This document shows, piece by piece, positions 1-64,000 of a DNA stretch of 64,000 bases. Source of the DNA: a virus (lineage: Duplodnaviria; Caudoviricetes); the IMG/VR virus record IMGVR_UViG_3300038679_000357, positions 1 to 64,000 of that record. One strand, 5' to 3'. The notes beneath the pieces were generated by a model. It worked only from the letters and a program-made list of their open reading frames with translations. It ran no database searches and was not told the origin of the DNA. The first letter of the stretch is position 1; the number at the start of each line of letters is the position of its first letter. Made by a program: the position numbers and the translations under genes.

Positions 1-97
1 TCAATCACCCAAACGCAATATTTCACCATAACCCACCCCCTTGCTAACTCTTTCTTCGTTAAGAGGAAAACGCCCTTGGATGAGCGTAAAGGAGATC

Positions 98-517
98 ATG
101 GAAAGCAATATTGAAAAGCTATTTTCTGCTGGCGGAATGGCAATGCTGTGCGGAATATTAAACGTCGTCGCACTCACAGTCTGCGTGAAACTTTCTAATC
201 CAAATTTAGAATTGGCCATCCTACTTTCAGTAGCGGCATTTGCTCCCGTTATCGAAGAAAGCATGAGGTTGATTTCGACGAAGATTGGCAACCAACTATT
301 TTTCACAATTATGTTATGCGCTCTTGAGTCGGCGCTCAACTTTTCAGCAAGCTATCATATGGTCTTCAGAATCATTCCAACTATCATGCATGTCTGCTGC
401 CTACTGATTATCCAGAGTGCCTTTAGAAGAGGCAAAAGATGGATTCCAATAGGCTTTTTAATCACTCTCGTAATTCATTCCGGATATAATTCAATAATAT
501 ATTGCCTCACTTCTTGA
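98..517 (+). CDS. PrsW-like intramembrane metalloprotease
   Basis: Hydrophobic ORF with APVIEESMR, xMHV and HSGYN motifs; AAGGAG SD before ATG 98. Confidence 0.6.
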   Translation: MESNIEKLFSAGGMAMLCGILNVVALTVCVKLSNPNLELAILLSVAAFAPVIEESMRLISTKIGNQLFFTIMLCALESALNFSASYHMVFRIIPTIMHVCCLLIIQSAFRRGKRWIPIGFLITLVIHSGYNSIIYCLTS

Positions 518-600
518 AAACTCAAAGGTTCTAGCCACATTCCTATTGAATCGATATGATTCACACACCCCTAATTCAACGAAGGAGAGGTAGTCTATCT

Positions 601-1722
601 ATGAATGACATTGGATCGGAACAAGAAGAAAATTCGGAGAATCATGAAGAACCTCCGCCTAGTTGGGCGGATTGGAAATGGCAACTCAAAAACAGAATCA
701 GAAACATCAATACGTTGAAGAAATCATTCCCCAACATCCCCGATCCAGAAGGTATCACGGCTGCCTTACAAACCTTTCCAATGGCGATAACGCCATACTA
801 TGCATCACTCATACGCAACCTATCATATACTGATCCAATTTTTGCCATGTCAATTCCAAACAGGGCAGAAACCATGGATCAGGCATTGCTCACTGACGAC
901 CCCCTGGGAGAAATCCACGATACTGTTGTGCCCCACCTTGTTCACAGATATCAAGATCGGGCACTACTTATTGCCACAGGGAAATGTGCTATGTATTGCC
1001 GACACTGCACACGTAAGCGTCTCGCAGGAAAAGATGAGCGACCCATCTCCAATGGAGATCTTGAAGGAGCTGTTGATTACATCAGGAAACATCCTGAGAT
1101 ACACGATGTTGTTATTTCTGGCGGAGACCCTCTCACTCTGGAAACAGAAGATATCGTCAGAATCGTAGGTGCGGTGCGATCTGTTGAATCCGTCGATATC
1201 ATACGGATAGGGACGCGCACTCCAGTTACGATGCCAATGAGAATCGATAAAAAGCTGTGCGAGGCGCTCGCTCAGTTTCACCCACTGTGGATCAATACGC
1301 ATTTCAATCATCCGGTAGAAATGACTTGGGAAGCTATGCAGGCGTGCAAAATGCTTGCTGATCACGGTTTCCCTATCGGAAATCAAAGTGTTCTCTTAAA
1401 AGGCGTCAATGACAGTCCACAGATAATGATGGAACTGTGTCGAAACCTGGTAAAAAACAGAGTAAGACCATACTATCTTTATCAATGCGACTTGGTATAC
1501 GGCGTCGAACACTTCAGAACAGACTTGGAGACTGGTCTAGGTATCATGGAAGCACTTCGAGGACGACTTAGTGGTCTAGCCATCCCAACATTCGTTATTG
1601 ATGCACCTGATGGAGGCGGAAAGATCCCCATTCTGCCAGACTACATTAAATCACTTGAGGGAAATGTTTTGAAGATGCGGAACTTTGAAGGGAAGGACTG
1701 CGAATACGCCTTCCCGGCATAA
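601..1722 (+). CDS. kamA: KamA-family radical SAM lysine 2,3-aminomutase
   Basis: CAMYCRHCTRKR, SGGDPL, RIGTRTPV, NQSVLLKGVND, PYYLYQCD, DAPDGGGKIP. Confidence 0.9.
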   Translation: MNDIGSEQEENSENHEEPPPSWADWKWQLKNRIRNINTLKKSFPNIPDPEGITAALQTFPMAITPYYASLIRNLSYTDPIFAMSIPNRAETMDQALLTDDPLGEIHDTVVPHLVHRYQDRALLIATGKCAMYCRHCTRKRLAGKDERPISNGDLEGAVDYIRKHPEIHDVVISGGDPLTLETEDIVRIVGAVRSVESVDIIRIGTRTPVTMPMRIDKKLCEALAQFHPLWINTHFNHPVEMTWEAMQACKMLADHGFPIGNQSVLLKGVNDSPQIMMELCRNLVKNRVRPYYLYQCDLVYGVEHFRTDLETGLGIMEALRGRLSGLAIPTFVIDAPDGGGKIPILPDYIKSLEGNVLKMRNFEGKDCEYAFPA

Positions 1723-1794
1723 TGATCCCCAATTAAACGCAAAAGGTCCAGGAAATTCCTGGACCTTTTTCTTTGCTGCAATAAATCCATCAAA

Positions 1795-2145
1795 CTACAG
1801 CCCAACCAAATCTAGTTGCACGCATATACCAGACGGATGGTTGCCGGACGAAAACATTGCGAGAATCTCATCATACGACTTTTCTGAACTCTTGGCATTC
1901 AACTCACAGATATAAGTGACAACCGATTGTCCTCGCTCCACTGCCGAATAGAATTTGCCATATGTTTTTTCCACATCACTATAAAAATTCGAACAATGAT
2001 TCTGTCCGAAATCGTTGCCAATGTAATCTGAGATGAGGCGTCTATGTAAGTGTTTCAGGTCATTGGCGAGTACGACTTGGCAAACCTTAACGGGGCTCTC
2101 TTGATGCTCCACACAAGATAGATATTCAATATAGAAACTTTTCAT
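1795..2145 (-). CDS. hypothetical protein
   Basis: 116 aa ORF with AGGAG SD. Confidence 0.6.
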   Translation of the reverse strand: MKSFYIEYLSCVEHQESPVKVCQVVLANDLKHLHRRLISDYIGNDFGQNHCSNFYSDVEKTYGKFYSAVERGQSVVTYICELNAKSSEKSYDEILAMFSSGNHPSGICVQLDLVGL

Positions 2146-2230
2146 TTTTGTTCTCCTATGTATCGATGAGAATTAAGAGAATAATGTATATTGATTTTTA
2201 CTATTGTCAAGCAGAATGTTAATGTTCATC

Positions 2231-2305
2231 TGGCAGGTCCGCCCAGCTACGATCTGGGATCAAGGTTTTTGGAGAACCTCATGCTACCAATTACACCACG
2301 GACCT
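2231..2305 (-). tRNA. tRNA-Trp(CCA), atypical T-loop AUCGUAG
   Basis: Stem AGGTT/AACCT, loop CTCCAAA, encoded CCA. Confidence 0.85.
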
Positions 2306-2306
2306 A

Positions 2307-2873
2307 CTATATCAAACCGTATGCCAGCGCCCATTTCCTGATAGCCTTATCGGAAACGCCATGCATATCAGCAATACAAACCTTGGTGTATTTAGATAGC
2401 ATTTCCGCCAACTCTTCTTTTGATGGACGCCTAATCTTTCTTGATTTCAAACAAGCACATTTTACCGAACAATATTTGCGTTTAGAGTAAATCGGAACTA
2501 CAAATCCAGTTCCGCAATATTTACAACTTCTAGTTTCTTCTATCTTCACTCGCTGATCATAATCTGAATATCTTTCATCAAAAATCGCATATGATTCGGG
2601 AAGAGCACGAAAATCATTATGAAACTCTCTATGACATAGACAGCAAATCAACACGCACTTTCTCAATTCATCAACGATCTTACTCCATGCGGTGCAGTGC
2701 GAAGTAAGCTGACTTATGGTGTGCTCTTTTTCTTTTGGATCAAGATGGTGAAGTTCTAATGCCTCATTACACAGAAAATAGTGACAGCAAATACACGAAC
2801 CACCCATTGATAATACGATCCTGTTTTTTGTTTCTGATCTCCACTTCTTTACTCTTTCTGACGACATTGACAT
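2307..2873 (-). CDS. HNH homing endonuclease
   Basis: CxCC..LELHHLDP..CVLICCLCHREFH; C-terminal Zn/HTH; ends TAG TAG. Confidence 0.8.
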   Translation of the reverse strand: MSMSSERVKKWRSETKNRIVLSMGGSCICCHYFLCNEALELHHLDPKEKEHTISQLTSHCTAWSKIVDELRKCVLICCLCHREFHNDFRALPESYAIFDERYSDYDQRVKIEETRSCKYCGTGFVVPIYSKRKYCSVKCACLKSRKIRRPSKEELAEMLSKYTKVCIADMHGVSDKAIRKWALAYGLI

Positions 2874-2939
2874 CGAACCACCTCTGCTGAATTACGCATT
2901 TCATCAGTAATTCAACAGAGAGTTCGACAACTCCTCTTC

Positions 2940-3016
2940 TGGCGGAATTGACCGGGCTCGAACCGGCGACCTTCGCAGTGACAGTGCGACGTTCTAACCA
3001 ACTGAACTACAATTCC
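2940..3016 (-). tRNA. tRNA-Asp(GTC)
   Basis: Canonical cloverleaf, loop CTGTCAC, CCA. Confidence 0.95.
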
Positions 3017-3019
3017 TTA

Positions 3020-3101
3020 TGGCTCCCGAGGAGGGACTCGAACCCCCAAGCTTTACGCGCCAAATTAACAGTTTGGTGCCTTACCATTAGGCTACTCGGG
3101 A
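3020..3101 (-). tRNA. tRNA-Asn(GTT) with 12-nt variable arm
   Basis: CCAAA-CTGTTAA-TTTGG, variable region CGCGTAAAGCTT, CCA. Confidence 0.9.
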
Positions 3102-3105
3102 ACGA

Positions 3106-3141
3106 AAACGAAAAAGCCCCAAACCTTGCGGCTTGGGGCTC
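3106..3141 (-). terminator. intrinsic terminator of attenuator 1
   Basis: GCCCCAAGCC-GCAA-GGTTTGGGGC followed by TTTTTCGTTTT, just upstream of tRNA-Asn. Confidence 0.85.
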
Positions 3142-3161
3142 GAAATCCTAAAATCAGACCT

Positions 3162-3236
3162 TCAGGAACGAACAACCAGCCGCGAGGACGTATTATCGTC
3201 CGCGTCACGCCAGTTATTATCATTCTTGAAGCTCAT
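3162..3236 (-). CDS. Asn/Asp/Trp-rich leader peptide MSFKNDNNWRDADDNTSSRLVVRS
   Basis: AAGGA SD 9 nt upstream; 24 codons; lies between promoter and terminator. Confidence 0.75.
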   Translation of the reverse strand: MSFKNDNNWRDADDNTSSRLVVRS

Positions 3237-3275
3237 GATTTGTTATCCTTGTTGATTTTGTCTACTCTGAGTATA

Positions 3276-3304
3276 AATATACGATCATTCTTTTAGGATA
3301 TCAA
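3276..3304 (-). promoter_or_regulatory. sigma70-type promoter TTGATA-N17-TATATT
   Basis: Same hexamers and spacing at 11899-11927 and 36710-36738. Confidence 0.8.
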
Positions 3305-3312
3305 CTGAGAAA

Positions 3313-4353
3313 TCAATTTTTTTTGCGTCCCATTTTTTTCTCATGAAATTTTTGGCGAAGTCGATCAAACTTTTCCCTTAAATCTACGCGCTGTTCAGGC
3401 GACATTCTATCAATCATAGAGACAAACGGCTTGGTTGACTTGAGGGTATTTTTGTGCCCTTCAAAAATTGAATCACAAAACTTGGAGATCTTATCTTCAT
3501 GCATGAAGAACAGATCCATGTCTTCGATCTCCAGCCCGCAAATAGTTTTCCATACTTGAGGAAGGTACACTACATCTACGCCAAATGGCTCTGCCTTTCC
3601 ATCCACAATGACGTACAGAAAGTTTGTGTCTTCGACTTGCCTGACCTCAGCACGCTGCACTCTAAATGGATGTTTGATACCTACTTCAAGCGCAGCCTGG
3701 AAAAGATCAAATGGCGGCTCGACAGACAGTGTCGCTTCATCATGAAGGATAGATACAATATCATCTTCTGACATACCCTTATTAACGCAGACGTCGAGAA
3801 TACTCTCTATGACGTTCCGTTCCAAAAATTGCTGATGCTGTGTATTAAGGTTCCCAAACACTACATTCCTCAAGTGTTTCGACTTAACGACATACCCAAG
3901 AAGAGAAAAGGTAGATGCCCACGCTTCATAACTTGGCGCATGCAAAAAAATCTCTGGATAAGGCACGGCAATCGAATGGAAATCAGCCTTCACAAGATCA
4001 ATTTTCCAAAAAGTCTGTCCAACTGAGTCGTGATTGACGAACCCTTTTTTCTTCTCCCGCCTGGAATAACAGTGTCCAATTAATTTCTGACCCCATCGCT
4101 CAGCAAATAACGGATGTTCTTTCACGGATTTTACCATCCGCGTCATGGTATCATTTTTATGAGCCAACAACTCTTTTTCCCCGCCACATTTCTCAACACC
4201 ATGTTCAGCCAATTCAATGGCGGTGACGATATCATATAATCCGTTAAAAATATGCACGTAATATTCAAAATATGGACTATGATAAATAGGAAGTTTAATG
4301 TTGGCATTCTTACAGGCGTAACGACGCATGTCAACCGACAGATTTGTGCTCAT
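3313..4353 (-). CDS. hypothetical protein, weak polymerase-like motifs
   Basis: 346 aa ORF; IDLVKADF, RNVVFG, ILHDE. Confidence 0.65.
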   Translation of the reverse strand: MSTNLSVDMRRYACKNANIKLPIYHSPYFEYYVHIFNGLYDIVTAIELAEHGVEKCGGEKELLAHKNDTMTRMVKSVKEHPLFAERWGQKLIGHCYSRREKKKGFVNHDSVGQTFWKIDLVKADFHSIAVPYPEIFLHAPSYEAWASTFSLLGYVVKSKHLRNVVFGNLNTQHQQFLERNVIESILDVCVNKGMSEDDIVSILHDEATLSVEPPFDLFQAALEVGIKHPFRVQRAEVRQVEDTNFLYVIVDGKAEPFGVDVVYLPQVWKTICGLEIEDMDLFFMHEDKISKFCDSIFEGHKNTLKSTKPFVSMIDRMSPEQRVDLREKFDRLRQKFHEKKMGRKKN

Positions 4354-4377
4354 CAGAATTTTTCCTGTGTGATCTGA

Positions 4378-4623
4378 TTAGCTAATGGCGGAAAACTCAA
4401 ATTCCATGTCGAAGTTTTCAGTTATTCGCCGACGGACACACTTAGCTTCTTTCACGCCGAGAAGAGTTTTCGCGACCTCCGCGACCTCATTCTCAGCATG
4501 ATTCTTTTCAAAGAAGGTGTTTCTCATTATATGTACCATCCCGCCTTTGTCAATCTTGATGATACATTTTTGACCGTGTCGGTCAGCTTTGATGTGTTGC
4601 CTCAACACCGACATATTCCTCAA
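4378..4623 (-). CDS. hypothetical protein
   Basis: 81 aa ORF in operon. Confidence 0.5.
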   Translation of the reverse strand: MRNMSVLRQHIKADRHGQKCIIKIDKGGMVHIMRNTFFEKNHAENEVAEVAKTLLGVKEAKCVRRRITENFDMEFEFSAIS

Positions 4624-4921
4624 TAAAACTTACGATTTGTGATTGACTGCGAAAACCAATAAAAGACCCAATTTTCACGCCATCTTTGAAGAGATGAACT
4701 GATGGAACTGCAGAAATGGACATTGACTTTGCAATTTCAAAACAATTTTCGACATCCGCCTTAAATATCTTAACCCCAGCTCCATCAAAAAATTGCCCCA
4801 TTTTATCCATAACCATAGACAACGCCCGACACGGAGCACACCCTTTCGAATAGAAATCAACCAATACAGTTCCTTGCCTAACTACAGTTTCGAAATCAGA
4901 TGATTTTGTTATCTCATTCAT
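4583..4921 (-). CDS. trxA: thioredoxin
   Basis: VDFYSKGCAPC, SAVPS cis-Pro motif. Confidence 0.9.
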   Translation of the reverse strand: MNEITKSSDFETVVRQGTVLVDFYSKGCAPCRALSMVMDKMGQFFDGAGVKIFKADVENCFEIAKSMSISAVPSVHLFKDGVKIGSFIGFRSQSQIVSFIEEYVGVEATHQS

Positions 4922-5170
4922 ACGCTCTCTCTTCCTTCTCTCGTTGTCCGTTTCATGGAAATAAAACTCTCTCTCGTCGGACGGAATAATCTATTGAAGA
5001 TATGCCGCTAGACGAGTGGTTCAACTACGTCCAGGTGAAAAATGTAGAGGGGTCTCCACCAGACTCCCATATGGTATTTCCGGGATACATAACGCACCCT
5101 TTAGTGTTATATGTTTCCTCACCTCATACCGCCGTCACCATCCTACTTCCTCTCCCATTTTAAGAATAAA

Positions 5171-5204
5171 AAAGCCGGTTCCAGAATGAACTGAAACCGG
5201 CTTT
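5171..5204. terminator. terminator hairpin
   Basis: AAAGCCGGTT...AACCGGCTTT with A/T tracts, directly after RNR. Confidence 0.7.
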
Positions 5205-5217
5205 CTTCAACATCTAC

Positions 5218-7203
5218 TCAGAATTTCGTCTGGGTACCGTCGTCCAACATTGTAGGTGGTTCTGACCTAACGATATCTACCTCTTCGCATTTGCCTCCAG
5301 AACAAGCCAATTCCTTATAGCCGATCAATGCAGAATCATCGACTTCGTACGCCTTCAGTAGCGACCAGTCTACTTCCTTCGGCATCTTTGTTACGGCAAG
5401 CTCATACTGTTCCTCAGTAATCTCCTGATATGGAGCCTGACGATAAGTATGTCCGGAATACGGGAGGAAGGCAATACCGCTTATCTCATCAAAGTTACGG
5501 TATACCCACGCTCCAACATCGAGCCATTCATGATCCTTAATGTGAATTGTCACGCTGGGCTTATGTTCAGTCCAATGCTTCTGATAAATTTTCCACAGCT
5601 CAAGTTGATCAAGTGCGCAAACATCATCGGTAACAACCGCCTCCTTAGCAGCACGTTCAGGGAAGCTGAACACATAATTGTGTTCTGGTTTGGTCACGTC
5701 AAGCTCATACGGGAAGCCAAGATCCACCATGAGCTTTGCCAACGGATCTTTTTTGTCGGCACGTACAGTGCGAATATAAAAATGACTGAAACGAGGATGT
5801 ATACCGGAGGCACAATTCACAAGCTGTGACACTGTACCAGATGGCTTCACACAAGTGATAGCAACAGATGGATTGATCCCCAGAATCTTGGCGAATTCTT
5901 TATTAATCGCCACGGCATACAACCGCAACTCATCCAACGTATCGGTCAACTTCTTCTTTCCATCGCGACCAGAAGTCAATGAGTTATCCATGATTCCTGT
6001 CATGGAAACGCCAAGAAGACGCTCTTCCTCTGCGTTTTCTTTCCATTTTGGACGAAGATACCGGAAATTCGTCATCGTTGATTGAACGGTGCCAATAATC
6101 GTCGCCAGGCGGACTTTACGCTTTAGATCTTCAGCAGTATCACCACTCCTGACAACCACCTCAGATAAATTACAGAATCCACAGGAACGGAGTACGATTT
6201 CGCTGCAGGGATTACTTCCGAACTCATGATTCGGATCACGACGACCATACTTCTCGATGTTTTTCTTTGCGGCAGTACGATTGAAAATCCCTCGTTCTCC
6301 AGACTTTGAATCCATGAGGGCAAGCCATTCTCGCATGAATCGATCACATTCAGGCTTTTCAGTATAGCAAGCGCTGTTGTTTGACATTGCTCGTTGTGGA
6401 TTCTCCTTCCACCATTCACCACTTTTTGCATAACGCATACGATCGTCAGACGGATTTGATAAAGAGATAAGAGCACTACGACGAACACCGCCAACAACAA
6501 CAATTTCGCCGATCTTGCAGCAAATATCGTGACACTCAATTGAGTTCAACTTTCTGGAAGTCGCCTGTTTGAATGTATGAGTGATGAATCTGAACAGTTC
6601 GAGCAATGGTCCAGGTCCAGATGCACGTCCACCAAAGGTCTTCAAACGGGCTCCAGCAGGACGAACGGAGGAAACGTCAAACTGAGGAATGCGCCCCTGA
6701 TACAACATGCTGATCAATTCACGCAAAGCATTCGCCCATCCAATCTTTGAGTCCTCCACGACAATCATCGTCTTTGACTCTCTGAGTTTTTCCGGAATGA
6801 CCGGCAATTTGTCAATGAACTGACGCTCTACAGAAAATCCAACCCCTGCGCCGCACATAAGAACATAAAGAATTTCATCAAAGGCGACTTGATCGTCAAT
6901 AGCGCAGTAAGAACAGTTATATCCGGCGACTTGGTCCTTCGCCAATGCCGAACCGGCTGTCATCAAACAGCGCATTGAAGGCATTACATCCAATTTGAGG
7001 ATAGCTTTTCTGACTTCGTCTTTATATTCATTCAGTTTTCCGCCACATTGCGTGTTGAACATATAGTCAATATAGCGATCAACTGTTTCAACCCACGTTT
7101 CCCGCCTACCAGCCTCATCCTCCCATCTCGCATATCTCGATAGGTGAATGAACTCCTGATAAAGTGTGGGAAATCCATTTTCTACGTGGGGAAGACTAGA
7201 CAT
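5218..7203 (-). CDS. nrdJ: class II (B12-dependent) ribonucleotide reductase
   Basis: YNCSY, TFGGRASGP, GSNPCSEI, CVKPSGT, EHKPS, C-terminal CSGGKC; no beta subunit nearby. Confidence 0.9.
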   Translation of the reverse strand: MSSLPHVENGFPTLYQEFIHLSRYARWEDEAGRRETWVETVDRYIDYMFNTQCGGKLNEYKDEVRKAILKLDVMPSMRCLMTAGSALAKDQVAGYNCSYCAIDDQVAFDEILYVLMCGAGVGFSVERQFIDKLPVIPEKLRESKTMIVVEDSKIGWANALRELISMLYQGRIPQFDVSSVRPAGARLKTFGGRASGPGPLLELFRFITHTFKQATSRKLNSIECHDICCKIGEIVVVGGVRRSALISLSNPSDDRMRYAKSGEWWKENPQRAMSNNSACYTEKPECDRFMREWLALMDSKSGERGIFNRTAAKKNIEKYGRRDPNHEFGSNPCSEIVLRSCGFCNLSEVVVRSGDTAEDLKRKVRLATIIGTVQSTMTNFRYLRPKWKENAEEERLLGVSMTGIMDNSLTSGRDGKKKLTDTLDELRLYAVAINKEFAKILGINPSVAITCVKPSGTVSQLVNCASGIHPRFSHFYIRTVRADKKDPLAKLMVDLGFPYELDVTKPEHNYVFSFPERAAKEAVVTDDVCALDQLELWKIYQKHWTEHKPSVTIHIKDHEWLDVGAWVYRNFDEISGIAFLPYSGHTYRQAPYQEITEEQYELAVTKMPKEVDWSLLKAYEVDDSALIGYKELACSGGKCEEVDIVRSEPPTMLDDGTQTKF

Positions 7204-7386
7204 TGCATAACCTCTCTTTGTTGATTAATATGGCAACTCGGTCGGTTGCCTTTACAGGATTCGCCATTTTCAGGCTTTCGTCCTGTTTTTATGGGAAGTT
7301 TCCTCATACACCTCTGACACAAAATCATTTCAATAAAGATACCCGAACGGGAAGATCATTCAAGAGCAAGTGAACGAAAATCAAAT

Positions 7387-7878
7387 TCACGATACAACTC
7401 TCACTTTAACACCCGCCTCAGCCAGCATCTCTAACGCTGTACCGCATGAATCCGCCCAACGCTCTGGATACTCAAGAGAAGATAGAATAATTTCCTTAAT
7501 CCCAGCCTGAATAATTGCCCTGGCGCAATCAGAGCACGGAGGAAGACTATTTACGTATAAACGACAATCTTTTGTCGCAATTCCCACCCTGGCACAGTTA
7601 TAGATCGCGTTTCGTTCTGCGTGCTCAAACCACTTGTATTTTTCTGGACGCTGATACCGCTCAGCCACATCGTCATATACGCCTCGTGGCATGCCATTAT
7701 AACCATTCCCTCGGATTTCATTGTCGGGACCGACAATCACACATCCTACCTTGGTGGAATCATCTTTTGATTTACTGGCAACAACATCGCAAATTGCCAT
7801 GAAATAATGATCCCATCGGGAAATTGAGCTTGATTGCCCTTCAACCTGTTGATTACTTGCGCATACTTGCTCTGACAT
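7387..7878 (-). CDS. dCMP deaminase
   Basis: GYNGMPRG, HAERNAI, PPCSDC; start trimmed to MSEQ downstream of the tRNA. Confidence 0.9.
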   Translation of the reverse strand: MSEQVCASNQQVEGQSSSISRWDHYFMAICDVVASKSKDDSTKVGCVIVGPDNEIRGNGYNGMPRGVYDDVAERYQRPEKYKWFEHAERNAIYNCARVGIATKDCRLYVNSLPPCSDCARAIIQAGIKEIILSSLEYPERWADSCGTALEMLAEAGVKVRVVS

Positions 7879-7910
7879 TGACGTTTCTCTCTTTTTGAGT
7901 TGCAAAAATA

Positions 7911-7987
7911 TGGTGCGAACGGTTGGACTCGAACCAACGACGACCTGCATGTCGAGCAGGCATTCTAGCCAACTGAATTACGTCCGC
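7911..7987 (-). tRNA. tRNA-Val(GAC), C33
   Basis: CCTGC-TCGACAT-GCAGG. Confidence 0.9.
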
Positions 7988-7990
7988 ATA

Positions 7991-8135
7991 GTGCCACGCT
8001 AGGACGTGGCTGGCAAACCCCTCTCCTGCGATGATGGCTTCGCAGGCGTTCGCTTTCTCTCTGGCGATCTTGTGCAGAGAGCTACACCACCGTTGGTCGC
8101 GGTCCAATCAATTATCCGCAACTTGCCGGTGCGCA
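7991..8135 (-). ncRNA. unassigned multi-hairpin structured RNA
   Basis: CTCTCTG/CAGAGAG, CCTGCGA/TCGCAGG, GCCACG/CGTGGC, GGCAAG/TTTGCC stems between two tRNAs. Confidence 0.5.
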
Positions 8136-8136
8136 A

Positions 8137-8226
8137 TGGAGGAAGAAAGGGGATTTGAACCCCTGGGTCCCAAAAGGGACCTTCAGTTTTCGAAACTGAC
8201 GCCTTAAACCGCTCAGCCATTCTTCC
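8137..8226 (-). tRNA. tRNA-Ser(CGA)
   Basis: TCAGT-TTCGAAA-ACTGA, long variable arm, CCA. Confidence 0.95.
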
Positions 8227-8298
8227 GTGTCAGTGATACCCGGTAGAGTATCCACACTTTCTATACGTTAGATTCCTCTACGTTAATTATCAAGTAGT
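8226..8298 (-). repeat. ~70 bp repeat, copy 1 (copy 2 ~33040-33110), putative tRNA promoter/leader
   Basis: Near-identical gtgtca.tgatac.cggtagagtatccacactttcta.acgttagattcctct.cgtt.att.tcaagt. Confidence 0.8.
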
Positions 8299-8690
8299 AA
8301 ATCAGCTTCCTGAATCTTGAATTTCTGCCGCCAACCGCATCCAATCTTCTTTTCGATATGATTGTAGGAAGCGCAAACGAGCGTGCCGTCATGACTCATG
8401 CTGAAATACCATCCTCGGCATTTCGGACATTCGATCATGTTCTGACCGTACTGTCCGGAAGTATCGAGAATCAACTTCTCTTCGCTTTCCTCTATCGCTT
8501 TCTCTATGCTCTTGAATTCTTCGTGTCCGCACATCCTGCATCCTTGCGTGAAACTCCCACGGAGTCCTATAGGAAGAGCAGTTTCGGACGTCGGGATTCC
8601 CCGATATGCCGAGCCGCAGTTGGAACAATACATGGTGTATCCGTCATCCAGCTTGTCCTTCAATCCGCAAATGATATCGTCTTTGAGCAT
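8283..8690 (-). CDS. zinc-finger hypothetical protein
   Basis: Three CxxC pairs. Confidence 0.65.
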   Translation of the reverse strand: MLKDDIICGLKDKLDDGYTMYCSNCGSAYRGIPTSETALPIGLRGSFTQGCRMCGHEEFKSIEKAIEESEEKLILDTSGQYGQNMIECPKCRGWYFSMSHDGTLVCASYNHIEKKIGCGWRQKFKIQEADLLLDN

Positions 8691-8696
8691 TTTTTG

Positions 8697-9122
8697 TTAT
8701 TTCCTATGAACTACAACAAACCAATCCTGATCGAGAATCGGGGCTATGACCGCCCGGACATCGTTCCACAGTAATCCGCCATTTCCGCATCCAAGGGGCG
8801 GAAGATACAATTTCCCGGCAGAAAACATACGCAGCTCCTGGCACGATTGTTTGATCAGCTCGATCTTGGAATTTTCTTTCCAATCATCTTTAGTTGGGAT
8901 CGTTACGATACGATACTGAAGGAAGAAAAACACATGGTTTCCACTTTCTTTCAACTTGAATGCCAATTGTTTTGGCAGATTTGGGAAACGCTTAGCTGCA
9001 TCAAGCGCAATTCCTTTTCCCATAACAGCAGATCCATCGGACTTAACTACACCATTCGTTGTAACGCCGATCCAGTTTCCGGCATCGTAGATATCCCAAA
9101 GATTATCAACTTGCTCTTTCAC
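8697..9122 (-). CDS. macrodomain (ADP-ribose processing) protein
   Basis: TTNGVV..MGKGIALDAAKRFP, LGCGNGGL.W; GTG start after tRNA-Val. Confidence 0.85.
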   Translation of the reverse strand: MKEQVDNLWDIYDAGNWIGVTTNGVVKSDGSAVMGKGIALDAAKRFPNLPKQLAFKLKESGNHVFFFLQYRIVTIPTKDDWKENSKIELIKQSCQELRMFSAGKLYLPPLGCGNGGLLWNDVRAVIAPILDQDWFVVVHRK

Positions 9123-9148
9123 GATGATCTCCGATAGTATTATTGAAC

Positions 9149-9226
9149 TGGTAGACGGTGAGGGATTCGAACCCCCGACATTCTCGGTGTAAACGAGATG
9201 CTCTAACCGGGCTGAGCTAACCGTCC
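9149..9226 (-). tRNA. tRNA-Val(TAC)
   Basis: TCTCG-TTTACAC-CGAGA. Confidence 0.95.
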
Positions 9227-9229
9227 ATT

Positions 9230-9397
9230 TTAATCTTTCACGATCCAATTTAGTTTGTCAATCATGTCCGTGGTCAACACCTTGGAGCACTTGCGACAAA
9301 GCCATCCTGTCAATTCGCCGCTACGGATCTCGCGACGGATGCCGATGGCGTTCTTCATAACATGTCCACAATTGCATTTTATCGTGTACCATTTCAT
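9230..9397 (-). CDS. small Zn-binding protein
   Basis: MKWYTIKCNCG...WLCRKC. Confidence 0.5.
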   Translation of the reverse strand: MKWYTIKCNCGHVMKNAIGIRREIRSGELTGWLCRKCSKVLTTDMIDKLNWIVKD

Positions 9398-9409
9398 TTC
9401 TTTCTTCAT

Positions 9410-9521
9410 TGGTGTGCCGTGGAAGGACTTGAACCTCCAACTCCACTGGCGGTGGATAGTCTGCCCGTACGAAGCAGTAGTTGCCGTTGCCAGTGGCATG
9501 ATGCCATTTCACTACACGCAC
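9410..9521 (-). ncRNA. tRNA-shaped RNA with expanded anticodon arm
   Basis: Acceptor, D arm, T arm and CCA present; CCACTGGC/GCCAGTGG encloses ~38 nt. Confidence 0.75.
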
Positions 9522-9528
9522 ATTTATC

Positions 9529-9637
9529 TGGAACGACCAGCGGGAGTCGAACCTGCATCCATAACTTTCACGGACTCTAACCGTCGGCACGGTATCCGGT
9601 ATCTGATAGTAGTATCTTCCAATGCCACGATCGTTCA
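9529..9637 (-). ncRNA. tRNA-shaped RNA with expanded centre
   Basis: GAACGATC/GGTCGTTC, T arm GCAGG-TTCGACT-CCCGC, 3' CCA; no 7-nt anticodon loop. Confidence 0.7.
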
Positions 9638-9638
9638 C

Positions 9639-9715
9639 TGGTGGAAACAACAGGGCTCGAACCTGTGACCTTCTGCGTGTGGAGCAGACGCTCTAGCCAA
9701 CTGAGCTACGCTTCC
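9639..9715 (-). tRNA. tRNA-Val(CAC), C33
   Basis: TCTGC-TCCACAC-GCAGA. Confidence 0.9.
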
Positions 9716-9721
9716 ATGAAA

Positions 9722-9905
9722 GATGCCGCTTTTCCCGTTTCGTTCGCCACTACTCCGGACGGCACCACTCGGACTTTCACCGGCTTACCGCGTCCTCTCG
9801 GGCGCAGTCTGCACGCGCATCCTGGCACTTTGACATGGCTCCATGTCGGACCGCGCACTTTTTCAACGACGGGGAAGCGTTTCCATGCCGTTCATTCCGT
9901 CGTTA
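9722..9905 (-). ncRNA. unassigned GC-rich structured RNA
   Basis: AACGACGG/CCGTCGTT, GACATGG/CCATGTC and further stems. Confidence 0.5.
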
Positions 9906-9908
9906 ATC

Positions 9909-9994
9909 TGGCGGAGGAAGCGAGGATCGAACTCGCATGCCGTTGCCGACACTTACTTTCCAAGTAAGCCCCTTACCATTCGGGACATTCCTCC
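9909..9994 (-). tRNA. tRNA-Ser(GGA)
   Basis: CTTAC-TTGGAAA-GTAAG, variable arm. Confidence 0.95.
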
Positions 9995-10003
9995 AAAAAA
10001 AAT

Positions 10004-10237
10004 TTATCCTTCAGATCTATCCCCGCTGATTGTGACTACACCGGAGAAAAGAATACTGATGAAAAGTAATGAGGACATTGTAATCCGCTGCAGCAGGGAC
10101 TTCGCGGTCAGCACGCAGATGACTTTATCAGACGTAATTGTCGCATACGCCGAACTTCCTTCAAAATGTACTTTCATAAAGTCCTTGTTAGATTGTGTTC
10201 TTATATCTTCCATTAAAACGTACATCTCGGGCGGCAT
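10004..10237 (-). CDS. hypothetical protein
   Basis: 77 aa ORF filling the gap between tRNAs. Confidence 0.45.
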   Translation of the reverse strand: MPPEMYVLMEDIRTQSNKDFMKVHFEGSSAYATITSDKVICVLTAKSLLQRITMSSLLFISILFSGVVTISGDRSEG

Positions 10238-10294
10238 GATTAACGACCTTTGCTCTTCCTACCGGGACGGTCAGGCGGGAACCTTCGATGTACT

Positions 10295-10368
10295 TGGAGC
10301 GTCCAGGGAGAGTCGAACTCCCAGCTAAAGATTGGAAATCTTTGGTATTACCGTTATACGATGGACGC
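10295..10368 (-). tRNA. tRNA-Gly(TCC)
   Basis: AAAGA-TTTCCAA-TCTTT. Confidence 0.95.
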
Positions 10369-10424
10369 TTGCTTTCTCAATATATGGGGGGCGGATCGCC
10401 TTTCAATAACCTACCTTCATTTCC

Positions 10425-10501
10425 TGGTCCCTGGGGACGGAATCGAACCGTCAACCTACAGATTATGATTCTGCCGCTCTAACCGATTGAGCTACCCAGG
10501 G
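10425..10501 (-). tRNA. tRNA(CAT), Met or Ile2
   Basis: GCAGA-ATCATAA-TCTGT. Confidence 0.9.
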
Positions 10502-10510
10502 GATTGAAAA

Positions 10511-10602
10511 TGGCGGCGGGTATCCGATTCGAACGGATGGACGCCTTTCGGCGTCTCTCGATTTCAAGTCGAGTGCCTTTAACCTGGCTCAGCCAACCCG
10601 CC
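10511..10602 (-). tRNA. tRNA-Ser(TGA)
   Basis: CTCGA-CTTGAAA-TCGAG, variable arm. Confidence 0.95.
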
Positions 10603-10606
10603 AATC

Positions 10607-10694
10607 TGGAGGAGAGTGCGGGACTTGAACCCGCATGCCGGTTTCCCGACAACACCTTAGCAGGGTGCCGCTTTGCCATTCAGCGCAACTCTCC
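10607..10694 (-). tRNA. tRNA-Ser(GCT)
   Basis: GCACC-CTGCTAA-GGTGT, variable arm. Confidence 0.95.
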
Positions 10695-11448
10695 GTTCAT
10701 TTATCATGCAAATCGCTTTATTCACGGCATATCTGGATACATCGAGATCCTTTGCTATAGAACGAGAACTTTTCCCAGACTCAATGGCTGACGCCACATT
10801 GTTCATCAACACTGGATCGAGAATGTCTTCTTGAGGTTTTCGCAGAGACACGATATCCACTCCGCTTCTTTTCACATGAGCTCTAGCTGTGATCCCCGAA
10901 ATGCCAAACGCAAAACCAACTTCGTCCCAGGTTTTTCCGGTTTTCTTCAACTCAATTATCTTCTTGACGTCAATTTCCTGACGACCGACTGCAACATAAT
11001 TCACCGACCTCATAGCAAGCCATGAATTAAAAGCCACATCGCAATCGATAAAATCTTTTGTCACACGAAAGGGGTGATCTGTTTTAGCTTTTGGTACATC
11101 AATCCTAAATATCACCGCTCTTTTGTTGTCAAAATCCTTATCTGACAAAAAGTAACACTCGTCTGTTTGCGGGCAATAACACGCTAATAAATCGAATTCA
11201 CCACGCGATCGATCAAGAGAATGAGTCCCCTGGGAATTACTCCATATATGACCAATCCTTGTGCATATCACTCCTTGTTTGAGAGTTGAGTATTTCACTT
11301 GAACTCGACAAGGGATTCCGTCCTTTTCGGCAATTAGATCGTAATGAAGATGTTCAGCGATCGGAAGGGAGATGTTGAATCCACGTTTTGTCATCTCATG
11401 AATAACTGCCGTCACTCCAATGTCACCCTTGACCTTCGTGATGCCCAT
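10657..11448 (-). CDS. PD-(D/E)XK endonuclease with C-terminal HTH
   Basis: GDIG..YDLIAEKDG..RVQVK; stop lies inside tRNA-Ser(GCT). Confidence 0.8.
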   Translation of the reverse strand: MGITKVKGDIGVTAVIHEMTKRGFNISLPIAEHLHYDLIAEKDGIPCRVQVKYSTLKQGVICTRIGHIWSNSQGTHSLDRSRGEFDLLACYCPQTDECYFLSDKDFDNKRAVIFRIDVPKAKTDHPFRVTKDFIDCDVAFNSWLAMRSVNYVAVGRQEIDVKKIIELKKTGKTWDEVGFAFGISGITARAHVKRSGVDIVSLRKPQEDILDPVLMNNVASAIESGKSSRSIAKDLDVSRYAVNKAICMINERRVALNGKAAPC

Positions 11449-11534
11449 AAAAATCCTCCTATGGCTAATGTGGTTTAATACTCAAGACGGACATGAATAT
11501 CCTTTAAGCCATTATACCACATTCAGGAGAATGC

Positions 11535-11620
11535 TGGAGCCGTGGGCGGGACTCGAACCCGCATATGGATTTCTCCAGACGATTTTGCAGATCGCTGCAT
11601 AGCCATTCTGCCACCACGGC
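11535..11620 (-). tRNA. tRNA-Cys(GCA) with long variable arm
   Basis: GCGAT-CTGCAAA-ATCGT, variable region CTGGAGAAATCCATAT. Confidence 0.9.
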
Positions 11621-11649
11621 GAAAGAAACGCCAGTTGTCAAAGAACACT

Positions 11650-11725
11650 TGGTAGTGATGGGTGGAGTCGAACCACCGACCTCTTCCTTATCAGAGAAGC
11701 GCCTTAACCACTCGGCTACACCACT
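11650..11725 (-). tRNA. tRNA-Ile(GAT)
   Basis: CTTCT-CTGATAA-GGAAG. Confidence 0.95.
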
Positions 11726-11731
11726 GTACAA

Positions 11732-11762
11732 ACTTAAAGCCCCGGTCTTGCGAACCGGGGCT
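11732..11762 (-). terminator. terminator of attenuator 2
   Basis: AGCCCCGGT-TCGCAAG-ACCGGGGCT then TTAAGTTT. Confidence 0.8.
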
Positions 11763-11792
11763 CCTATCAAAACTGATCTACGTTCCATCAGA

Positions 11793-11867
11793 TCATGCGA
11801 AGGAGTCCGGTGCGCCGCTAGAGCAGCTTACCGATCCACACATAATACTGACTGAGACGTTTTTCAT
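11793..11867 (-). CDS. Ser/Val/Cys-rich leader peptide MKNVSVSIMCGSVSCSSGAPDSFA
   Basis: AAGGA SD; 24 codons using all six Ser codons and both Cys codons. Confidence 0.8.
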   Translation of the reverse strand: MKNVSVSIMCGSVSCSSGAPDSFA

Positions 11868-11898
11868 TTCGTAAAATTTCCTTGTTTGATCTAAGAGG

Positions 11899-11927
11899 AA
11901 TATAGGACCACTTTCTAAGTTTATCAA
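11899..11927 (-). promoter_or_regulatory. promoter TTGATA-N17-TATATT
   Basis: Hexamers identical to the promoters at 3276 and 36710. Confidence 0.8.
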
Positions 11928-11943
11928 CTGCCATTTCAAAAAA

Positions 11944-12165
11944 TCATTTCAAATCATCGCCACACAGCATTGAATCGACATCAGCGACAATACCATTCAA
12001 TTGCTCTTCAGTATATCCTTCGGTGCGATTTCCGGGGATAACCAGATAACCCCCAGATGGCAATTCAAAAATCCTAGCATCAAAAGGAACAGATAGCAAT
12101 TGATCTTCCGCTTCCATTGCTGATACCTTAGTAAAACTTACTCCGATCTGCTTGATCATGCTCAC
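11944..12165 (-). CDS. hypothetical protein
   Basis: 73 aa ORF overlapping the upstream stop. Confidence 0.55.
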   Translation of the reverse strand: MSMIKQIGVSFTKVSAMEAEDQLLSVPFDARIFELPSGGYLVIPGNRTEGYTEEQLNGIVADVDSMLCGDDLK

Positions 12166-12578
12166 AACTTTATTCTCCCGATAATATTCTTTCCAACTTT
12201 GTCCAGACGGGTTGAGATATATTTTCTTGGATTATACAACATCTCCAACCATTCCCGCCAGCCAATCGACTGCGTACCTTCCTCAGAAACCACTTCATTA
12301 ATGGATTTTACCATGTTTTTAGCAGCAATTGTAAGTACGTCATCGCGAAAATCTTCGATTATTCCTTCAATGGCGCGGCAAGTTCTACACATATCCTTTG
12401 AATCGTGCCAATGGAATTTTGTATAGGGACACAAACTTCTTGCTAATTCGCGCTTCATGTCGTGCATGAAAAATCCCTCCAACTTCACACCAACCACTTT
12501 CCATGAAGCAAAGGGATTATCTTTCTTTGAAACCCTGCAAAAGACGATCTCCGTTATACGCAGGAAGCCCAGATTCAA
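12162..12578 (-). CDS. hypothetical protein
   Basis: 138 aa ORF in operon. Confidence 0.55.
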   Translation of the reverse strand: MNLGFLRITEIVFCRVSKKDNPFASWKVVGVKLEGFFMHDMKRELARSLCPYTKFHWHDSKDMCRTCRAIEGIIEDFRDDVLTIAAKNMVKSINEVVSEEGTQSIGWREWLEMLYNPRKYISTRLDKVGKNIIGRIKL

Positions 12579-13332
12579 TAATTCTATCTCGCGCCTTCAC
12601 GACGTCATATTCCACTTTCCGAACGTCAACTTTGATGACTGCATCATCGTCGTATTCAACAACCACATAATTTGCCCGCCAATCATGTTCACCACGCGGT
12701 TGCCCGACGCTTCCAATATTCAACACATGGGCATGACCTCGTTTCAATTTGCTTGTTGACTTCACGCCAAACATTCCATCTGTAATAACAGAGTTTTCAA
12801 CACCATTCTTTGCACGATGTCCATGAATGATATAGTGAGTATGTCCAAAAAATCCAATTTCAAAATCATCCCTTACCATTGATGAAATGGTTGACTTCAC
12901 TACATGAGCATACAAAAGATAAGGGAAAGTGATGTCAAACGGATAGGAGCCGTGAGCAAAAACCGCCCGCTGCGCACCAAACTTCATCTCCTCAGTCTTA
13001 GGAAGAGATTGTAACCATTTGATGGTTCGCGTGGATATTTTCTTCATCGTATAATCAATACTGATTCGAGCAAGATCGCTCATATCCATCCAAGTACCAG
13101 AGGCGGCAAGGTCGTGATTGCCGACAACAACCCTTGAGCAAGAAGATCTCACGATGTCTACACAATCTTCTGGATCTGCTCCATACCCAACGGTGTCTCC
13201 TAAACAAATCGTTTCTACACAGCCGATCTTAGCAAGATCCTTCATAACAGCTTCAAGAGCCTGCAAGTTGGCGTGAACGTCACTAATCACGGCGACCTTA
13301 CGAGAAAGAGTGCTATTAGTTAGGTCCAACAA
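12517..13332 (-). CDS. calcineurin-like metallophosphoesterase
   Basis: SDVHAN, LGDTVGYG, GNHD, AHGS, FGHTH, NIGSVGQPR. Confidence 0.9.
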   Translation of the reverse strand: MLDLTNSTLSRKVAVISDVHANLQALEAVMKDLAKIGCVETICLGDTVGYGADPEDCVDIVRSSCSRVVVGNHDLAASGTWMDMSDLARISIDYTMKKISTRTIKWLQSLPKTEEMKFGAQRAVFAHGSYPFDITFPYLLYAHVVKSTISSMVRDDFEIGFFGHTHYIIHGHRAKNGVENSVITDGMFGVKSTSKLKRGHAHVLNIGSVGQPRGEHDWRANYVVVEYDDDAVIKVDVRKVEYDVVKARDRIIESGLPAYNGDRLLQGFKER

Positions 13333-13395
13333 ATTTAAATCCTCTAACTCAAGGTTGATTTTCTTTCATCGAATATATGCAGGAAAATTTAGTTT

Positions 13396-14181
13396 TCAAT
13401 CAACCATTTTCGACGCAGCAGAATAATAGTACAGATCATGGGCGAGAGATAATCCTTGATCTTCCATAAGTAGTCGTCCATAACCACCTGGAGCCGGAAA
13501 CAAACCACGCCATAGCTTATAGATTAATTTTCGAACCGATAAACGACTACCATACCAATCACATCCAATCAACGAAACAGGAGCGCTGAACCGACAACTT
13601 GGAGCGTCTGTTGGAAAATATCGTACCGGATCATCCGCCACAAGAAAATCAGATACCGCCAAGCATCTTTCACGCAATGTTGCAGAAAAATTTTTATCGC
13701 CTGGGAATGGCGCACCGTACAGAACGAGACGAGGGCTGTAGTTCGCGAATACGCCGCCATCAACGCAGGCAATAGAGGCGATAGCTCCACCCGTGGAGTA
13801 ACCACAACACACCAGCGACCTGCCAAAGCGAACCTCAGCAGAAACAACATCAATAATTTCTTCCCGTAAATTAAGATATATATCAAGAATCCCACTTCCG
13901 ACTTGACACGGCGAAACCGCAGTCAAAAAGTCTTTTTTACTCCAATCAAGATCTATAATGGATGTCGTTGATGACTCAACAAGCCTGAATGAAGCGATAT
14001 ATCCAGTACGGCTGTGGAAAAGAGCAAAATCCAACCCGGTACGACTATCTGATATCGATACACACTTTTCTATACCAACCAATCGCTCATCATGCGATCC
14101 ATAACCGTGGCGACACATAGGTAATAAAATGGCGTGCATATCTCTATGATTGGATTGCTTCATTTTCCCCTCCGCGTGCAT
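13396..14181 (-). CDS. class 3 lipase-like alpha/beta hydrolase
   Basis: CGYSTGGAIA nucleophile elbow, YGAPFPGD, DDPV. Confidence 0.75.
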   Translation of the reverse strand: MHAEGKMKQSNHRDMHAILLPMCRHGYGSHDERLVGIEKCVSISDSRTGLDFALFHSRTGYIASFRLVESSTTSIIDLDWSKKDFLTAVSPCQVGSGILDIYLNLREEIIDVVSAEVRFGRSLVCCGYSTGGAIASIACVDGGVFANYSPRLVLYGAPFPGDKNFSATLRERCLAVSDFLVADDPVRYFPTDAPSCRFSAPVSLIGCDWYGSRLSVRKLIYKLWRGLFPAPGGYGRLLMEDQGLSLAHDLYYYSAASKMVD

Positions 14182-14227
14182 CGTGCATTACACACTCTTT
14201 CCCAGCCACCGCAATCAATCCCTACAA

Positions 14228-14395
14228 AAAATCGTGCGTCGCTTTTTACTACGTCTCAATCAACTCAATGGCGCTCTCTCACGACATCAGTATCCTCACG
14301 AGACGCAGGCAGTACGCGACGCACGACCTCCTTGGACGCTCCAGCACCCATTAATAATGAGTGCCAGACTCCGGGGTAAGGGGACCCGGATTCCC
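14228..14395 (-). ncRNA. candidate long-hairpin RNA
   Basis: TCGTGCGTCGC/GCGACGCACGA, CGTCTC/GAGACG and two flanking hairpins. Confidence 0.45.
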
Positions 14396-14523
14396 TCTCG
14401 TCAGAAAACTGTTGATTTTACTCGTGGATGAATCATAAAAAAACCCTCTCATTTTAATTCGTGACACAGAACAAGCAAACATAGCACCGCAAAAGACGCC
14501 TGTCAAATGCGCCGCAATATTTT

Positions 14524-16065
14524 TCATCGTTCTATTTCTACGCCAACTCCAACAATTCCAACCGAATCAATGGAGGAACTTACATCCACTGCCGCGTCCA
14601 TTTTATTAATGTCGAACGTGGGTAGGTAGCGGTAATAGACTTCAAGTTGGAGACAGCAGAAACACGTTGCCAACACTCTTCCAGGAATGTCTGCTCCGCC
14701 GATATGCCCCTTGGTTTCCCAGTAACCTTCAGGGTTTTGCGCCCGAATCAAAACTTTTTCAAAAGTTTCGCGCCAAACTTTCCACTCTCCCTTCATTCCA
14801 CGTTGCTCCTGTGCGTTGAACATAGCTTGAGTGTCGTAATACCACCCATACAGATTTTTATCGCTCAACTCAAGCCAGTCCTGTGGCTTCTCATAAACCT
14901 GCTTGTATTTTTCAAACCGATCCTTAGCAATAGTCTCCATCGCATTCCCTACCTGTGGAATCTTTCCTTGACCGAGAAGCTGCAGCGCTACAACACCAAT
15001 GCCAGTCATGTTTCCACCAGAACCAGCCGAAGTGTAACCGTACTTCCCATTGGCATAGGCATTACGACAGAACACAATTGAATCTTCGATTGCTTTTTTC
15101 AATCCTTCATTAGTTGATCCAGCAACCCGTGCAGCCTTTAATGCCTGGATCTGCCATCCCGCAACAGATAAATCCCATCTCGCCCCCTTTGCATAGGCAT
15201 AGTCAAAACCACCACCTGCTTGTTGCCCCTTGATGATGACGTCAATACACCTTTCCATGGCAGTCTGCATGAAGGGGATTTTTGTCATTGCATACGACTC
15301 AGCAATTGCGTATGTGGCAATGCCATGTCCATAAGCTCTCTGTCCGTTGATGCCAGAATTCATGGTCTTTGCGTCAGTTGAATACAACGTCAACCAGCGC
15401 ATTGCCTTTTGTACGGTCACTCCATATTGTTCTGACAGCGGAGTCTCGCCATGAGCCAGGAACACAAGAAGCGCCAATCCAGTATGAGCCGGGGATGAAC
15501 TCCCCCAAGATCCATCATCATTTTGAACCTTAGCCAACCACCTTAATGCACGCCCTACTCTTTCCTGTCCAGCTTTAGACGCACCATATTTGTCACCTAA
15601 TTTCTTCCTTCCAGCAGCACTTCTGCCACCCAATGGTCCATTGTAGGTTAAAACGCTTTCCGTACGAACCACATCTAAGATCTCATCTGCATCCACTGAA
15701 TCATCCGTCATTGGAGCGTCATCACTAACGTCAGTCAAGCTGTCGACGGCATTATTGGAGTCAGTCGGAGCATCCATCTCGGATGGGCTCGGTTCATCAT
15801 TGGGGGCGTCTTCAACCTCAATAATCTCTTCAATCTCTTCTGGAAGTAAATCAACAACTTCCAGTTCCACAATATTGGCGTAAATTTCTGGCTGTCTCTC
15901 TTTCGGAGTAGTTACAATGAAGATAAACATCAGAAGCAACAACACAACGTGAAAAAATAACGAGGTTCCAGGACCAATTAAGGTTTCAATCATTTGCTTT
16001 CTGTGATAGTTGAAAAGAATGTCGGCAATCTCTTGCTCAGTTACGACCATTTCAACGCTTTCCAT
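14524..16065 (-). CDS. membrane-anchored prenyltransferase/squalene-cyclase-repeat protein
   Basis: N-terminal TM, acidic linker, QNDDGSW, QQAGGGF, QNPEGYW repeats. Confidence 0.8.
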   Translation of the reverse strand: MESVEMVVTEQEIADILFNYHRKQMIETLIGPGTSLFFHVVLLLLMFIFIVTTPKERQPEIYANIVELEVVDLLPEEIEEIIEVEDAPNDEPSPSEMDAPTDSNNAVDSLTDVSDDAPMTDDSVDADEILDVVRTESVLTYNGPLGGRSAAGRKKLGDKYGASKAGQERVGRALRWLAKVQNDDGSWGSSSPAHTGLALLVFLAHGETPLSEQYGVTVQKAMRWLTLYSTDAKTMNSGINGQRAYGHGIATYAIAESYAMTKIPFMQTAMERCIDVIIKGQQAGGGFDYAYAKGARWDLSVAGWQIQALKAARVAGSTNEGLKKAIEDSIVFCRNAYANGKYGYTSAGSGGNMTGIGVVALQLLGQGKIPQVGNAMETIAKDRFEKYKQVYEKPQDWLELSDKNLYGWYYDTQAMFNAQEQRGMKGEWKVWRETFEKVLIRAQNPEGYWETKGHIGGADIPGRVLATCFCCLQLEVYYRYLPTFDINKMDAAVDVSSSIDSVGIVGVGVEIER

Positions 16066-16135
16066 ATTGAACCTCCGTATAGGTTTTTATAAAGACTATA
16101 CGGTAATCATAGATAAAAGCAAGAGCAAAACCCTT

Positions 16136-16465
16136 TTATATTGAGATGCCACGGTTGGACGAAGAAACTTTTGGAGCAACCTCTTTCACGATAGCAGGCA
16201 ATTCGTCCAGGCAAGAGATGTCAAAATCTTTGAATTGGCTCCCCTCCCCCCATAACTCTTGCGACATCGATCGGAAAATCTTAATCACGCCAATCATGGC
16301 TTTCACATCCTTACGCTTCGCCTCAAGAAAAGAGACGTCAGGGTAGATCTTCATAAGATGATCGACAATACAATCGAATTGCTCGCAAATCGCACAATCA
16401 TTCTTGTTGAAGAATTTTCCACCACAACCGCCGCAAGTAAAAACCTCCACCATTTCCTGCTGCAT
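16136..16465 (-). CDS. hypothetical protein
   Basis: 109 aa ORF, CGGC/CAIC. Confidence 0.6.
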   Translation of the reverse strand: MQQEMVEVFTCGGCGGKFFNKNDCAICEQFDCIVDHLMKIYPDVSFLEAKRKDVKAMIGVIKIFRSMSQELWGEGSQFKDFDISCLDELPAIVKEVAPKVSSSNRGISI

Positions 16466-17043
16466 GTTCGTTCATCCTCTCGTTGTGAAACAGACGCCAT
16501 CATCTTTTTAGGTGATATTGGTACAACAACCTGCAATCATCCACAATTATACAACAAACCGTCATTGACTCACACACAAATCAGAATATAATATAATTGT
16601 CAGTTCTACAAACCAACTAAAAAGAGGAACCAAAAAAAAATGAAAGCAGCAATGATCCTTTTATTGGTGATAGTTTGCCACGGACAAGATCTCACCATTA
16701 AACTGGACAGACTGTTTTCGGTAAAAGCTGGTTTTGGACTATCCTACGTGAAATTCGACATCCCAGATGAATACGCAAAGATGGAAGAATTTTCTAATGG
16801 GAAAAATGAACCGTCGGGGATTGCTTTCACTCCAAAAATAGGGTTGTGGATTGAACCCGGCTACAATTTATCTGCTGGAATTTCCGTTTCAAAAAAACTA
16901 CCTGCTGGCTCTAACTGGCATGGCGGCATATCAGATTACTCTCAATATCCAGATGAACTAGCCTTCACCTATACCAAAATCACAGAGTTTGGTTCAACAC
17001 TGGATCTCGACATCAACTACACAATGCTTCCGCAAATATTTTA

Positions 17044-18306
17044 AAAAATCCTACATAGAAAGAAGGATTTTGTAAAGTTTTACGGTATAAGTAATCATGA
17101 AGGTGAATAAGACATTCAAATACAGAATCTATCCAACCAAAGAACAGGCTGTTCTTTTGGCAAAGCACTTCGGAGCCAAACGCTTCATCTTCAATCATTT
17201 CCTTGATCAACGGAAGACCGCCTACCTTGAAACCAAGAAGTCACTGTCTTATTATGATAATGCTAAAAGCCTAACCGAAATGAAACACTCGGAAGAATTT
17301 GCATGGATGAAAGAAATTAACTCGCAATCTCTTCAGGCTTCGTTAAGGGACTTGGATGCTGCTTACAACCGCTTCTTCTCCAAGCAAGGTAAGTTCCCTA
17401 AGTTCAAGTCAAAGGATGATAAGCAGAGTTTCAGGATACCGCAGAATGTCTACTACGAAGACGGTCTATTGGATGTTCCGAAGTTCAAAGAGCCTATCAA
17501 GGTGGTTGAAGACCGCCCTTTGACTGGTAAGATACTTTTCGCCACTATGTCCAAGACTTCTACGGGCAAGTATTTCGTTTCGATTACCTGTGAGGCAGAG
17601 CATGTATCCTTCAAGAAGACAAAGGGGCAAATCGGAGTCGATCTCGGCTTAAAGGACTTAGCAGTTCTTTCAGACGGAACTAGATACAAGAATGTCAGAA
17701 GTACCAAAAAGCATGAAAGGAAGTTGGCACACGAACAGAGGCAGTTGAGTAAGAAGAAAAAGGGTTCTGTAAATAGAGCCAAACAGAAGATCAAAGTGGC
17801 AAGGGTTAACGAGAAGATTGCTAATTCTCGTAATGATCACATCCACAAGATCACGACAGGCATAGTTCGTGAAAACCAAACGATCTGTGTCGAGAGCCTA
17901 TCTGTGGCAAACATGATGAAAAATCATTGTCTTGCCAAAGGGATAGCCGATGTCGCATGGGGTGAAATCCTATGGCAGTTGAAGTACAAGTCGGAATGGA
18001 ACGGAAGACAGTTGTTGATTGTAGATAGGTTTTTCCCTTCCAGCAAGACCTGTAATTACTGTAAGTTCGTAAATCAAGGCTTGACCTTGGCTGATAGAAC
18101 TTGGATTTGCCCTAGATGTGGAAAAGAATTAGAAAGAGACTTGAATGCTTCGAGGAATATCTTGGAGCAGGGTCTTAACGGTCTAAACGATTTAAACTCT
18201 GGTTTCGGAACGAAGTCGGAGGATAAACAAAAACGAGGGGAGGCATTGCCAAGAGGCAAGTCAAGGAACCTCGAAACCACACCATCTTTAGTGGTGGGGT
18301 AGTTCA
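17044..18306 (+). mobile_element. IS200/IS605-family TnpB-only element
   Basis: Left-end hairpin AAAATCCT/AGGATTTT, right end GTAGTTCA, no TSD, flanks rejoin in frame. Confidence 0.85.
17097..18302 (+). CDS. tnpB: RNA-guided endonuclease TnpB
   Basis: N-terminal HTH, GVDLGLK, VESL, CNYC/CPRC Zn finger, RDLNASRNI. Confidence 0.95.
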   Translation: MKVNKTFKYRIYPTKEQAVLLAKHFGAKRFIFNHFLDQRKTAYLETKKSLSYYDNAKSLTEMKHSEEFAWMKEINSQSLQASLRDLDAAYNRFFSKQGKFPKFKSKDDKQSFRIPQNVYYEDGLLDVPKFKEPIKVVEDRPLTGKILFATMSKTSTGKYFVSITCEAEHVSFKKTKGQIGVDLGLKDLAVLSDGTRYKNVRSTKKHERKLAHEQRQLSKKKKGSVNRAKQKIKVARVNEKIANSRNDHIHKITTGIVRENQTICVESLSVANMMKNHCLAKGIADVAWGEILWQLKYKSEWNGRQLLIVDRFFPSSKTCNYCKFVNQGLTLADRTWICPRCGKELERDLNASRNILEQGLNGLNDLNSGFGTKSEDKQKRGEALPRGKSRNLETTPSLVVG

Positions 18307-18372
18307 TCTGTCGTTTTTAGTGTCATTCTAAATTGAATTTTCCATAATCCATAATACAATATCATACAAAAT

Positions 18373-18447
18373 GTTCCCGTAGCCAAGCGGTAAGGCAGAT
18401 GTCTCTAAAACATCTATGCGTGGGTTCGATCCCCATCGGGAGCGCCA
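18373..18447 (+). tRNA. amber suppressor tRNA(CTA)
   Basis: GTTCCCG/CGGGAGC, GCCAAGCGGTAAGGC, GATGT-CTCTAAA-ACATC, G73, CCA. Confidence 0.92.
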
Positions 18448-18639
18448 AAAAAATGAAACAGATTGTTGACTTTACGAAAACCTGGAATAAATTACCAACA
18501 TGAACAAATTCAATAAAATGTAGGTCTTCCCAAGCGGCTTCACATAGCTGAGGCACGCTCGTGGTCCCCCTTTGGTCCGTTTCGATCCGTATTTAACGCG
18601 ATTCTGAACGGTCAAAAACAAAACCAAAGGATTATCAAA

Positions 18640-19080
18640 ATGACCACAGAAACAATCACTACCGAAACCGTATCCACCGGTATTATCACCATCGACCGCG
18701 AATCCCATAGGAAGGCTTGTGCCTATCTCAAGGGTTTTCTCATCGGCAGGCTCCCAAAACGCCAACACCCCGCGCAGGCAAGGACTCCAGAATTCGAACA
18801 GGGATTGAAGGATTCCAGGGGCGAAACCATCGACTACTACGACGGTGTGAAGACCATCCACCTGTCAGAAGTCACGTTCGCACACATTATTCATAACCGT
18901 ATCCGTCACCGCCGTCCGCATCTCGGATCAGTGGAAAAAGATGCGGCGTTCCTCTTGGCGTTCGAGACAGTCGCCGGTACGACGAAGTGGGGAACGACGC
19001 CTGGATGGCAGATCCGCACGACCCTCAACGGGTTCGGTATCAACGTGTTGTCCATTGTCAAGGCGGGAGGTGTGGAATGA
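18640..19080 (+). CDS. hypothetical protein
   Basis: 146 aa, GC-rich, ATGA-coupled operon. Confidence 0.7.
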   Translation: MTTETITTETVSTGIITIDRESHRKACAYLKGFLIGRLPKRQHPAQARTPEFEQGLKDSRGETIDYYDGVKTIHLSEVTFAHIIHNRIRHRRPHLGSVEKDAAFLLAFETVAGTTKWGTTPGWQIRTTLNGFGINVLSIVKAGGVE

Positions 19081-19541
19081 ACCAGGGTATCACAGTCACG
19101 CTCTCGTCCGACGCCATCCGGAAGCTTATGGATGACGGTCACGAAGATGTGATCGTCGAACTCCAGAAGCACGCCGTCCAAGCTGTCGTCAATCGCTACA
19201 AGAAGCAGATAGGCGATAACCTCGACGAGGCGTTCAAATCCATACTCAGCAACCGTTACGGCATGAAGGACATCGCCAGGAAGATATTGGAGTCCTCCGA
19301 AGCCAAGACTGCGGTCGATATAATGCTTGCCGACCTCGTGGATGAAAAGTCCAACAAACTCAAACGGGAACTGTTGGAGGCGGTCGAGACCCAAAAGACG
19401 ATACTCGACAAATACGCCAGGGACGTGGAGGCGTGGACGAAGAAACTCACCAAGAAATCCGAGATCGTCCACGAGGAAGTAATCCGTAGGATAGTCAAGG
19501 AAGAGCTTCAGGCGATGTTCGCCAAGGTAGGTGCGAAATGA
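19077..19541 (+). CDS. hypothetical helical protein
   Basis: ATG at 19077 with GGAGG SD. Confidence 0.7.
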   Translation: MNQGITVTLSSDAIRKLMDDGHEDVIVELQKHAVQAVVNRYKKQIGDNLDEAFKSILSNRYGMKDIARKILESSEAKTAVDIMLADLVDEKSNKLKRELLEAVETQKTILDKYARDVEAWTKKLTKKSEIVHEEVIRRIVKEELQAMFAKVGAK

Positions 19542-19783
19542 GCAGACAGGAAACCGATCCGGCGCTGAAGGCGTTCGATAAGGTCTATTCGAAACTGGAC
19601 TTCCTCAGCCAACTGATGGAGGAGTACGCCGACGGACTCACGCCCGGAAATGTCGCGCATCACCGTGCGTGGTTCAAGGGACAGGCGCGTGAGATCCAGG
19701 AGATCTACAAGGAGTGTGCTCCCCACCTGACCACCATCGAAACAGCGCTCTGCAGGTATCGCGACGCAGGAGGTGCGAAATGA
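19538..19783 (+). CDS. hypothetical protein
   Basis: 81 aa, ATGA overlaps at both ends. Confidence 0.7.
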   Translation: MSRQETDPALKAFDKVYSKLDFLSQLMEEYADGLTPGNVAHHRAWFKGQAREIQEIYKECAPHLTTIETALCRYRDAGGAK

Positions 19784-20094
19784 GCACCGCCCTCTATATC
19801 GTCGTTGACGAGCGGCTCAACAAGAGCCAGCGCATCCCCCAGGCTGCGCATGCCGCCGCCCAATTCATTCATGAACATGGATAGGACCATGATGTGGTGA
19901 AATGGGTTTCCACCGATCGCACAATGGTATGCCTGAAGGCAAATGCTGGCGAAATCGAAGGATTTCTTAGCATGGGGTTGCGGACATCGGAGTTTATCGA
20001 CGAAGATCTCGGCAATATGAAAACCGCCATCGCGATCGGACCTTTAAGCAGAGAAGAAGGATGGAAGCTATTTAGCAACCTTTCACTGGCTTAA
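19780..20094 (+). CDS. Pth2-like peptidyl-tRNA hydrolase with in-frame TAG (19882-19884)
   Basis: GGAGG SD; LYIVV..QAAHAAAQF..HG[TAG]DHD..W..MVCLK..FIDEDLG..TAIAIGP..LSLA. Confidence 0.85.
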
Positions 20095-20100
20095 CAAAAA

Positions 20101-20129
20101 AGAGGCGGATCGCTTTTCGGTCCGCCTCT
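20101..20129. terminator. bidirectional terminator between convergent operons
   Basis: AGAGGCGGA/TCCGCCTCT flanked by A and T tracts. Confidence 0.85.
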
Positions 20130-20625
20130 ATCTTTTATAAGGATGTAGCCCAGAGAGATTCCGCACGGCAATCGTCAATCCACCAGGAGCGTAAGTTGAC
20201 GTCCATAATCCGTCGATGAAAACCTTTTTTATCGAATCTTTTTCCAACGCTCGACAGGAATCATGAATCAAAATAAGATCAGAATTCATAGCGGCAAATC
20301 GCATGGAATGTAATCTTCCATCTGACTTTCCTGCTGGTCCATCAACAAAAGCCATATCATAACAGCCACAGGCTTCATTCGGAAAGTTTGGGTAGACATA
20401 TTGCAGTAGTCTTACGTTTTTCATTTCAGGAGAAGAAACTTTATTGATCCACTCCTTTGATGTTTCCAGGCTGGTTACAAACTTCGCGTGCCTGGAAAAT
20501 AAAACTGTACTGGAACCGGAACCAATCTCCAAAATACTTTGCACGTCATATGACTTTATAACTGCAAAAATTTCACCCCATACCGACTCGCTGATTGCGC
20601 CTTTTCCAAATATTGGTTCCATCAT
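20128..20625 (-). CDS. class I SAM-dependent methyltransferase-like protein
   Basis: ILEIGSGSST, FVDGP, IHDS. Confidence 0.75.
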   Translation of the reverse strand: MMEPIFGKGAISESVWGEIFAVIKSYDVQSILEIGSGSSTVLFSRHAKFVTSLETSKEWINKVSSPEMKNVRLLQYVYPNFPNEACGCYDMAFVDGPAGKSDGRLHSMRFAAMNSDLILIHDSCRALEKDSIKKVFIDGLWTSTYAPGGLTIAVRNLSGLHPYKR

Positions 20626-20996
20626 TTACCAGCCGTCAATATGCTTCGGAATTCACCAACAATCTCATCTACCATAGAGTCGATTCTCAATGTGTGTTTG
20701 TTGATGGCTTCTCCTTTGGAGTCTTCACCAAACTCAACACCAGCTTCCTCAGCTTCCTCCAAAGCGATCTTATAATTACGAAGTGCTTGACGATGCATTT
20801 CCTGTTTGAACGTATCAAACAATGCCTCTCGATACTGCTCACCATTCGGCATATTATCCAGAACATTGCGCAATATCTGCAAAAGCGCAATGTTGTAGAA
20901 AGCATTTCGAATCGTATCGTACACGGCTTCAGGCTCTTCAAGTTTGATCACGCTGATTTTCTCCAATACATTTTTTGAATAGCTGTAATTGCCCAC
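20622..20996 (-). CDS. hypothetical protein
   Basis: 124 aa ORF. Confidence 0.6.
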   Translation of the reverse strand: MGNYSYSKNVLEKISVIKLEEPEAVYDTIRNAFYNIALLQILRNVLDNMPNGEQYREALFDTFKQEMHRQALRNYKIALEEAEEAGVEFGEDSKGEAINKHTLRIDSMVDEIVGEFRSILTAGK

Positions 20997-21205
20997 AATG
21001 TAGCTGACATAAATGCGCTACCTGCCGCCCAAAACAAATTCAACGAATTGAACGTGAATGACATGATATACAACGTCAAAAACGTTAACGTTGAAGTGAA
21101 TAATGAAATGCCACAACGTTTCCGACGCTGATTGTCAAACACCTGATAAAGCATCGTGACAATAAAAACAGCATTGCAAATAGCGAGGACTTTATCTTGC
21201 CACAT
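20948..21205 (-). CDS. small multi-TM membrane protein (PQ-loop/SemiSWEET-like)
   Basis: Three hydrophobic segments, LYQV..N..K..GIS. Confidence 0.5.
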   Translation of the reverse strand: MWQDKVLAICNAVFIVTMLYQVFDNQRRKRCGISLFTSTLTFLTLYIMSFTFNSLNLFWAAGSAFMSATLWAITAIQKMYWRKSA

Positions 21206-21207
21206 AA

Positions 21208-22026
21208 TTACATCATGGTTTCGAGTTTGCGTTGTAGTTTTTTGGCTATCTTCGCGCATCCCGCGTGGAATGCCACGTTCTCCTCATAATGGAAATGCTG
21301 TCCGGCAGACATCGTCGGAACAAACATGATCCTATTCACCAAACAGCAATGGAAGAGCATTTCCAATTCGGCGCACTGCCGCATTAGGGATTCACGTCCG
21401 AACAACTCGAACGAACAATCCAACCCATAACCTCCATAGAGCCTTTCAGTGTGGTACGGCAAGTAGTCAGCGAACTCGAAAAATCCCGGTATCAGAATTC
21501 GCGCATCGAGTCTTTTTTCGATCTCCTCCTGGAAAGAGTCAACCGAAACGGTTTTATTAAAGATGTCGGTTCCTGGAGCCATGCATACGTCGCGAAAGAC
21601 GTCGCGATGGATCGGGAAGGGATGTACCTTGATGCATTCGGGATCGTCCGGAAGCCACTTCCGAAACGGTTTCAACCCGACCCTTCCGTCGTACATGGCA
21701 TCGAACAGGTACTCCGGATCGAAATGGTCCGGATTTTCCGGATTGAACTCCTGTTCATGGCACTCGTTATTCCCTACGGGGACGTGCATCGCCTGCTTGC
21801 GGAGGAACCCAACAAAGTCCTGCCAGGCTGGTTGCTGTACATCGAACTCATACCGTCCATAGTCGTCGTACACCATGTCGATACCGAAACTGCACGGCAC
21901 GTACAAGCCGGTGGGATAGCAGAGTACGTCGAGATCATAATTCGACGCGATGAAGTACATCTTTACCGGCTGTCCGAAACCAAGAGACAGTCCGGAGATG
22001 CCGCACGCCATATCGAAAGAGCCCAT
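21208..22026 (-). CDS. hypothetical phage protein
   Basis: 272 aa, GC-rich, MGSFDMACGISGL. Confidence 0.7.
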   Translation of the reverse strand: MGSFDMACGISGLSLGFGQPVKMYFIASNYDLDVLCYPTGLYVPCSFGIDMVYDDYGRYEFDVQQPAWQDFVGFLRKQAMHVPVGNNECHEQEFNPENPDHFDPEYLFDAMYDGRVGLKPFRKWLPDDPECIKVHPFPIHRDVFRDVCMAPGTDIFNKTVSVDSFQEEIEKRLDARILIPGFFEFADYLPYHTERLYGGYGLDCSFELFGRESLMRQCAELEMLFHCCLVNRIMFVPTMSAGQHFHYEENVAFHAGCAKIAKKLQRKLETMM

Positions 22027-22053
22027 AATGTTTCCCTTGTGTTAACGAAGAAT

Positions 22054-22129
22054 TGGCGGTCTCGGGCGGAGTCGAACCGCCGACCAACGGTTTAGGAAAC
22101 CGCTGCTCTATCCTCTGAGCTACGAGACC
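22054..22129 (-). tRNA. tRNA-Arg(CCT)
   Basis: GCGGT-TTCCTAA-ACCGT. Confidence 0.95.
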
Positions 22130-22139
22130 ATAATGGATG

Positions 22140-22373
22140 GCGCAGACAGTTCACCTGCAACCACCCTAAATATCAGCCGATCAGACCATGAGTAGGTGTT
22201 TCCACTTCATGGACAGCCTCCGCAATCCACCGCCTCCGAAAAACAGGCGGTGTCGGTTCTTCCACTTCTCCTATACGGCGACCATTTTTCGGGCGGACAC
22301 CGTACCGATACCAGAGAAATGTTCACTTTTAGCTCGTGCGGCGCTTTTATAGCGGCTATTTGTCGAACTGTAC
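22140..22373 (-). ncRNA. ~235 nt multibranch structured RNA
   Basis: Ends pair ACAGTTC/GAACTGT; internal CACCGCCT/AGGCGGTG, CCATGA/TCATGG, TCGGT/ACCGA. Confidence 0.55.
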
Positions 22374-22448
22374 TGGTGGGACCGGTAGGATTTGGACCTA
22401 CGACTGACACTTTATGAGAGTGCTGTTCTACCGCTGAACTACGATCCC
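22374..22448 (-). tRNA. tRNA(CAT), Met or Ile2
   Basis: GCACT-CTCATAA-AGTGT. Confidence 0.9.
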
Positions 22449-22622
22449 AGATACATTATGTTATGTGAATATAGTATGTCCCATGCTCTTTTCAATACGA
22501 CGCCGAATAAATTATTGATGGCTAAGGCTACTCAGTTATTTCCTTAGAACATTCGTGACATGGGCATTGATCAACGCCATATTGCTGAAGATCCATTTCA
22601 GAAAAATGATTCGCCCCGTACT

Positions 22623-22883
22623 TTAGTTCTTCTCGCTCATAGTTCTCTTGAGCGAAATCGCCAGCCTCTCTTCTGGTGATATGTTCTTCGGTATTCCTTC
22701 CTCGCATAGTTCACAAATCCCCTTAATTTCTACTTTTGGTGCTGGACATTTACACGTATTCACTCTGCCGCATTCAACGCAAACATACCGATAATGATGT
22801 TTGTGTTCTTTCTTCTCTTCTTGCATCAACTCCCTGAATGTTTTAATCCCATCAGCAATCTTGATTTTCATACCAACCTTCAA
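22623..22883 (-). CDS. small Zn-binding protein
   Basis: CVEC, CKC, CELC. Confidence 0.6.
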   Translation of the reverse strand: MKVGMKIKIADGIKTFRELMQEEKKEHKHHYRYVCVECGRVNTCKCPAPKVEIKGICELCEEGIPKNISPEERLAISLKRTMSEKN

Positions 22884-23206
22884 TTATAGTTTTCATAATC
22901 TGGACTTCCGGCAATCCTCTCCAGAGCACTATGAATGATAGAAAAACTATCATCATCGAGCAATCCCAATTTATCATGAAGGACTAATGCTTCACGATCG
23001 ACATTCTCCATGGATATCTTGGGATTAGAAGAAACGGCAATTACTACACCACCACAATCATATAGACGGCATGACGAAGAAGAGGATTTTAATGAGATCG
23101 GACCAGACATGCCATGTGTCATTGCATACATTCTAGCTGCCTCCTCACTGGACGAAGCAGATAGTGATATAGGGGGACCAACCACCGAAAGAATACTCCA
23201 CATCAT
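22880..23206 (-). CDS. hypothetical protein
   Basis: 108 aa ORF. Confidence 0.55.
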   Translation of the reverse strand: MMWSILSVVGPPISLSASSSEEAARMYAMTHGMSGPISLKSSSSSCRLYDCGGVVIAVSSNPKISMENVDREALVLHDKLGLLDDDSFSIIHSALERIAGSPDYENYN

Positions 23207-23232
23207 AAGCGTCTCAACTTAATGCCAAAGCA

Positions 23233-23442
23233 CTACAGCTTTTGTTTTCGATTTTTTCGTTTGCGCGTATCTTTTTCTTGGCACGACAAAATCATATATG
23301 CTGGATAATTAATTTCGCCGCTTGGGAAAATATATTTTTCACCACAAAACTTACAACATGGCATGAATTCCATGATCTCTCTTCCTTCAACATGGCATTC
23401 ACACTTGCAAATTTTTTTCGCATCAGCCGAAGTTTTAATCAC
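23233..23442 (-). CDS. small Cys-rich protein
   Basis: CKCECH..CCKFC. Confidence 0.6.
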   Translation of the reverse strand: MIKTSADAKKICKCECHVEGREIMEFMPCCKFCGEKYIFPSGEINYPAYMILSCQEKDTRKRKNRKQKL

Positions 23443-24055
23443 CCCAAATCTCCTTAATCAAGTCATAGACCAACTTCTTCTGCCCTTCGTCAAACTTCCA
23501 CCGTTTGCCGACGTTCTTGTCCGCCCAGTCCTTCGGCTGCGTGCCCTTCTCGTCGGACATGGCGCACCAGTCGGCGACCATCTCGGCGATGTCGGTGTCG
23601 GACATCCCAGTACCATCCACCATCTTATCCGGGATTGCGTCGCGGTCGTTGCGATTGATGCTGCCGTCCCCAGCCTTCGGATCGTGCAACTCTGGATGAT
23701 GGCGATTGTGTTTAACATGATGCTGCGTGGCTTGGTTCATCATATCCAGGATCTTTTTGGGGACGTCGAACTTCTCGCCCTTGTCCTTCATCCTGTACTG
23801 CCAGGTAATGAAGACGTACGGAGTCTTTTCCGGCTCTTCGTACTTCGTCTGATCGTGCGTCTCCTTACGTTTTTCCAACCCAGAGAACTCATCTGGTCGC
23901 ACTTTCAGGATCTTATCAATATACTTTCGCACAAGTCCAATATGTTTTTCGGTACGCTTCTCGAACCAATCCAACATCTCCTGGGTGGGGATGCCATTCT
24001 CAACGTCAGCTTTTTCTGCTTCTTTCCTTAGCGATTGCTTCAAATCCATATTCAT
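23435..24055 (-). CDS. HD-type phosphohydrolase (DUF5662-like)
   Basis: EKHIGLV, HDQTKY, HHVKHNRHHPE, EMVADW. Confidence 0.75.
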   Translation of the reverse strand: MNMDLKQSLRKEAEKADVENGIPTQEMLDWFEKRTEKHIGLVRKYIDKILKVRPDEFSGLEKRKETHDQTKYEEPEKTPYVFITWQYRMKDKGEKFDVPKKILDMMNQATQHHVKHNRHHPELHDPKAGDGSINRNDRDAIPDKMVDGTGMSDTDIAEMVADWCAMSDEKGTQPKDWADKNVGKRWKFDEGQKKLVYDLIKEIWGD

Positions 24056-24092
24056 CGGACCTCTTTTTAATGTCTCGATTGTACAATTTTAT

Positions 24093-24169
24093 TGGCACCC
24101 TTGCCCGGCTACGATCCGGGGACCCACGGTTTAGAAAACCGTTGCTCTATCCAACTGAGCTACAAGGGC
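24093..24169 (-). tRNA. tRNA-Arg(TCT), T-loop AUCGUAG
   Basis: ACGGT-TTTCTAA-ACCGT. Confidence 0.9.
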
Positions 24170-24176
24170 TTACAAA

Positions 24177-24383
24177 CTATTTCTGATTGGCAGACTTCAT
24201 CTTTTCCACGAATTCGAGATACTCCTTGCGCTCAGTTGGACCTGAAGCGCAATCACACTCGCCGTTGACGGGTAGCCCGCATTTTGCGCAACACCGATGT
24301 GCCACACAATAGCCATGCGTCACCGTTGCGACGCCATGGAACGTCACCGCCTCTTTTTCGCAGTCAAAATTTGAACACTTCAT
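24177..24383 (-). CDS. small Cys-rich protein
   Basis: 68 aa; in frame with the upstream ORF across a TAG. Confidence 0.6.
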   Translation of the reverse strand: MKCSNFDCEKEAVTFHGVATVTHGYCVAHRCCAKCGLPVNGECDCASGPTERKEYLEFVEKMKSANQK

Positions 24384-24395
24384 AGTCGGTTTTTC

Positions 24396-24740
24396 CTATT
24401 TTTTCTTTCCGCTGAACATTCCCTTCAGAAAATCAGCTACATCGCCATCGCCAGAGTTTCCGAACAAATCTTCGTACGCATTGTCTTTATTCATGCCTGA
24501 ATTGGCGTTCTTATTGTTTTTATACTGGTTGACCATTTCAGCAATTTCTTTTGTTTTTTCAGCACCTGCTGAGTAGCCAATATCGTAAACCTGTTTCATC
24601 ATCTTCTCAAACTGAGAAGGAGTCAGTTTGACATCACCGTCAATCTTTTTCTTTTCGTTAAGCTTCTGCCAATATTCAGTAAATGTCATATCTTTCTCTC
24701 TTTTTGCCAAGCAACATACCAAGCTAAAGAACATTTTCAA
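24396..24740 (-). CDS. hypothetical protein
   Basis: ORF ending in TAG; true start may be the later MTFTEY. Confidence 0.6.
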   Translation of the reverse strand: MKMFFSLVCCLAKREKDMTFTEYWQKLNEKKKIDGDVKLTPSQFEKMMKQVYDIGYSAGAEKTKEIAEMVNQYKNNKNANSGMNKDNAYEDLFGNSGDGDVADFLKGMFSGKKK

Positions 24741-24751
24741 GAAACAAAAAT

Positions 24752-24830
24752 GGACGCCAGTCGGCGTCCTGAAAGTTAATCGAGGTTTCTAACATCGGGC
24801 TCAAGGCAAAACCTCTTAACACCTTGAGTA
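24752..24830 (-). ncRNA. H-type pseudoknot plus hairpin
   Basis: CTCAAGG/CCTTGAG crossed by GAGGTTT/AAACCTC; GGACGCC/GGCGTCC. Confidence 0.55.
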
Positions 24831-24835
24831 GGATT

Positions 24836-24914
24836 TGGTAGCGGGGGCAGGATTCGAACCTGCGATTCTGTGGTTATGAGCCACAAGTCCTGGACCGGGC
24901 TAGACGACCCCGCA
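24836..24914 (-). tRNA. tRNA(CAT), initiator-like
   Basis: Unpaired 1:72, GCGGGG acceptor, TGTGG-CTCATAA-CCACA. Confidence 0.85.
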
Positions 24915-25007
24915 GTCATTTGAAACTATAACTACTTCAAAAGAGATTTCAATCCCTTTTTCGGGAATTTTGAAGCAATGATACCTCCCGCAAGAGAACA
25001 CGGTGTT

Positions 25008-25334
25008 TCATATGGTGATTCCGCTACCGCAGATCTCCTTCTTGTCCATCAATCCGAAAACATTATTGCCATATGCGCCCTGCGGAAGCTCCTCGACATA
25101 GAACAGCTTCCTACCGATCTCGGCATAATTGAGGGGGCGGGCGACGATCGAAACCATATTGGCTGCCAGCAACTCATCATTCAACCATTGCGGAATGTAT
25201 CTCGCCGAATACTTCCGCCACTTCTTCATGGACCGCGCCTTGCGAGTCCGGATCTTGCAGAACGGCTTCGCAATCTCGATAAGCGGTACGCCGCGATGGA
25301 ACATCGGCACTATCGACTGGACGGTCGGTTTCAT
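25008..25334 (-). CDS. hypothetical protein with capsid-N-terminus-like motif
   Basis: RPLNYAEIGRKLFYVEELPQGAY. Confidence 0.6.
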   Translation of the reverse strand: MKPTVQSIVPMFHRGVPLIEIAKPFCKIRTRKARSMKKWRKYSARYIPQWLNDELLAANMVSIVARPLNYAEIGRKLFYVEELPQGAYGNNVFGLMDKKEICGSGITI

Positions 25335-25469
25335 ACGGGGAATCCCCCGTACTTGGTAGTCATGGTTTCGGATTTCAGAATCTTTACATTGCTATTTCCC
25401 GCCGCATCAGCGATGGCAGCGAGAATGAAATCAAGATTGTACAGGAGAACCAACACGGCGAACAAACCG

Positions 25470-25733
25470 TTATTTTGATTTTTCATGATCACACTCCTGA
25501 TCCGCCGATAATTTTTCGGACAAGGCGACGATCTTGTCAAAATTATTGGCGATCCAAGACGCAACTTCGACCGCCGTCCAATCCAACGTATCTTCCGATG
25601 TATACTTTTCGCGAATCATCACCTCAATTCTAGTCTTGAAGTTGCAGATCCGTTCATGGTTTAGTGCGTCATGCGCGTCATCGAACTCCTGTCCATCCGA
25701 CGTCCTGTACTTAATGACCTGAGTAATTGACAT
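25470..25733 (-). CDS. hypothetical phage protein
   Basis: KYRTSDGQEF..A..HE. Confidence 0.6.
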   Translation of the reverse strand: MSITQVIKYRTSDGQEFDDAHDALNHERICNFKTRIEVMIREKYTSEDTLDWTAVEVASWIANNFDKIVALSEKLSADQECDHEKSK

Positions 25734-25821
25734 GTTTTTTCTCTCTTTGCATGGTTGGAAACAATTTGATGTCGCTGACGTCCGTCCGACGTCCTGTATT
25801 TGAGCTATCCGATCCTAACGT

Positions 25822-26229
25822 TCAATCCGGACATATCTTACATTCTCCGTCAATCGACACAATTCGGCATTTGTGTTTTTTAAGAATTTCATCAATGGCG
25901 GTACGACAGCATATAACGTCTTTTTTATGCCAATTCACGGAGCTGTTTGGATCATTTCTAATCTCAGATATCAGAGAGCGAAGCGTATCATACAACCCAT
26001 GTCTGACATATAAGTTATCCATCGCATATCCAACATAGCTGATAGGAATGAGCCAGGGAAACACCAATACATATTCCCCCTTCCATTTCATAAACTTGTA
26101 CAGCCTGCATTGGTCAGAGAAATTATCACGGGTTTTGTCCACACGCAACCCTGGATACATTTCGACAAGGGAATCAACGATACGGAAAAAATCCCTGAGC
26201 GATATCTTTTCTACGCCTTCGGACGCCAA
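25822..26229 (-). CDS. hypothetical protein (start uncertain)
   Basis: ORF trimmed to exclude tRNA-Arg. Confidence 0.5.
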   Translation of the reverse strand: MASEGVEKISLRDFFRIVDSLVEMYPGLRVDKTRDNFSDQCRLYKFMKWKGEYVLVFPWLIPISYVGYAMDNLYVRHGLYDTLRSLISEIRNDPNSSVNWHKKDVICCRTAIDEILKKHKCRIVSIDGECKICPD

Positions 26230-26282
26230 TACGACAACGACATTACACAAACCAAGTTCTTGTGTCGTATCGACATCTGAAA

Positions 26283-26357
26283 TGGTGGTCCGGGCGGGAA
26301 TCGAACCCACATCACCAACTTCGGAGGCTGGCGCACTATCCGTTGTGCTACTGGACC
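26283..26357 (-). tRNA. tRNA-Arg(CCG)
   Basis: CCAGC-CTCCGAA-GTTGG. Confidence 0.95.
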
Positions 26358-26391
26358 GTATTGGTTTCTGGAGAGTATCTTCCACAACCTA

Positions 26392-26784
26392 CTACTCCTT
26401 AGTACAATATAAGTTGGCGTCGAATGTGCCAAACTGGGCACATGTCAAAATCGTACCTGCAGCAGTCAAATCACTCATCGCCATAACCATCCTCGGTACC
26501 GCACTCATATTCCACGAATGAATAATGACATTCTTTGGTCTATTGCTGGATGCAATGGAATTCATAAAAACTGCTGCCTGATACCCGGTATTCGAATCAT
26601 CGCTATTTACGAAAGCTTTTCCACCAAGGTCATGATCAAGAAAAACGACGTCGATGTCGCTCGCCAAATATGATGACTTAAACGCTTCTACAGTGGTGCA
26701 AATCGTTAAGTCGTGCGAATTGCCAAAGAGAGTTACAAACTTAGCGATCCGTAATGATTCATCTTCAAGTACAAGTATCTTCAT
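26392..26784 (-). CDS. cyclic-phosphate-processing receiver (cREC)-like protein, copy A
   Basis: ILVLED, FLDHDLGG, TGY, IIHSWN; ends TAG TAG. Confidence 0.75.
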   Translation of the reverse strand: MKILVLEDESLRIAKFVTLFGNSHDLTICTTVEAFKSSYLASDIDVVFLDHDLGGKAFVNSDDSNTGYQAAVFMNSIASSNRPKNVIIHSWNMSAVPRMVMAMSDLTAAGTILTCAQFGTFDANLYCTKE

Positions 26785-26848
26785 TTTTCTCTCCGTTTTG
26801 GAAGATATGCTAGTTACTGAAGATATGTTAGAAGAGGAGCTTTTCAAG

Positions 26849-26865
26849 TGGTAGTCCCACCAGGA
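26849..26865 (-). pseudogene. 3' fragment of tRNA-Gln(CTG)
   Basis: Identical to the 3' end of the tRNA at 27827. Confidence 0.75.
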
Positions 26866-26926
26866 TCGGACAATACGACAACGATATTGCACAAACCAAG
26901 TTCTTGTGCTATATCAACATCTGAAA

Positions 26927-26970
26927 TGGTGGTCCGGAGGCTGACGCACTATCTGTTGTGCTACTGGACC
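26927..26970 (-). pseudogene. tRNA-Arg(CCG) with 31-nt internal deletion
   Basis: Copy of 26283-26357 deleted between CGG microhomologies. Confidence 0.8.
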
Positions 26971-26997
26971 GTATTGGTTTTTGCGGTGGAGGTGGAT

Positions 26998-27390
26998 TTA
27001 CCGGCTTCGGCACCGTCGGGACCTCGTTGACCCCCTGCGCTTCACGCTCCCCTCCTTCATCGGCTGTGTCATTTCCTTCCTGAATGCCGCCATGACCTCG
27101 GAATCGCCAACCAATCTGTCCCGCATTTCACGGATGGCATCTGCCATCTCTGCCGCTGACATGTCGTAGGTTCCGTCGTTGTGAGCGGCGATACGGTTGA
27201 TCAACCTGGTGAACTCGACATTCCCGTATTCGTCGCTGTCCCATTTCGCGGTGGCGAGACGGTGGTAGGTGCCGGTGCCGTTGTGCTCGAACACGACGTC
27301 CAGCTCCTGCTCGTCGCCCGAGACGTCCTCCTGGTAGAAGACGATCCGCCTGATCTTCAATTCGTTCGACAACTTGATGGAGGTGGGCAT
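26998..27390 (-). CDS. hypothetical protein
   Basis: MPTSIKL..., TGATG-coupled, GC-rich. Confidence 0.6.
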   Translation of the reverse strand: MPTSIKLSNELKIRRIVFYQEDVSGDEQELDVVFEHNGTGTYHRLATAKWDSDEYGNVEFTRLINRIAAHNDGTYDMSAAEMADAIREMRDRLVGDSEVMAAFRKEMTQPMKEGSVKRRGSTRSRRCRSR

Positions 27391-27779
27391 CACCAACCTC
27401 CCGCCTTGAACGTCCCGAACGGAGCGGCGATGACCGACGTGCCGTCTGCGGCGACGGGTTGCAACGCCTGCAGTATCCTGCTGACACCGGACGGATTGAG
27501 GGAATGGACGATGACGGTGTGCGGGCGGCTGCCCTGCACCTCCATGAACGACGTGACGTGTTCGGCGGCACGGTAGCCGGTGTTCGATTCGTCGCTGTCG
27601 ACGAAAGCTTTTCCGCCGAGGTCGTGGTCGAGGAATACTAAGTCGGTGTGGCATTTTGCCATATACGACGACTTGAATGCCTCGACCGTGGTGCAAATCG
27701 TCAGATCATGCGAGTTACCGTAGGACTTGACGAACCAGGCGATGCGCTTGGGACAGTCTTCAAGTACGAGTATGTTCAT
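27390..27779 (-). CDS. cREC-like protein, copy B
   Basis: ILVLED, FLDHDLGG, TGY, IVHSLN. Confidence 0.75.
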   Translation of the reverse strand: MNILVLEDCPKRIAWFVKSYGNSHDLTICTTVEAFKSSYMAKCHTDLVFLDHDLGGKAFVDSDESNTGYRAAEHVTSFMEVQGSRPHTVIVHSLNPSGVSRILQALQPVAADGTSVIAAPFGTFKAGGW

Positions 27780-27826
27780 TGCTCTCTCCGTTTCTCGAAA
27801 ATATGCTCGAACGGACTATTTTCAAG

Positions 27827-27900
27827 TGGTAGTCCCACCAGGATTCGAACCTGGACAAACAGAGTCAGAGTCTGTTGTGCTACCGTTACACCAAGGGACT
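27827..27900 (-). tRNA. tRNA-Gln(CTG)
   Basis: ACAGA-CTCTGAC-TCTGT. Confidence 0.9.
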
Positions 27901-27987
27901 TGGTGCCTTCGGGGGGATTCGGACCCCCACGCCCTTGCGGGCACAGCGCCCTGAACGCTGCATGTCTGCCAATTTCACCACGAAGGC
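27901..27987 (-). tRNA. tRNA-Leu(CAG)
   Basis: CAGCG-TTCAGGG-CGCTG, variable arm. Confidence 0.95.
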
Positions 27988-28001
27988 ATTAAATGAAAAG
28001 A

Positions 28002-28077
28002 TGGTGACGGGTCTTGGGGTCGAACCAAGTTCTACGGTTTTTCAGACCGTCGCAATCACCGGACTTGCTCACCCGCC
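28002..28077 (-). tRNA. tRNA-Phe(GAA)
   Basis: ACGGT-CTGAAAA-ACCGT. Confidence 0.95.
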
Positions 28078-28082
28078 GTAAA

Positions 28083-28670
28083 TTATTTTCTACTTCTACA
28101 AAAAGTCCCCTGTTGGCTATTGCACTGCGGACAAAGTAACCGCAAATTTTCCATTCGATAATCTGTACTGATGCCGTTAATATGATCAAGAACCATCACC
28201 AGTGGTTTTCCACGCCATTCCGGTCCCTGTTTACATAAACAGCACTCATTTTTTACGATCCCATTCTTCAATAGATACCTCTTCGCAGTTCCTCTGTGTG
28301 CTTTTGATTCCACACAAAAGATACTTTCCAAAGGAAGAGATGGACGACGACCGCGACCGCAAGATTTTCCCTTCATATGAGAAAGGTCGACATTGTGCCT
28401 TGACACATATGAACGAACTGTATCATAATTACCAGGACGAATCGAAAGCCCGACTTTAAGTAATGCATCAGATATCGTCTCGGAATTCTTGATAGCATCC
28501 ATCATCTGGGCGTCGGTCCATTTCTTTTTTCGGAATGATTTTGGGGCGGTTTTTAACCCATACTTATCAAGCCAAAATCTAACTGTGGTTGGTGACTTTC
28601 CAAGTTTAGCCGATATTTGACGGATCGAAAGTCCATCGCTGATCAGTTCTTCAAGACAGCTCTTTTCCAT
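28083..28670 (-). CDS. HNH homing endonuclease with N-terminal HTH
   Basis: CCLC..LDHING..DYRMENLRLLCPQCN. Confidence 0.85.
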   Translation of the reverse strand: MEKSCLEELISDGLSIRQISAKLGKSPTTVRFWLDKYGLKTAPKSFRKKKWTDAQMMDAIKNSETISDALLKVGLSIRPGNYDTVRSYVSRHNVDLSHMKGKSCGRGRRPSLPLESIFCVESKAHRGTAKRYLLKNGIVKNECCLCKQGPEWRGKPLVMVLDHINGISTDYRMENLRLLCPQCNSQQGTFCRSRK

Positions 28671-28734
28671 AACAACATTTCCATTATTACTGATTTATCT
28701 CTAACACATACTGTCTTTATTATACCGTAGATGC

Positions 28735-28763
28735 AATTATACTACCAACTGAGCTATCCGTCC
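28735..28763 (-). pseudogene. 5' tRNA remnant
   Basis: GGACGGATAGCTCAGTTGGTAG then divergence, just upstream of the HNH gene. Confidence 0.6.
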
Positions 28764-28769
28764 ATAAAA

Positions 28770-28855
28770 TGGTACAGTCGGGGGGACTCGAACCCCCACC
28801 CCTTGCGGGACCAACCCCTCAAATTGGCGTGTTTGCCCAATTACACCACGACTGC
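28770..28855 (-). tRNA. tRNA-Leu(GAG)
   Basis: CCAAT-TTGAGGG-GTTGG. Confidence 0.95.
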
Positions 28856-28866
28856 ATTCTGAAAAT

Positions 28867-28950
28867 TGGTACCCGGAACAGGATTTGAACCTGCACGTCA
28901 AAGACACCAGATCCTAAGTCTGGCGCGGCTGCCAATTACGCCATCCGGGC
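28867..28950 (-). tRNA. tRNA-Leu(TAG)
   Basis: CCAGA-CTTAGGA-TCTGG. Confidence 0.95.
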
Positions 28951-28957
28951 ATCGAAA

Positions 28958-29037
28958 TGGTTGCTGCAGCAGGAATCGAACCTACTTTCCGACAGGGCAT
29001 GCGACCTGCCACGATCTCCGACCGTCCTACAGCAGCC
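28958..29037 (-). ncRNA. tRNA-like RNA with 8-nt anticodon loop
   Basis: GGCAGG-TCGCATGC-CCTGTC, canonical T arm, CCA. Confidence 0.65.
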
Positions 29038-29092
29038 ATACGGACGCAGCGCTACGTTACCGCATGGCATTATGTGGCTTTCGCCACGTAAA

Positions 29093-29187
29093 TGGTCCGT
29101 CAGGTGGGACTTGAACCCACATCAACCCCTTAGCCGGGGACATCCTTACCGTGTTAAAACACGGAATTTCCATTAGACGACTGACGA
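29093..29187 (-). ncRNA. tRNA-like RNA with hairpin inserted in the D loop
   Basis: GTCTAATGG[AAATT-CCGTGT-TTTA-ACACGG]TAAGGAT; loop CGGCTAA; T arm and CCA intact. Confidence 0.75.
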
Positions 29188-29188
29188 A

Positions 29189-29264
29189 TGGTGGCTCCAG
29201 CGGGAATCGGACCCGCGACCCACGCCTTAAAAGGGCGTTGCTCTACCAACTGAGCTACGGAACC
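29189..29264 (-). tRNA. tRNA-Lys(TTT)
   Basis: ACGCC-CTTTTAA-GGCGT. Confidence 0.95.
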
Positions 29265-29530
29265 GATACTTTTTCGTTAACATAAGTTAACAAATGCATG
29301 ATAGATGTTTAGTCCATCAAGGGGGTATCTCCCAAAGAAAGTTGCTGCGAACAGCAACTTTCGCATGGCTTGGTGGTCGTTTCGGTATGCCTTCTGGATA
29401 CTGAGAAACAAACCACTCAAACTCTAGTTGACAGTGATTGTCGGAAAACCGATGCAATATATCAACCATAATCTCTCAAATTATAGAGCCAATCTGCATG
29501 AAATTCAAGAACATAGAAAGATAAATCAAA
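29263..29530 (-). repeat. ~270 bp direct repeat, copy 1 (promoter, 50-aa ORF 29469-29317, hairpins)
   Basis: Near-identical to 33131-33408. Confidence 0.9.
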
Positions 29531-29621
29531 AATTCTTCAACAGTTAAATAGCCTTGAATGCTATCAAATTTGCAACTATAATATTGTTGGTCTAAAATTT
29601 AAACCACACAATGAGAAAACT

Positions 29622-30038
29622 TTGACAAAAACCATCGATTGTATCAGCTTTGATGAGAAAATTAAGGAAGCTCTTGGAGATCGCTTTAATGAGGCGACCG
29701 CATATAGTTCCTTTTACACCCAAAAGAAGATGAACAGAAATCTTAATATCCATGTCGTCTGTAAGGATTTAAAACCGCCGACGATTGGGACCTTCTTTGC
29801 TTTCAGTACAAGCATCTGTCTTTCTCCCGTAGAACCAGAAAAGATACTTTGGGCATTAGCAGTTCAATTAGTATATGCGTCAACAGTTGAAATGGGACAA
29901 TTTGAATTCAAGAACATCTTTCCAGAAAAAGAGGCGATTGACTACATTCAAGAATACAATCGATGTGGAATCGGAAGAATCACAATTCCTCATACATGGC
30001 TTGTGTGGTATGGCAATCACTCTTCCATATGCCAGTGA
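29622..30038 (+). CDS. hypothetical protein
   Basis: 138 aa ORF, TTG start. Confidence 0.5.
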   Translation: MTKTIDCISFDEKIKEALGDRFNEATAYSSFYTQKKMNRNLNIHVVCKDLKPPTIGTFFAFSTSICLSPVEPEKILWALAVQLVYASTVEMGQFEFKNIFPEKEAIDYIQEYNRCGIGRITIPHTWLVWYGNHSSICQ

Positions 30039-30061
30039 ATTTTACACCATTTTCCACTTCC

Positions 30062-30137
30062 TGGTGTCCCCACCGGGATTCGAACCCGGATTGACGGCGT
30101 GAGAAGCCGTTTTCCTAGCCATTTAGAAGATGAGGAC
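30062..30137 (-). tRNA. tRNA-Glu(CTC)
   Basis: ACGGC-TTCTCAC-GCCGT. Confidence 0.95.
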
Positions 30138-30145
30138 AGAAAAGA

Positions 30146-30253
30146 AACGGGAGACGGGACTCGAACCCGCGAAGCTCGCGCATTGGCAAGCGCCTCGATA
30201 CCAACTTCTCACTAACCACTCTTGTGAAGTGTGCCATATTACACCACTCCCGT
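30146..30253 (-). ncRNA. tRNA-Gly(GCC)-like RNA with ~30 nt insert after the D arm
   Basis: ACGGGAG/CTCCCGT, D arm, TTGCCAA loop, T arm; no encoded CCA. Confidence 0.65.
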
Positions 30254-30257
30254 TTCC

Positions 30258-30334
30258 TGGTGTCCCCGCCGGGGCTCGAACCCGGATTGGCGGCTTGAAG
30301 GGCCGCCCTCCTGAACCAGTTAGAGGACAGGGAC
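30258..30334 (-). tRNA. tRNA-Glu(TTC), C33
   Basis: GCGGC-CCTTCAA-GCCGC. Confidence 0.9.
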
Positions 30335-30350
30335 AAAAAGAACTTAAAAT

Positions 30351-30425
30351 TGGGTCGCCCAACCGGATTTGAACCGGTGCTAGATGTGCCACAAACATCT
30401 GTGCTACCACTACACCATGAGCAAC
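30351..30425 (-). tRNA. tRNA-His(GTG)
   Basis: GATGT-TTGTGGC-ACATC, G-1/C73. Confidence 0.95.
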
Positions 30426-30502
30426 TGGTGGAACTAGAGAGACTTGAACTCTCGACCCCCTGCGTGCCACGCAGGTGCTCTAGCCAACTGAGCTATAGCC
30501 CC
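30426..30502 (-). tRNA. tRNA-Ala(GGC)
   Basis: G3:U70, CCTGC-GTGGCAC-GCAGG. Confidence 0.95.
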
Positions 30503-30510
30503 ATTAAGAA

Positions 30511-30679
30511 AGCCACCGTTTCCACCGGACGGGGCGACCAATCCCCGCGAGTGGAAACAACGGCAAGAAGAAAATGTCCAGGACCCGTCGATCCTTACCC
30601 CATGATTCCGTATCGCGAATGAGAATGCATGGGACAACTACGATCATCAGCCTACGCGGGCGTAGACCGTAGCAGGACA
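30511..30679 (-). ncRNA. two unassigned structured RNA domains
   Basis: TGTCC/GGACA enclosing CTACG/CGTAG and CCCATG/CATGGG; GTTTCCAC/GTGGAAAC enclosing CGGGG/CCCCG. Confidence 0.5.
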
Positions 30680-30687
30680 AAAATTAT

Positions 30688-30819
30688 TGGTGCCCGCCAG
30701 CCGGATTCCAACCGACCTCAGCACCCGCCGGTGCCTTCGCTTCACTACTCCGTCCATATGCGAAAAGAACGGAGCCGACGTCGAACGAGTGGGTTTTGCA
30801 ATTCCCATTATGCGGGGCA
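30688..30819 (-). ncRNA. tRNA-shaped RNA (132 nt) with long arms
   Basis: Acceptor, TGGG/CCCA D stem, CTCCGTTC/GGACGGAG, variable arm GCACC/GGTGC, T arm, CCA. Confidence 0.7.
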
Positions 30820-30825
30820 TTAAAT

Positions 30826-30974
30826 TGGACCGCGTGGGGAGATTCGAACTCCCGGTACGGGCGTGTCGAGGTCCATGCGCATGGGCGCGGGATCGTTTCC
30901 GTACTTTATGCGGCTCAGCCACTTGGAACCTGCAGGAATGCGCATCCCTACAAGCCTCGCAGCCGCCACGCGGA
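30826..30974 (-). ncRNA. tRNA-shaped RNA (149 nt) with ~50 nt anticodon insert
   Basis: CCGCGTG/CACGCGG, GGGAT/ATCCC, GGGAG-TTCGAAT-CTCCC, CCA. Confidence 0.75.
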
Positions 30975-30976
30975 TT

Positions 30977-31053
30977 TGGTGCGCCCGACAGGAATTGAAC
31001 CTGCAACCTCGTGAGTAAGAGTCACTTGCTCTACCAGATTAAGCTACGGACGC
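30977..31053 (-). tRNA. tRNA-Lys(CTT)
   Basis: GTGA-CTCTTAC-TCAC. Confidence 0.9.
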
Positions 31054-31058
31054 ATGGA

Positions 31059-31163
31059 TGGAGCCGGAAGGGCGTCCCGCCGGACGTGCGTTCCCAACCG
31101 GCATAAAGGGTTCGGTAGGCGTCACGACAGGGGGCGAACCATCTTTGTCGCGAGGCGTACCGA
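31059..31163 (-). ncRNA. unassigned structured RNA ending in CCA
   Basis: TCGGTA/TACCGA, GCGACA/TGTCGT, CCGG/CCGG. Confidence 0.4.
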
Positions 31164-31170
31164 TATTTGT

Positions 31171-31247
31171 TGGTCGGCCCGACTGGATTTGAACCAGCGG
31201 CTTCTACGTCCCGAACGTAGCGCTCTACCAGGCTGAGCCACGAGCCG
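31171..31247 (-). tRNA. tRNA-Pro(CGG)
   Basis: CTACG-TTCGGGA-CGTAG. Confidence 0.95.
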
Positions 31248-31255
31248 ATCGAAAT

Positions 31256-31330
31256 TGGAGCTTCCCGGCAGACTTGAACTGCCCTCTGGGACTTACGAAA
31301 TCCCTGCATCGCCGACAATGCTTGGGAAGC
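31256..31330 (-). tRNA. tRNA-Thr(CGT)
   Basis: GGGAT-TTCGTAA-GTCCC. Confidence 0.9.
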
Positions 31331-31332
31331 AA

Positions 31333-31408
31333 TGGTAGTCCCACCTGGACTCGAACCAGAAGCTAGATGGATCAAAGCCATCTGTGCAAGCCATTACACT
31401 ATGGGACT
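31333..31408 (-). tRNA. tRNA-Gln(TTG)
   Basis: GATGG-CTTTGAT-CCATC. Confidence 0.9.
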
Positions 31409-31422
31409 AGAAATCTGGACCG

Positions 31423-31677
31423 CTACTTGGATTTAAACTTTCCAGGCAGCCAAAAACTTCTGAGGATGCGGTGGGCGCGGAGGAGTACCTTCTCCAGTTC
31501 GCCCTTATTGGTGCGGTCAATCGCGTCGAGGACGCGCTTCTCAGTACGCCACCCGTCGTGCCCCATTCCAGCTCTTTCGGCTATTTCATGCAACAGGTAG
31601 CTGTCACCGGACATAACTGCCGGAAACTCCTTCTCCCTGAGATATTCGGCGGCGATAGCCGCAACCGACTTTTTCAT
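31423..31677 (-). CDS. hypothetical protein
   Basis: 84 aa, AAGGA SD. Confidence 0.6.
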   Translation of the reverse strand: MKKSVAAIAAEYLREKEFPAVMSGDSYLLHEIAERAGMGHDGWRTEKRVLDAIDRTNKGELEKVLLRAHRILRSFWLPGKFKSK

Positions 31678-31779
31678 GGCATTTCCTTGTGATTGATGGA
31701 GCTGACGTGGGCGAAACACTCATTTACCGTAGTGCTGCCAGAGTACCGGCAAATCCATTTTCTATCCTTTATAAAAAAT

Positions 31780-31876
31780 TTCAATCATGACCAACGGCGG
31801 ATTTCCAATGAAGCGCCTGTCCTTCCTCGCCGCCGTACAGCTTTCGCAGTGGACAAGTCCTCGGTCCATGATCGAA
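31780..31876 (-). ncRNA. candidate ~95 nt structured RNA
   Basis: ATCATG-GACC/GGTC-ATGAT closing stem, ACGGCGG/CCGCCGT, GGAC/GTCC. Confidence 0.45.
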
Positions 31877-31954
31877 TGGTGGAACTGACGGGGGTCGAAC
31901 CCGTGACCTACTGGTTGCGGACCAGTCGCTCTAGCCAAACTGAGCTACAGCCCC
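31877..31954 (-). tRNA. tRNA-Ala(CGC), C33
   Basis: ACTGG-TCCGCAA-CCAGT. Confidence 0.9.
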
Positions 31955-31966
31955 ATTATGAGATAT

Positions 31967-32043
31967 TGGTGGAACCTATCGGGTTCGAACCGATGACATT
32001 CTGCTTGCAAAGCAGACGCTCTAGCCAACTGAGCTAAGGCCCC
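31967..32043 (-). tRNA. tRNA-Ala(TGC)
   Basis: TCTGC-TTTGCAA-GCAGA. Confidence 0.95.
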
Positions 32044-32072
32044 ATTGAATATCCAAAATAATTAACAATTGG

Positions 32073-32672
32073 TTATTTTTTGCTTCGATTGAATCTCTTG
32101 CTCTTCCCTTTATTCAAATTTCCATAAGTCTCGGTCAAGCTATGACAATTAGGACATATAAGCTCTATGTTGGAAGGTCTACTGTTTGAACAATCACCAT
32201 CTATATGATGAACTGTAAGTGGAACCTTTTTTGTATGTTCGTTCATCTTATTCCACCCGCATTTTTGGCAACAATTATTATACTTTTCCAACAACCACCT
32301 TCTAACATAATTAGAAACTGCAATTGTGGAATCATTATTCGCGTTGCCACTTTCCTCACCAGAAAGCCATCGATCGATGTACTTCAGATAGCGATAATCG
32401 CAACTGCATTTAGACGAGCAAAAAGTATTTTTTCTTTGTTTATTATCGCCTCCACAATGAAGACATTTGGAAGTCCCCTTCCTTTTCTTCCTGGCGTTGT
32501 TGTAGGAGGCCGAGCATGAAGAATTACAAAATTTTCTTTTCTTTGTATCACTAGGCTTTTCATACCCCTTTACCGTCAAGATTTCGCCACAATACAGACA
32601 AAAACACGGATCGTTATCGTATTTCTCCAAAGCTCTTTTTCTTAGTACACCGATACTGTCTGACATTTTCAA
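32073..32672 (-). CDS. HNH homing endonuclease
   Basis: CQKC..VHHIDG..NIELICPNCHS; N-terminal Cys motifs. Confidence 0.85.
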   Translation of the reverse strand: MKMSDSIGVLRKRALEKYDNDPCFCLYCGEILTVKGYEKPSDTKKRKFCNSSCSASYNNARKKRKGTSKCLHCGGDNKQRKNTFCSSKCSCDYRYLKYIDRWLSGEESGNANNDSTIAVSNYVRRWLLEKYNNCCQKCGWNKMNEHTKKVPLTVHHIDGDCSNSRPSNIELICPNCHSLTETYGNLNKGKSKRFNRSKK

Positions 32673-32746
32673 TCTCCTGAAGTTATTCAGGAGTATTCCG
32701 AAATGTCAACGACAATCCCTTTGTTGATATAGTAGCAATTTCGACT

Positions 32747-32820
32747 TGGAGCGTCCAGCGGGAATCGAACCCGCCTGACCAGCTTGGGAAGCTGGGACAT
32801 TACCACTATGCTATGGACGC
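32747..32820 (-). tRNA. tRNA-Gly(CCC)
   Basis: CCAGC-TTCCCAA-GCTGG. Confidence 0.95.
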
Positions 32821-33030
32821 ACGGCTCCCGGTCGAGCAGGAGCTAATGCCCTTCATCCGACTACGCTCTCGACAGCTTCCGCGCCGGATGAAGAGACTTG
32901 GAGCGTCCGGCGGGAATTGAACCCGCCTATCCACGTTGGCAACGTGGAGCATTACCACTATGCTACGGACGCACGGCTCCCGGTCGAGCAGGAGCTTAAT
33001 ACCCTTCACCGTACTACGCTCTCGACAGCT
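32821..33030 (-). repeat. duplicated ~58 nt leader abutting both Gly tRNAs (32821-32878, 32973-33030)
   Basis: acggctcccggtcgagcaggagct...ctacgctctcgacagctt occurs twice. Confidence 0.85.
32899..32972 (-). tRNA. tRNA-Gly(GCC)
   Basis: CCACG-TTGCCAA-CGTGG. Confidence 0.95.
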
Positions 33031-33130
33031 TACATGCACTGTGTCAATGATACTCGGTAGAGTATCCACACTTTCTACACGTTAGATTCCTCTGCGTTGA
33101 TTGTCAAGTGGTCTCGACATCTTCGGCGTT

Positions 33131-33408
33131 CCGATACTTTTTCGTTAACATAAGTTAACAAATGCATGATAGATGTTTAGTCCATCAAGGGGGTATCTCC
33201 CAAAGAAAGTTGCTGCGAACAGCGACTTTCGCATGGCTTGGTGGTCGTTTCGGTATGCCTTCTGGATACTGAGAAACAACTAGCTGACAGTGATTGTCGG
33301 AAAACCGATGCAATATGTCAACCATAATCTCTCAAATTCATAGAGCCAATCTGCATGAAATTCAAGAACATAGAAAGATAAATCAAAAAATTATTCAACA
33401 GTTAAACA
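33131..33408 (-). repeat. ~270 bp direct repeat, copy 2 (46-aa ORF 33325-33185)
   Basis: Near-identical to 29263-29530. Confidence 0.9.
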
Positions 33409-33466
33409 ACCCTTTCGGGTATCGTTCCGTTTTTACGATCGGGCGTCCATTTGCCCACACTTCGGT

Positions 33467-33542
33467 TGGAGCCCGCGCCCGGAATTGGACCGGGGACCTT
33501 CAACTTACCAAGTTGACGCTCTACCAACTGAGCTACGTGGGC
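33467..33542 (-). tRNA. tRNA-Thr(GGT)
   Basis: TCAAC-TTGGTAA-GTTGA. Confidence 0.95.
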
Positions 33543-33554
33543 ATTAAAAAGAAT

Positions 33555-33721
33555 CCGACCGACCGGCGGGAGTCGAACCCGCAAATAATGCCCGCGTTGG
33601 ACTGCAGACATTTGGACGGTTTTTGCCATGATTCCAAACTACGCAGGATCGCCCTGCGCGGTCATTCCTTGTTAACGGCTTGACCTCGACCGTGTATGCC
33701 ATTTCCACCACGGTCAGTCGG
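33555..33721 (-). ncRNA. tRNA-shaped RNA (167 nt) with four hairpins replacing the anticodon arm
   Basis: 11-bp acceptor CCGACTGACCG/CGGTCGGTCGG, Leu-type D arm, canonical T arm. Confidence 0.8.
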
Positions 33722-33734
33722 CTTCTTTGATTAT

Positions 33735-34391
33735 TTATTCCTTAGACAATTCGACGTTCCAGTACAATCTTGACAAGAACCTTTCCCACTGTTGTGGTAT
33801 TTGGATCGGAGCGATAATCTTCCGAGAGCGCCGACTGTTTCTAATTTCAGTTGAAGTTGGCACATACGGCTTTTTCATCAGCTTCATGCCAGCTTCGTCT
33901 GGGAGCATGTCCTTCTTCTTATCGTTGCAAGAAATACAGGAGAGGACGATGTTCGTCCATTCTGTACGTCCGCCACGACACCTTGGAATGACGTGATCGA
34001 GATTCAAGGTCGTTTCTTCCTCGGTTGCGCCACAGTATTGACACTTATGGCGGTCTCGAATAAAAAGATTTATCCTTGAGAATCTCGCTGGGAGTTTGCC
34101 ATTCTTGCCGTCCAACCGACTACAGGTTGAGGCATGGTTGTAATAACGAAGAGCGATAACATGCGGGACTGGCAGTTCTCCAGAAGCGAGTTTAATCACT
34201 TCCTTTTCAGAGGCAATGCAAAGATCCTTTGCAGCCTGCCAATCTCCGAGCCACTCATCGAACGACCTTGCCTGGTCGTATTCATCGATGACATCAGCTC
34301 TTTCATTATAGAGGAGTTGTACGGCTCTGTGTAGAGAAACGGAATAGACAGCCTGCCGCAAGGCGTCTAACACCAACACTGGATGTTTCAT
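33735..34391 (-). CDS. HNH endonuclease (McrA-like)
   Basis: NLFIRDRHKCQYCG, LDHVIPR, WTNIVLSCISCNDKK. Confidence 0.9.
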   Translation of the reverse strand: MKHPVLVLDALRQAVYSVSLHRAVQLLYNERADVIDEYDQARSFDEWLGDWQAAKDLCIASEKEVIKLASGELPVPHVIALRYYNHASTCSRLDGKNGKLPARFSRINLFIRDRHKCQYCGATEEETTLNLDHVIPRCRGGRTEWTNIVLSCISCNDKKKDMLPDEAGMKLMKKPYVPTSTEIRNSRRSRKIIAPIQIPQQWERFLSRLYWNVELSKE

Positions 34392-34455
34392 GGCATGTCC
34401 TTTTTCGTTGTTTCCCTACTCCGTTATTCAACGGGAGATAGGCGGTTTCTTGTTT

Positions 34456-34544
34456 TGGTGGGTGCTGAAGGAGTTGAACCTTCCGCCCGCCGCCGCACAT
34501 ATTAAAGGCGCGGGTTTTACAGACCCGCGTGTGGAACAGCACCC
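34456..34544 (-). tRNA. tRNA-Tyr(GTA) apparently lacking a D arm
   Basis: GGGTGCT/AGCACCC, GCGGGT-CTGTAAA-ACCCGC, long variable region, CCA. Confidence 0.75.
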
Positions 34545-35020
34545 ATTTTTCTTCCAGGGCAATAAGTTTCAGTCTGAGAGTGACAATTAGGGCATAAGAT
34601 GCGTAAATTTTGCATTCTATTATCGCGTGAATCTCCATTTATATGGTCTAAATGCAAAACCAACTTTTTTCCCCTCCACATTGGTAGTAACCCACATTCG
34701 CTACACTCATTCTTCAGAATGTCCAATTTGAATAGCTTGTGCTTCAAATTATGAGACGTCCATCCGGGACCATCCTTTACAAGAACATCTTTTATGAATT
34801 GTTCCTTGGAACGACAACCCTTCAGGGCACTAGCTCGATTGCGCTCTGATATGTCGAAATGGGAAGTGTTTATTCCATAAGATAGAACCTTTTTGCGAAA
34901 AATCTCATAATTACTCCCTCTCGGAATAAGACCCATGGATCGCATCGCTTCAGATATTGAATTGCTTTTAGAAATTGCTTCTGCAATTTCTTCCCTACTG
35001 TATGGAGCTTTTCTTGGCAT
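34517..35020 (-). CDS. HNH homing endonuclease
   Basis: CSEC..LDHINGDSRDNRMQNLRILCPNCHSQT; stop inside the tRNA-Tyr anticodon loop. Confidence 0.85.
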   Translation of the reverse strand: MPRKAPYSREEIAEAISKSNSISEAMRSMGLIPRGSNYEIFRKKVLSYGINTSHFDISERNRASALKGCRSKEQFIKDVLVKDGPGWTSHNLKHKLFKLDILKNECSECGLLPMWRGKKLVLHLDHINGDSRDNRMQNLRILCPNCHSQTETYCPGRKMGAVPHAGL

Positions 35021-35034
35021 AAACACCTTCCTTC

Positions 35035-35111
35035 TGGTATCCCGAGTGGGACTCGAACCCACACCATTGGGAGCTTAAATCCCATGCATCTGCCAATTGT
35101 GCTACCGGGAC
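35035..35111 (-). tRNA. tRNA-Leu(TAA) without long variable arm
   Basis: TGGGA-TTTAAGC-TCCCA, 5-nt variable loop. Confidence 0.85.
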
Positions 35112-35122
35112 GATCTTGATGC

Positions 35123-35198
35123 TGGAGCCAGCGATCGGATTTGAACCGATGACATCCTGCTTACAAGGCAGGTGCTCTACCAACTGAGCTACGCAGGC
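35123..35198 (-). tRNA. tRNA-Thr(TGT)
   Basis: CCTGC-CTTGTAA-GCAGG. Confidence 0.95.
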
Positions 35199-35234
35199 AA
35201 TCTAAGATACCAATTAAATCACGAAATTCAATAT

Positions 35235-35311
35235 TGGTACCGCAGGGGGGACTCGAACCCCCAACATTCAGATTTTGAATCTGACGCGACTGCCAATTGC
35301 ACCACTGCGGC
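35235..35311 (-). tRNA. tRNA-Leu(CAA) without long variable arm
   Basis: TCAGA-TTCAAAA-TCTGA, 5-nt variable loop. Confidence 0.85.
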
Positions 35312-35317
35312 ATGAAA

Positions 35318-35394
35318 TGGTCGGTCCGGCGAGAATTGAACTCGCGACCTTCTGCTCCCAAGGCAGACGCGCTACCAAACTGCGCTACGAACCG
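35318..35394 (-). tRNA. tRNA-Pro(TGG)
   Basis: TCTGC-CTTGGGA-GCAGA. Confidence 0.95.
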
Positions 35395-35446
35395 ACTGAA
35401 AAGAAACGCTGGACGCTCTAACATTTTCTGAGCTATCTCCTGGCGC

Positions 35447-35522
35447 TGGTGGGCGGTAAAGGACTTGAACCTTTATTTTGGCGTTCGTAGCGCCATGTCC
35501 TATCCTGTTGAACGAACTGCCC
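35447..35522 (-). tRNA. tRNA-Arg(ACG)
   Basis: TGGCG-CTACGAA-CGCCA. Confidence 0.9.
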
Positions 35523-36159
35523 ATGTTGATTTTACCTTGTCAACCCATCCTTGCAATCTATTACGAAGGGTCGTATCGTTGACGGAAACAGAGACAATGC
35601 CATACTGCGATCTCCTATTGGATACTTGCTTTTTTTCTTGGAAATGTATGTCATCTTGATGAACTCCAAGGGCATCAGCCCAAAAATCTCTCAGCTTTGG
35701 CAGCTCGCTCTTCTCGCACCACAATCTAATTTTCACCCTTCTGACCGAAAACAATTTAAGATGTTCGAAGCACAATAAAATAATCAAAGGATCTGTATTG
35801 GCTACCATTACAGAGTTTTTCGATCTCCGATGTCCCTCTCCAATATAAATACACACAAAGTCTCTCACAAGGAGATTTTTCTCCATTAACACATCGGCTT
35901 CATCCCACCCTGCTTTGTACGCTGCCTCTCTCTGCAAACGCCACTTCCACTGAGTGTCTCTCCCCTTGGTCTTCTCACCATTTTTTCTCCTAGCCCTCTG
36001 CTGAATATTTTCGCCATCAATTTCAGGGACGTCCATATCTTTTATCCAGCTATAAACAGTTGCCTTAGATGCCCCGAATGTTTGTACAAGAGTAGGGAGA
36101 GACGCTCCTTGACTTCTCATTCTTCTCACTTCTTGGATAATCTCATTTCCGTATTTCAT
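35500..36159 (-). CDS. HTH plus LAGLIDADG-like putative endonuclease
   Basis: N-terminal HTH (ASKATVYSWI), CIYIGEG..NTDP; stop inside the tRNA-Arg D loop. Confidence 0.6.
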   Translation of the reverse strand: MKYGNEIIQEVRRMRSQGASLPTLVQTFGASKATVYSWIKDMDVPEIDGENIQQRARRKNGEKTKGRDTQWKWRLQREAAYKAGWDEADVLMEKNLLVRDFVCIYIGEGHRRSKNSVMVANTDPLIILLCFEHLKLFSVRRVKIRLWCEKSELPKLRDFWADALGVHQDDIHFQEKKQVSNRRSQYGIVSVSVNDTTLRNRLQGWVDKVKSTWAVRSTG

Positions 36160-36255
36160 TTGAACCTCTGAGTATTTGATTCACACGACAAATGTCGCAG
36201 GTTTACTCAGACATGATTCTGGGTGAAATATCATTTTCCCTCTTTTGAAGACTGA

Positions 36256-36332
36256 TGGTCAACATGACTGGATTTGAACCAGCGACTTCTTGCTCCCAAG
36301 GCAAGCGCTCTACCAAGCTGAGCCACATGTTG
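36256..36332 (-). tRNA. tRNA-Pro(TGG), second copy
   Basis: CTTGC-CTTGGGA-GCAAG. Confidence 0.95.
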
Positions 36333-36335
36333 ACA

Positions 36336-36478
36336 ACGGCGGACGCCGATCGTCCGCCGGTTATCAATATCGAACACAGCACTCGTTGGCGGAGAGTGCT
36401 GTAGACTACTGCAAGTTGTCAATGAACCCGCTCGATTTCACTAGGATCTCCTATCTTCGTGAGGGTCGGCAACCCTGA
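36336..36478 (-). ncRNA. structured segment between attenuator 3 and the first tRNA
   Basis: GGCGGACG/CGTCCGCC, ACAGCACTC/GAGTGCTGT, AGGGT/ACCCT. Confidence 0.45.
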
Positions 36479-36515
36479 AAAACTTGAAGCCCGGAACCTT
36501 TTGGCTCCGGGCTTC
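36478..36515 (-). terminator. terminator of attenuator 3
   Basis: GAAGCCCGGAGCC-AAAA-GGTTCCGGGCTTC then AAGTTTTT. Confidence 0.8.
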
Positions 36516-36542
36516 TTAAAGCTTCCTGGAATTTTTCCTACT

Positions 36543-36659
36543 TCACCAGGTACTCAAAAGATCGGAGCCGTCTACCGTAAGTGGTAGATAACCGAACACG
36601 AATAACCCAACATGGGCTGCTCGTGCGGCGGGCTTTTGTTCTTTTGTGGTGATAATCAT
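36543..36659 (-). CDS. leader peptide MIITTKEQKPAARAAHVGLFVFGYLPLTVDGSDLLSTW
   Basis: AAGGA SD 10 nt upstream; 38 codons; between promoter and terminator. Confidence 0.7.
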   Translation of the reverse strand: MIITTKEQKPAARAAHVGLFVFGYLPLTVDGSDLLSTW

Positions 36660-36709
36660 TTTCGGACATTCCTTAGTTGCGGCTGCATGCCGCGTTGTTT
36701 TCTGAAAAC

Positions 36710-36738
36710 AATATAGGCTCGATAAACGACATTATCAA
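36710..36738 (-). promoter_or_regulatory. promoter TTGATA-N17-TATATT
   Basis: Third copy with identical hexamers. Confidence 0.8.
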
Positions 36739-36759
36739 CCTCTACTGCAAAAAAAACTT

Positions 36760-38091
36760 TTAACTCACTGATCGAGCAAAGTTAATCGCCGCCTGACGAG
36801 CTTCCTGCAGTGTCTCGATTGGCTTCTTGCCGCATTTCCTATATGGAACGGAACTATCAGTGCAAGTTCCTTCTTCATAGAGCATATCACCGAGCTTGAA
36901 CCCGCAGATTGCCCAATGACTCCATCCATACCATTTTTTATCTTTTGTGCTATATCCGATTGAGCACACGGAATGATCAGGAGATGCTTTTTCTGGTCGA
37001 ATTCCTTTCGTGGTGCAAATGAAGTGTGCTTCCTTAGAATTTCCGATGAAATCTCCAGATGGATTATAAGCCATCCTTTCCATAACTATATCTTCGCCAT
37101 CGAGCGTCCAAACTTCATCCCGAAGAATATATCCAGATCGATAGCGACGCTCACGAATAACCTTTTTCGTTTCAACGCCACTAGCAATTTTCAAAAGTGG
37201 AATCGAATCTACACAGGCAGCGACAATGCTTACGGCGTCATCATCGCGTTCTGGAATATCGATCTCCCCCTCCTCATCAACGTCAATGTCAACAATATTT
37301 ACCTCGTTGTCGTTCGCCTGAACAGTTATCTCAACTGCTTCCGAGGTGACATAGTTCAACGCGATATACTTAACGTTCTTCTTGGATGAGCCCCAGGCAA
37401 ATATTTCAGTGGAAGCATCCCACATTCTGGATGCAAGCTGAGTAGATAGCTCTGCTGCCGCGCAAGAAGGATTTTCCATAGCGACAGGCATTACATCGAG
37501 AAACATTGGTTTCATCGCCTCAACTGCGGCAGCCAATCCGTCGAAATGTCCACGCGGAAGGGCGCATGCTTTTTTGATACCTGTAGGCATTGCTCCCATG
37601 GAAGGCAGTGAATAGAACTCTTTAATGACCCGGACAATGGAGTATTTATTGAGAGAATCTTGATGTAGTTTGATCGCTCCACCGTCTCTTACGGTCAAAG
37701 ATGCAGACATGTTCCCGTTACCAACACATCTTTGCAGGGTCATAAGTTGATCAACTGTTGGTTCTTTTCCGATCTCCACATACACATCGCCACCGACAAT
37801 AGAGAAGCGGATGCCGCCATCGCGTTCAAACATCAGTATGGCTTCATACTTTTCCAAGTATCCGTCCGTATCATACGCTTGAGCAATGGAGCCATGATCG
37901 ATATCGCGATGATACCCGCTTTCAGATCCATTGAGCATTTTTCCATCTGGAATAATCCAGATGGCCATTGATGGGTCATTCGTTACGCCGAAAAGATCCT
38001 TAGCCCTCGTCATGACATCGCCAGTAGAAATGGGTAATTCATCAGTCGGAGTGTCTTCCTGATTTTGTCCAAATTTATCAAACCAAGTCAT
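36760..38091 (-). CDS. hypothetical protein
   Basis: 443 aa ORF. Confidence 0.75.
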   Translation of the reverse strand: MTWFDKFGQNQEDTPTDELPISTGDVMTRAKDLFGVTNDPSMAIWIIPDGKMLNGSESGYHRDIDHGSIAQAYDTDGYLEKYEAILMFERDGGIRFSIVGGDVYVEIGKEPTVDQLMTLQRCVGNGNMSASLTVRDGGAIKLHQDSLNKYSIVRVIKEFYSLPSMGAMPTGIKKACALPRGHFDGLAAAVEAMKPMFLDVMPVAMENPSCAAAELSTQLASRMWDASTEIFAWGSSKKNVKYIALNYVTSEAVEITVQANDNEVNIVDIDVDEEGEIDIPERDDDAVSIVAACVDSIPLLKIASGVETKKVIRERRYRSGYILRDEVWTLDGEDIVMERMAYNPSGDFIGNSKEAHFICTTKGIRPEKASPDHSVCSIGYSTKDKKWYGWSHWAICGFKLGDMLYEEGTCTDSSVPYRKCGKKPIETLQEARQAAINFARSVS

Positions 38092-38100
38092 TGTGTCTCC

Positions 38101-38406
38101 TCAGATAGTTGGCGGCTTCCCATACATTACAGAATACATATGCAAAATCCTGTCAAATCTAGGTTTGAGAATTGGAGGAAGAAGATTCTTGAATACCGCC
38201 AACCCATCTCGATCGTTCTTTGACAATCTATCGACAATGTAATTAAATAGTAAATCATCGCACATCGTTTCCGTATGATCAATCTCTTTCTGCATTTCTG
38301 AGATAGACTGAATATACGACTTCAAATGTGCGACGACTTCATTTCTTTCGGCAGCCCGACGCTCGCGCAAGGCACTTGCCAATTCATACCTGACGTCGTC
38401 TGGCAA
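38101..38406 (-). CDS. hypothetical protein
   Basis: 101 aa ORF. Confidence 0.6.
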   Translation of the reverse strand: MPDDVRYELASALRERRAAERNEVVAHLKSYIQSISEMQKEIDHTETMCDDLLFNYIVDRLSKNDRDGLAVFKNLLPPILKPRFDRILHMYSVMYGKPPTI

Positions 38407-38442
38407 TTAAAATTTCCTATTTTGACGCCGGTTTGATCCGGA

Positions 38443-39030
38443 TCATTGAGAGGAACCGCACGAATCAATCATCGCCATCACAACATCAACCTTTTGATAA
38501 AGATCTTCAAAAGAACCGTCATTGACGACAAGAAAATCATACTTCAATTCATCAATTGCCGATTCTGAAGCATGATTTGCGATACCGGACGGCGCTCCGT
38601 TTCCAACATCTGGACGAACGACCTTAATGAAGAGTGATTTTCTACCACATTCTGCAAGATATTTCTTCAATCCATCAACTTCATTATGGAAACGGACATC
38701 AGCAATCACCGACAAGGGGCTTTTCATCGACCTGGAAACGCAATTCTTGACCCATATATTCTCATCAACTTGCACTCGGAACAATTCAGTTCCGACGAAC
38801 TGCAGTAATTTTCTTACAGTCCATCCTTCCCATCCGACAAGGGGTTCTTCACGCTTTTCCCTATCGTACATCGTCTCATTGTCGATGTCGAAAATAATTT
38901 GAACCGCTTTTTTCAGCGGATCAGCAAGGGCGATTTTTGAGAAGCCATAACGCCGAACTATGTAATCAGCTACGGTGTCTTTGCCTGAACCTGCCTTGCC
39001 AATCATTCCAATCGTGATTTGGTTATTCAT
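38443..39030 (-). CDS. deoxynucleoside monophosphate kinase
   Basis: GKAGSGKDT, RKLLQFVGTE, DVRFHNE, HASE. Confidence 0.9.
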   Translation of the reverse strand: MNNQITIGMIGKAGSGKDTVADYIVRRYGFSKIALADPLKKAVQIIFDIDNETMYDREKREEPLVGWEGWTVRKLLQFVGTELFRVQVDENIWVKNCVSRSMKSPLSVIADVRFHNEVDGLKKYLAECGRKSLFIKVVRPDVGNGAPSGIANHASESAIDELKYDFLVVNDGSFEDLYQKVDVVMAMIDSCGSSQ

Positions 39031-40067
39031 TGCTCATCTTCCTTGATTTCGATTAAATTATTATCTTCCATCATGCGAGCCCGCATCCATCGACGACATT
39101 GATTGAGAATGCGTTTATCAACGAAATCCATATGTTTGTCGACCATCATTTGACGAACATCCTTATCGTAAATACCAAGATGACGTTGTTTACTGACGTT
39201 AGACAAATATGGTAGTGCGTCATCCATGCTGATCTTCCGTCTTTTATACATATACAACCAATGCATATTAGCGACGAAAACAGCGTTTTTAGCCTTTTTC
39301 CCGATTTTTATTGGAAGTTGCTTCATCCAGTAATCAAACAAAAGCGGCGGCATCATATGCATGTACAGGGCGAGATAGAAAATACTAACGAGTAATTTCT
39401 CTGTTGGATAGCGTTTCTTATTCTGCTTGCGATCGTAAATAATTCCGAGAGCATCCAACGTTTTTTTACATGCTGGCTTCAAGGAGATATATAAAGTACC
39501 ATCAATCGAGATCAATTCTCCACCAGCAAGCATTCCGGCAAATAACTGTTCAATATTGTTTTCCTTTTTCACGAGAAGGAATGGTATACCTCGTGTTCGG
39601 ACAATGTATTTAGCCCATTTCCCAGTAAACTTCGCGAACTCTACGCGACAAGATCTAAGAAAATCAACTACCTGTTTGCGCCTCGTAACACCAACAAACT
39701 CCACAGACGGATACATAACATTTTTGCCACTGACATAAGCGCCTCCTGCAATAATGAGTCCTTCCATAAAATCACGCGAACAAGGAATATAGGTCGGCAT
39801 TGGCATTTCGGCTATTTTACGTTCAAGACGTTTTATTCCGATCGTTGTATCAACGATATCAGAGCGAATGCCCACGCACCGTTCATACAATCCATATTTT
39901 TTCCACAATGGAAGAAGAGCGGTGACGTTCTCAATTTTATCGCCGGAATTGGTGGAGAGAATATATTCGGCAATCACTTTTGTGACGTCTTCTCTATCTA
40001 CTTCAGATAATATCTTGCTTTTTTCTCTATGCATAACTAGAAGATATATCCTGTGCAGAGTTTTCAA
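39027..40067 (-). CDS. hypothetical protein with two degenerate LAGLIDADG-like helices
   Basis: FMEGLIIAGG, LFAGMLAGG. Confidence 0.6.
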   Translation of the reverse strand: MKTLHRIYLLVMHREKSKILSEVDREDVTKVIAEYILSTNSGDKIENVTALLPLWKKYGLYERCVGIRSDIVDTTIGIKRLERKIAEMPMPTYIPCSRDFMEGLIIAGGAYVSGKNVMYPSVEFVGVTRRKQVVDFLRSCRVEFAKFTGKWAKYIVRTRGIPFLLVKKENNIEQLFAGMLAGGELISIDGTLYISLKPACKKTLDALGIIYDRKQNKKRYPTEKLLVSIFYLALYMHMMPPLLFDYWMKQLPIKIGKKAKNAVFVANMHWLYMYKRRKISMDDALPYLSNVSKQRHLGIYDKDVRQMMVDKHMDFVDKRILNQCRRWMRARMMEDNNLIEIKEDEQ

Positions 40068-40101
40068 GAAAAATCAACAACATATCTGCATGTTCAGATA
40101 T

Positions 40102-41370
40102 TTAAGGATCAATACATGTGAATGTTAATGTTGGCGGGCAACTGCCAAAATAACAAGTGTTAAGCGTTGCCAAACCAACCGGGCATTCAATACTACCGAA
40201 TGTATAATTAGCGAAAAATCCTCCGGAACCAATATCTCCAGTCCACGATCCAAGTCCGCCGTAAATGCTAGATCCTGTAAGATCCCCATTCCAGGTGCAA
40301 CTGCCTTCGCTAACCCATCTTGAATAATGCTCACCTAACTCCAAACAATATAAATTTTCGCAACAATCTGTGCAATCATCAATAACTATAGAAAAAGAGG
40401 AACTACTGGATGACAAACTGGATGAGCTAAAAGATAAGCTAGATGAGCTAAAAGATAAGCTAGATGAGCTAGAAGATAAACTTGATGAGCTAGAAGATAA
40501 ACTTGATGAGCTAGAAGATAAACTTGATGAGCTGGACGACAAACTGGATGAGCTAGACGACAAACTTGACGAACTTGACGACAAACTGGATGAACTTGAC
40601 GACAAACTGAATGAGCTGGAACTACTGGACGAGCTACTGCTTGAACTTGATGTTAACGACACTGAGACTAGAAACGTAATATCATCGTCAAGATCAGAAT
40701 AAATCGATGTGAATGTGTAATATAGCCCGCCATAATAGAAAATATTGTGATCAGTCAGTTCAATTTCAACTCCATACACGACCAATACACCGTCTTCGTT
40801 TCTGACCTCAAACGGGATGCCGTTAACAAACAAGGTCATATAGCGATTTGTTTCCATATGGGATCGGAAACAAGCGAATTCGCCATCATAAAGGGCAATC
40901 GACCTTTCGTCACCTTCATTTACTAACGGACAACTAATGTAAGCGTCACTGGAAGAGCTGCTAAAAATTGGTGTTTCTGTGTAAGAGAAAGTCCAATCAA
41001 ATCCAACCTCACCTTCATTTACGCCAAGAGAAGTGGACAATCTAAGGTAAACGTAGGCAGAGCAATAGCCATCGATCATGGGAACTGATAGGGAAGTAGA
41101 CGAAGAGGAGAACTCATACGGCAATTCGCCATCAACCACTTCAAACGTATCTGATACCCAATATTTCAGAACTCCATCGTCAAGAATCAAAGATTTCGGA
41201 GGAATAACGGTAAACGTCAGATTAGATATTGAATCCACACCTTCAAAACAGACCGACAAAACAACCAGTCGGCTATCAGACCCAGGAGAAGAGGTCCCGA
41301 AGTCTACGTGTGTGATCTCACCGACCGCAGAGCCATCAAATGGATCATGTTGTCTTGTTTTTATCAGCAT
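40102..41370 (-). CDS. Ser-rich repeat protein (putative virion/surface protein)
   Basis: 422 aa, (SSSSSSL)n linker, Cys/Gly-rich C-terminus. Confidence 0.75.
   Translation of the reverse strand: MLIKTRQHDPFDGSAVGEITHVDFGTSSPGSDSRLVVLSVCFEGVDSISNLTFTVIPPKSLILDDGVLKYWVSDTFEVVDGELPYEFSSSSTSLSVPMIDGYCSAYVYLRLSTSLGVNEGEVGFDWTFSYTETPIFSSSSSDAYISCPLVNEGDERSIALYDGEFACFRSHMETNRYMTLFVNGIPFEVRNEDGVLVVYGVEIELTDHNIFYYGGLYYTFTSIYSDLDDDITFLVSVSLTSSSSSSSSSSSSSFSLSSSSSSLSSSSSSLSSSSSSLSSSSSSLSSSSSSLSSSSSSLSSSSSSLSFSSSSLSFSSSSLSSSSSSFSIVIDDCTDCCENLYCLELGEHYSRWVSEGSCTWNGDLTGSSIYGGLGSWTGDIGSGGFFANYTFGSIECPVGLATLNTCYFGSCPPTLTFTCIDP
40400..40655. repeat. 21-nt degenerate tandem repeat
   Basis: gatgagctagaagataaactt-type units. 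Confidence 0.9.
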
Positions 41371-41373
41371 TAT

Positions 41374-41553
41374 CTATTCGTGATAAAGTGGTTTCTTTTC
41401 TGGGAACAACTGCGTATCAATATAGGGAGATGGCTCACCGGGAATATATTTTGGAGCGTCCTCTTTCATATCTCGTATGCGTTTCTTCGACTCTTCTAAT
41501 TTCCGAAAAACTTTCATACCTGGAGTTTCTTCTAATTTTTCTTTTCCGCTCAT
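41374..41553 (-). CDS. 59-aa ORF ending in TAG, in frame with the Ser-rich gene
   Basis: MSGKEKLEE...PLYHE TAG ATA ATG. Confidence 0.6.
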   Translation of the reverse strand: MSGKEKLEETPGMKVFRKLEESKKRIRDMKEDAPKYIPGEPSPYIDTQLFPEKKPLYHE

Positions 41554-41606
41554 AACGTCGCACTCGCTTTCTAATTAAACATTGGAGCATCTTTTATAGT
41601 TCAATT

Positions 41607-42218
41607 TTACAACGCGACGAACCTTTCACTCAAAAATTTGGACACTCCTGCAGAATTCATTAAATAAAGATTGACGGCATGAATTCCACAGACAACCTCT
41701 GAAGTCAATCTTGGCTGCCGAATAACGTGCGTTCTTGGCTCAACATCCGCATATCGAATCGCCTCCCCATATAGAGACTGCGGCTCTGATCCTACGAGAT
41801 GTAAAATTCGACTGGACGTACAAAAATAACCAGAGATCAGAGCGTTCGTTACAGTATCCACAACATCTTTAGACACTGGATACCATTCTGACTCAGGAAG
41901 TGACTCTCCATCAATAACTCTTTGTACCGCTAAGGCGAACTCCTCAACTAATGAATGAACTCTCACAACAACCCCCTTACCATAGCGAAGAACATTTTTT
42001 TCCATAACGGAGAGAGTCTTTGACGCCATTGAGATAGGATTTACCTTGGATGACTCACTATGCATCCCGCCAACGCCAAAAACAATTGATTTAGACACAT
42101 AGAAAAAGTAATCATCAGCCGCCATTGCGGCTGTAAGAGAAAGCGACGGAAGCGAAATATTCCTTTCGATAAGGAGTGACTCGCTTCCGTCGGCAGACGT
42201 GTTGCAATAGGTAAACAA
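41607..42218 (-). CDS. hypothetical protein
   Basis: 203 aa ORF, start uncertain. Confidence 0.6.
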   Translation of the reverse strand: MFTYCNTSADGSESLLIERNISLPSLSLTAAMAADDYFFYVSKSIVFGVGGMHSESSKVNPISMASKTLSVMEKNVLRYGKGVVVRVHSLVEEFALAVQRVIDGESLPESEWYPVSKDVVDTVTNALISGYFCTSSRILHLVGSEPQSLYGEAIRYADVEPRTHVIRQPRLTSEVVCGIHAVNLYLMNSAGVSKFLSERFVAL

Positions 42219-42230
42219 ACGTTCAGTTCG

Positions 42231-42785
42231 TTAGAATAGCTCCTTGCCGGAGATTTCTTCATCTCCATCCGCATCCGCATCATCCAACAATTGCTGGAAT
42301 TGACGATTGTGATCGTCAACGCTGTTCGACTCCTTTTTTTCAGAAGTTTCTGCATGAGCTTGCGTTACGGGAAGAGTTTCAGCCACTGAGGTTGGCTGCG
42401 TAGCTGGCTTCGCTTCTTTGGTTAAAAGAGATCCGGCAAGTATTCCGTAGTTCGGAGTTGCGGGATTAACTGAAGAGGCAACAGGTTCTTGCTTCTCGAC
42501 CTCTTGACCAGGCTCGTTAGCAGAATTAGGCTCGTTAGCTGGTTCAGATTCGTTGATCTTATCATCAGTAAAAAGTGGAACTGGAATGAGATTGTATGTG
42601 ACAATCTGTTCCGACTTCACGGGGGTTAAAAACCTCGCTGGAACATATACCAACCCTGGATTCGCCTTTGCCAAATTATTAGCAGTGACAATGGCGTCCT
42701 TCTGAGAAAACGAATTTGAGGAAGTATACACCAATGTTGCGTGTGCCACATCGTAATGCAGAACGTAGAATTCTTCTTTTGCCAT
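42231..42785 (-). CDS. hypothetical protein, low-complexity C-terminus
   Basis: 184 aa, GAGG SD. Confidence 0.7.
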   Translation of the reverse strand: MAKEEFYVLHYDVAHATLVYTSSNSFSQKDAIVTANNLAKANPGLVYVPARFLTPVKSEQIVTYNLIPVPLFTDDKINESEPANEPNSANEPGQEVEKQEPVASSVNPATPNYGILAGSLLTKEAKPATQPTSVAETLPVTQAHAETSEKKESNSVDDHNRQFQQLLDDADADGDEEISGKELF

Positions 42786-42799
42786 AAAACACCTCTCTT

Positions 42800-43420
42800 T
42801 TAGAATGTGAATTCTTCACATATGTCGATTACATTACCAGCCTTTGCCTTTTCAAGACATAAGGCTAAAACATTCAATGAGCTTTTTGCATCTCCTAACC
42901 CACGATGCCCACCATGAACAATACCATATACCTTGCAAAGAGTTTCCAGCTTATGATCTGGGGAACTCAAATATTTTCTAGCAAGGATTAGAGTATCCGC
43001 GATATATATCTTACTTCCGGAAGGAAATGGATGACCAGCTCGACGACATGCAGTAACAATGAATTCGATGTCGAATTTCTTTACATTATGTCCGACAATA
43101 ACCGTTTTGAGATCAATTCCATTCCCCTTTCTCACGCCAAGGAGAAAATCACGATATCGCGGAGCCTTTTCAGCAAATGTGACAAGCCCACTTCTCTCCT
43201 CATCAGTTATGCCATGTGCTGCTAAGGCTCCGGGCTTACTGACACCACCGCCAAACATTTTGGAATGCTCCCAAGATACCCGTCCTTCAATAACCTCTAC
43301 GAGACCTATTTCAATAATTGTATCCTGATCTTTTGACACGCCAGTGGTCTCAATGTCCCCGGCTATCAAAACCGTACCTTTAGTCATCCTTATAAATTCA
43401 TCTCTATCCATTTTACCCAC
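42800..43420 (-). CDS. DEDDh 3'-5' exonuclease (DnaQ-like)
   Basis: DIETTG, GHNVKKFD, HRGLGDA. Confidence 0.9.
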   Translation of the reverse strand: MGKMDRDEFIRMTKGTVLIAGDIETTGVSKDQDTIIEIGLVEVIEGRVSWEHSKMFGGGVSKPGALAAHGITDEERSGLVTFAEKAPRYRDFLLGVRKGNGIDLKTVIVGHNVKKFDIEFIVTACRRAGHPFPSGSKIYIADTLILARKYLSSPDHKLETLCKVYGIVHGGHRGLGDAKSSLNVLALCLEKAKAGNVIDICEEFTF

Positions 43421-43970
43421 CGCCCTTTTTATCGATATTTGTTTTCTTTTCTGGAACCTTCAATAATTTGATCATATCTGCATCAGTCAATACAACTTCT
43501 TCGGTTGGCTCTTTTGGAGTATATTGTTTTACTGGCGCTGGTCGTGGCGTCCCAACAACTCCTGCGTCTACAACCCCTGAGTTCTCCGGCGGAACATGTT
43601 TTTGAGCAAATGTAAGAGGGACTTTGACTATGGGACTACCTTCTTGCGAAGAAGTGTCCTGGGGGATTGGCTGAGGGATTAGGTTGGTAGCTAGTTGAAG
43701 AATTGGTTGATCAGCTTCGTTTGCCGGGCGAGACGCACTCATGCTTTTGACTGTTTCTTTGGCGATATATTTTGCTGCTTCAACCCACTTCATAAACGAA
43801 GATTGAGGGTCATCTGAAATAATAGTCGATGGTGCTGCCGTAATGATATCATGTTCTTTTGGCATTTTTTTCAGAAGCGCCAATTCTTCCTGAGAATAAA
43901 GAATAACCACCGGTTCAGTAGATGAATTGACTACGCGAATGCCATTCGCGTCTTTTGTGACAATAATCAT
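43413..43970 (-). CDS. hypothetical protein
   Basis: 185 aa ORF. Confidence 0.65.
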   Translation of the reverse strand: MIIVTKDANGIRVVNSSTEPVVILYSQEELALLKKMPKEHDIITAAPSTIISDDPQSSFMKWVEAAKYIAKETVKSMSASRPANEADQPILQLATNLIPQPIPQDTSSQEGSPIVKVPLTFAQKHVPPENSGVVDAGVVGTPRPAPVKQYTPKEPTEEVVLTDADMIKLLKVPEKKTNIDKKGGG

Positions 43971-44055
43971 ACGCTCTCTCTTTTCTCATTTCAGTTTTGA
44001 AACAAGAAAAAATACCAGCAGTTATGATGCATTCAAGGTGAGAAAATGAAAAACA

Positions 44056-45366
44056 TCACAATATCTTTGATGCCAACTCAGCCAACTTACTTCTTTCCCC
44101 TTTGACTAGCTCAATGTGAGCATAAATATCTTGCCCTTTAAATTTATTGATCAAGTAAGAAAAACCATTCGATTCAGAGTCAAGGTATGGGTTATCAATC
44201 TGGTCAATATCTCCGGTCAACACAAGTTTTGTGCCATTCCCAGCACGAGTAATCAACGTTTTGACTTCATGAGGGGTAAGGTTCTGCGCTTCATCTACAA
44301 TCATGAAGCTATTGGCTATACTACGCCCACGAACGTAACTGAGCGGCGCAACGTCCAAATACTCAGACAATTCCAATGTAAGTGGAAGTTGTGTTTTTTT
44401 ACCTCGACGATCCGCCTCTCTGATAGCATCGAGTGCATCATATATTGGGCGCATCCATGGTGCCATTTTTTCATTAAGATCGCCTGGAAGGAACCCAACA
44501 TCCTTACCGACCGGAATTACAGGGCGAGTTATAGTTAATTTTCGCCCCTTAGTTTCTTCTGCGGAAAGAACGTAATGAAGACCGACAGCCATAGCAAGTA
44601 GAGTTTTACCGGTTCCTGCCTTTCCACGCAAAGTCACCACTCGAATTGATTCATCCTGAAGAGCGTCAAGAGCAAATATCTGCTCCATATTTCGCCCCTT
44701 TATCCCATAAAAGTTGGCGTTAAGATTACTGGTTATCCTATGAAGAGACAAACCATCAATACCAACACGAGCCAGACCAAAGTGAGATGAATCTACGTCG
44801 GACTGCATTCTAATGTAATGATTCGCAGGAAGTTTAGAATCGTATTGTACTTCTCCATCATTATGGACTGCATCAATAATGTCTTTCGACAAAACTATCT
44901 CAGAATATCCCTTATAGGAACCAATCTTCTGCCTATCTTTTTTGTAATCTTCAGCAGGAACATCAACGCCGTCAGCGCGTATTCTGAGGTTAATATCTTT
45001 AGTGACAACAACAGTTCGCAAACCACTACCTATTGCCATTTTATGCGCTGTCGTTAATAATTGATTGTCTACAATAGTGAGATCAAGTCCAAGACCATTT
45101 TTCATATGTTGAATGACGAATATCTTACCTCCATTATCCAGAGCGACGCCTTCTTTGAGATGTCCTTTTTCCCGCAATCCATCAAGATGTCTGGCAATAT
45201 TCCTGGCATTTGCTCCTATTTCGCCTGGATGAGTCTTGAATTTGTCCAACTCCTCAAGAACCGACACCAAAATATAGACATTATTATCTTCAAAAGCGAA
45301 GATCGAATACGGGTCGTGAAGGAGAACGTTTGTGTCAATGAGGTAGTTCTTTATTTTCCCACTCAT
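44056..45366 (-). CDS. phoH: PIN-PhoH (PhoH2) protein
   Basis: DTNVLL PIN motif, GKAGTGKT, GFLPG, RGRS, DEAQN, GDIDQID. Confidence 0.95.
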   Translation of the reverse strand: MSGKIKNYLIDTNVLLHDPYSIFAFEDNNVYILVSVLEELDKFKTHPGEIGANARNIARHLDGLREKGHLKEGVALDNGGKIFVIQHMKNGLGLDLTIVDNQLLTTAHKMAIGSGLRTVVVTKDINLRIRADGVDVPAEDYKKDRQKIGSYKGYSEIVLSKDIIDAVHNDGEVQYDSKLPANHYIRMQSDVDSSHFGLARVGIDGLSLHRITSNLNANFYGIKGRNMEQIFALDALQDESIRVVTLRGKAGTGKTLLAMAVGLHYVLSAEETKGRKLTITRPVIPVGKDVGFLPGDLNEKMAPWMRPIYDALDAIREADRRGKKTQLPLTLELSEYLDVAPLSYVRGRSIANSFMIVDEAQNLTPHEVKTLITRAGNGTKLVLTGDIDQIDNPYLDSESNGFSYLINKFKGQDIYAHIELVKGERSKLAELASKIL

Positions 45367-45421
45367 GAAAAAATCCTTGGTTGATTGGTTCGCCTTTGAT
45401 CCCTAAAAAGAATGATTATCA

Positions 45422-45775
45422 TCACTCTTCTTCGTCATCGTCCTGCTCTTCATCCTCGTCTGTATCGTCCGGCGAATCACCTCCCTCATCCTCCATGAAT
45501 ACATCCATATCATCTTGAAAATCAAAGTCATCATCGTGAGAAAAATCAGTTTCAACGAGCCGTTCGAGAGCCATTCTTTCCATTTCCGAATCGGTGTTAT
45601 AGATTTTCATCGGTCTACCGGCATTATCGTAGGCATACAAACAAAAACAACCGAAAATCTCAGACAATCTTGAAGCAACATCCTTCACCATGTCAAAGGG
45701 AACAATAACTGGGGTTTCACTTGACTGATTGTCAGTATCGTATGTGACCCCTTTTTTAAGGGCATATCTGGACAT
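45422..45775 (-). CDS. hypothetical protein with acidic tail
   Basis: 117 aa, GGAGG SD. Confidence 0.7.
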   Translation of the reverse strand: MSRYALKKGVTYDTDNQSSETPVIVPFDMVKDVASRLSEIFGCFCLYAYDNAGRPMKIYNTDSEMERMALERLVETDFSHDDDFDFQDDMDVFMEDEGGDSPDDTDEDEEQDDDEEE

Positions 45776-45817
45776 ATCGTTCCTCCCTTTCGCGTGGCGG
45801 GCTACACCGTCATTATT

Positions 45818-46927
45818 CTAAATGTTGCCATCATGTCCCTTTTGCTTTCTTCTCAACATTTCAGCAACGCGCTCGTTAAACTTTTCCAATTTTGAATGTT
45901 TCGCAGCCTTGATGACATCGACATATTCTCCTGGCTGCATCTTCGGAATGTCAATCTTTACTGTAACAATTTGATCTCCTCGACAACACCCAGGCACAGA
46001 GGAGCCAGTTTCCAAGCCCATTCCGTTCATCCTCAAGCATGTTCCATCAAGAGTGCCAGGTGAAATGTTGATCTCAGCCGCTCCGTCAAGAGTAGGTATT
46101 TTAATGCGTCCACCGCATGCCGCTGTCGGAAAATCTATCCATAAATCACACTTAATGTTCACTCCATCAACCGAAAACAAGCCATCATCAACGGCAACGA
46201 TTTTACAATATAAATCCCCATATTTCCTACTTCTTTGGTCATAATTCCCCTCCCCCTTTGCTTCAAACAAAAGAGAGTTACCTATATGCCCATTTTTTTC
46301 AAAAAGCATAGTACGTCGGTTTTGCACGGTACCAGTGCCACTGCACTCACCGCATGTTGTTTTATTTCTAATTTTTCCATACCCATGACAATGAACACAA
46401 TTAGATCTAATCACGTTCATTGTACTGCACATTGGACATGGAACAATCGCCCCCATTGATCCCCCCAATCCATCGCAAATAGCACATTTTTTCAAAGTCG
46501 AAATCATGCAGTTAAACTTTTTCTGAGCGTAAAACTGCGTCACAGATATGAAAAATTTTACGTCCGTAGGCGGAGCATGAAGCGAAAACGGTGGTTCACT
46601 AGCATTAATTGGTGAATTATAAAAGACGTTAAATGGAGCACCCGTTGTGGTTCCCATATTGTAAAAATTACCAGCATTGCCAGCGTTAAATTTGACATAA
46701 AAATTTCTCCCATGCAACTCTCTATCGTAAGCAGTTCTTTTATTCTGATCAGAAAGGATATCGTATGCATGCGTGATTTCTTTGAACCTGGACTCAGCTT
46801 GAGCCTTGTCCGCCTCGCACTTTATTGTATCAGGATGACATTGCTTCGCAAGAACTTTGAAGGCAGCGCGAATATCGTCCGCTGTTGCGTTTTCGTTCAC
46901 GCCTAATATTTTATACAGATTTTCCAT
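45818..46927 (-). CDS. dnaJ: DnaJ chaperone
   Basis: J domain HPD, CxxCxGxG repeats, C-terminal domain. Confidence 0.9.
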   Translation of the reverse strand: MENLYKILGVNENATADDIRAAFKVLAKQCHPDTIKCEADKAQAESRFKEITHAYDILSDQNKRTAYDRELHGRNFYVKFNAGNAGNFYNMGTTTGAPFNVFYNSPINASEPPFSLHAPPTDVKFFISVTQFYAQKKFNCMISTLKKCAICDGLGGSMGAIVPCPMCSTMNVIRSNCVHCHGYGKIRNKTTCGECSGTGTVQNRRTMLFEKNGHIGNSLLFEAKGEGNYDQRSRKYGDLYCKIVAVDDGLFSVDGVNIKCDLWIDFPTAACGGRIKIPTLDGAAEINISPGTLDGTCLRMNGMGLETGSSVPGCCRGDQIVTVKIDIPKMQPGEYVDVIKAAKHSKLEKFNERVAEMLRRKQKGHDGNI

Positions 46928-46980
46928 GGTGTCCTAATATATCGACGATATATTGAAAAAAACGCACAAGGAATAAAAAA

Positions 46981-48675
46981 ATGTGGACGCAAAGATTATA
47001 CAACGCCGAACTCGCTCAAAAACTAACCAAAGAAGGGGTTCTTGAATCGTTTGCAACCATAATCGCCGGAAGAGATAATGGCATTGTCGAAAAAACCGAC
47101 ATTGGCAAATACGCGGCAAAAAACCTAAAAGACATCGACAAGCCATATAATACGGCTGGGATGGAAAAAGCTGTCAAAATCGTCAAAAAAACAGCAACCA
47201 ATGCAAAATGCGCTGTCATCTTTGGAGATTATGACGTTGACGGGATTACATCATCAGTGATCTGCACAAAGATGCTGTTTGAGCTAGGATTTGAAAGAAT
47301 TGTCACCTATCTCCCAAATCGCATTGATGATGGATATGGCTTAAATGACGCTTCTATAAAAAATTTCATCAACAAGATAAATGCAGTCGCTGCAGTTCCT
47401 GAGCTTATTATGATCCTCGACTGCGGAACTTCCAGCGAAAAGCAAATTCGCGTCTTAAAATCGACGTGGAATGTTCCCATCATTGTGGTGGACCATCATA
47501 TTATTGAAGAGGCTGATTTCTCAAAATCTGCCGACGCTGTCGTAAACTACAGGTTAAATGATAGCCACCCATTTTGTACTGCTGGCTCTATGTATCAGTT
47601 TGCAAGAGCTGCGTTAAAACCTTTCGACTCGCAAAAATACATCATGCATGCTGCAATTGGCACAGTAGCAGATGTATGTATGATGCAAGGATCAAATCGC
47701 ATTATTGTACATAATGGAATCGCCGTCTTAAAGAATACAGATGATTGCGGACTGAGTTCGCTACTTTCAGCATGCAATATCAATCGAAGTAAAATTGACG
47801 AAGACACTATTGGTTTCTCTATCGCACCAGTGCTGAACGCCGCCGGACGACTTGCAGACCCAATGGTCGCATACGAACTATTGACATGTATAGACTCAGC
47901 CGATGCGAACAGGCTTTCATATGACCTCGTAGCAACCAATGAGCGTCGTAAAGATCTTCAACGAGAAATTATCAAATCTGTCGAATATAGCATAAAAGAT
48001 CAAATGAAGGGGAAGGATAGCATTGTTGCGATTGGAGATTGGCATGGTGGTATTGTTGGTATTGTTGCTGGTCAGTTAGCGGAAAAACATAACGTACCAG
48101 TGATTTGCTTCGGACGCGACGAAAACGGTCGAATCACCGGCAGCGGAAGATCCAAGACAGGAATACACATTAAAAAAGCAATGGATAATTGCTCCGAGCT
48201 ATTCTCCAGATACGGAGGACACGAACAAGCGGCTGGAGCGACATTGAAGCCAGAGTGTATTGATACTGCGTGGGATTTGTTTGATGCCGCCGTAAAGAAA
48301 CAGATTTCCGAGAACAAAATTGAGAAAACCGGTACTCCGTATGATGTGAAAATTGATATTTCGCAATTCAGGATGATCAATACGTCTTTCTGTGAGAGAC
48401 TGGCGATGATCGGTCCGTTTGGGCAAGAGAATAGAAAGCCTATTTTCAGAGTTGACGGAATTACGTGTAAGTCAGCTTATGCTTGGTCCAGCAACAAAGG
48501 CGGAGGTGTCGTTTTCCAAGAGAACGATATAGATTCATTCGCCATGGTTCCAGACGTCGACAAAATTCTTGGCGGAAAGAGAGTTGATATATTGTTTACC
48601 ATAGAACGATCGTTCAAGGATTCAATTGAATGGTCAATTAAGGTGCAGAACGCAAGATTGGCGGGCGCAGGCTGA
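46981..48675 (+). CDS. recJ: RecJ ssDNA exonuclease
   Basis: GDYDVDG, LDCG, DHH, IGTVAD, NAAGRL, GSGRS, GGHEQAAG. Confidence 0.92.
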   Translation: MWTQRLYNAELAQKLTKEGVLESFATIIAGRDNGIVEKTDIGKYAAKNLKDIDKPYNTAGMEKAVKIVKKTATNAKCAVIFGDYDVDGITSSVICTKMLFELGFERIVTYLPNRIDDGYGLNDASIKNFINKINAVAAVPELIMILDCGTSSEKQIRVLKSTWNVPIIVVDHHIIEEADFSKSADAVVNYRLNDSHPFCTAGSMYQFARAALKPFDSQKYIMHAAIGTVADVCMMQGSNRIIVHNGIAVLKNTDDCGLSSLLSACNINRSKIDEDTIGFSIAPVLNAAGRLADPMVAYELLTCIDSADANRLSYDLVATNERRKDLQREIIKSVEYSIKDQMKGKDSIVAIGDWHGGIVGIVAGQLAEKHNVPVICFGRDENGRITGSGRSKTGIHIKKAMDNCSELFSRYGGHEQAAGATLKPECIDTAWDLFDAAVKKQISENKIEKTGTPYDVKIDISQFRMINTSFCERLAMIGPFGQENRKPIFRVDGITCKSAYAWSSNKGGGVVFQENDIDSFAMVPDVDKILGGKRVDILFTIERSFKDSIEWSIKVQNARLAGAG

Positions 48676-48676
48676 T

Positions 48677-49591
48677 TCAGTTCGAGAATGCCTGATCATA
48701 AAACGCCTGAGAGTTTCTTTCCATGCGTCCAACAATACCGCGATTGTTGACTTTTTTGCCTTTATTTACTAAGTCTCGTGTCTTAATGTACTCACGATGA
48801 TTAAGGTATTCTTCCGATGCATCTTCCCATTGTCTGGCATTCATCAGCGCAATGGTTTTGGGACCTAAGTCACCACGGAAAAGAGCGTCAATAATAGCGT
48901 TTTTTGTCTGTTGCCTGAGACCTTGGAAGTCATGTATTCTCCTATTGGCAATTGCCAATTTTGATTGGACATCTTCCGTAAACAGGGCGATTTCCTGGTC
49001 TCTGGTCAGCTTCTGCTTTTTAGACAATATGGCGTTATAGTCCACTGAATCGCCAAATAACCGTTCAAAGATAGCGCGACTTCGATCGGTCAGCAAGTGT
49101 CCAATGCCGATTGTTGGAAGTCCATACGAATCGTTGTACACCTGTCCATGTCCAGTTCCTTCATTACTGGATATGTAGTTAAATAATGAGGTGTAATCAA
49201 TATTCCCAGAAGATGGCAGAGCTGGGGTTGTAGGCGTCGCTGTAGTTTCTTTCTTTTCAGATGGAACATCAAGCGATTTCCAATCCAACTTTTCGTCTTC
49301 AATTAAAGATTCAAGCTCTTTCACATTTATCGGCTTTGAGGAAGTTACTGAATCAGACACTCTTTCGACCACTTCCGCCCATTTTGCACCACTATATCCG
49401 GCAATAGCCAATGCGGAAATCACTGCGCTAACAGCGATCCCAGATTTAATTGCCTTAACAATAGCGTCAACGACTGACTTCCATCCCTTTGCCGAATACC
49501 TGCAAACGAATAGCTCCCTGGAAAATGATTCCAGGGAGCTGTGCTTATTGTAGCTGTTCAGCCAACAGCCCACGACATCCTCAGTATACAA
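48677..49591 (-). CDS. GH24-type lysozyme domain protein
   Basis: NEG..YNDSYGLPTIGIGH; N-terminal hydrophobic segment. Confidence 0.8.
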   Translation of the reverse strand: MYTEDVVGCWLNSYNKHSSLESFSRELFVCRYSAKGWKSVVDAIVKAIKSGIAVSAVISALAIAGYSGAKWAEVVERVSDSVTSSKPINVKELESLIEDEKLDWKSLDVPSEKKETTATPTTPALPSSGNIDYTSLFNYISSNEGTGHGQVYNDSYGLPTIGIGHLLTDRSRAIFERLFGDSVDYNAILSKKQKLTRDQEIALFTEDVQSKLAIANRRIHDFQGLRQQTKNAIIDALFRGDLGPKTIALMNARQWEDASEEYLNHREYIKTRDLVNKGKKVNNRGIVGRMERNSQAFYDQAFSN

Positions 49592-49880
49592 CAGTAGATG
49601 ACGCGGCTTCGACCACCTTACGGGGAGTCTTCTTCTGAAGACCGATCATATGCTGGTTGAACCAGTTTCCCTGATTATTGACCTTGACGACTCCGCCAAC
49701 AGTCAACGTTTCATTGGAATACTGCATCACGCCAGACTTGGTTACATCACCAACAACAACCTTGGCTGCAACGGATTTTACGTCTTCCAAGGTCGCTTTT
49801 GCCTGAGCGGCAGAAGAGGAGAAGTTAAACTTCTTGTCGTCCGCATAATCAGCCATAGCTGCAAGAGTTTCAAAAATCAT
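49581..49880 (-). CDS. hypothetical protein
   Basis: 99 aa, GGAGG SD. Confidence 0.6.
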   Translation of the reverse strand: MIFETLAAMADYADDKKFNFSSSAAQAKATLEDVKSVAAKVVVGDVTKSGVMQYSNETLTVGGVVKVNNQGNWFNQHMIGLQKKTPRKVVEAASSTVVY

Positions 49881-49967
49881 GGATACCCTCCATTGTTTTC
49901 ACTTCGACATATGGTCAAAAACCATCAAGAAAGATCTTCTACAATCGACCTTCGGAATCCTCTTTTC

Positions 49968-50708
49968 TTAAACTTCACGCACAGAAACCCACTTTACCAG
50001 GTCTCGTATTGCTGCCGCCCACTCCAACATCCCCTCATACGAAACAACGAATAATTGATTGGACATTTCCGGGTCAAATGTTTGGTGCAACGTATAATAC
50101 TGCAATACATACGGATAATCACGACCAATCAAACCAGCAACCTCTTTAATCACATTAAAATCAACAAATTTCGAACAACATGTCGTTCTAAACTCGCAGG
50201 CTAAAGCACTCTTAGCGACTTCCATAGACGACAGAATTTTTTCTACGACTTTTACGTCTCCAGTCCCGCACACCTGCATATATTTTTCAATCGATGATGG
50301 CGAAGTCTTAATGTCCATAACGATATGATCAACCAAACCATCCGTTACCACTTCGCGCAATCTTTCTGGAAAAGTCCCATTTGTTGCTAGGGCGACTTTC
50401 ATTTTTCTAGCTTTGATTTCTTGCAAGAGATTTGGCGTATTAACATTTGAAAGAGGTTCGCCACCGGAGACAAATAACCATTTTTCCATAGCGGCAAAAT
50501 GCTCGTTAACAATAGCGATAGCATCCAGACGCCCGAGTCCATCTCCTATAATAGCTCGATTAATACAATATGGGCATCGAAGATTACATCCGCCAATAAA
50601 TATCCCAGGCATGGTTATCGTTGGATTACCGATCATGGCAATCGGCGTAACACCAGCCACGGGTGGCATGTGTCCATTACCGTATTTTTTTAGCAGCTCT
50701 GTCGACAT
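49968..50708 (-). CDS. radical SAM, anaerobic RNR-activase-like
   Basis: GCNLRCPYCIN, SGGEPL, TNGT, MDIK, EFRTT. Confidence 0.85.
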   Translation of the reverse strand: MSTELLKKYGNGHMPPVAGVTPIAMIGNPTITMPGIFIGGCNLRCPYCINRAIIGDGLGRLDAIAIVNEHFAAMEKWLFVSGGEPLSNVNTPNLLQEIKARKMKVALATNGTFPERLREVVTDGLVDHIVMDIKTSPSSIEKYMQVCGTGDVKVVEKILSSMEVAKSALACEFRTTCCSKFVDFNVIKEVAGLIGRDYPYVLQYYTLHQTFDPEMSNQLFVVSYEGMLEWAAAIRDLVKWVSVREV

Positions 50709-50955
50709 CTTTTTCCTCATACCCCTTCTTAAAAACAATTCCACTCACAAAAAACGACGGTAGATCATCCAGTCCATACGCTTCTGCAAGTTTAGACGCC
50801 TCGTCTGGATCATGTTCATACACTACCTCTATAAACGAAATACTGATCTTCCTGTTTGCAAAGTCAGAAGTCAAACGAGATTTCAACTCGCCACACTCTT
50901 TACAGCCATCAGATATGATCCCGACGGCATTAACATATCTCACGCTATCATTCAT
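50677..50955 (-). CDS. thioredoxin/glutaredoxin-like protein
   Basis: GCKEC, LPSF. Confidence 0.65.
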   Translation of the reverse strand: MNDSVRYVNAVGIISDGCKECGELKSRLTSDFANRKISISFIEVVYEHDPDEASKLAEAYGLDDLPSFFVSGIVFKKGYEEKDVDRAAKKIR

Positions 50956-51193
50956 GCTGAATCTGCACCTTTAATCCACGCCATCTGTCATACAGCGCTG
51001 CTACCTTACTAAGCTCTTTTGCCTTATCCATTCCCGGCTTATAAGAATAATGTCCTTCTGGAAGTGAAAATTGACAGTCACGTCCATTCAAATCAAGATC
51101 AAACACTATCGACATTTTCACTTCATCGAAGTAAACTCTCTTTAAAATACCCTCAGCAGAAGTTGAAGGTTTATTTTCCGACATCCAAATCAC
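50948..51193 (-). CDS. hypothetical protein
   Basis: 81 aa ORF. Confidence 0.55.
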   Translation of the reverse strand: MIWMSENKPSTSAEGILKRVYFDEVKMSIVFDLDLNGRDCQFSLPEGHYSYKPGMDKAKELSKVAALYDRWRGLKVQIQHE

Positions 51194-51929
51194 CCATCAA
51201 TGCGCGTTCAAACTTTTCCAAATAATCCTCTGCCTGCTCCTTTGTGCAAGCAAGGAAAAATGTAGACAAAGTAGAAAGGCGATCTTCTCCAAGATACTTA
51301 GCAAGTGCCCAATCATGAATCGTTCGATAATTGTACCGCTTGTCGATCTTGGCTTGATCATAACCGTAAACGACCATATCAATAGTGTCAAGCTGACTAA
51401 ATAAGTCGTCAATCGTTTCCTTCGAAGGAACACCTGCCGGATTAACAACATGACGACACTGTACATTCAATGGCAACGACTTCTTTTCAAATCCAGTCGC
51501 TTCAATAAACCGCGTCACACGCTTCTCATACGCCTCTTGACTCCATTGCCCGTAGACTCGGCAATTCAATGGTCGATCATCATACTCCATGCATCCTGGA
51601 AGACCATCTACACCTCGTCCGAGAAGAGGACATGGATTAACCATGCTGTTACTAAAGAAATAACGCATGCACTTGACGATAAATTTCTTTCTATCCATAT
51701 CAAGCCATGAAGACCAGATCTTATCCAGAATAGTGGCTGCTTCGCATTGATTCATTTGAGGACACGCCACCATACAGCATGTGCATTGGCGACAACAAGT
51801 CGTGTCAAGTGGAGAAGATCCATATACAGCTTGAATCTTCTGTCGCATTGTCACGACTTTACCAGAAGATTTCCGCACAGTTTTATGAACTTTTCGACTA
51901 ACGATCTTCCTCTTCCTACTTTTTGCCAT
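51171..51929 (-). CDS. YkgJ-like Cys-cluster protein
   Basis: CCRQCTCC, CPLL, CMEYDDRPLNCRVY. Confidence 0.75.
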   Translation of the reverse strand: MAKSRKRKIVSRKVHKTVRKSSGKVVTMRQKIQAVYGSSPLDTTCCRQCTCCMVACPQMNQCEAATILDKIWSSWLDMDRKKFIVKCMRYFFSNSMVNPCPLLGRGVDGLPGCMEYDDRPLNCRVYGQWSQEAYEKRVTRFIEATGFEKKSLPLNVQCRHVVNPAGVPSKETIDDLFSQLDTIDMVVYGYDQAKIDKRYNYRTIHDWALAKYLGEDRLSTLSTFFLACTKEQAEDYLEKFERALMGDLDVGK

Positions 51930-51955
51930 AGCCGTCCTCTCTTTGTTTTCAACAA

Positions 51956-52558
51956 TTATACAACGCGCTTAATGCGTTTGACGGTTGGCTTTGGGCAAAA
52001 ATCTTCACTCTGACTTTTTTCATTTTGCTTCGCTTTTTCTTTTTCTTCCGCTAGTTTTTTCTCTTCATCCTTGAGTGAAGCACGTTTATTAAAGTCTTCT
52101 TTTGCATCATCAACAAGAGACTGATATTTGTTTTTTGCCTTATTAACCGTATTGTCTAACGAATACTCGTCTTCTTCAAGTACCTCGTCATCAGCACTCG
52201 CTTTGATATCATTATAAATTTCAAGTGCAACGGTATAATCATCACAATTGTCCGACATCAATATTTCATTCAAAAAACAATGGTATTCATTTTCTTTCAT
52301 CATTTCCTTAATACGAGAAAGCATGATTCTGACGCATTTTTCCCTATACGGGAACAAAGCATCTCGAATCGCGCCAGAAAGATTGCATTTAGGCATGGGC
52401 TCCGGGTCGACAGCGCTAACGATCATATTAATTGAATCATCAATAATAGTATCGCAATTTTCCATCCAGGAAATAAAATCGTAATCCTCCTGCGTTGTTT
52501 TCAATTCATTAAATTTCGCAGTAACGATCGACATCATATTTTTACTTTTTTCCGACAT
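51956..52558 (-). CDS. hypothetical protein
   Basis: 200 aa ORF. Confidence 0.7.
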   Translation of the reverse strand: MSEKSKNMMSIVTAKFNELKTTQEDYDFISWMENCDTIIDDSINMIVSAVDPEPMPKCNLSGAIRDALFPYREKCVRIMLSRIKEMMKENEYHCFLNEILMSDNCDDYTVALEIYNDIKASADDEVLEEDEYSLDNTVNKAKNKYQSLVDDAKEDFNKRASLKDEEKKLAEEKEKAKQNEKSQSEDFCPKPTVKRIKRVV

Positions 52559-52561
52559 TTC

Positions 52562-54931
52562 TCACCTCAGTTGTTTGATATTGCTAATGCCATCGATCTT
52601 ATCGACCAAAAGCGAAACGGGGAATCTCTCTTTCAATGTTTCGTCGTGGGTGATGACGCATATTCTCTCGAAATTTCGATTCAGCCGGTCAAGCAGCTTG
52701 AATACATTGTCCTTGGTGCTGATATCCAATGAAGCAAACACTTCATCAAGGAATATCATATCTGGGATATCTGATGCGCCGCCAATAGATAACATACTCA
52801 ATGCCATATTTACCGACAGACGCACCGCTTCTTTTTCACCGCCGCTTAATAAACCAAACACCGGGGCAGACCCGCCAATTAAACTAATTGCCAAGCCAGA
52901 ATCGCCACTGAACTGCATTCTGATCGTACTTTTTAATACAGCAAGAAATTCATTCGTGTAAAGTGTAATCAAAGGGATACACGACTCGGCAGATTCAACT
53001 TTGATTTTGTTGGAAAGGAGTTTATCAAAATACATGATCTGCGCCATCTTTTTTGAAAGACGATTAGACTCTTCCTGTGCCGCCTTTAAGTCAGCTTCAT
53101 CTTTTCCAATTGACGCCAATCTTTCATCCGCCTTAATGATACTAGACTGCAATGACAATCGCTCCGAATCACATCCAGCCGCTTCCGACTGCACAGAAGA
53201 TACTCTGGAATTAATTTCCTCAACCTTCTTAGTTGCCTTAACGATATCTGCGTTGGCTGCTTCTAAAGATTTATCAAGAGATTGCTTTTCAATGTCGAAC
53301 GTCCTGGATTTATTAATGATCTCCAGGCGCACTGCCTCAACATCCTGCTGAGCTGATGATTTAGATAAAATTACCGCCATTTCACGCTCTTTTATATTTG
53401 CCGCCTCCTTTTTACAAAACTCCACATCAAACACGGCAGCCTTCACGCGCTCTTCATCCGCAGCGATCACAGGTTCATCAGATAACTTTGATTCAAATGC
53501 GATCAACTTATCTTGCACATGCTTCAATGACGCTTCTGCGGCGCGATATCGGGTATCGATATCTGGTTTTTTACCAACCCACTCGGCAATCTTCAATGCA
53601 ATAGCCTTTTCTTCGTCTTCTAAGGCAGTAGAATTCAATTCAGAGCCACATTTATCGCAAGTGACGGCTGTATCAGGCTTGGCTCCAGATTTAAGCGCCT
53701 TGATGTTCGTTAGCCTTGTTTCAAGCTCGGCGATCTTAGCTTTTACTTCTGCAGCGTCTGACTTTATCGAAAAAATCGTTTCTTTAAGTGAGTCAGCAGA
53801 TTTTTTCAAATCTACAGTCGATTCTTTAGCTGCTGTTACAACATCTTTACGAGATTTAATAGAAGCGTTGGTGATTTTTTCTATTACAGAAAGAGACTTT
53901 GAATATCTCTCCTGAAATTCCTTTTTCGTCTTTTCAATGCCAGAAATCTCATTCTCAATCTTCGTTAGCGCCTCTGTATTTTTATCAAGACGCTTCTTTG
54001 CGTCTTCAATAGCCTTCTCCATATTTTCTTTATTGACTTTGATCTTTTCTTTGACCATCAATAATTTTGACGAAGCCTCTTGAGATTCCTTCAACAAACC
54101 ATCGCGCTCCATCAATAGAGAGGTATATCTAGTGTTGATGTCGATCAACTTTTTAGAAAGAGCATCCATAGCGATTGCGGCATCCATCTTCTGCTTTCTA
54201 ATAACGTCAGGAGACGCCGTACTCATTCTTGAAAGGAATACATCTAATCTGCCATTGTTGACTTTTTGACTGTCCGAAGTTTCCTTTTTCCAAACATCGC
54301 GAAGAACCTTAATCATATCATCAATGACATTAACGCCGCGCAAGTCCATTAAAATATCCTTTCGGTCATTATCTGTACCTGAAAGGAATTTGCCGATGTT
54401 ATTCTGCGCAAAGAAAGTGCTATTCAAAAATGACTGATAATCGACTCCGATTAACTTCTCCAAACGTCTTTTATGATCTTCTTTGTTGCCAGACTCAAGC
54501 AACTCTTCCGATCCAACTTTCACGACCTCCATAATGGGAGACATTTTTCCAGATTTTGCGATATTACGCCCGCGCTTCAGTCGCCAGTGCTCACCATCTT
54601 TTGACTCAAAAATGACCTCAACATAAGCATCTCGAATATCGCTTGGAATTGTTCCATCCTCATTACACCGAACAATTTCAGAAACAACAGTCCCTTTTCG
54701 ATCTGAACTTCCCTCCGCCATAATACGAGGAAGTTTTTCAAAAAAAGCCCAATAAATCGCCTCGCCAACGGAAGATTTACCAGCACCATTTGACTTTCGC
54801 GTATCGCCGTCTGTCGCTCCAGAAATCATCGCAATAGAAGAACCATTAGTAAATAAAGAGTCGAAATCAATGAAGTTATTTTCATTACCAAATCGAAAAA
54901 CGTTGTGCAATTTTACTGAAATAATTCTCAT
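52562..54931 (-). CDS. sbcC: SbcC/Rad50-like ATPase
   Basis: NGAGKS, FAQ, coiled coil with CDKC hook, LSGGEK, FLDE, ITHD. Confidence 0.92.
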   Translation of the reverse strand: MRIISVKLHNVFRFGNENNFIDFDSLFTNGSSIAMISGATDGDTRKSNGAGKSSVGEAIYWAFFEKLPRIMAEGSSDRKGTVVSEIVRCNEDGTIPSDIRDAYVEVIFESKDGEHWRLKRGRNIAKSGKMSPIMEVVKVGSEELLESGNKEDHKRRLEKLIGVDYQSFLNSTFFAQNNIGKFLSGTDNDRKDILMDLRGVNVIDDMIKVLRDVWKKETSDSQKVNNGRLDVFLSRMSTASPDVIRKQKMDAAIAMDALSKKLIDINTRYTSLLMERDGLLKESQEASSKLLMVKEKIKVNKENMEKAIEDAKKRLDKNTEALTKIENEISGIEKTKKEFQERYSKSLSVIEKITNASIKSRKDVVTAAKESTVDLKKSADSLKETIFSIKSDAAEVKAKIAELETRLTNIKALKSGAKPDTAVTCDKCGSELNSTALEDEEKAIALKIAEWVGKKPDIDTRYRAAEASLKHVQDKLIAFESKLSDEPVIAADEERVKAAVFDVEFCKKEAANIKEREMAVILSKSSAQQDVEAVRLEIINKSRTFDIEKQSLDKSLEAANADIVKATKKVEEINSRVSSVQSEAAGCDSERLSLQSSIIKADERLASIGKDEADLKAAQEESNRLSKKMAQIMYFDKLLSNKIKVESAESCIPLITLYTNEFLAVLKSTIRMQFSGDSGLAISLIGGSAPVFGLLSGGEKEAVRLSVNMALSMLSIGGASDIPDMIFLDEVFASLDISTKDNVFKLLDRLNRNFERICVITHDETLKERFPVSLLVDKIDGISNIKQLR

Positions 54932-56064
54932 ACTTTCACCGCTTCCTTCCAAAGACTATCAGCCATGGTCAAGTAAATAGAACGCTCCTCACCTTCCGGA
55001 AAGTCAGCCTCTATGTTCTTATTAATCATTGAGCGAATATCAAGCTGATCAATAGTTTCGACCTTGCCGCTCTGATTTGTCTTTTCATCGTCTCCATACT
55101 TTACGTCCTGCATGTAAATATGCAGTCCGCCCCTCGCCTTGAATTCACGACGAAGATCTCCAGCGCGACGTTTGATTTCAGCATATTCCGTCTTCTCTCC
55201 AGCGAAATCAATCCTTGCAATATAGCCAGTCCAATCCGTACCATCTGTTATTTCTTTCATCGCCTCATCGTATGACGACGAATAAATTTTCTTCATCGGT
55301 CGATATCCGGTGTACAGAACTCGATCAATTTCCATTGTTTCGGTGTTAAATATCGTAAACCCACGTTCCGTAGAAGTGTCAGTCATATTGTGTCGTTCCA
55401 GGCTACCGACATAATACGCAGGAATATCACATTCCAATCGCTGGAATTTGTGAAAATGTCCAAGAAAAGCGACTTGCGCTCCTGTCGCTAAAATATCAGA
55501 AAGGGCGGCATCAGTGCGGCTTGAATGGACATGATAGTCATTAGAAACGCTACCATTCACGGCGAAATGACCAAAAAACACTACAGGTCCAGTCAGTGCC
55601 GTCCGGTCCTGGACTACAGAATTCACAATCTGCGGAAATGTTTTTACTCCACGCTGTACATCTATGGTATGCGGCACATAAATGCATGAATAGGTTGGTG
55701 TAATCTCAACAATTTCTTTATCAACCACCTTAACTAACTTGTTCCATCCTTCGGATGGCATTAAGGCGTGATGATTATCACACGTATCATGATTCCCGAC
55801 CATGATAACAACCTGAATTTTCGCCGCGACCAACTTCTGAACCTGTCTATTAAACAGTCGTTGAACTGTGTTGACTGGAGCGTGGGTATCATAAACGTCT
55901 CCAGCAATGACCGCTCGATCAATCTTTTTTTCAATACACGAATCAACGAAAAATGAAAGGGCTTTCAATGAATCTACAGTTCGAATAGGAAGTCCAGTAT
56001 CCTTGTCCATCACTCCGTACACTGAGTTATTCAAGTGTAAATCGGCTGTAATAGCCATAATCAT
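54928..56064 (-). CDS. sbcD: SbcD/Mre11-like nuclease
   Basis: ADLH, AGDVYD, GNHD, GHF, LGHFH. Confidence 0.9.
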   Translation of the reverse strand: MIMAITADLHLNNSVYGVMDKDTGLPIRTVDSLKALSFFVDSCIEKKIDRAVIAGDVYDTHAPVNTVQRLFNRQVQKLVAAKIQVVIMVGNHDTCDNHHALMPSEGWNKLVKVVDKEIVEITPTYSCIYVPHTIDVQRGVKTFPQIVNSVVQDRTALTGPVVFFGHFAVNGSVSNDYHVHSSRTDAALSDILATGAQVAFLGHFHKFQRLECDIPAYYVGSLERHNMTDTSTERGFTIFNTETMEIDRVLYTGYRPMKKIYSSSYDEAMKEITDGTDWTGYIARIDFAGEKTEYAEIKRRAGDLRREFKARGGLHIYMQDVKYGDDEKTNQSGKVETIDQLDIRSMINKNIEADFPEGEERSIYLTMADSLWKEAVKV

Positions 56065-56145
56065 AATAAGTACCTCTCTCTTGCTCGCATTTTGTTGAAA
56101 TATATAGCTCAAAACAAAACGAACAAGCGTAATTGGACTATTTTG

Positions 56146-57180
56146 TTAACCTATAGGAAGATTGCAAAGGAAGCCAGACTCGCGCTTGGAATCGCAAACA
56201 CCTTCCGAAACAATCGATTCAAACTGCTCCTTAAAGCAAAAATATAACCTAATAACCGAAGAAGGAGTGGGCTTCCACCCAGACAACCCAAGAGAGTCTT
56301 TAGCCAGCGTCTGCTGTATTTCAGCCCCAGCACCAACAGATACATGGGCTGATTTCAGCGATCGAAACGCAGAATGTTGATCCTGAAGAGAGGGGTTATC
56401 ATGCGTCGAGTAACATACGGAATAAACATAAGCATCCGCATCATCACTTCCACTTCCTTTTTCGTAAAACTCATCATGAATATCTACGGAAGGAGAGAAA
56501 ATTACATTACCACCCGTAATCCAAACCTTTGAAAAAGACGTGTTGTAGCGAGGTAAAATTGATTCAAAAAACACAAAACCAAATGCTGGAACAACATTAT
56601 CCCTGCCGATAACAATCGACGCAATATCGCGGCGATCGTCATCTGTGAAAAAGAATTGTCGAACCGAACCATTCGGCTGCCGGAACCCATCCCACCACAT
56701 CGCGCCTGAATCAAACGTAATGTAATTCTGAGGAGTCCACTCATATCCACATTCCTTGCAAAATAAACCATTTACAAATGGCGTTCCATGAACCGGACAG
56801 CATTTCTCATATGATTCAAGATGCGGTCCAGTCATCTTCATCCCAGTAATTGGGTTCATACCCTTAACGGACGGAACAACCGCTGTATTCATCGAGTCGT
56901 TTTCACGCCAATCAAACCAGATCCCCCAATCTGTATCGACTGGGCACACAAAACCGCCTTCCTTTATCCATTCTTTTGGGCACCCAGGGAGACAGTCTAC
57001 GGGAAATACTGGTATCGGAACTCCTGGTGGCAAACAATGAGGAGAGCCGGTATCCGCCAATCTTTCCGCCCGCATAATCGACGCCTTGAATCCAAGATGC
57101 TCCATCGTCGTCGTAGCTGCGCGAATTAAAGACGGAGTAGAAAGTGAATAGAACGATTCCATATCAGTCATTCTATACAT
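56146..57180 (-). CDS. hypothetical protein
   Basis: ~345 aa, CPVH/CKEC. Confidence 0.7.
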   Translation of the reverse strand: MYRMTDMESFYSLSTPSLIRAATTTMEHLGFKASIMRAERLADTGSPHCLPPGVPIPVFPVDCLPGCPKEWIKEGGFVCPVDTDWGIWFDWRENDSMNTAVVPSVKGMNPITGMKMTGPHLESYEKCCPVHGTPFVNGLFCKECGYEWTPQNYITFDSGAMWWDGFRQPNGSVRQFFFTDDDRRDIASIVIGRDNVVPAFGFVFFESILPRYNTSFSKVWITGGNVIFSPSVDIHDEFYEKGSGSDDADAYVYSVCYSTHDNPSLQDQHSAFRSLKSAHVSVGAGAEIQQTLAKDSLGLSGWKPTPSSVIRLYFCFKEQFESIVSEGVCDSKRESGFLCNLPIG

Positions 57181-57181
57181 G

Positions 57182-58183
57182 TTAAAAACTCCTATTTCCA
57201 CGCTCACGACGGACATCAATGGGGTCACTCTTTTTAACCCCATCACTGGCACGAATCTTCAATTGCGGAAGGAGGCTGAAAAGAACAAGATCGTTATACA
57301 TCTCTTGTATCTCTGGATACTCACGGGCAAGATCATCCAAACCGCGTCGAGCCAATTCAATGATGGCAGTTACTTCGCTCCTTTTTTCGAATGTATACCC
57401 AGCTTTTACCACAAGTGCAATAAACTGTCGCGCATTCAATTCTACATTCTCCCAACTCTCACGACAGCAATCACAATACGATTCATACAGAGAGACATTA
57501 TTGTGAATAGGGCACAACTCCATATGTGCGGACGGAAATTCCCCAGCACGATATAATTTCAAAACATTTTTTTCCACCTTGAAATTAGCTGGCGGATGAA
57601 TACCGCGCCTGGCGCTACGGAGAAATCCAAGAGTGCGATCAATATTCACGGAAGTGCCATCTCTGTCATTGAAAAGAATAAACGCCATGCCGTGAGCGCG
57701 TTTTTCCAGCTCATCAACAATCTCCTGTTGACAATTCGCCCCATATTCACTTACAAGATCTTCATCTTTCCATTGTCCAACTGGACGAGATTCCGACACA
57801 CACTCAAGCCTGGCTGGAGGAGGAGGAATAACGAGTTTCTCAAACGCCTCCATAACCCTGACGGACATACCCTTGAATTCAGTAGGAACAATTTCAGAAA
57901 ATTTTCCATAGCACAAAAAACGATCCATGCCAGCTACATCATCATCAGAGGAAATACCTAAAGTTGACAACTCCTTAGCAATAGCCGTCATACAGGCATG
58001 CTTGGATATTTCTTTATTGGGGGAGTTTACATTGCGGAAAAGAACTTCAACAGCAGCATTAATACGGGAATTAAGCACGGTAGAATTTGACATGTGAATG
58101 CCCTCAATAGCCTTTTTCTCGGCTTGTTTTGTCGGCTTTCTCACGGCACCACGCCGAGATTTCGCACGACTTTTAGCCTCCAT
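57182..58183 (-). CDS. hypothetical protein
   Basis: 333 aa ORF. Confidence 0.7.
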   Translation of the reverse strand: MEAKSRAKSRRGAVRKPTKQAEKKAIEGIHMSNSTVLNSRINAAVEVLFRNVNSPNKEISKHACMTAIAKELSTLGISSDDDVAGMDRFLCYGKFSEIVPTEFKGMSVRVMEAFEKLVIPPPPARLECVSESRPVGQWKDEDLVSEYGANCQQEIVDELEKRAHGMAFILFNDRDGTSVNIDRTLGFLRSARRGIHPPANFKVEKNVLKLYRAGEFPSAHMELCPIHNNVSLYESYCDCCRESWENVELNARQFIALVVKAGYTFEKRSEVTAIIELARRGLDDLAREYPEIQEMYNDLVLFSLLPQLKIRASDGVKKSDPIDVRRERGNRSF

Positions 58184-58223
58184 GATGGAGGTTACAGCAA
58201 TATAGGATCAAAAATTAAGTTTT

Positions 58224-58874
58224 TCAACCACCAACAAAAACATAAAAACTAATTCCTGTCCGCTTCTCTCCGTTCATTTCTGTTTCAATGAAAAGTGGAG
58301 TGCAATATAAATCCTTCCCATGGACTGCGACAAATCCTCGCGCCACAGCAAGTGCCTTAACAGCTTTTCCTATCGAAAGACTTCCAAAACACCTAACCTG
58401 CACTTCACCATGTTCGCGAAGCGCGTTTGCAATCGATCCGGCAAGCTTTCTCATTGCATCTCGCCTATTTTCGCTAGATACATCCTCTCCATCCGCCTTA
58501 ACCCGCAACTGCTTTGTCGATTCAAGTTTTTCCGCCGCATTAAGTTTACCTTCTTCGGCAAAAGTAGAAAAACTCAATCCAGTTTTCACGCCGTCGTCCA
58601 TTTCTGTATCGATAAAGGCGGGGGCGCAATACAAGGAAAGATTATGTTCAAGCATAAATTCCCTGGCAATTGCAAGAGATTTAGCTCCTTTTCCAACCGC
58701 AGAATTACCAAAACACCGAACGGATATTTCACCATTATTACGTAAGGCGTGAACAATAGCTCCAGCTAAATTCCTGGCTGACCGACGCCGATCGTCTCCG
58801 GAAACTCCCTCTGGATCTGCCTTAACCCTGATAATGCTACTATCTTGATTGCCACTATAAGTCATCCGACACAT
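58224..58874 (-). CDS. tandem SpoVS-domain protein
   Basis: Two repeats LAG.I..ALR..VRCFG..GK..K.LA.AR.F..LYC.P.FI. Confidence 0.75.
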   Translation of the reverse strand: MCRMTYSGNQDSSIIRVKADPEGVSGDDRRRSARNLAGAIVHALRNNGEISVRCFGNSAVGKGAKSLAIAREFMLEHNLSLYCAPAFIDTEMDDGVKTGLSFSTFAEEGKLNAAEKLESTKQLRVKADGEDVSSENRRDAMRKLAGSIANALREHGEVQVRCFGSLSIGKAVKALAVARGFVAVHGKDLYCTPLFIETEMNGEKRTGISFYVFVGG

Positions 58875-58920
58875 CCTTTCGATTGTTAATTAGATGTGAA
58901 GGATTATACAACGCAAACAA

Positions 58921-59661
58921 TTACATCGGCACAACAGCAGATGCGACGAAACGTAAATAATCAATGCATTTTTTAGAACTTACGACAACAGAGTAATTTA
59001 CATAATCTCCATCGCATCTTTTACCGATAAGTGAATACGCATTACTGGGGAGTCCAACGTCTTTTTTTATTGCATCTTCAGGGGATTGACCAGACAACTT
59101 CACACTGCCGCTATATTCACGTCGCCGACTCATAGATGAGGAGCCATTCATCAAATCAGTAAAGAAATCAACGAGTATCCAACTACGTGAAGCAAGATAA
59201 TTTGTAACTGCCCGAACATCTACATTATTCATCCAGACGTCAGACTCGTCAGGAATAACGTCATGATACGTCATTCCTTCTCCATCTCCATCAACATCAT
59301 CATCCATTCTTACGAATACAGACTCTGGGTTCATCTCACTCTCCATCGTAGTACGTTTCTTTCGATTCTTTCCCTTCAACATGTTGGCAACGTGGTTAAT
59401 TACAGCCGTATAAAAATACGTATTGAACGACTTATGACTTTTTTGCCCTTTTCCATTATTGGCATACTGCAAAACAGACTTCATGAAAACGCACTTAAAT
59501 TCAGAATCCATATCCTCTGCAACGAAATGGTATTTTGACGCTAAGAATCTTATAGTTGGGACCCGGTTGGTGAACACTTCGTTCAAAATGTCCGGATCTC
59601 CAGTCTGTTGATACTCAATGACTAGCTCACTCTCTCTCTTCCGATCGATGCCGAATTTCAT
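58921..59661 (-). CDS. sigma70-like transcription factor (region 2)
   Basis: YQQTGD, KSFNTYFYTAVINH. Confidence 0.6.
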   Translation of the reverse strand: MKFGIDRKRESELVIEYQQTGDPDILNEVFTNRVPTIRFLASKYHFVAEDMDSEFKCVFMKSVLQYANNGKGQKSHKSFNTYFYTAVINHVANMLKGKNRKKRTTMESEMNPESVFVRMDDDVDGDGEGMTYHDVIPDESDVWMNNVDVRAVTNYLASRSWILVDFFTDLMNGSSSMSRRREYSGSVKLSGQSPEDAIKKDVGLPSNAYSLIGKRCDGDYVNYSVVVSSKKCIDYLRFVASAVVPM

Positions 59662-60226
59662 CTCGTTCACTATCAGCCTCTCTTGCCATGTATTCAATAC
59701 ACATATCGCTGAACCGGCAACCATGGCAATGTTTACCGATTACGGCTTTTTTCTCCCCGCTTGAAATAGATATTAACATGGTTTCTCTCGCCAATCTAAG
59801 TATCTCTCTCAGGATCGCATAACCTTCCTTCACCTGTGGAGATACTGAAAGACAACTTGTAATCCCGCCATCATCACGAACGTGTATCATAACAGCATTC
59901 CAAATTCCAGACAGATACATGCACGCAATTGTTTCCTGTTCATCGATATGGAGATTCCCTCCGTCTCGGAAAAATTTGACAATTGATTTTTCTCCAGCAT
60001 ATGAAATGACTGCATCGATTAGCACCGTAATATAGTCATTATCGTCAGAAAGAACGATGGTTGCGGTAGATATAGAAAAATTAGTATCCAACAATCGGCT
60101 CTTATACTGAAGTTTCCACTCTTCCTCCTCTTTTCTCACCTCCACGCCACGTGAAAGACATGCTCTTTTTTGGCACGTCAACAAATCGCCGACCTGTGGA
60201 TGAGGGAGAATAATGACTTTTTCCAT
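59627..60226 (-). CDS. Cas4-like/PD-(D/E)XK-related protein, degenerate
   Basis: N-terminal TCQKR and C-terminal HCHGCRFSDMC. Confidence 0.45.
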   Translation of the reverse strand: MEKVIILPHPQVGDLLTCQKRACLSRGVEVRKEEEEWKLQYKSRLLDTNFSISTATIVLSDDNDYITVLIDAVISYAGEKSIVKFFRDGGNLHIDEQETIACMYLSGIWNAVMIHVRDDGGITSCLSVSPQVKEGYAILREILRLARETMLISISSGEKKAVIGKHCHGCRFSDMCIEYMAREADSERDEIRHRSEERE

Positions 60227-60260
60227 GAAGGCTTTTTCGACTTCTATGGAAAAGGCACTC

Positions 60261-61070
60261 TTACGAGAATAAGAAGGAACCGACTCCACTATCACTCTCT
60301 TTCTTTATGTTCCTCTCCATTGAGAGGAATTCCTGCAGGCTATGATCCATAACAAACTCATCAGGATCATACGCCGTACCATCACCCTTCAATGGAAGGA
60401 CGATTGCAGAAAGTTTATCAAACTCACCGGATACATTAAATGTTTCCACTAATCTCTTTAATCCTGACTGACCGCCGCCTTCTTTGCCATTTTTCATTGG
60501 ATCAGTATCAAAACATACGCACAACCTATTACAATACCTCAATATTACTCCAGCTTGCATATGAGTCAAGGTAATTCCCATGATTGACACAGAATTTTTT
60601 AACCCAGCTTGAAATAAGTACATTCGATCAACATACCCCTCAAAAAGATACACTTTATTTCGATGAAATACTTCATTTCTGGCAGAATCCATCCCATAAA
60701 TATAAGCTTCTTTCCTAAAAGGGGTATTCCACCACCCTTTTTCTTTAGCTACAATTGACCTGGTTGCCACCGCAACAATCTCGCCAGAGTCATCCCTTAT
60801 TGGAACAATCATCTTATTTAACATTTTATCAGCAAGATAATCCGCACCAAATCCCCATGCATCTTCTGGCTCCGGCATATTTGCGACAAAATCACGAAAC
60901 GTGGTTAAGTCGCAATAACCAAGTTTCTCGATTTTTACAATGTCTACGGACAACCCGCGTTCAACCGTAATATAGTTGAACGCGGGTTTACATGTGCGTA
61001 GAGACTCGTGAGAATTACTGACCAGGGTCTTCAAGCAACCCTTGATCATCTGGCGTAGATCCTTCTGCAT
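60261..61070 (-). CDS. DNA primase catalytic/Toprim domain
   Basis: IVPIRD, EGYVD, CFDTD, DPDE. Confidence 0.85.
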
Positions 61071-62157
61071 TACTGTCTTCCACGATGTTTTCTACACTAT
61101 CTGGCACTGCGTCTTTCTGGACCGGAGAAACGACTTTCTCTCCCTTCACCTTAGCAAGTAACGCCTTTTCGATACTGGCGTACAACTTTGGATCATTTCG
61201 GATAGTGTCTTTTGTTTGGTCTCTTCCCTGTCCAAGCTGATCGCTTCCATAAGAGAACCAAGCACCTCTCTTCTCAACAATTTCATTCTCAATCGCCATA
61301 TCGATAATATTGCCAGCTTTATCGATGCCGTTCGGAAATATGATGTCGAATTCAGCGATACGGAACGGTGCAGCCAATTTGTTTTTGACGATCTTGATCC
61401 TTGTATGGAATCCGGTTGGACGATCCTTCTCTCCAAGAGCCTCTTTTCTCCTGATATCCATGCGAATTGACGCATAAAACTTCAGGGCGTTACCGCCTGT
61501 GGTTGTCTCAGGATTACCAAACATAACGCCGATTTTTTCGCGGATCTGGTTGGTGAAAATCAAACATGTACTAGATTGAGCCACCGCGCTGGTCAATTTC
61601 CTTAGCGCCTGGGACATGAGACGGGCGTGTAAGCCAACATGACTATCGCCCATTGAACCTTCGATTTCAGCACGAGGAACGAGAGCGGCAACGGAATCTA
61701 CAACGACAACGGAAAAAACACCGGAACGAACCATCATTTCAACGATATTTAATGCATCTTCGCCACAATCTGGTTGAGAAACGACAAGTCGATTTATATC
61801 AACGCCAATAAATGTTGCATACTGCGGGTCAAGAGCATGTTCTGTATCAACGATAGCGCACCTTCCGCCAGCAGCTTGCGCACGCTCAATCACTGTAAGA
61901 CATACGGTGGTTTTGCCGCTTGACTCAGGTCCATATATCTCAACAACACGACCACGTGGGAATCCGCCTACCCCCAACGCCATGTCAAGAGAAAAAACAC
62001 CAGTTGGAATCGAAGAGCAGCTTACCGCCCCCTTGGAACCAAGGGACATAACTGACCCTTTCCCAAATTCTTTCTCAATTTGAGACATTACTGCTTGATA
62101 CTTGGCGTCTTCTGGAGACAACTCTTCAGACTTCTTTTGATCTTTTTTCGCTGCCAT
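61015..62157 (-). CDS. recA: RecA recombinase
   Basis: [31 protein letters not shown]. Confidence 0.98.
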
Positions 62158-62224
62158 ACAATCTCCTCGTGAGTAAAAAAAAACATGGGGCGTGTTTTCA
62201 CGCCCCATTTTGGATCACTACAAG

Positions 62225-63061
62225 CTAAAACAATGTCTTAGCCGATCCAGATTCATCGCCCTCGTCGTCATCAAGAGCTTTTCCATATTCACTCTCGGTG
62301 GCATGATCAGTTGTTTCCTCATCAAACTTCACGCCACCAGTTGTGCTGGTGCTTGCTCCGGAAGAGGAGGTGCCGTTAGCGGCAGCGACTCGGCTTGCCT
62401 TACGTGCCTTATACCAATCTCCAGAGCCAGGAATAATCTTGCTCTCAGGATCTTTAAGGTAAGCTTCGTAAAGTTCGGCGATCTCTTCGGGAGACTTCGG
62501 CTGACGAAGAACGCTGAGTGGGTTCTCCTGAATAAACTTTTCAACCCTTTCCCTTTCTTCCTTGGTCAAAGGAGTAACTTCGGCGGGAAGAAGAGTATAG
62601 CGCGTTTGCAGTTTGCCAGCTTCGCCCTTCGTAACTTTACACTGAAGAACCCAGTCGCACCCATTATCATAATCACGGGGCATCGTTCCGCCATGCATTT
62701 CCATCCACGTCATCATAGTGTCGAGATGAGTCTTGTTAAAATCCCAGGCATTGAGAATGCCATCAGCACGGTTGATAACATAGACGGTATACGATTTCTT
62801 TGGCTTGAATCCACCTTCGCGCCAGCAGATATCATTGTCCTTTCCGGGGCTGATTGCTTGAATCGGCGAGAAATAACGCCAGAATTCAATCATTTTGGAG
62901 ACAATCCGGAAACGAACAGACTGATTTTGAGCTGGCTTGATATATGGGACGCTCAAGAAGCGCCTACCGCCTTCACCGGCGTCACGCTTCTTTTGGCGAT
63001 CAACAACAACATCCCAGTCAACCTCTCCTCCGATCGGAGGACGCTTTGCAGTATCTGACAT
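62225..63061 (-). CDS. putative ssDNA-binding protein
   Basis: Aromatic-rich core, acidic tail DDDEGDE..LF, next to recA. Confidence 0.55.
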   Translation of the reverse strand: MSDTAKRPPIGGEVDWDVVVDRQKKRDAGEGGRRFLSVPYIKPAQNQSVRFRIVSKMIEFWRYFSPIQAISPGKDNDICWREGGFKPKKSYTVYVINRADGILNAWDFNKTHLDTMMTWMEMHGGTMPRDYDNGCDWVLQCKVTKGEAGKLQTRYTLLPAEVTPLTKEERERVEKFIQENPLSVLRQPKSPEEIAELYEAYLKDPESKIIPGSGDWYKARKASRVAAANGTSSSGASTSTTGGVKFDEETTDHATESEYGKALDDDEGDESGSAKTLF

Positions 63062-63210
63062 AACACTACCTCTCTTTCTTTCTTTTAATCCGCAGTTCTC
63101 GCGTAAGAATACACTATGCGGGTTTTTCTGCACCGCGACACCATATCGCAGCGCCTCACAATTAAAGATACCGTCGAAGAATTCTCATTCAATTGAAAAT
63201 GAATGAAAAA

Positions 63211-63804
63211 TTAAAAGATTTCTCTTGCTGGAGTATTTTCATCATTTGATGAATCACTATTCTCAAAAAGCTCATCCATTCGTCCCTTTCGCACTTGTGA
63301 TGAAGAATCGGGGGAAGTTGAAAATCGATGTGATCCACCAAAATTATTCATGAGCAACTGCATACAAGTAACAACTCGCGACAACGACTCATGACGACTA
63401 TCAAGATTTTTCATTTTGCTAATGCAATACTTATAAAAAGCTTCCGATCTCGCTTTAGCGAAGTGATAATCAGAAGCCAACATTGCAGCTTCTCCCTTAC
63501 GTTTATCGGCGCTAGACTGCGTTGCAGCAGCGGCAGCGGCATTAATCATCATATCGCTAATTTGATCGACAAGAGCGTACTCAGACTGAGCGTCCGCCGC
63601 GATCTCAGAAACGCGATCCTTCACTGCTTGAACTCTTGCGATCATTGCAGCGGCATCAGTAACGCTTAACGACACTGTTTGCGATCCAAGTCCTGCCTGC
63701 AGGAGGTCAATCTCCTTTTTCATGGCGGCAATATCTTCGTCGGTCTTACAACCTGAAAGAACAATATTCGCCCTAGACTTCAAAGAATCAAAAGTCGTAG
63801 CCAT
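63211..63804 (-). CDS. helical hypothetical protein (possibly UvsY-like)
   Basis: 197 aa; context only. Confidence 0.55.
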   Translation of the reverse strand: MATTFDSLKSRANIVLSGCKTDEDIAAMKKEIDLLQAGLGSQTVSLSVTDAAAMIARVQAVKDRVSEIAADAQSEYALVDQISDMMINAAAAAATQSSADKRKGEAAMLASDYHFAKARSEAFYKYCISKMKNLDSRHESLSRVVTCMQLLMNNFGGSHRFSTSPDSSSQVRKGRMDELFENSDSSNDENTPAREIF

Positions 63805-63813
63805 ATAACACCA

Positions 63814-63999
63814 TTAAGTCAAAGACAATGTAATCCCGTCGTCCGAGGCAGTTAAAGTGGTCTTTTCTTCTGTCGGAGCGCTTCCTTCAACGTAAATGGC
63901 GGTATATTCTCTGTCGTTAACCTGGACGATTTTATCGAGAATCAAGTCAACGGTCTTTCCGTCTACAATCATCTTAAACGAAAATGAGTGAAGACTCTT
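63814..63999 (-). CDS. partial hypothetical protein
   Basis: Open frame running off the window end. Confidence 0.5.
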   Translation of the reverse strand, partial: KSLHSFSFKMIVDGKTVDLILDKIVQVNDREYTAIYVEGSAPTEEKTTLTASDDGITLSLT

Positions 64000-64000
64000 C

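What the first reader, a model, noticed from the sequence alone, without database searches (positions are those of the whole stretch)
33555..33721. 167-nt ornate tRNA-shaped RNA with four hairpins in place of the anticodon arm
11-bp acceptor helix, Leu-type D arm and canonical T arm enclose GGTCA/TGACC, GCGCAGG/CCTGCGT, TTTGGA/TCCAAA and TGTCTGC/GCGGGCA. Loops 1 and 3 are complementary (GCCGT/ATGGC), suggesting a kissing interaction. It is too short for a group I intron and has no CCA. It could be a tRNA-elbow mimic or decoy processed with the array (inference).
Basis: partly seen in the sequence, partly recalled or inferred. Interest (0 to 1): 0.75.

Follow-up and report, generated by a model that had tools for sequence, protein, structure and literature searches.

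The report
Conserved tRNA-shaped non-decoding phage RNA
A giant groundwater phage and two related phage lineages carry, inside their large tRNA gene arrays, a conserved 155-167-base RNA that keeps the top half of a tRNA but has a long locked arm instead of an anticodon, so it most likely mimics a tRNA rather than decoding; its layout resembles phage T4's RNAC, whose role is still unknown.

Summary
The element is real. It lies on the minus strand at 33555-33721, between an HNH endonuclease gene and tRNA-Thr(GGU), in a 46-tRNA array of a 255-kb phage.

I found homologues at the same array position in two other metagenomic phage lineages (L017; L018/L019/L025).

- **Selection.** The three versions are 70-84% identical. 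Synonymous sites of the adjacent HNH gene are only 48-63% identical. Eight nested pairs show compensatory changes.
- **No CCA.** None of the versions encodes CCA, whereas all 99 array tRNAs checked do.
- **Not a tRNA with an intron.** ARAGORN's intron mode gives a different anticodon in each lineage (Cys, Arg, Ala).
- **Conserved fold.** Terminal helix, class-II-type D arm, a ~70-nt long arm (P1, P2, tip hairpin H2 with a GNRA-like loop), a variable-arm hairpin H4, and a T arm.
Hairpins 1 and 3 are window-specific and compete with P1/P2. The proposed "kissing" pair is the conserved helix P2.
- **New pseudoknot.** The H4 loop pairs with the segment just 3' of H2. It covaries at 4 of 5 pairs.

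It matches no Rfam family, and no expression data exist. The closest analogue is T4 RNAC (species 1 RNA), by layout only. The function, tRNA mimic or decoy, is inferred.

The scan had already noted this same locus from an overlapping window. It found it on no other DNA.

The parts
33555..33721 (-). Whole tRNA-shaped RNA gene (167 nt as delimited by the 11-bp helix). True ends are unknown.
   Evidence: The covariance model R1 matches 33551-33725 at 174 bits and only once in the 255-kb genome.
33711..33721 (-). 5' strand of the terminal (acceptor-like) helix, CCGACUGACCG. Register 1 uses the last 7 nt and register 2 the first 7 nt.
   Evidence: The register-2-type helix (7 bp, A3 columns 4-10 with 162-168) is the only one kept in all three lineages.
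33691..33710 (-). Class-II-type D region (U8 G9, GUG/CAC stem, 11-nt loop with GG). The alternative is a CCGUG/CACGG stem.
   Evidence: Invariant in all lineages. It resembles the phage's own tRNA-Leu D arms. The best non-self R1 hits are tRNA-Leu at 27-34 bits.
33683..33687 (-). P1 5' strand, GAGGU (base of the long arm).
   Evidence: It pairs with 33615-33620. Two pairs change on both sides in the L018 lineage: A-U to C-G and G-C to A-U.
33615..33620 (-). P1 3' strand, ACCGUC (one G bulged).
33675..33679 (-). P2 5' strand, GCCGU.
   Evidence: GCC:GGC is invariant and nested in all lineages.
33625..33629 (-). P2 3' strand, AUGGC.
33641..33659 (-). H2, the tip hairpin of the long arm, with a GNRA-like pentaloop (GCGAU here, GAAAU in the relatives).
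   Evidence: Three pairs have changes on both sides. The loop was read.
33633..33637 (-). Pseudoknot strand J, UUGGA, just 3' of H2.
   Evidence: It pairs with the H4 loop UCCAA. The relatives have UCCAC pairing with GUGGA at the homologous place. Four of five pairs change on both sides. Duplex energies are -5.1, -10.9 and -9.5 kcal/mol.
33587..33612 (-). H4, the variable-arm-like hairpin (8-10 bp) with loop AG-NNNN-AC. Loop bases 33597-33601 (UCCAA) form the pseudoknot.
   Evidence: Three stem pairs have changes on both sides. Pseudoknot.
33566..33582 (-). T arm, GCGGG-UUCGACU-CCCGC.
   Evidence: The stem is invariant in all lineages.
33555..33565 (-). 3' strand of the terminal helix, CGGUCGGUCGG. 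It is followed by AUUC..., with no CCA.
33660..33664 (-). It lies in a 5-nt insertion absent from the relatives.
   Evidence: Forcing P1+P2 costs +7.6 kcal/mol here, against +1.9 (L017) and +0.5 (L018/L019).
33735..34391 (-). HNH homing-type endonuclease gene. Its stop codon lies 13 nt upstream of the RNA.
   Evidence: Pfam HNH_5 at 7.4e-16. The same adjacency occurs in L017, L018, L019 and L025.
33467..33542 (-). tRNA-Thr(GGU), 12 nt downstream. It is the next gene in all lineages.

Best explanation
It is a functional, non-decoding RNA derived from a class-II (Leu-type) tRNA.

**Shown**
- It is conserved in three phage lineages at the same place in the tRNA array, and it is under selection for structure.
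- It keeps an acceptor-like terminal helix, a D region with GG, and a canonical T arm. These are the elbow and the acceptor/T stack.
- In place of the anticodon arm it carries a ~70-nt arm (P1, P2, and H2 capped by a GNRA-like loop).
- Its variable-arm hairpin H4 is tied to that arm by a covarying 5-6-bp pseudoknot.
- It has no anticodon loop and no encoded CCA.

**Inferred**
- It is transcribed with the HNH gene and the tRNAs.
- RNase P cuts its 5' side, and RNase P cleavage of the next tRNA plus exonucleolytic trimming define its 3' side.
- It accumulates as a stable RNA.
- It then acts in trans as a tRNA mimic. It would occupy a protein that recognises tRNAs, especially class-II tRNAs, by elbow and variable arm, without being decoded, charged or cut.
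- The most concrete candidate is a decoy or competitor for host anti-phage tRNA nucleases. Examples are the Septu/retron-Eco7 type, which cut the variable loop of class-II tRNA-Tyr.
- In layout it is the counterpart of T4 RNAC.
For: **Homologues.** They lie directly after the HNH stop codon and before tRNA-Thr(GGU) in L017 (a 500-kb contig) and in L018/L019/L020/L025.

**Selection**
- The element is 70-84% identical between lineages. tRNA-Thr is 80-91% identical. Synonymous third positions of the adjacent HNH gene are only 48-63% identical.
- 91.6% of cells are paired. Eight pairs have changes on both sides, against 0-1 in slid controls and 2 of 500 shuffles.
- The pseudoknot is the most strongly covarying contiguous helix in an exhaustive scan, at 4 of 5 pairs. 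Loop shuffles within the target segment reach it at 0.03-0.09 in the window and 0.004-0.02 in the relatives.

**Not a decoder**
- No CCA is encoded in any lineage, against 46/46, 29/29 and 24/24 array tRNAs that end in CCA.
- ARAGORN's intron mode gives Cys(GCA), Arg(CCG) and Ala(GGC) for the three homologues.

**Strand.** The minus strand folds far better than the plus strand.

**Transcription.** There is no minus-strand terminator-like site between the HNH gene, the RNA and tRNA-Thr.

**Class-II origin.** The best non-self matches of model R1 are tRNA-Leu.

**Analogue.** T4 rnaC has a 7-position acceptor-like helix abutting a T arm, a ~60-nt arm, and a 10-bp hairpin. That hairpin's invariant loop, CGUCAA, is complementary to an invariant UUGACG at the tip of the arm.

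**Literature**
- The roles of RNAC and RNAD are unknown (PMC3014915, PMC9697503).
- Defences cut the tRNA-Tyr variable loop, and phage tRNA-Tyr acts as supplement or decoy (PMC13096335; bioRxiv 10.1101/2023.03.15.532788).

**Neighbourhood.** tRNA-Tyr lies within about 0.1-0.9 kb of the element in all lineages.
Against: - There is no expression, end-mapping or binding evidence of any kind. No RNA run was listed.
- Only three independent lineages exist, so the covariation statistics are weak. The pseudoknot rests on two independent states and on moving one alignment gap by one column.
- In the window's own sequence the minimum-energy fold uses hairpins 1 and 3. The consensus nested fold is 7.6 kcal/mol worse before the pseudoknot (-5.1) is counted.
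- The acceptor-like helix is imperfect in the L018 lineage: 5 of 7 pairs in the tRNA register and 6 of 7 in the shifted one. RNase P recognition is therefore assumed, not shown.
- The decoy role is an analogy from E. coli systems. The host and its defences are unknown.
- Adjacency to the HNH gene and to tRNA-Tyr is inherited synteny, not independent association.
Confidence: 0.6

Rival explanations
1. It is a cis-acting processing or insulating element. A tRNA-like module at the 3' end of the HNH mRNA gives RNase P a cleavage site, separates the endonuclease mRNA from the downstream tRNAs, and stabilises the mRNA's 3' end. It has no trans function.
For: - It starts 10-13 nt after the HNH stop codon in all three lineages.
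- There is no terminator-like site between the HNH gene and the RNA.
- The terminal helix and T arm are the best-conserved parts.
Against: - Any ordinary tRNA would do this job, and tRNA-Thr follows 12 nt later.
- It does not explain a conserved 70-nt arm, a GNRA-like tip loop and a covarying pseudoknot.
- The adjacency is inherited synteny.
Confidence: 0.15
2. It is an RNA partner of the adjacent HNH endonuclease, acting as a cofactor, scaffold or specificity element. The pair would form one mobile unit.
For: - There is strict HNH-RNA adjacency in every lineage found.
- The only close HNH homologues (81-85% identity) all carry the RNA.
Against: - The protein is a 218-aa HNH_5/HNH-only protein, which I read as an ordinary free-standing homing endonuclease.
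- More distant HNH relatives (38-51% identity) in L003-L005 have no tRNA or tRNA-like element nearby.
- Three other HNH ORFs in the array have no such RNA.
Confidence: 0.08
3. It is a decaying pseudogene of a class-II tRNA that picked up insertions. The hairpins are incidental.
For: - It lacks CCA and an anticodon loop.
- The interior is indel-rich between lineages.
- The acceptor helix is imperfect in the L018 lineage.
- The same array holds several other aberrant tRNA-like genes.
Against: - Identity of 70-84%, against 48-63% at neighbouring synonymous sites.
- Eight nested compensatory pairs plus four in the pseudoknot.
- The interior has z = -3.0.
- It is kept at one position in three lineages whose flanking proteins are only 46-85% identical.
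Confidence: 0.07
4. It is an intron-containing tRNA (ARAGORN: tRNA-Cys(GCA) with a 78-nt intron) that is spliced to a working tRNA.
For: - ARAGORN's intron mode calls it.
- It has U73 and a CUGCA motif, like the phage's class-II-like tRNA-Cys.
Against: - The proposed anticodon stem has 3 of 5 pairs.
- The homologues are called Arg(CCG) and Ala(GGC), with different 'introns'.
- The discriminator is not conserved: U, U, G.
- No group I intron or other ribozyme family matches.
- The insert is 59-78 nt. By my general knowledge that is far below the ~200 nt of the smallest bacterial tRNA group I introns.
- No RtcB was found in the genome.
Confidence: 0.02

Closest known systems
Phage T4 RNAC (species 1 RNA, rnaC, 139 nt) and its homologues in T4-like phages
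   Same: - It is encoded inside the phage tRNA cluster, co-oriented with the tRNAs, near a homing endonuclease gene (segB).
- It has an acceptor-like 7-position terminal helix abutting a canonical T arm.
- It has a long irregular hairpin where the anticodon arm would be.
- It has a ~10-bp hairpin just 5' of the T arm, whose stem covaries.
- That hairpin's loop is complementary to the distal part of the long arm.
- It has no anticodon.
- Its function is unknown (PMC3014915, PMC9697503).
   Different: - There is no detectable sequence homology. Model R1 does not hit T4 rnaC.
- T4 RNAC has no D arm. This RNA has a full class-II D region.
- The T4 loop-loop complementarity is invariant, so there it is untested by covariation.
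- The host and phage groups are different.
- Neither RNA is in Rfam.
Class-II tRNAs (tRNA-Leu in particular) of the same phage
   Same: - The U8-G9, 3-bp D stem, 11-nt D loop with GG, T arm, 7-bp acceptor and long variable-arm hairpin follow the class-II plan.
- The best non-self R1 hits are tRNA-Leu.
   Different: - It has no 5-bp/7-nt anticodon arm and no conserved anticodon.
- It has no encoded CCA, which every array tRNA has.
- It is 155-167 nt long.
- It is not called by ARAGORN in normal mode or by Rfam tRNA.
tmRNA tRNA-like domain
   Same: It has an acceptor helix plus T arm, with a long helix leaving the position of the anticodon arm. Pseudoknots are present.
   Different: - It has no G3-U70 (pair 3-70 is G-C here).
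- It has no CCA and no tag reading frame.
- It is less than half the size.
- ARAGORN finds no tmRNA.
YrlA / bacterial Y RNA-like RNAs (RF02553)
   Same: It is a tRNA-mimicking module (T arm, D arm) in a non-coding RNA. Such RNAs are also found in phages.
   Different: - The Rfam match is 28.1 bits against a gathering score of 69.
- That match spans this T arm plus the D arm of the next tRNA, so it is an artefact.
- In YrlA the RNA ends lie in the Ro-binding stem, not in the acceptor helix (my general knowledge).
- The genome has no TROVE/Rsr gene.
Phage tRNA-Tyr used against variable-loop-cutting defences (T5 and T6 against retron-Eco7 and Septu)
   Same: A class-II-shaped phage RNA from a tRNA array next to a homing endonuclease. 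Those phage tRNAs supplement, resist or act as decoys for nucleases that cut the class-II variable loop (PMC13096335; bioRxiv 10.1101/2023.03.15.532788).
   Different: - Those are real, decoding tRNAs.
- This RNA cannot decode.
- A role against such nucleases is only a hypothesis here.

Membership tests
tRNA (RF00005) | Cloverleaf with a 5-bp anticodon stem and a 7-nt loop bearing a conserved anticodon. | tested here: not met
   - Rfam gives no tRNA match, even at E up to 10. The only clan hit is tRNA-Sec at 13.7 bits.
- ARAGORN's normal mode is silent.
- ARAGORN's intron mode gives three different anticodons in the three homologues.
tRNA (RF00005) | A 3' CCA, which is encoded in every tRNA of these arrays. 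| tested here: not met
   - Array tRNAs ending in CCA: 46/46, 29/29 and 24/24.
- The element is followed by UCGG or GUUC.
tRNA (RF00005) | Acceptor/T-arm stack, with a D-loop GG and T-loop UUCRA elbow. | tested here: met
   The T arm and D region are invariant, and a terminal helix is present in all lineages. The three-dimensional elbow itself is not testable here.
tRNA with a group I intron | A group I catalytic core (P3-P9) inside the anticodon loop. | tested here: not met
   No Intron_gpI or other ribozyme family matches at E up to 10. The insert is 59-78 nt.
tmRNA | G3-U70, CCA, and a tag reading frame flanked by pseudoknots. | tested here: not met
   ARAGORN's tmRNA search is negative. 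Pair 3-70 is G-C and there is no CCA.
YrlA (RF02553) | A score at or above the gathering threshold, and a Ro/Rsr partner. | tested here: not met
   It scores 28.1 bits against 69, and the match straddles two genes. There is no TROVE domain in the genome.
T4 RNAC (species 1 RNA) | Sequence or profile homology to rnaC. | tested here: not met
   R1 does not match T4 70908-71046. A BLAST of the element against 50,697 phage records gives only T-arm-sized hits. The reverse test, an rnaC model searched against the window, was not run.
T4 RNAC (species 1 RNA) | Layout: in a tRNA cluster; terminal helix plus T arm; a long arm; a second hairpin with a loop-to-arm complementarity; no anticodon. | tested here: met
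   for T4. for this family. This is resemblance of layout only.
Stable processed RNA (any family) | A discrete transcript with defined ends. | not testable with these tools
   No RNA run was listed for the window or for the L018-type homologue. The DNA runs are contigs only.

The most novel reading that the evidence does not exclude
This RNA and T4 RNAC are two unrelated-in-sequence members of one functional class: phage tRNA-array RNAs that keep the tRNA elbow and a locked, class-II-like variable arm. They would act as uncleavable, unchargeable mimics that neutralise host tRNA-targeting immunity, or capture another tRNA-binding host factor. If so, this would finally assign a role to RNAC.
Probability: 0.2. 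Interest if true: 0.8.

Novelty: new variant of a known kind. Interest (0 to 1): 0.6.

Why it matters
**The open question.** Phage tRNA arrays are now read mainly as codon supplements or as countermeasures to tRNA-cutting defences. The non-decoding RNAs that sit in these arrays have had no explanation since T4's species 1 and 2 RNAs were described. Reviews still list their roles as unknown (PMC3014915, PMC9697503).

**What this adds.** Here is a second, independent RNA with the same layout, in a distant group of huge environmental phages. It shows evidence of selection and a testable pseudoknot. That gives a comparative handle on the question. It suggests which features matter: elbow, terminal helix, long arm, and a locked variable-arm hairpin. 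It also yields a concrete experiment: express it against tRNA-targeting defences.

**A practical point for annotation.** Intron-tolerant tRNA finders will mislabel such genes. This one is called tRNA-Cys, tRNA-Arg and tRNA-Ala in its three versions.

Tried and rejected
**Searches that found no further homologue**
- Rfam at gathering and at E up to 10: no family.
- BLAST of the element against 50,697 phage records: only T-arm-sized hits.
- Four IMG/VR pattern scans: exact interior, D arm plus T loop, D arm junction, and P1/P2 plus T loop. None matched.
- Metagenome pattern scan: it re-found only the L018 contig, plus three chance matches in coding-like sequence.
- GTDB genome pattern scan: six matches, with about four expected by chance on my estimate. 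None has a tRNA or a D arm.
- Earlier scan notes: no look-alike in other genomes.
- R1 over four other IMG/VR phage records: nothing above tRNA level.

**Relatives sought through neighbouring proteins**
- Through the protein at 40102-41370: no homologues.

**Population and expression data**
- Population variation in four groundwater runs: the element is covered only in X1 and X2, with no differences there, so it is uninformative.
- Expression: no RNA holder was listed for the window or for L023.

**Readings rejected**
- The intron-containing tRNA-Cys reading.
- tmRNA, YrlA and group I intron (see the membership tests).
- Kissing of loops 1 and 3 as a window-only feature. It is re-read as the conserved nested helix P2.

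**Partner proteins in the genome**
- No Rsr/TROVE and no RtcB.
- One 787-aa protein carries a PolyA_pol head domain.

Full report
**Setting.** The window is the first 64 kb of a 255-kb IMG/VR phage record from groundwater. ARAGORN finds 46 tRNA genes in it. All but one are on the minus strand, and they cover every amino acid except Tyr. All 46 end in an encoded CCA. The finding lies on the minus strand. It starts 13 nt after the stop codon of an HNH endonuclease gene (33735-34391; Pfam HNH_5 at 7e-16). It ends 12 nt before tRNA-Thr(GGU).

**Checking the observation**

The minus-strand RNA of 33555-33721 has these features:
- a canonical T arm;
- a class-II-type D region, UG-GUG-(11-nt loop with GG)-CAC-G;
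- an 11-bp terminal helix;
- no CCA.

Its minimum-energy fold is -71 kcal/mol with z = -4.16, and 0 of 200 shuffles fold as well. The plus strand is much weaker, at -57.4 with z = -1.99. The 103-nt interior alone has z = -3.0.

No Rfam family matches. A YrlA hit of 28 bits, against a gathering score of 69, merely joins this T arm to the D arm of the next tRNA.

ARAGORN's intron mode calls the element tRNA-Cys(GCA) with a 78-nt intron. The proposed anticodon stem has only 3 of 5 pairs.

**Finding relatives**

DNA searches of phage records and IMG/VR gave nothing. The four groundwater runs that hold this DNA show no variation in the element.

The adjacent HNH protein has two close homologues at 81% and 85% identity. 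Their contigs are:
- L017, a syntenic 500-kb contig;
- L018, L019 and L020, three short contigs;
- L025, reached through the Tad6-like protein.

All of them carry a homologue of the element directly after the HNH stop codon and before tRNA-Thr(GGU). This gives three distinct lineages: the window, L017, and L018/L019/L025. L018 and L019 differ by one base. More lineages exist, but their contigs end before the array.

**Is it under selection?**

| Comparison between lineages | Identity |
|---|---|
| The element | 70-84% |
| Neighbouring tRNA-Thr | 80-91% |
| Synonymous third positions of the adjacent HNH gene | 48-63% |

The element therefore evolves far more slowly than nearby neutral sites.

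None of the versions encodes CCA, while 29/29 and 24/24 array tRNAs in L017 and L025 do. ARAGORN's intron mode names the homologues Arg(CCG) and Ala(GGC). The intron-bearing-tRNA reading is therefore an artefact.

**The conserved structure**

RNAalifold and pair counting on alignment A3 give this order of elements:
1. terminal helix;
2. D region;
3. P1 (GAGGU with ACC-UC, one G bulged);
4. internal loop (CAA opposite AAAA);
5. P2 (GCC with GGC, extended differently in each lineage);
6. tip hairpin H2;
7. hairpin H4;
8. T arm.

Overall, 91.6% of cells pair. Eight pairs change on both sides: two in P1, three in H2 and three in H4. Slid controls give 0-1, and 2 of 500 shuffles reach eight.

The H2 loop is GCGAU in the window and GAAAU in the relatives. 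Both are GNRA plus U, read.

They overlap the strands of P1. Forcing P1+P2 costs the following:
- +7.6 kcal/mol in the window;
- +1.9 in L017;
- +0.5 in L018/L019.

**A pseudoknot**

The H4 loop follows the pattern AG-NNNN-AC. In the window its centre is UCCA. In the relatives it is GUGG.

| Lineage | H4 loop bases | Segment just 3' of H2 | Pairs | Duplex energy (kcal/mol) |
|---|---|---|---|---|
| Window | UCCAA | UUGGA | 5 | -5.1 |
| L017 | GUGGAC | GUCCAC | 6 | -10.9 |
| L018 | GUGGAC | GUCCAC | 6 | -9.5 |

I moved one arbitrary gap by one column in an indel-rich stretch. The two versions then occupy the same five columns, and four of the five pairs change on both sides. In an exhaustive scan of all column pairs, this is the most strongly covarying contiguous helix.

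Loop shuffles within the target segment reach the observed length at these rates:
- window: 0.03-0.09;
- L017: 0.009-0.02;
- L018: 0.004-0.007.

This rests on two independent states. I rate the pseudoknot as likely, not proven. Counting it roughly offsets the energy gap between the two folds in the window.

**The terminal helix**

The 3' strand is a CGGU repeat, so two registers exist.
It holds in the window and in L017 (12 bp). In the L018 group it has two central mismatches and no extension.
- **A helix shifted by 4 nt** (7 bp, columns 4-10 with 162-168), combined with a CCGUG/CACGG stem, is the only version kept in all three lineages.

The ancestry is clearly class-II tRNA. The best non-self hits of model R1 are tRNA-Leu at 27-34 bits. 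Strict tRNA acceptor geometry does not seem to be required. That fits an RNA that is never charged.

**What it is not**

| Candidate | Why rejected |
|---|---|
| tmRNA | No G3-U70, no CCA, no tag frame; ARAGORN negative |
| YrlA | Sub-threshold artefact; no TROVE gene |
| Group I intron-bearing tRNA | No ribozyme family matches |
| Repeated element | One copy per genome |

**Closest known thing**

T4's tRNA cluster encodes rnaC (species 1, 139 nt) and rnaD just after segB and tRNA-Arg. Folding rnaC and three 79-86% identical homologues shows:
- a 7-position acceptor-like helix, with two U-U mismatches, abutting a canonical T arm;
- a ~60-nt long arm;
- a 10-bp hairpin immediately 5' of the T arm, whose stem covaries heavily;
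- an invariant hairpin loop, CGUCAA, complementary to an invariant UUGACG at the tip of the long arm (-7.5 kcal/mol).

That is the same layout as the present family, minus the D arm. There is no sequence homology, and rnaC is not in Rfam. Reviews and a 2022 omics study state that the roles of RNAC and RNAD are unknown (PMC3014915, PMC9697503).

**How it probably works**

The shown and inferred steps are these.
- **Shown:** the RNA is a conserved, structured, non-decoding derivative of a class-II tRNA, with an intact elbow and a variable-arm hairpin locked by a pseudoknot.
- **Inferred, transcription:** it is co-transcribed with the array. There is no terminator-like site between the HNH gene, the RNA and tRNA-Thr.
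- **Inferred, processing:** it is excised by RNase P and 3' trimming, and it accumulates as a stable RNA.
- **Inferred, action:** it acts by mimicry on a protein that reads tRNA shape.

The most concrete candidate comes from recent work. Septu and retron-Eco7 stop phages by cutting the variable loop of class-II tRNA-Tyr. Phage tRNA-Tyr genes, which sit in arrays next to homing endonucleases, counter this (PMC13096335; bioRxiv 10.1101/2023.03.15.532788). An RNA that offers a class-II body with a sequestered variable loop and no anticodon could bind such enzymes without being destroyed.

This is a hypothesis. I give it about 0.2-0.25. I give about 0.8 to the broader claim that this is a selected, functional tRNA-like RNA. 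Rivals are listed separately: a cis processing element, an HNH partner RNA, a pseudogene, and an intron-bearing tRNA.

The phage also encodes a 787-aa protein with a PolyA_pol (CCA-enzyme-type) head domain. Post-transcriptional addition of CCA cannot be excluded.

**Verdict**
- The element is a new, small family from three environmental phage lineages. It belongs to a kind known since the 1970s but never explained.
- It is worth following up. The comparison with T4 RNAC makes the question experimentally approachable in E. coli.

Noticed in passing
window 34456-34544 (-): This is the only tRNA-Tyr(GUA) of the genome, and ARAGORN's default mode does not call it. Aligned with the tRNA-Tyr of L017 and L025, it lacks about 12 nt covering the D arm. 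It keeps a 6-7-bp anticodon stem, the T arm and CCA.
   Followed up: partly
window 30146-30253 (-); L025 7989-8095; L017 14001-14110: A second CCA-less tRNA-like element (~108 nt; 7-bp acceptor, T arm, extra hairpins) is conserved in L025 and more weakly in L017. It is the only other array element without CCA that I saw.
   Followed up: partly
window 30689-30974 (-): There are two tandem oversized tRNA-shaped RNAs (~130 and ~148 nt) with acceptor helix, T arm and encoded CCA. The larger has two ~50-nt arms between the acceptor helix and the T arm. The same inter-tRNA gap, from Lys(CUU) to Ala(GGC), is also long in L017 (349 nt) and L025 (457 nt).
   Followed up: partly
window 9410-9640 (-): Two further unannotated tRNA-like genes lie between tRNA-Val(UAC) and tRNA-Val(CAC). 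One of them has a D loop (AAAUGGCAUCA) like that of the element studied here, and it ends in CCA.
   Followed up: no
window 11535-11620 (-): tRNA-Cys(GCA) is 86 nt long, with a class-II-type 3-bp D stem and a 16-nt variable arm. By my general knowledge that is unusual for tRNA-Cys. It is the closest paralogue of the element by simple alignment.
   Followed up: no
window 35035-35111 and 35235-35311 (-): tRNA-Leu(UAA) and tRNA-Leu(CAA) are only 77 nt long. The sequence of tRNA-Leu(CAA) has a 5-nt variable region. tRNA-Leu(CAA) of L025 is 85 nt. A class-I-shaped tRNA-Leu would be odd for a bacterial system (my general knowledge).
   Followed up: no
G000 215420-217783 (-), outside the window: A 787-aa protein has its only Pfam match in a PolyA_pol (CCA-adding or poly(A) polymerase) head domain at residues 561-690. 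This is not the usual layout of a CCA-adding enzyme (my general knowledge).
   Followed up: partly
window 17097-18302 (+) and 18373-18447 (+): A TnpB-like protein (OrfB_IS605 plus a Cas12f-like TNB domain) lies immediately upstream of the only plus-strand tRNA, the amber suppressor (CUA).
   Followed up: no
L017 14759-14834: The related 500-kb phage contig carries a tRNA with anticodon UUA (an ochre suppressor) inside its array. The window's phage has a CUA suppressor instead.
   Followed up: no
L043 (T4 70908-71046) and L044-L046: In T4 rnaC and three T4-like homologues, the loop CGUCAA of the second hairpin and UUGACG at the tip of the long arm are invariant and complementary. The hairpin's stem, by contrast, covaries at 7 of its 10 pairs. 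Some genome records annotate this RNA as tRNA-Met, as tRNA-OTHER, or as a hypothetical protein.
   Followed up: partly

Follow-up and report, generated by a model that had tools for sequence, protein, structure and literature searches.

To our knowledge, textbooks and tRNA finders take all elongator tRNAs of bacteria and phages to be cloverleaves. The D-armless tRNAs of metazoan mitochondria, for example tRNA-Ser(GCU), have the D arm reduced to a short unpaired loop, with a shrunken core and adapted mitochondrial factors. In bacteria and phages, tRNA-Ser, tRNA-His and the allo-tRNAs have been described with an 8/4 branch, and these are cloverleaves which carry a long-stemmed D hairpin (Mukai et al. 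2017, PMC5389517); in that study, tRNA-Tyr appears in the reference list only.

Two further fields bear on tRNA-Tyr in particular. The long tRNA arrays of bacteria (L-arrays, tRNA array units) are accessory, horizontally moved and redundant with the housekeeping tRNAs (PMC4758250; PMC8421152). In the Anabaena array, 23 of 26 tRNAs are charged in vivo, and the array is induced under translational stress (Santamaria-Gomez et al. 2021, PMC8421152). A survey of such arrays places Tyr among their rarest isotypes and leaves an odd form unmentioned (Tran et al. 2015, PMC4758250), and a large screen for structured RNAs of viruses names tRNA-like candidates in a general way only (PMC10690425). The second field is phage defence: retron-Eco7 and Septu carry PtuAB nucleases, which cleave the variable arm of tRNA-Tyr and so halt the phage. 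Phages can counteract this cleavage with tRNA-Tyr genes of their own, and the tRNA-Tyr of phage T5 is reportedly resistant by means of a distinctive variable loop (PMC11555353, PMC13096335). A full-text literature search found no published description of a tRNA-Tyr with a pseudoknot between D and variable arms, and the widespread non-cloverleaf tRNA-Tyr class presented here is apparently undescribed in print.

The tRNA-Tyr locus of the window

The window, that is, the whole stretch of DNA analyzed, comprises 64,000 nt of a virus of the Caudoviricetes (positions 1 to 64,000 of the IMG/VR record IMGVR_UViG_3300038679_000357). It contains on its minus strand a tRNA-Tyr(GUA)-like gene of 86 nt (34459-34544), followed by an encoded CCA (34456-34458), with the following parts.

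34456-34544 (-): whole gene, an 86-nt rewired, pseudoknotted tRNA-Tyr(GUA) with an 8/4 branch (34459-34544) plus CCA; full-length match to the covariance model R1 and sole Tyr candidate
34537-34544 (-): 5' strand of the acceptor, 8 nt (GGGUGCUG); its eighth base, G, pairs with C at 34467
34535-34536 (-): UU linker from the acceptor to long-range strand a; the family consensus is TT, with T in column 10 of 90% or more of the sequences
34529-34534 (-): strand a of the long-range D helix, CCACAC, directly abutting the anticodon stem; columns 11-16 pair with 53-59
34510-34528 (-): anticodon arm, with a 6-bp stem GCGGGU/ACCCGC and the loop CUGUAAA (GUA at 34518-34520); in the family this helix is 98% paired, with covariation
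34507-34509 (-): 5' strand of the variable stem, GCC, pairing with GGC at 34485-34487
34499-34506 (-): A/U-rich linker in the variable loop (UUUAAUAU); an A/T-rich stretch of 7-10 nt is kept across the family
34493-34498 (-): strand b of the long-range D helix, GUGCGG, pairing with 34529-34534 with one A.C mismatch (cmsearch alignment)
34490-34492 (-): CGG, the YGG motif of the family; candidate counterpart of the D-loop G18-G19, with putative docking to the T loop
34485-34487 (-): 3' strand of the variable stem, GGC, which closes the stem across strand b and gives the pseudoknot
34468-34482 (-): T arm in the 8/4 reading, with a 4-bp stem AAGG/CCUU and the loop UUCAACU; the 4-bp T stem is paired in 98% of the bacterial and 85% of the phage set
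34459-34467 (-): 3' strand of the acceptor (CAGCACCC) and discriminator A73, an A in every sequence of the phage set

Read on the minus strand in classical terms, 34456-34544 shows a 7-bp acceptor (GGGUGCU/AGCACCC), a discriminator A and the encoded CCA, together with a T arm that can be drawn as GAAGG/UUCAACU/CCUUC and an anticodon hairpin, drawable with 7 bp, whose loop CUGUAAA presents the anticodon GUA. The 7-bp acceptor strand is followed by the anticodon hairpin after 8 nt only (GUUCCACA); about 18 nt are needed for a D hairpin, which is therefore impossible in 34459-34544. The T stem follows about 25 nt after the anticodon hairpin. The preliminary description of this DNA had recognized the window's only tRNA-Tyr, without a D arm and with about 8 nt linking acceptor and anticodon stem, and the 8-nt spacer, together with the lack of any other Tyr call by ARAGORN in the window or in the complete record, agrees with it on both counts. 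It had further proposed that a variable region of about 26 nt could pair back (CACA/TGTG), which also holds: the region measures about 25 nt and the pairing is present, the register found in the family being slightly shifted and longer.

ARAGORN reports 46 tRNAs in the window and the identical 46 in the whole record, a single contig of 255,142 bp, all of them within the first 36.4 kb. They represent 19 amino acids and a CUA suppressor, Tyr being absent, and no tRNA-Tyr is called in either the window or the full record, 34459-34544 remaining uncalled. As Tyr is the missing slot in the phage tRNA set, 34459-34544 may be argued to be the Tyr gene of the phage. Rfam RF00005 gives no match to 34459-34544 at gathering (cut-off of 29 bits), and the gene falls outside the canonical RF00005 cloverleaf, which has a D stem-loop spanning positions 10 to 25 and scores at least 29 bits. 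The sole Rfam match at the locus is to tRNA-Sec (RF01852), in which the D arm is aligned as a deletion; a tRNA-Sec identity, which calls for an 8/5 or 9/4 branch and a long D stem, was rejected, since the score of 31.8 bits falls below the cut-off of 47 and the anticodon is GUA and not UCA. The minimum free energy fold of the single sequence breaks the acceptor stem (z = -1.85) and is uninformative.

Direct sequence comparison yielded no relatives. The exact 19-nt anticodon arm had no match in the viral contigs searched, and megablast of 33400-36400, as well as blastn of the 89-nt gene and of a relative (L102), returned unrelated tRNA-Thr matches or none from 50,697 phage records. A host flank, sought by GC content in this record, which is labelled a provirus, was not visible, GC being flat at about 42%.

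Phage relatives and covariation

Relatives were collected from IMG/VR by a pattern scan which fixed the Tyr anticodon loop, a T loop and an unusually wide spacing of the two, and which placed no constraint on D pairing. The loop motif CUGUAAA belonged to the search pattern; A73 did not, and the pairings of the D helix, of 8-65 and of the variable stem were not imposed. The scan yielded 119 loci, 63 with a good acceptor stem and 40, the window included, with exactly 15 nt from the acceptor strand to the anticodon loop. These 40 phage loci comprise 38 distinct sequences, 37 besides that of the window, and the covariance model R1, in which the long-range helix is included, was trained on 37 non-window sequences.

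One layout is common to the 37 other distinct phage sequences and to 84 distinct bacterial ones: an 8-bp acceptor, a 4-bp T stem, a 6-bp helix that joins the segment just 5' of the anticodon arm to a segment of the variable loop, and a crossing 3-bp variable stem. All of these helices covary. In the MAFFT alignment A1, 97% of the cells of the long-range helix (columns 11-16/53-59) are paired, and changes on both sides occur at five of the six pairs, one long-range pair appearing as UA (17), CG (11), AU (3), GU (3) and GC (2). Shifting the partner by one column lowers overall pairing to about 50%, and the support for the helix in A1 is on a par with that for the acceptor and anticodon stems. 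In the window, CCACAC (34534-34529) and GUGCGG (34498-34493) form five Watson-Crick pairs, interrupted in mid-helix by one A.C; the 4-bp pairing CACA/UGUG is a slipped version of this interaction, and such a register is possible.

The acceptor and T stems are divided in an unusual manner as well. Pair 8-65 is formed in all 38 phage sequences, in five pair types (GC 24, AU 5, UA 4, UG 4, CG 1), and in 88 of 88 bacterial sequences in alignment A3, and the classical pair 49-65 is found in just 8 of the 38. Since 8-65 is always formed and 49-65 seldom, the branch consists of 8 + 4 bp and not 7 + 5, and the classical 7/5 division was rejected, the bacterial counts (84 of 84 for 8-65, 13 of 84 for 49-65) being of the same kind. 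The corresponding branch of the window gene is made up of G8-C78 (tRNA numbering) and AAGG/CCUU.

The variable stem, in which the three bases after the anticodon stem pair with three bases downstream of strand b, is 93% paired and covaries. Strand b lies about 30 nt downstream of strand a, inside the loop of this 3-bp stem, and because the stem encloses strand b and not strand a, the two helices form a pseudoknot. In the YGG motif, the second G is invariant (38 of 38 phage sequences), and TGG or CGG follows strand b in 65 of the 84 bacterial sequences. The invariant bases of the family are C11, the G closing the long-range helix, the G in YGG, G36 and A73.

None of the 39 non-window phage copies is called by ARAGORN. 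Most of them lie inside tRNA clusters, and 38 of the 39 loci are without another tRNA-Tyr in the fetched flanks; at two loci, L118 (37 tRNAs) and L031 (36 tRNAs), Tyr is the sole missing amino acid. At L115 (5255-5427, +), the rewired tRNA-Tyr is followed after 5 nt by an ARAGORN-callable tRNA-Tyr, which makes this the only phage locus with both forms adjoining. A distant variant of the rewired tRNA-Tyr, 95 nt long and scoring 27.2 bits with R1, is present in Bacteroides phage crAss001 (MH675552, 4141-4235, +), where it occupies an unannotated gap between tRNA-Lys and tRNA-Phe in a cluster whose 23 annotated tRNAs include no tRNA-Tyr.

Bacterial copies in tRNA arrays

A stricter pattern, applied to one genome per prokaryote species, returned 91 loci, of which 90 were judged true members by eye, 89 passed the acceptor filter and 84 are distinct. 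In this distinct set, the pairs 8-65 and 50-64 are both formed in 84 of 84 sequences, the long-range helix has six of six pairs in 71 sequences and five of six in 13, and the variable stem has three of three in 83. The middle pair of the variable stem, which lies outside the model, occurs in alignment A3 as UA (38), CG (29), GC (11) and UG (7).

The bacterial carriers are mostly chromosomes and MAGs of Planctomycetota (Schlesneria, Lacipirellula, Thalassoglobus, Neorhodopirellula, Fuerstiella, Pirellulaceae, Phycisphaerae and Isosphaeraceae), with a few Leptospirales and others; isolates with an array include Schlesneria sp. T3-172, Lacipirellula limnantheis I41, Thalassoglobus neptunius KOR42 and Neorhodopirellula pilleata Pla100. 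The rewired genes are members of long tRNA arrays, the largest of which has 39 genes. In all 22 of the 22 arrays with 24 or more called tRNAs, the rewired gene is the only one for Tyr, and in five of them Tyr is the only amino acid that the called tRNAs leave out. The same genomes carry a canonical, ARAGORN-callable tRNA-Tyr elsewhere, beside tRNA-Thr, and the notion that the rewired form is the sole tRNA-Tyr of the Planctomycetota was rejected on this ground. Because the canonical gene is present elsewhere, the rewired form represents Tyr in the accessory arrays and is not the housekeeping gene. The bacterial copies thus resemble the published L-arrays in standing in arrays of 20-39 tRNAs; unlike here, the L-array surveys counted only tRNAs called by finders, and the rewired tRNA-Tyr is not described in them.

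The Planctomycetota arrays (L149, L185, L193, L122, L131 and others within L120-L210) pack 24-39 genes into a few kb and have no encoded CCA. A Flavobacterium MAG contig (L184:1219-1304, +) holds a gene of the rewired layout which scores 50.8 bits with R1 and whose loop, CUGCAAA, presents the anticodon GCA for Cys. Among the amino acids missing from the Planctomycetota arrays, Cys ranks second in frequency (10 of 22). A rewired class of tRNA-Cys may exist.

Comparison with described tRNAs

The comparator for the rewired form is the canonical class II tRNA-Tyr(GUA) (RF00005), such as the housekeeping genes beside tRNA-Thr in Schlesneria sp. T3-172 and Lacipirellula limnantheis I41. The two have in common the CUGUAAA loop, A73, G1-C72, a variable stem, a standard T loop, a branch of 12 bp and the same slot in the tRNA set. 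They differ in that the rewired form has no D hairpin and builds its D helix with a strand of the variable loop, resulting in a pseudoknot, that its branch is 8/4 and not 7/5, that position 8 is paired and not a free U8, and that it scores below the Rfam cut-off and is silent in ARAGORN.

With the 8/4 tRNAs described in PMC5389517, the rewired tRNA-Tyr shares the 8 + 4 = 12 bp of its branch, its occurrence in the tRNA clusters of phages and in polycistrons that hold irregular tRNAs, and its escape from standard searches; in contrast to them, with their Ser, His or assorted anticodons, it lacks the long D hairpin, and it has Tyr identity (GUA) and a pseudoknot between D and variable arms. The preliminary description had looked instead to the D-armless tRNAs of animal mitochondria, which likewise have no D hairpin and a short connector between acceptor and anticodon. 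That comparison is not apt, as a covarying long-range helix replaces the D arm in 34459-34544: the connector forms one side of this 6-bp helix, the gene, at 86 nt, is longer than a normal tRNA, and the machinery in which it would operate is the ordinary bacterial one.

Proposed architecture and role

In the cloverleaf, the D stem, the pair 26-44 and the first tertiary layers hold the rod position above the anticodon stem. In the rewired form, strand a passes into the anticodon stem without a break, and the 6-bp long-range helix should therefore stack on the 6-bp anticodon stem as a 12-bp rod, in the manner of the D stem of a normal tRNA. Judged by polarity, strand a would take the geometric place of canonical positions 22-25, and strand b with YGG that of positions 10-13 and of the D loop with its G18-G19, as though one half of the D arm, together with the loop, had been relocated behind the anticodon arm. 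The YGG motif may substitute for the D-loop G18-G19 at the elbow, and the UU linker may play the role of positions 8-9. With the 12-bp acceptor/T branch presumably retained for EF-Tu, the L shape would still be formed and would be accepted by RNase P, TyrRS, EF-Tu and the ribosome, the candidate recognition elements for TyrRS being A73, G1-C72 and G34-U35, all of which are present in the window gene.

The reading favored here, with a probability of roughly 0.75, is that 34459-34544 is an intact member of a conserved class of non-cloverleaf tRNA-Tyr and the only tRNA-Tyr of the phage, and that it is charged by the host TyrRS; charging and decoding are predictions. Tyr codons constitute 3.8% of the codons in the long open reading frames of the phage. 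No phage-encoded TyrRS was found in the genome, and charging must therefore rely on a host enzyme which accepts the rewired shape.

A different role has to be considered, namely that of a non-decoding mimic or decoy, which would soak up or block a host factor, for example a defence nuclease that cuts tRNA-Tyr, or would act by some other route outside translation. The carrier bacteria lend this some plausibility: a canonical tRNA-Tyr coexists with the rewired form in them, so that the latter is non-essential there and could act outside translation. The phage array, too, holds a tRNA-shaped RNA without a usable anticodon (28958-29034), and an overexpressed phage tRNA-Tyr partly shields the host tRNA-Tyr from Septu (PMC13096335). 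Yet the features required for decoding are invariant (the 7-nt loop CUGUAAA, the 12-bp acceptor/T branch, A73 and the CCA end), and the gene occupies the one amino-acid slot left vacant in phage and bacterial sets that are complete in all else, a pattern for which a decoy has no need. A decoy is accordingly regarded as unlikely, and a decoding tRNA-Tyr remains the preferred interpretation.

Integrity of the window copy and the upstream HNH gene

The model R1, to whose training the window did not contribute, matches 34459-34544 with 88.9 bits (E 3e-26) over positions 1-87 of 87 and with a single non-standard pair, the highest score of any ordinary tRNA in the window being 18.8 bits. Set against 92 matches in bacterial loci outside the training, the window copy ranks 14 of 93. 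All tested characters of the class are present in it: the full-length R1 match, the 8/4 branch, the long-range helix, the crossing variable stem with YGG, and CUGUAAA with A73. In nucleotide identity, 34459-34544 is 80-84% identical to array copies of the Planctomycetota type (L123, L203, L174, L168), above any phage copy from IMG/VR, which is a weak hint, taken from sequence similarity, that a planctomycete may be the host of the phage or the source of its tRNA.

Two HNH genes adjoin the tRNA. The one downstream, at 33735-34391 (HNH_5, 58 bits), lies just beyond its 3' end, and the one upstream overlaps it.

34517-35020 (-): free-standing HNH endonuclease open reading frame of 167 aa; Pfam HNH at 21.4 bits (weak)

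The upstream frame starts with ATG at 35020, preceded by GAAGGAAGG and lying 14 nt after tRNA-Leu(UAA). It had been noted at the outset that this frame reads into the tRNA and stops at the TAA of the anticodon loop, and this is correct: the overlap amounts to 28 nt and the stop UAA is U35-A36-A37 (34519-34517). The last ten codons of the HNH mRNA, stop included, lie inside the tRNA (34517-34544, -). A cut by RNase P at G1 would strip the HNH stop, so that tRNA maturation and HNH translation would be mutually exclusive for a given transcript.

One could suppose that the family is functional and that the window copy is decaying toward a pseudogene, as signs of which the A.C mismatch and the entering HNH frame might be taken. 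The window is indeed one of only two among 38 sequences that are unpaired, or non-standard, at this column pair, and HNH genes stand on both sides of the tRNA. Against decay, the score of 88.9 bits lies in the top 15% of independent members, every family-invariant base is kept, and there is no further Tyr tRNA in the phage genome. Moreover, relatives such as L068 and L182 have CCACAC/GUGUGG, from which the window helix is separated by a single transition, and single mismatches are common in functional tRNAs. Decay is hence held to be very unlikely, and an intact tRNA-Tyr remains the preferred state of the window copy.

The preliminary description had also suggested that the HNH insertion remodelled the tRNA, and proposed a comparison with HNH-free relatives, in which a normal D arm would point to damage. 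The family members without the HNH, in other phages and in bacteria, have no normal D arm either, which argues for design and not damage; a homologue of the upstream HNH is found within the fetched flanks of 2 of the 39 phage loci. Homologues of the HNH identified by tblastn align over residues 6-160 only, and its tail overlapping the tRNA is therefore not conserved. A search for split or old tRNA halves around a cassette of HNH plus tRNA was equally fruitless, as the 14 nt upstream leave no room and nothing tRNA-like lies downstream. That a normal tRNA-Tyr lost its D arm through insertion of this homing endonuclease gene is scarcely credible, for although the frame extends over 28 nt at the 5' end of the gene, up to its anticodon loop, and the disruption of phage tRNA genes by homing endonucleases has known precedents (SegB; PMC13096335), the identical architecture recurs in 121 other distinct sequences, nearly all without an HNH homologue, the window copy ranks high among its relatives, orphan tRNA halves are absent and the overlapping tail is unconserved. 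The HNH is rejected as the cause of the architecture and is best viewed as an unrelated selfish neighbour whose frame happens to enter the tRNA.

Other irregular tRNAs in the window

A second tRNA-like RNA of 77 nt at 28958-29034 (-) is missed by ARAGORN and, at gathering, by Rfam. Its acceptor is 8 bp long; a D-like stem of 6 bp closes a 3-nt loop, a further stem of 6 bp bears a loop of 8 nt (UCGCAUGC), the T stem is short, and the RNA ends in ACCA. This layout resembles that of the allo-tRNAs. Three ARAGORN calls have no Rfam tRNA match at gathering, namely 2231-2305, 29093-29187 and 31256-31330 (-), called as Trp-CCA, Val-AAC (95 nt) and Thr-CGU, respectively; these may be further irregular tRNAs or false calls.

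Implications

Since the variable arm of tRNA-Tyr is cut by anti-phage nucleases, the rewired class may link the architecture of a tRNA to phage defence. One tentative explanation of the rewiring is that it serves anti-defence: the variable loop, folded into the D helix, would no longer offer a target of the PtuAB type, and phage sets and mobile arrays would hold a nuclease-proof spare tRNA-Tyr. The resemblance to the phage tRNA-Tyr genes that counter PtuAB lies in a tRNA-Tyr gene carried by a phage; those tRNAs, however, are cloverleaves, and resistance of the rewired variable arm is only speculative. If this possible explanation were true, translation would be kept running after the host cloverleaf tRNA-Tyr has been destroyed, and the rewired form would be the first elongator tRNA of bacteria or phages that works without being a cloverleaf.

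If the rewired tRNA-Tyr is charged and decodes, the range of shapes tolerated by RNase P, TyrRS, EF-Tu and the ribosome would be wider, and the apparent gap, restricted to Tyr, in many large phage tRNA sets and bacterial arrays would be explained. It would also follow that annotation pipelines undercount tRNAs systematically, and the class would offer a natural scaffold for the engineering of orthogonal tRNAs. Cultured carriers are at hand in crAss001, grown on Bacteroides intestinalis, and in Schlesneria sp. T3-172 and Lacipirellula limnantheis I41, and the class thus provides a concrete and testable link between the architecture of tRNAs and the arms race of phages and their hosts' defences.

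What the first reader, a model, noticed from the sequence alone, without database searches (positions are those of the whole stretch)
36478..36738. Third attenuator: broad-spectrum leader heading the ~10 kb main tRNA array
Third identical promoter, SD and a 38-codon leader. All 12 amino acids whose tRNAs lie downstream (P,R,L,T,Y,G,A,Q,K,H,E,F) occur in it: 27 of 37 non-start codons, including 13 in a row (TTKEQKPAARAAH). Asn and Cys, covered by the other two leaders, are absent. 1:2 pairing TCGG/CCGA plus TCTACC/GGTAGA; 2:3 pairing GGCTCCG (36563-36569) with CGGAGCC (36503-36509); then the terminator. The three leaders appear to partition the amino-acid alphabet (inference). The compositional match is statistically weaker here because the downstream set is large, and the U-tract is imperfect.
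Basis: partly seen in the sequence, partly recalled or inferred. Interest (0 to 1): 0.85.

Follow-up and report, generated by a model that had tools for sequence, protein, structure and literature searches.

The report
Leader-peptide attenuator gating phage tRNA array
A giant groundwater phage places a tiny translated "test" gene and a switchable transcription stop in front of its largest block of tRNA genes, so it probably makes those tRNAs only when ribosomes read the matching codons slowly; I found no published description of this control for tRNA genes.

Summary
On the minus strand at 36738-36476 lie a TTGATA-N17-TATATT promoter, an AAGGA ribosome-binding site, a 38-codon ORF and a 13-bp GC hairpin with an imperfect U tract. 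About 145 nt further on begins a run of some 30 tRNA genes.

The promoter pattern occurs only three times in the 255-kb genome. Each copy heads the same kind of unit in front of a tRNA block. In the two sister units the peptide composition mirrors the downstream tRNAs strongly. In this window's unit the match is weak on its own (count p about 0.1; 13-residue run p about 0.02).

New here: I found orthologous leaders in four other uncultured phages.
- The same frame stays open in all of them.
- The stop codon stays at the same RNA segment.
- The terminator shows compensatory changes.
- One ortholog has 29 of 32 residues in the tRNA set.
- Independent folds of three orthologs give the same three exclusive structures.

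I read it as a trp/ilv-style multivalent attenuator that senses decoding of Thr, Lys, Glu, Gln/His, Pro, Ala and Arg codons (confidence about 0.7). There is no expression data.

Earlier AI notes of this scan report the same kind of element in over 100 other phage genomes. They are not independent evidence. I found no published description.

The parts
36739..36757 (-). A/T-rich run (AAAGTTTTTTTTGCAG...) just upstream of the -35 hexamer, directly after the stop of the upstream gene. Possibly an UP element.
   Evidence: Sequence read. A similar T/A run precedes the promoter in the sister units and in the orthologs.
36710..36738 (-). Sigma-70-type promoter TTGATA-N17-TATATT. The likely transcription start is near 36703.
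   Evidence: Found by the promoter scan. It is one of only three matches in the 255-kb genome, and all three head a leader unit. A promoter at the same position, TTGAAA-N17-TATAAT/TATATT/CATTAT, is present in the orthologs.
36670..36674 (-). Shine-Dalgarno AAGGA, 10 nt before the ATG.
   Evidence: Sequence. AAGGA is the commonest 5-mer upstream of this phage's ORF starts. The spacing is 9-11 nt in all three units.
36543..36659 (-). Leader ORF of 38 codons plus TGA.
   Evidence: Listed. It is the only frame that stays open in all five orthologous leaders.
36612..36650 (-). Proposed sensor codons 4-16 (TTKEQKPAARAAH). Every residue has its tRNA gene in the downstream block.
   Evidence: The run overlaps and follows the 5' strand of the protector helix.
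36631..36652 (-). Segment 1: the 5' strand of the protector (anti-antiterminator), UCACCACAAAAGA plus GCCC.
   Evidence: MFE folds. The core CAAAAGA is conserved in L114, L116 and L126.
36543..36569 (-). Segment 2: GGCUCCG..UCUUUUGAG..CCUGGUGA. It pairs either with segment 1 (protector) or with segment 3 (antiterminator), and it contains the stop codon.
   Evidence: Duplex energies against shuffles give 1:2 P = 0.02 and 2:3 P = 0.001. The segment is conserved in a different reading frame in L116.
36503..36529 (-). Segment 3: CCAGG..GCUUUAAGAAG..CGGAGCC. It is the 3' strand of the antiterminator and includes the 5' arm of the terminator.
   Evidence: The fold of the transcript cut before the terminator's 3' arm shows this pairing.
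36486..36515 (-). Intrinsic terminator hairpin (segments 3:4), 13 bp with loop AAAA.
   Evidence: Found by the terminator scan. Across 4 orthologs it has 12 pairs: 2 with compensatory changes, 1 with a one-sided change, none broken.
36476..36485 (-). Imperfect U tract, AAGUUUUUCA.
   Evidence: The orthologs have AAGUUUUUU, AACUGUUU or AAUUUUUU.
36333..36475 (-). Conserved spacer between the terminator and the first tRNA. It holds two hairpins, one abutting the tRNA. Its function is unknown.
   Evidence: Sequence; conserved in L114 and L116.
36256..36332 (-). tRNA-Pro(TGG), the first gene of the controlled block.
22054..36332 (-). tRNA block 3: about 30 co-oriented tRNA genes (Pro, Arg, Leu, Thr, Gly, Ala, Gln, Lys, His, Glu, Phe, Met), interspersed with HNH-type and other small ORFs.
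   Evidence: The same gene order is found in L114/L134 and L116.
11726..11927 (-). Sister unit U2. It has the same promoter hexamers and the leader MKNVSVSIMCGSVSCSSGAPDSFA, with its terminator abutting tRNA-Ile. The block behind it is Ile, Cys, Ser, Met, Gly, Val.
   Evidence: An ortholog exists in L135.
3102..3304 (-). Sister unit U1. It has the same promoter hexamers and the leader MSFKNDNNWRDADDNTSSRLVVRS, with its terminator abutting tRNA-Asn. The block behind it is Asn, Asp, Trp.

Best explanation
This is a ribosome-mediated (leader-peptide) transcription attenuator that gates the largest tRNA gene block of a jumbo phage.

Proposed working (inferred from the anatomy):
1. Host RNA polymerase starts at the sigma-70-type promoter.
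2. A ribosome translates the 38-codon leader.
3. The start of the ORF (segment 1, codons 3-10) can pair with its end (segment 2). This 'protector' leaves the downstream GC hairpin free to terminate transcription.
4. If the ribosome reads through quickly, it stops at the UGA inside segment 2 and masks that segment. The terminator again forms.
5. If the ribosome is held up on the early codons (Thr, Thr, Lys, Glu, Gln, Lys, Pro, Ala, Ala, Arg, ...), because the matching charged tRNAs are scarce, it covers segment 1. Segment 2 then pairs with segment 3, which is the 5' arm of the terminator. The terminator cannot form, and the polymerase runs on into the tRNA genes for those same amino acids.

With two sister units (Asn/Asp/Trp and Ile/Cys/Ser/Met/Gly/Val), the phage would adjust each tRNA block to the demand for it.

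Shown here: the sequence parts, their conservation, and the alternative pairings as predicted folds. Inferred: that translation is coupled to transcription, that termination occurs, and the physiological signal.
For: (1) Architecture. Promoter, SD, short ORF, GC hairpin with U tract and co-oriented tRNAs are all present.

(2) Promoter class. TTGATA-N17-TATATT occurs only 3 times in 255 kb, each time at the head of such a unit.

(3) Sister units. They match their own tRNA blocks.
- U1: 9 of 23 residues in N/D/W, p about 0.001; the run NDNNW was seen in 0 of 200,000 random windows.
- U2: a run of 15 residues, all in V/S/I/M/C/G, p about 4e-4.
- In both, masking the sensor codons switches the predicted fold from protector to antiterminator.

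(4) Folds of this unit.
- The ORF RNA is unusually structured (z = -4.1); the whole leader has z = -8.0.
- As the transcript lengthens, the fold goes from protector, to antiterminator once segment 3 is out, to protector plus terminator at full length.
- Complementarity beats shuffles: 1:2 P = 0.02 and 2:3 P = 0.001.

(5) Orthologs in four other phages (neighbour protein 41-54% identical; same synteny and same tRNA order) keep the following:
- the promoter position;
- the ATG and an open leader frame (30-38 codons), the only frame open in all;
- a stop codon 0-8 nt from the CUUUUGA segment, although that segment is read in different frames;
- the terminator, with 2 compensatory pairs and none broken.

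(6) Ortholog peptides differ in sequence but stay in the tRNA set: L114 29 of 32 (p about 3e-4, run of 26), L126 26 of 31 (p about 0.01), L116 23 of 29 (p about 0.04).

(7) Independent MFE folds of WIN, L114 and L116 give the same three structures.

(8) The U2 unit is also conserved in the L114 phage.
Against: - The composition match of the window's own leader is not significant (27 of 37, p about 0.1). The tRNA set covers 62% of the proteome, so any peptide scores fairly high.
- The most distant ortholog, L125, shows no enrichment (21 of 31). Its predicted antiterminator is weak.
- Codon choice is no more diverse than chance.
- The U tract is interrupted (AAG before the U run).
- In the cut transcript the antiterminator is the MFE even without a ribosome. 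The switch therefore depends on folding order, which I could not compute.
- The terminator's 5' arm alone is not more complementary to the upstream RNA than in shuffles (P = 0.07).
- A conserved 145-nt spacer lies between the terminator and the first tRNA. It could hold another promoter or a processing site.
- Promoter-like sites and repeats inside the array may make distal tRNAs independent of the leader.
- No RNA data exist for this phage. The host is unknown.
Confidence: 0.72

Rival explanations
1. The unit is a general translation-capacity sensor rather than an amino-acid-specific one. Any slowing of the leading ribosome would let the polymerase read through, and the amino-acid content of this leader would be incidental.
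For: The window's leader is not significantly enriched for its tRNA set. It contains Val, Asp, Ser, Ile and Trp codons served by the other two blocks. L125 shows no enrichment.
Against: The sister units are strongly and specifically matched to their own blocks. The first 13-26 residues of WIN, L114 and L126 are purely in-set even though the sequences have diverged. Out-of-set residues sit mainly in the distal half, where by geometry a stall would not free segment 2.
Confidence: 0.1
2. The promoter, small ORF and terminator form a self-contained small gene or a small RNA. The tRNAs would be transcribed from other promoters, for example in the conserved spacer or inside the array, so the hairpin would be a plain terminator and not a switch.
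For: A conserved 145-nt spacer with a TTGACA motif separates the terminator from tRNA-Pro. Promoter-like sites and repeated elements lie inside the array. The peptide keeps a YL(L)P(L)T motif, with synonymous codon changes, among the orthologs.
Against: In U1 and U2 the terminator ends 8-10 nt before the first tRNA, which leaves no room for a promoter. No -10 element lies at a proper distance from the spacer's TTGACA in any ortholog (read by eye). Three unrelated small genes, each matching the tRNAs behind it, and a promoter class used nowhere else, are hard to explain this way. The conserved 1:2 and 2:3 alternatives are not needed for a plain terminator.
Confidence: 0.12
3. It is a protein- or RNA-binding riboregulator, such as a T-box-like tRNA sensor or a phage antiterminator target. 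The ORF would be fortuitous.
For: The RNA is highly structured. Uncharged tRNA is a natural signal for a tRNA operon.
Against: No T-box or any other Rfam family matches, even at E up to 10. Only chance hits to the terminator hairpin appear. The frame, its ATG and the position of its stop are conserved in five diverged leaders, while the other frames are not.
Confidence: 0.05

Closest known systems
Multivalent leader-peptide attenuators of enterobacterial amino-acid operons (ilvGMEDA, ilvBN, thr; also trpL, hisL, leuL, pheL). Known to me from established literature, not re-read here.
   Same: All share these parts: a promoter-proximal short ORF with SD, sensor codons placed on or just before segment 1, mutually exclusive 1:2 / 2:3 / 3:4 pairings, an intrinsic terminator before the regulated genes, and a leader that mixes several amino acids, as in ilv and thr.
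   Different: The regulated genes here are tRNA genes of a phage, not biosynthetic enzymes. The output (more tRNA) acts on the sensed quantity (decoding speed) directly. The sensor covers about 8-12 amino acids. Segment 1 is the very start of the ORF and segment 2 its end. There is no sequence or Rfam similarity.
pheM leader of the pheST operon (leader-peptide attenuation of an aminoacyl-tRNA synthetase). From my own knowledge.
   Same: Attenuation by a leader peptide controls a component of the decoding machinery rather than amino-acid synthesis.
   Different: pheM has a single amino acid, a protein-coding target, and is a cellular gene.
T-box riboswitches
   Same: They sense the state of a specific tRNA and act through a terminator/antiterminator choice.
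   Different: They need no translation and bind tRNA through a specifier codon and the T-box sequence. No such motif or Rfam match is present here.
Similar leader units reported by this scan in other phage genomes (AI notes)
   Same: They show the same design: promoter, codon-matched mini-ORF, switchable terminator, then a tRNA block. Several units occur per genome.
   Different: They are in unrelated genomes. I did not check them, and they are not published or independent evidence.

Membership tests
Leader-peptide (ribosome-mediated) transcription attenuators | A short ORF with a ribosome-binding site lies close behind the promoter and before the regulated genes. | tested here: met
   AAGGA sits 10 nt before the ATG, and the 38-codon ORF starts about 45 nt after the likely transcription start. 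The frame is conserved in 5 orthologs.
Leader-peptide (ribosome-mediated) transcription attenuators | The sensor codons are enriched for the amino acid(s) tied to the regulated genes. | tested here: inconclusive
   In the window: 27 of 37 in set (p about 0.1) and a run of 13 (p about 0.02-0.03). In the orthologs: L114 29 of 32 (p about 3e-4), L126 26 of 31, L116 23 of 29, L125 21 of 31. The feature is clearly met in sister units U1 and U2.
Leader-peptide (ribosome-mediated) transcription attenuators | An intrinsic terminator lies between the leader ORF and the regulated genes. | tested here: met
   A 13-bp GC hairpin is followed by AAGUUUUUC. It is conserved, with 2 compensatory pairs. The U tract is imperfect, and termination itself was not tested.
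Leader-peptide (ribosome-mediated) transcription attenuators | An antiterminator (2:3) excludes the terminator. | tested here: met
   It is the MFE of the transcript cut before the 3' arm in WIN, L114 and L116. The 2:3 duplex gives P = 0.001 against shuffles in WIN. The test on the terminator arm alone was weaker (P = 0.07).
Leader-peptide (ribosome-mediated) transcription attenuators | A protector (1:2) overlaps the sensor codons, so that the ribosome's position selects the fold. | tested here: met
   The ORF start pairs with the ORF end in the MFE of WIN, L114 and L116. The sensor run lies on and just after segment 1, and the stop codon lies in or next to segment 2 in all orthologs. This rests on predicted folds only.
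Leader-peptide (ribosome-mediated) transcription attenuators | Read-through rises when the cognate charged tRNA is limiting. | not testable with these tools
   No RNA runs hold this phage. A reporter assay or Term-seq is needed.
Leader-peptide (ribosome-mediated) transcription attenuators | The regulated genes are amino-acid biosynthesis, transport or synthetase genes (the classical scope of the family). | tested here: not met
   Downstream lie only tRNA genes and homing-endonuclease-like ORFs. This is the respect in which the element is a new variant.
T-box riboswitch (RF00230) | A covariance-model match, with specifier loop and T-box sequence. | tested here: not met
   There is no hit at the gathering score in the window, nor at E up to 10 in 36320-36760.
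Rfam amino-acid operon leaders (Thr, Leu, Trp, His, Phe leaders) | A covariance-model match. | tested here: not met
   Only a chance-level Thr_leader hit was found (15-17 bits against a gathering score of 55, E > 1). It comes from the terminator hairpin.

The most novel reading that the evidence does not exclude
The three leaders together would form a phage-encoded tRNA-pool homeostat. The 20 amino acids are split among three codon-matched attenuators, so each tRNA block is transcribed on demand when decoding of its codons slows. That could happen when host anticodon nucleases or host shut-off deplete particular tRNAs, or when phage codon usage outruns the host's supply. This would be a counter-defence and resource-tuning circuit built from a trp-style switch. 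It would be an ancient module, conserved and moved as a unit with the arrays among jumbo phages.
Probability: 0.4. Interest if true: 0.9.

Novelty: new variant of a known kind. Interest (0 to 1): 0.8.

Why it matters
How phages regulate their tRNA genes is largely unknown. These genes are usually treated as constitutive add-ons that fix codon bias or replace tRNAs cut by host defences.

A leader-peptide attenuator in front of each tRNA block would mean that the phage measures decoding speed codon class by codon class and replaces only what is missing. That is feedback acting directly on the translation apparatus. It would extend the classical attenuation paradigm to a new class of targets.

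It also yields simple predictions that can be tested with reporters. It gives a way to read, from sequence alone, which tRNAs a phage expects to run short of.

Tried and rejected
- Close relatives among cultured phages: none. blastn of the locus hit only tRNA-Pro genes. The best terminase hit is 24% identical.
- IMG/VR searches with the upstream protein, the RNR gene and the terminase gave no relative with a tRNA array.
- Phage NCTB, the best hit for the Tad6 domain, has no tRNAs.
- Pattern scans found only chance matches or copies already known. I tried the promoter+SD pattern, the U2 core and the U3 core in viral contigs, metagenomes and GTDB genomes.
- Read laying: the phage occurs in four groundwater metagenomes with identical sequence. 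This gave no variants for covariation and no RNA.
- Codon-level 'design' (each isoacceptor probed) is not supported by synonymous resampling, P = 0.4-0.6.
- A simple equilibrium stall model does not discriminate for this unit, because the antiterminator is favoured in the cut transcript whatever the mask. It does discriminate for U1 and U2.
- The leader peptide was too short for the protein search.
- I half-remembered that the E. coli tRNA-Phe gene pheV has a Phe-rich leader. I checked, and none is there in MG1655.
- Literature searches found no description of leader-peptide attenuation of tRNA genes.
- I could not reach the U1 ortholog in the 500-kb relative because the look-ups were exhausted.

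Full report
**What is there**

The window is the first 64 kb of a 255,142-bp uncultured phage record. The phage occurs in four groundwater metagenomes with identical sequence.

ARAGORN finds 46 tRNA genes, all but one on the minus strand. Rfam confirms 43 of them.

At the finding's coordinates the minus strand reads, in order:
- an A/T-rich run;
- TTGATA (36738-36733), 17 nt, TATATT (36715-36710);
- a small 5' hairpin;
- AAGGA (36674-36670);
- ten nucleotides later, an ATG that opens a 38-codon ORF (36659-36543, MIITTKEQKPAARAAHVGLFVFGYLPLTVDGSDLLSTW);
- a 13-bp GC-rich hairpin (36515-36486) followed by AAGUUUUUC.

tRNA-Pro starts 145 nt further on, at 36332. About 30 co-oriented tRNA genes follow, down to 22054.

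**Two sister units**

The same build recurs at 3304-3102 and at 11927-11726.

The pattern TTGATA-N16-18-TATATT occurs exactly three times in the whole genome, on one strand, and only at these three places. About 0.1 matches are expected by chance for a 12-base pattern. The spacers differ, so the promoters are 'identical' only in their hexamers and spacing.

AAGGA is the commonest 5-mer before this phage's ORF starts. It sits 9-11 nt before the ATG in all three units.

- U1 encodes MSFKNDNNWRDADDNTSSRLVVRS. It is followed at once by tRNA-Asn, tRNA-Asp and later tRNA-Trp.
- U2 encodes MKNVSVSIMCGSVSCSSGAPDSFA. It is followed by Ile, Cys, Ser, Ser, Met, Gly, Ser, Val, Val, Ser and Val tRNAs.

I compared each leader with random windows of the phage's own proteins.
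- U1 has 9 of 23 residues in its three-letter set (p about 0.001). Its run NDNNW was never matched in 200,000 draws.
- U2 has a run of 15 residues purely in its six-letter set (p about 4e-4).

In both units, masking the mRNA as a ribosome stalled on those codons would switches the predicted fold. The fold goes from a protector hairpin to one that sequesters the terminator's 5' arm. Masking later codons does not.

**This unit's statistics**

The downstream set (P, R, L, T, G, A, Q, K, H, E, F, M, and Y if counted) covers about 62% of the proteome. So 27 of 37 is unremarkable (p about 0.1). Only the 13-residue run is mildly unusual (p about 0.02-0.03).

No Tyr tRNA is detectable in the window. 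An odd tRNA-like stretch lies at 33557-33717, where relatives carry tRNA-Tyr.

Resampling synonymous codons shows that the variety of codons used is what the phage's codon usage would give (P = 0.4-0.6). The match is therefore at the level of amino acids, not isoacceptors.

**RNA structure**

The ORF RNA alone folds at -42.4 kcal/mol against -27.5 for shuffles (z = -4.1, 0 of 200 shuffles as good). The whole leader has z = -8.0.

I folded the transcript at growing lengths. Three states appear.
1. Once the ORF is complete, its start (UCACCACAAAAGA, codons 3-7, and GCCC at codon 10) pairs with its end (GGCU, UCUUUUG, UGGUGA).
2. Once the terminator's 5' arm is out but not its 3' arm, the best fold is a long antiterminator.
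3. At full length the best fold is protector plus terminator (-90.2 kcal/mol).

Both alternative partners of segment 2 are more complementary than shuffled controls: 1:2 P = 0.02 and 2:3 P = 0.001.

TCGG/CCGA is not used.

One weakness remains. In the cut transcript the antiterminator is favoured even without a ribosome. The decision must therefore rest on the order of folding, as in the classical cases, and I could not simulate that.

**Orthologs (new evidence)**

The gene upstream (36760-38091) carries a Tad6 anti-Thoeris domain. It has homologs at 41-54% identity on metagenomic contigs.

On a 500-kb JGI contig (L114, L134, L135), on a family of 4-12 kb contigs (L116-L120, L128, L130), and on two short contigs (L125, L126), the gene order is kept. 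That order is dNMP kinase, a 101-aa gene, the Tad6-domain gene, then a leader, then tRNAs. The tRNA order is nearly the same as in the window.

The intergenic leader is orthologous.
- The promoter sits at the same place: TTGAAA-N17-TATAAT, TATATT or CATTAT.
- The same ATG opens the frame.
- The frame is 33, 30, 32 or at least 31 codons long.
- The peptides are MITRTTKEHQPKRAGRGFAAYLLPLTGGSVLLR, MIRIATKEHKLQAVRCGFAAYLPPTEGSVF, MIRITTKEHKPQAAGRGFAVAAYLLPLTEGSV... and MKENLTSKSSLQPKPLCGYLPCLPYGSWLLIS.

This is the only frame open in all five leaders.

The peptides have diverged, yet they stay within the tRNA set:
- 29 of 32 (p about 3e-4, run of 26);
- 26 of 31 (p about 0.01);
- 23 of 29 (p about 0.04);
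- the most distant one is not enriched (21 of 31).

These are related sequences, so the p-values are not independent. Still, replacements such as Q/H, K/Q, A/K, A/G and H/R stay in the set.

The CUUUUGA segment is conserved although it is read in different frames: Leu-Leu-Ser, Leu-Leu-Arg, Val-Phe-stop. That points to an RNA role. The stop codon always lies within 0-8 nt of it.

The terminator keeps all 12 pairs. Two pairs have both sides changed, one has a single side changed, and none is broken.

Independent MFE folds of WIN, L114 and L116 give the same protector, antiterminator and terminator. L125 is less clear.

The U2 unit is also conserved in the 500-kb relative, with leader MNVSVSIMCGSSVCCSSGAPGSLA (18 of 23 in set) and the same tRNA block behind it.

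**Mechanism**

The anatomy fits a trp/ilv-style attenuator.
- No translation or fast translation: segment 2 is held by segment 1, or is covered by the terminating ribosome. The terminator forms.
- A ribosome delayed on codons about 3-16: segment 1 is covered, segment 2 captures the terminator's 5' arm, and transcription continues into the tRNA genes.

The output raises the supply of the very tRNAs whose shortage is sensed. That closes a negative feedback loop.

All steps beyond sequence, conservation and predicted folds are inference.

**Caveats**
- The imperfect U tract.
- The conserved 145-nt spacer of unknown role before tRNA-Pro.
- Possible internal promoters and repeats inside the array.
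- The unknown host.

**Comparison with what is known, and novelty**

No Rfam family matches the leader. That includes T-box and the amino-acid operon leaders.

The element meets the structural criteria of leader-peptide attenuators. It differs in its target, tRNA genes in a phage, and in the breadth of its sensor.

Six full-text searches found no description of such control. A remembered possible precedent at E. coli pheV is not there.

Earlier AI notes of this scan report the same design in more than 100 other phage genomes, and the two sister units of this genome. I used them as leads only. I verified U1 and U2 myself.

I classify the element as a new variant of a known kind of regulation. 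My confidence in the attenuator reading of this unit is about 0.7.

Noticed in passing
window 36760-38091 (-): The gene just upstream of the leader has a C-terminal Tad6 (type I Thoeris inhibitor) domain (PF25188, E = 5e-39). The trio dNMP kinase / 101-aa gene / Tad6-domain gene precedes the leader in all relatives found.
   Followed up: partly
L115 and L121-L124 compared with window 12517-36760: In more distant relatives the Tad6-domain gene is followed directly by the metallophosphoesterase gene. In the window that gene lies upstream of unit U2. The whole block-3 module (leader plus about 24 kb of tRNAs and small ORFs) is therefore absent at that site in those relatives, which suggests it is gained or lost as a unit.
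   Followed up: no
window 36333-36475 (-): The 145-nt spacer between the terminator and tRNA-Pro is conserved in L114 and L116. It contains GATAGGAGATC, TTGACAACTTGCAG and a 9-10 bp GC hairpin ending 3 nt before the tRNA. Its role is unknown: a processing site, a second control point, or an unusual promoter.
   Followed up: partly
window 8227-8298 and 33041-33112; 29263-29482 and 33131-33338: Two repeat families lie inside the tRNA arrays. One is a 72-nt element at 90% identity (with a TTGACA/TTGATA motif and a hairpin), of which one copy abuts tRNA-Ser(CGA). The other is a duplication of about 210 nt at 97-99% identity. They may be internal promoters or mobile pieces.
   Followed up: no
window 33557-33717, 29093-29187, 28958-29037, 30138-30255, 26849-26983 (-): Several odd or degenerate tRNA-like stretches. 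One lies where relatives have tRNA-Tyr(GTA). One is a long-arm tRNA called Val(AAC) whose anticodon loop reads UUUAACA. One is a partial duplicate of tRNA-Arg(CCG).
   Followed up: partly
window 18373-18447 (+) and 17097-18302 (+): The only plus-strand tRNA has anticodon CUA (amber-reading). It lies next to an IS605 OrfB/TnpB-like gene. A CUA tRNA is kept at the same relative place in the 500-kb relative (L134 20340-20416).
   Followed up: no
window 40385-40656: A 21-nt tandem repeat (about 11 copies) encodes an acidic heptad-like protein segment (Asp/Glu-Lys-Leu-Asp-Glu-Leu).
   Followed up: no
whole record: The window's own Tad6-domain protein is on record on a 340,706-bp contig elsewhere, so the phage genome may be larger than the 255-kb record. 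The terminase has no cultured relative above 24% identity.
   Followed up: no
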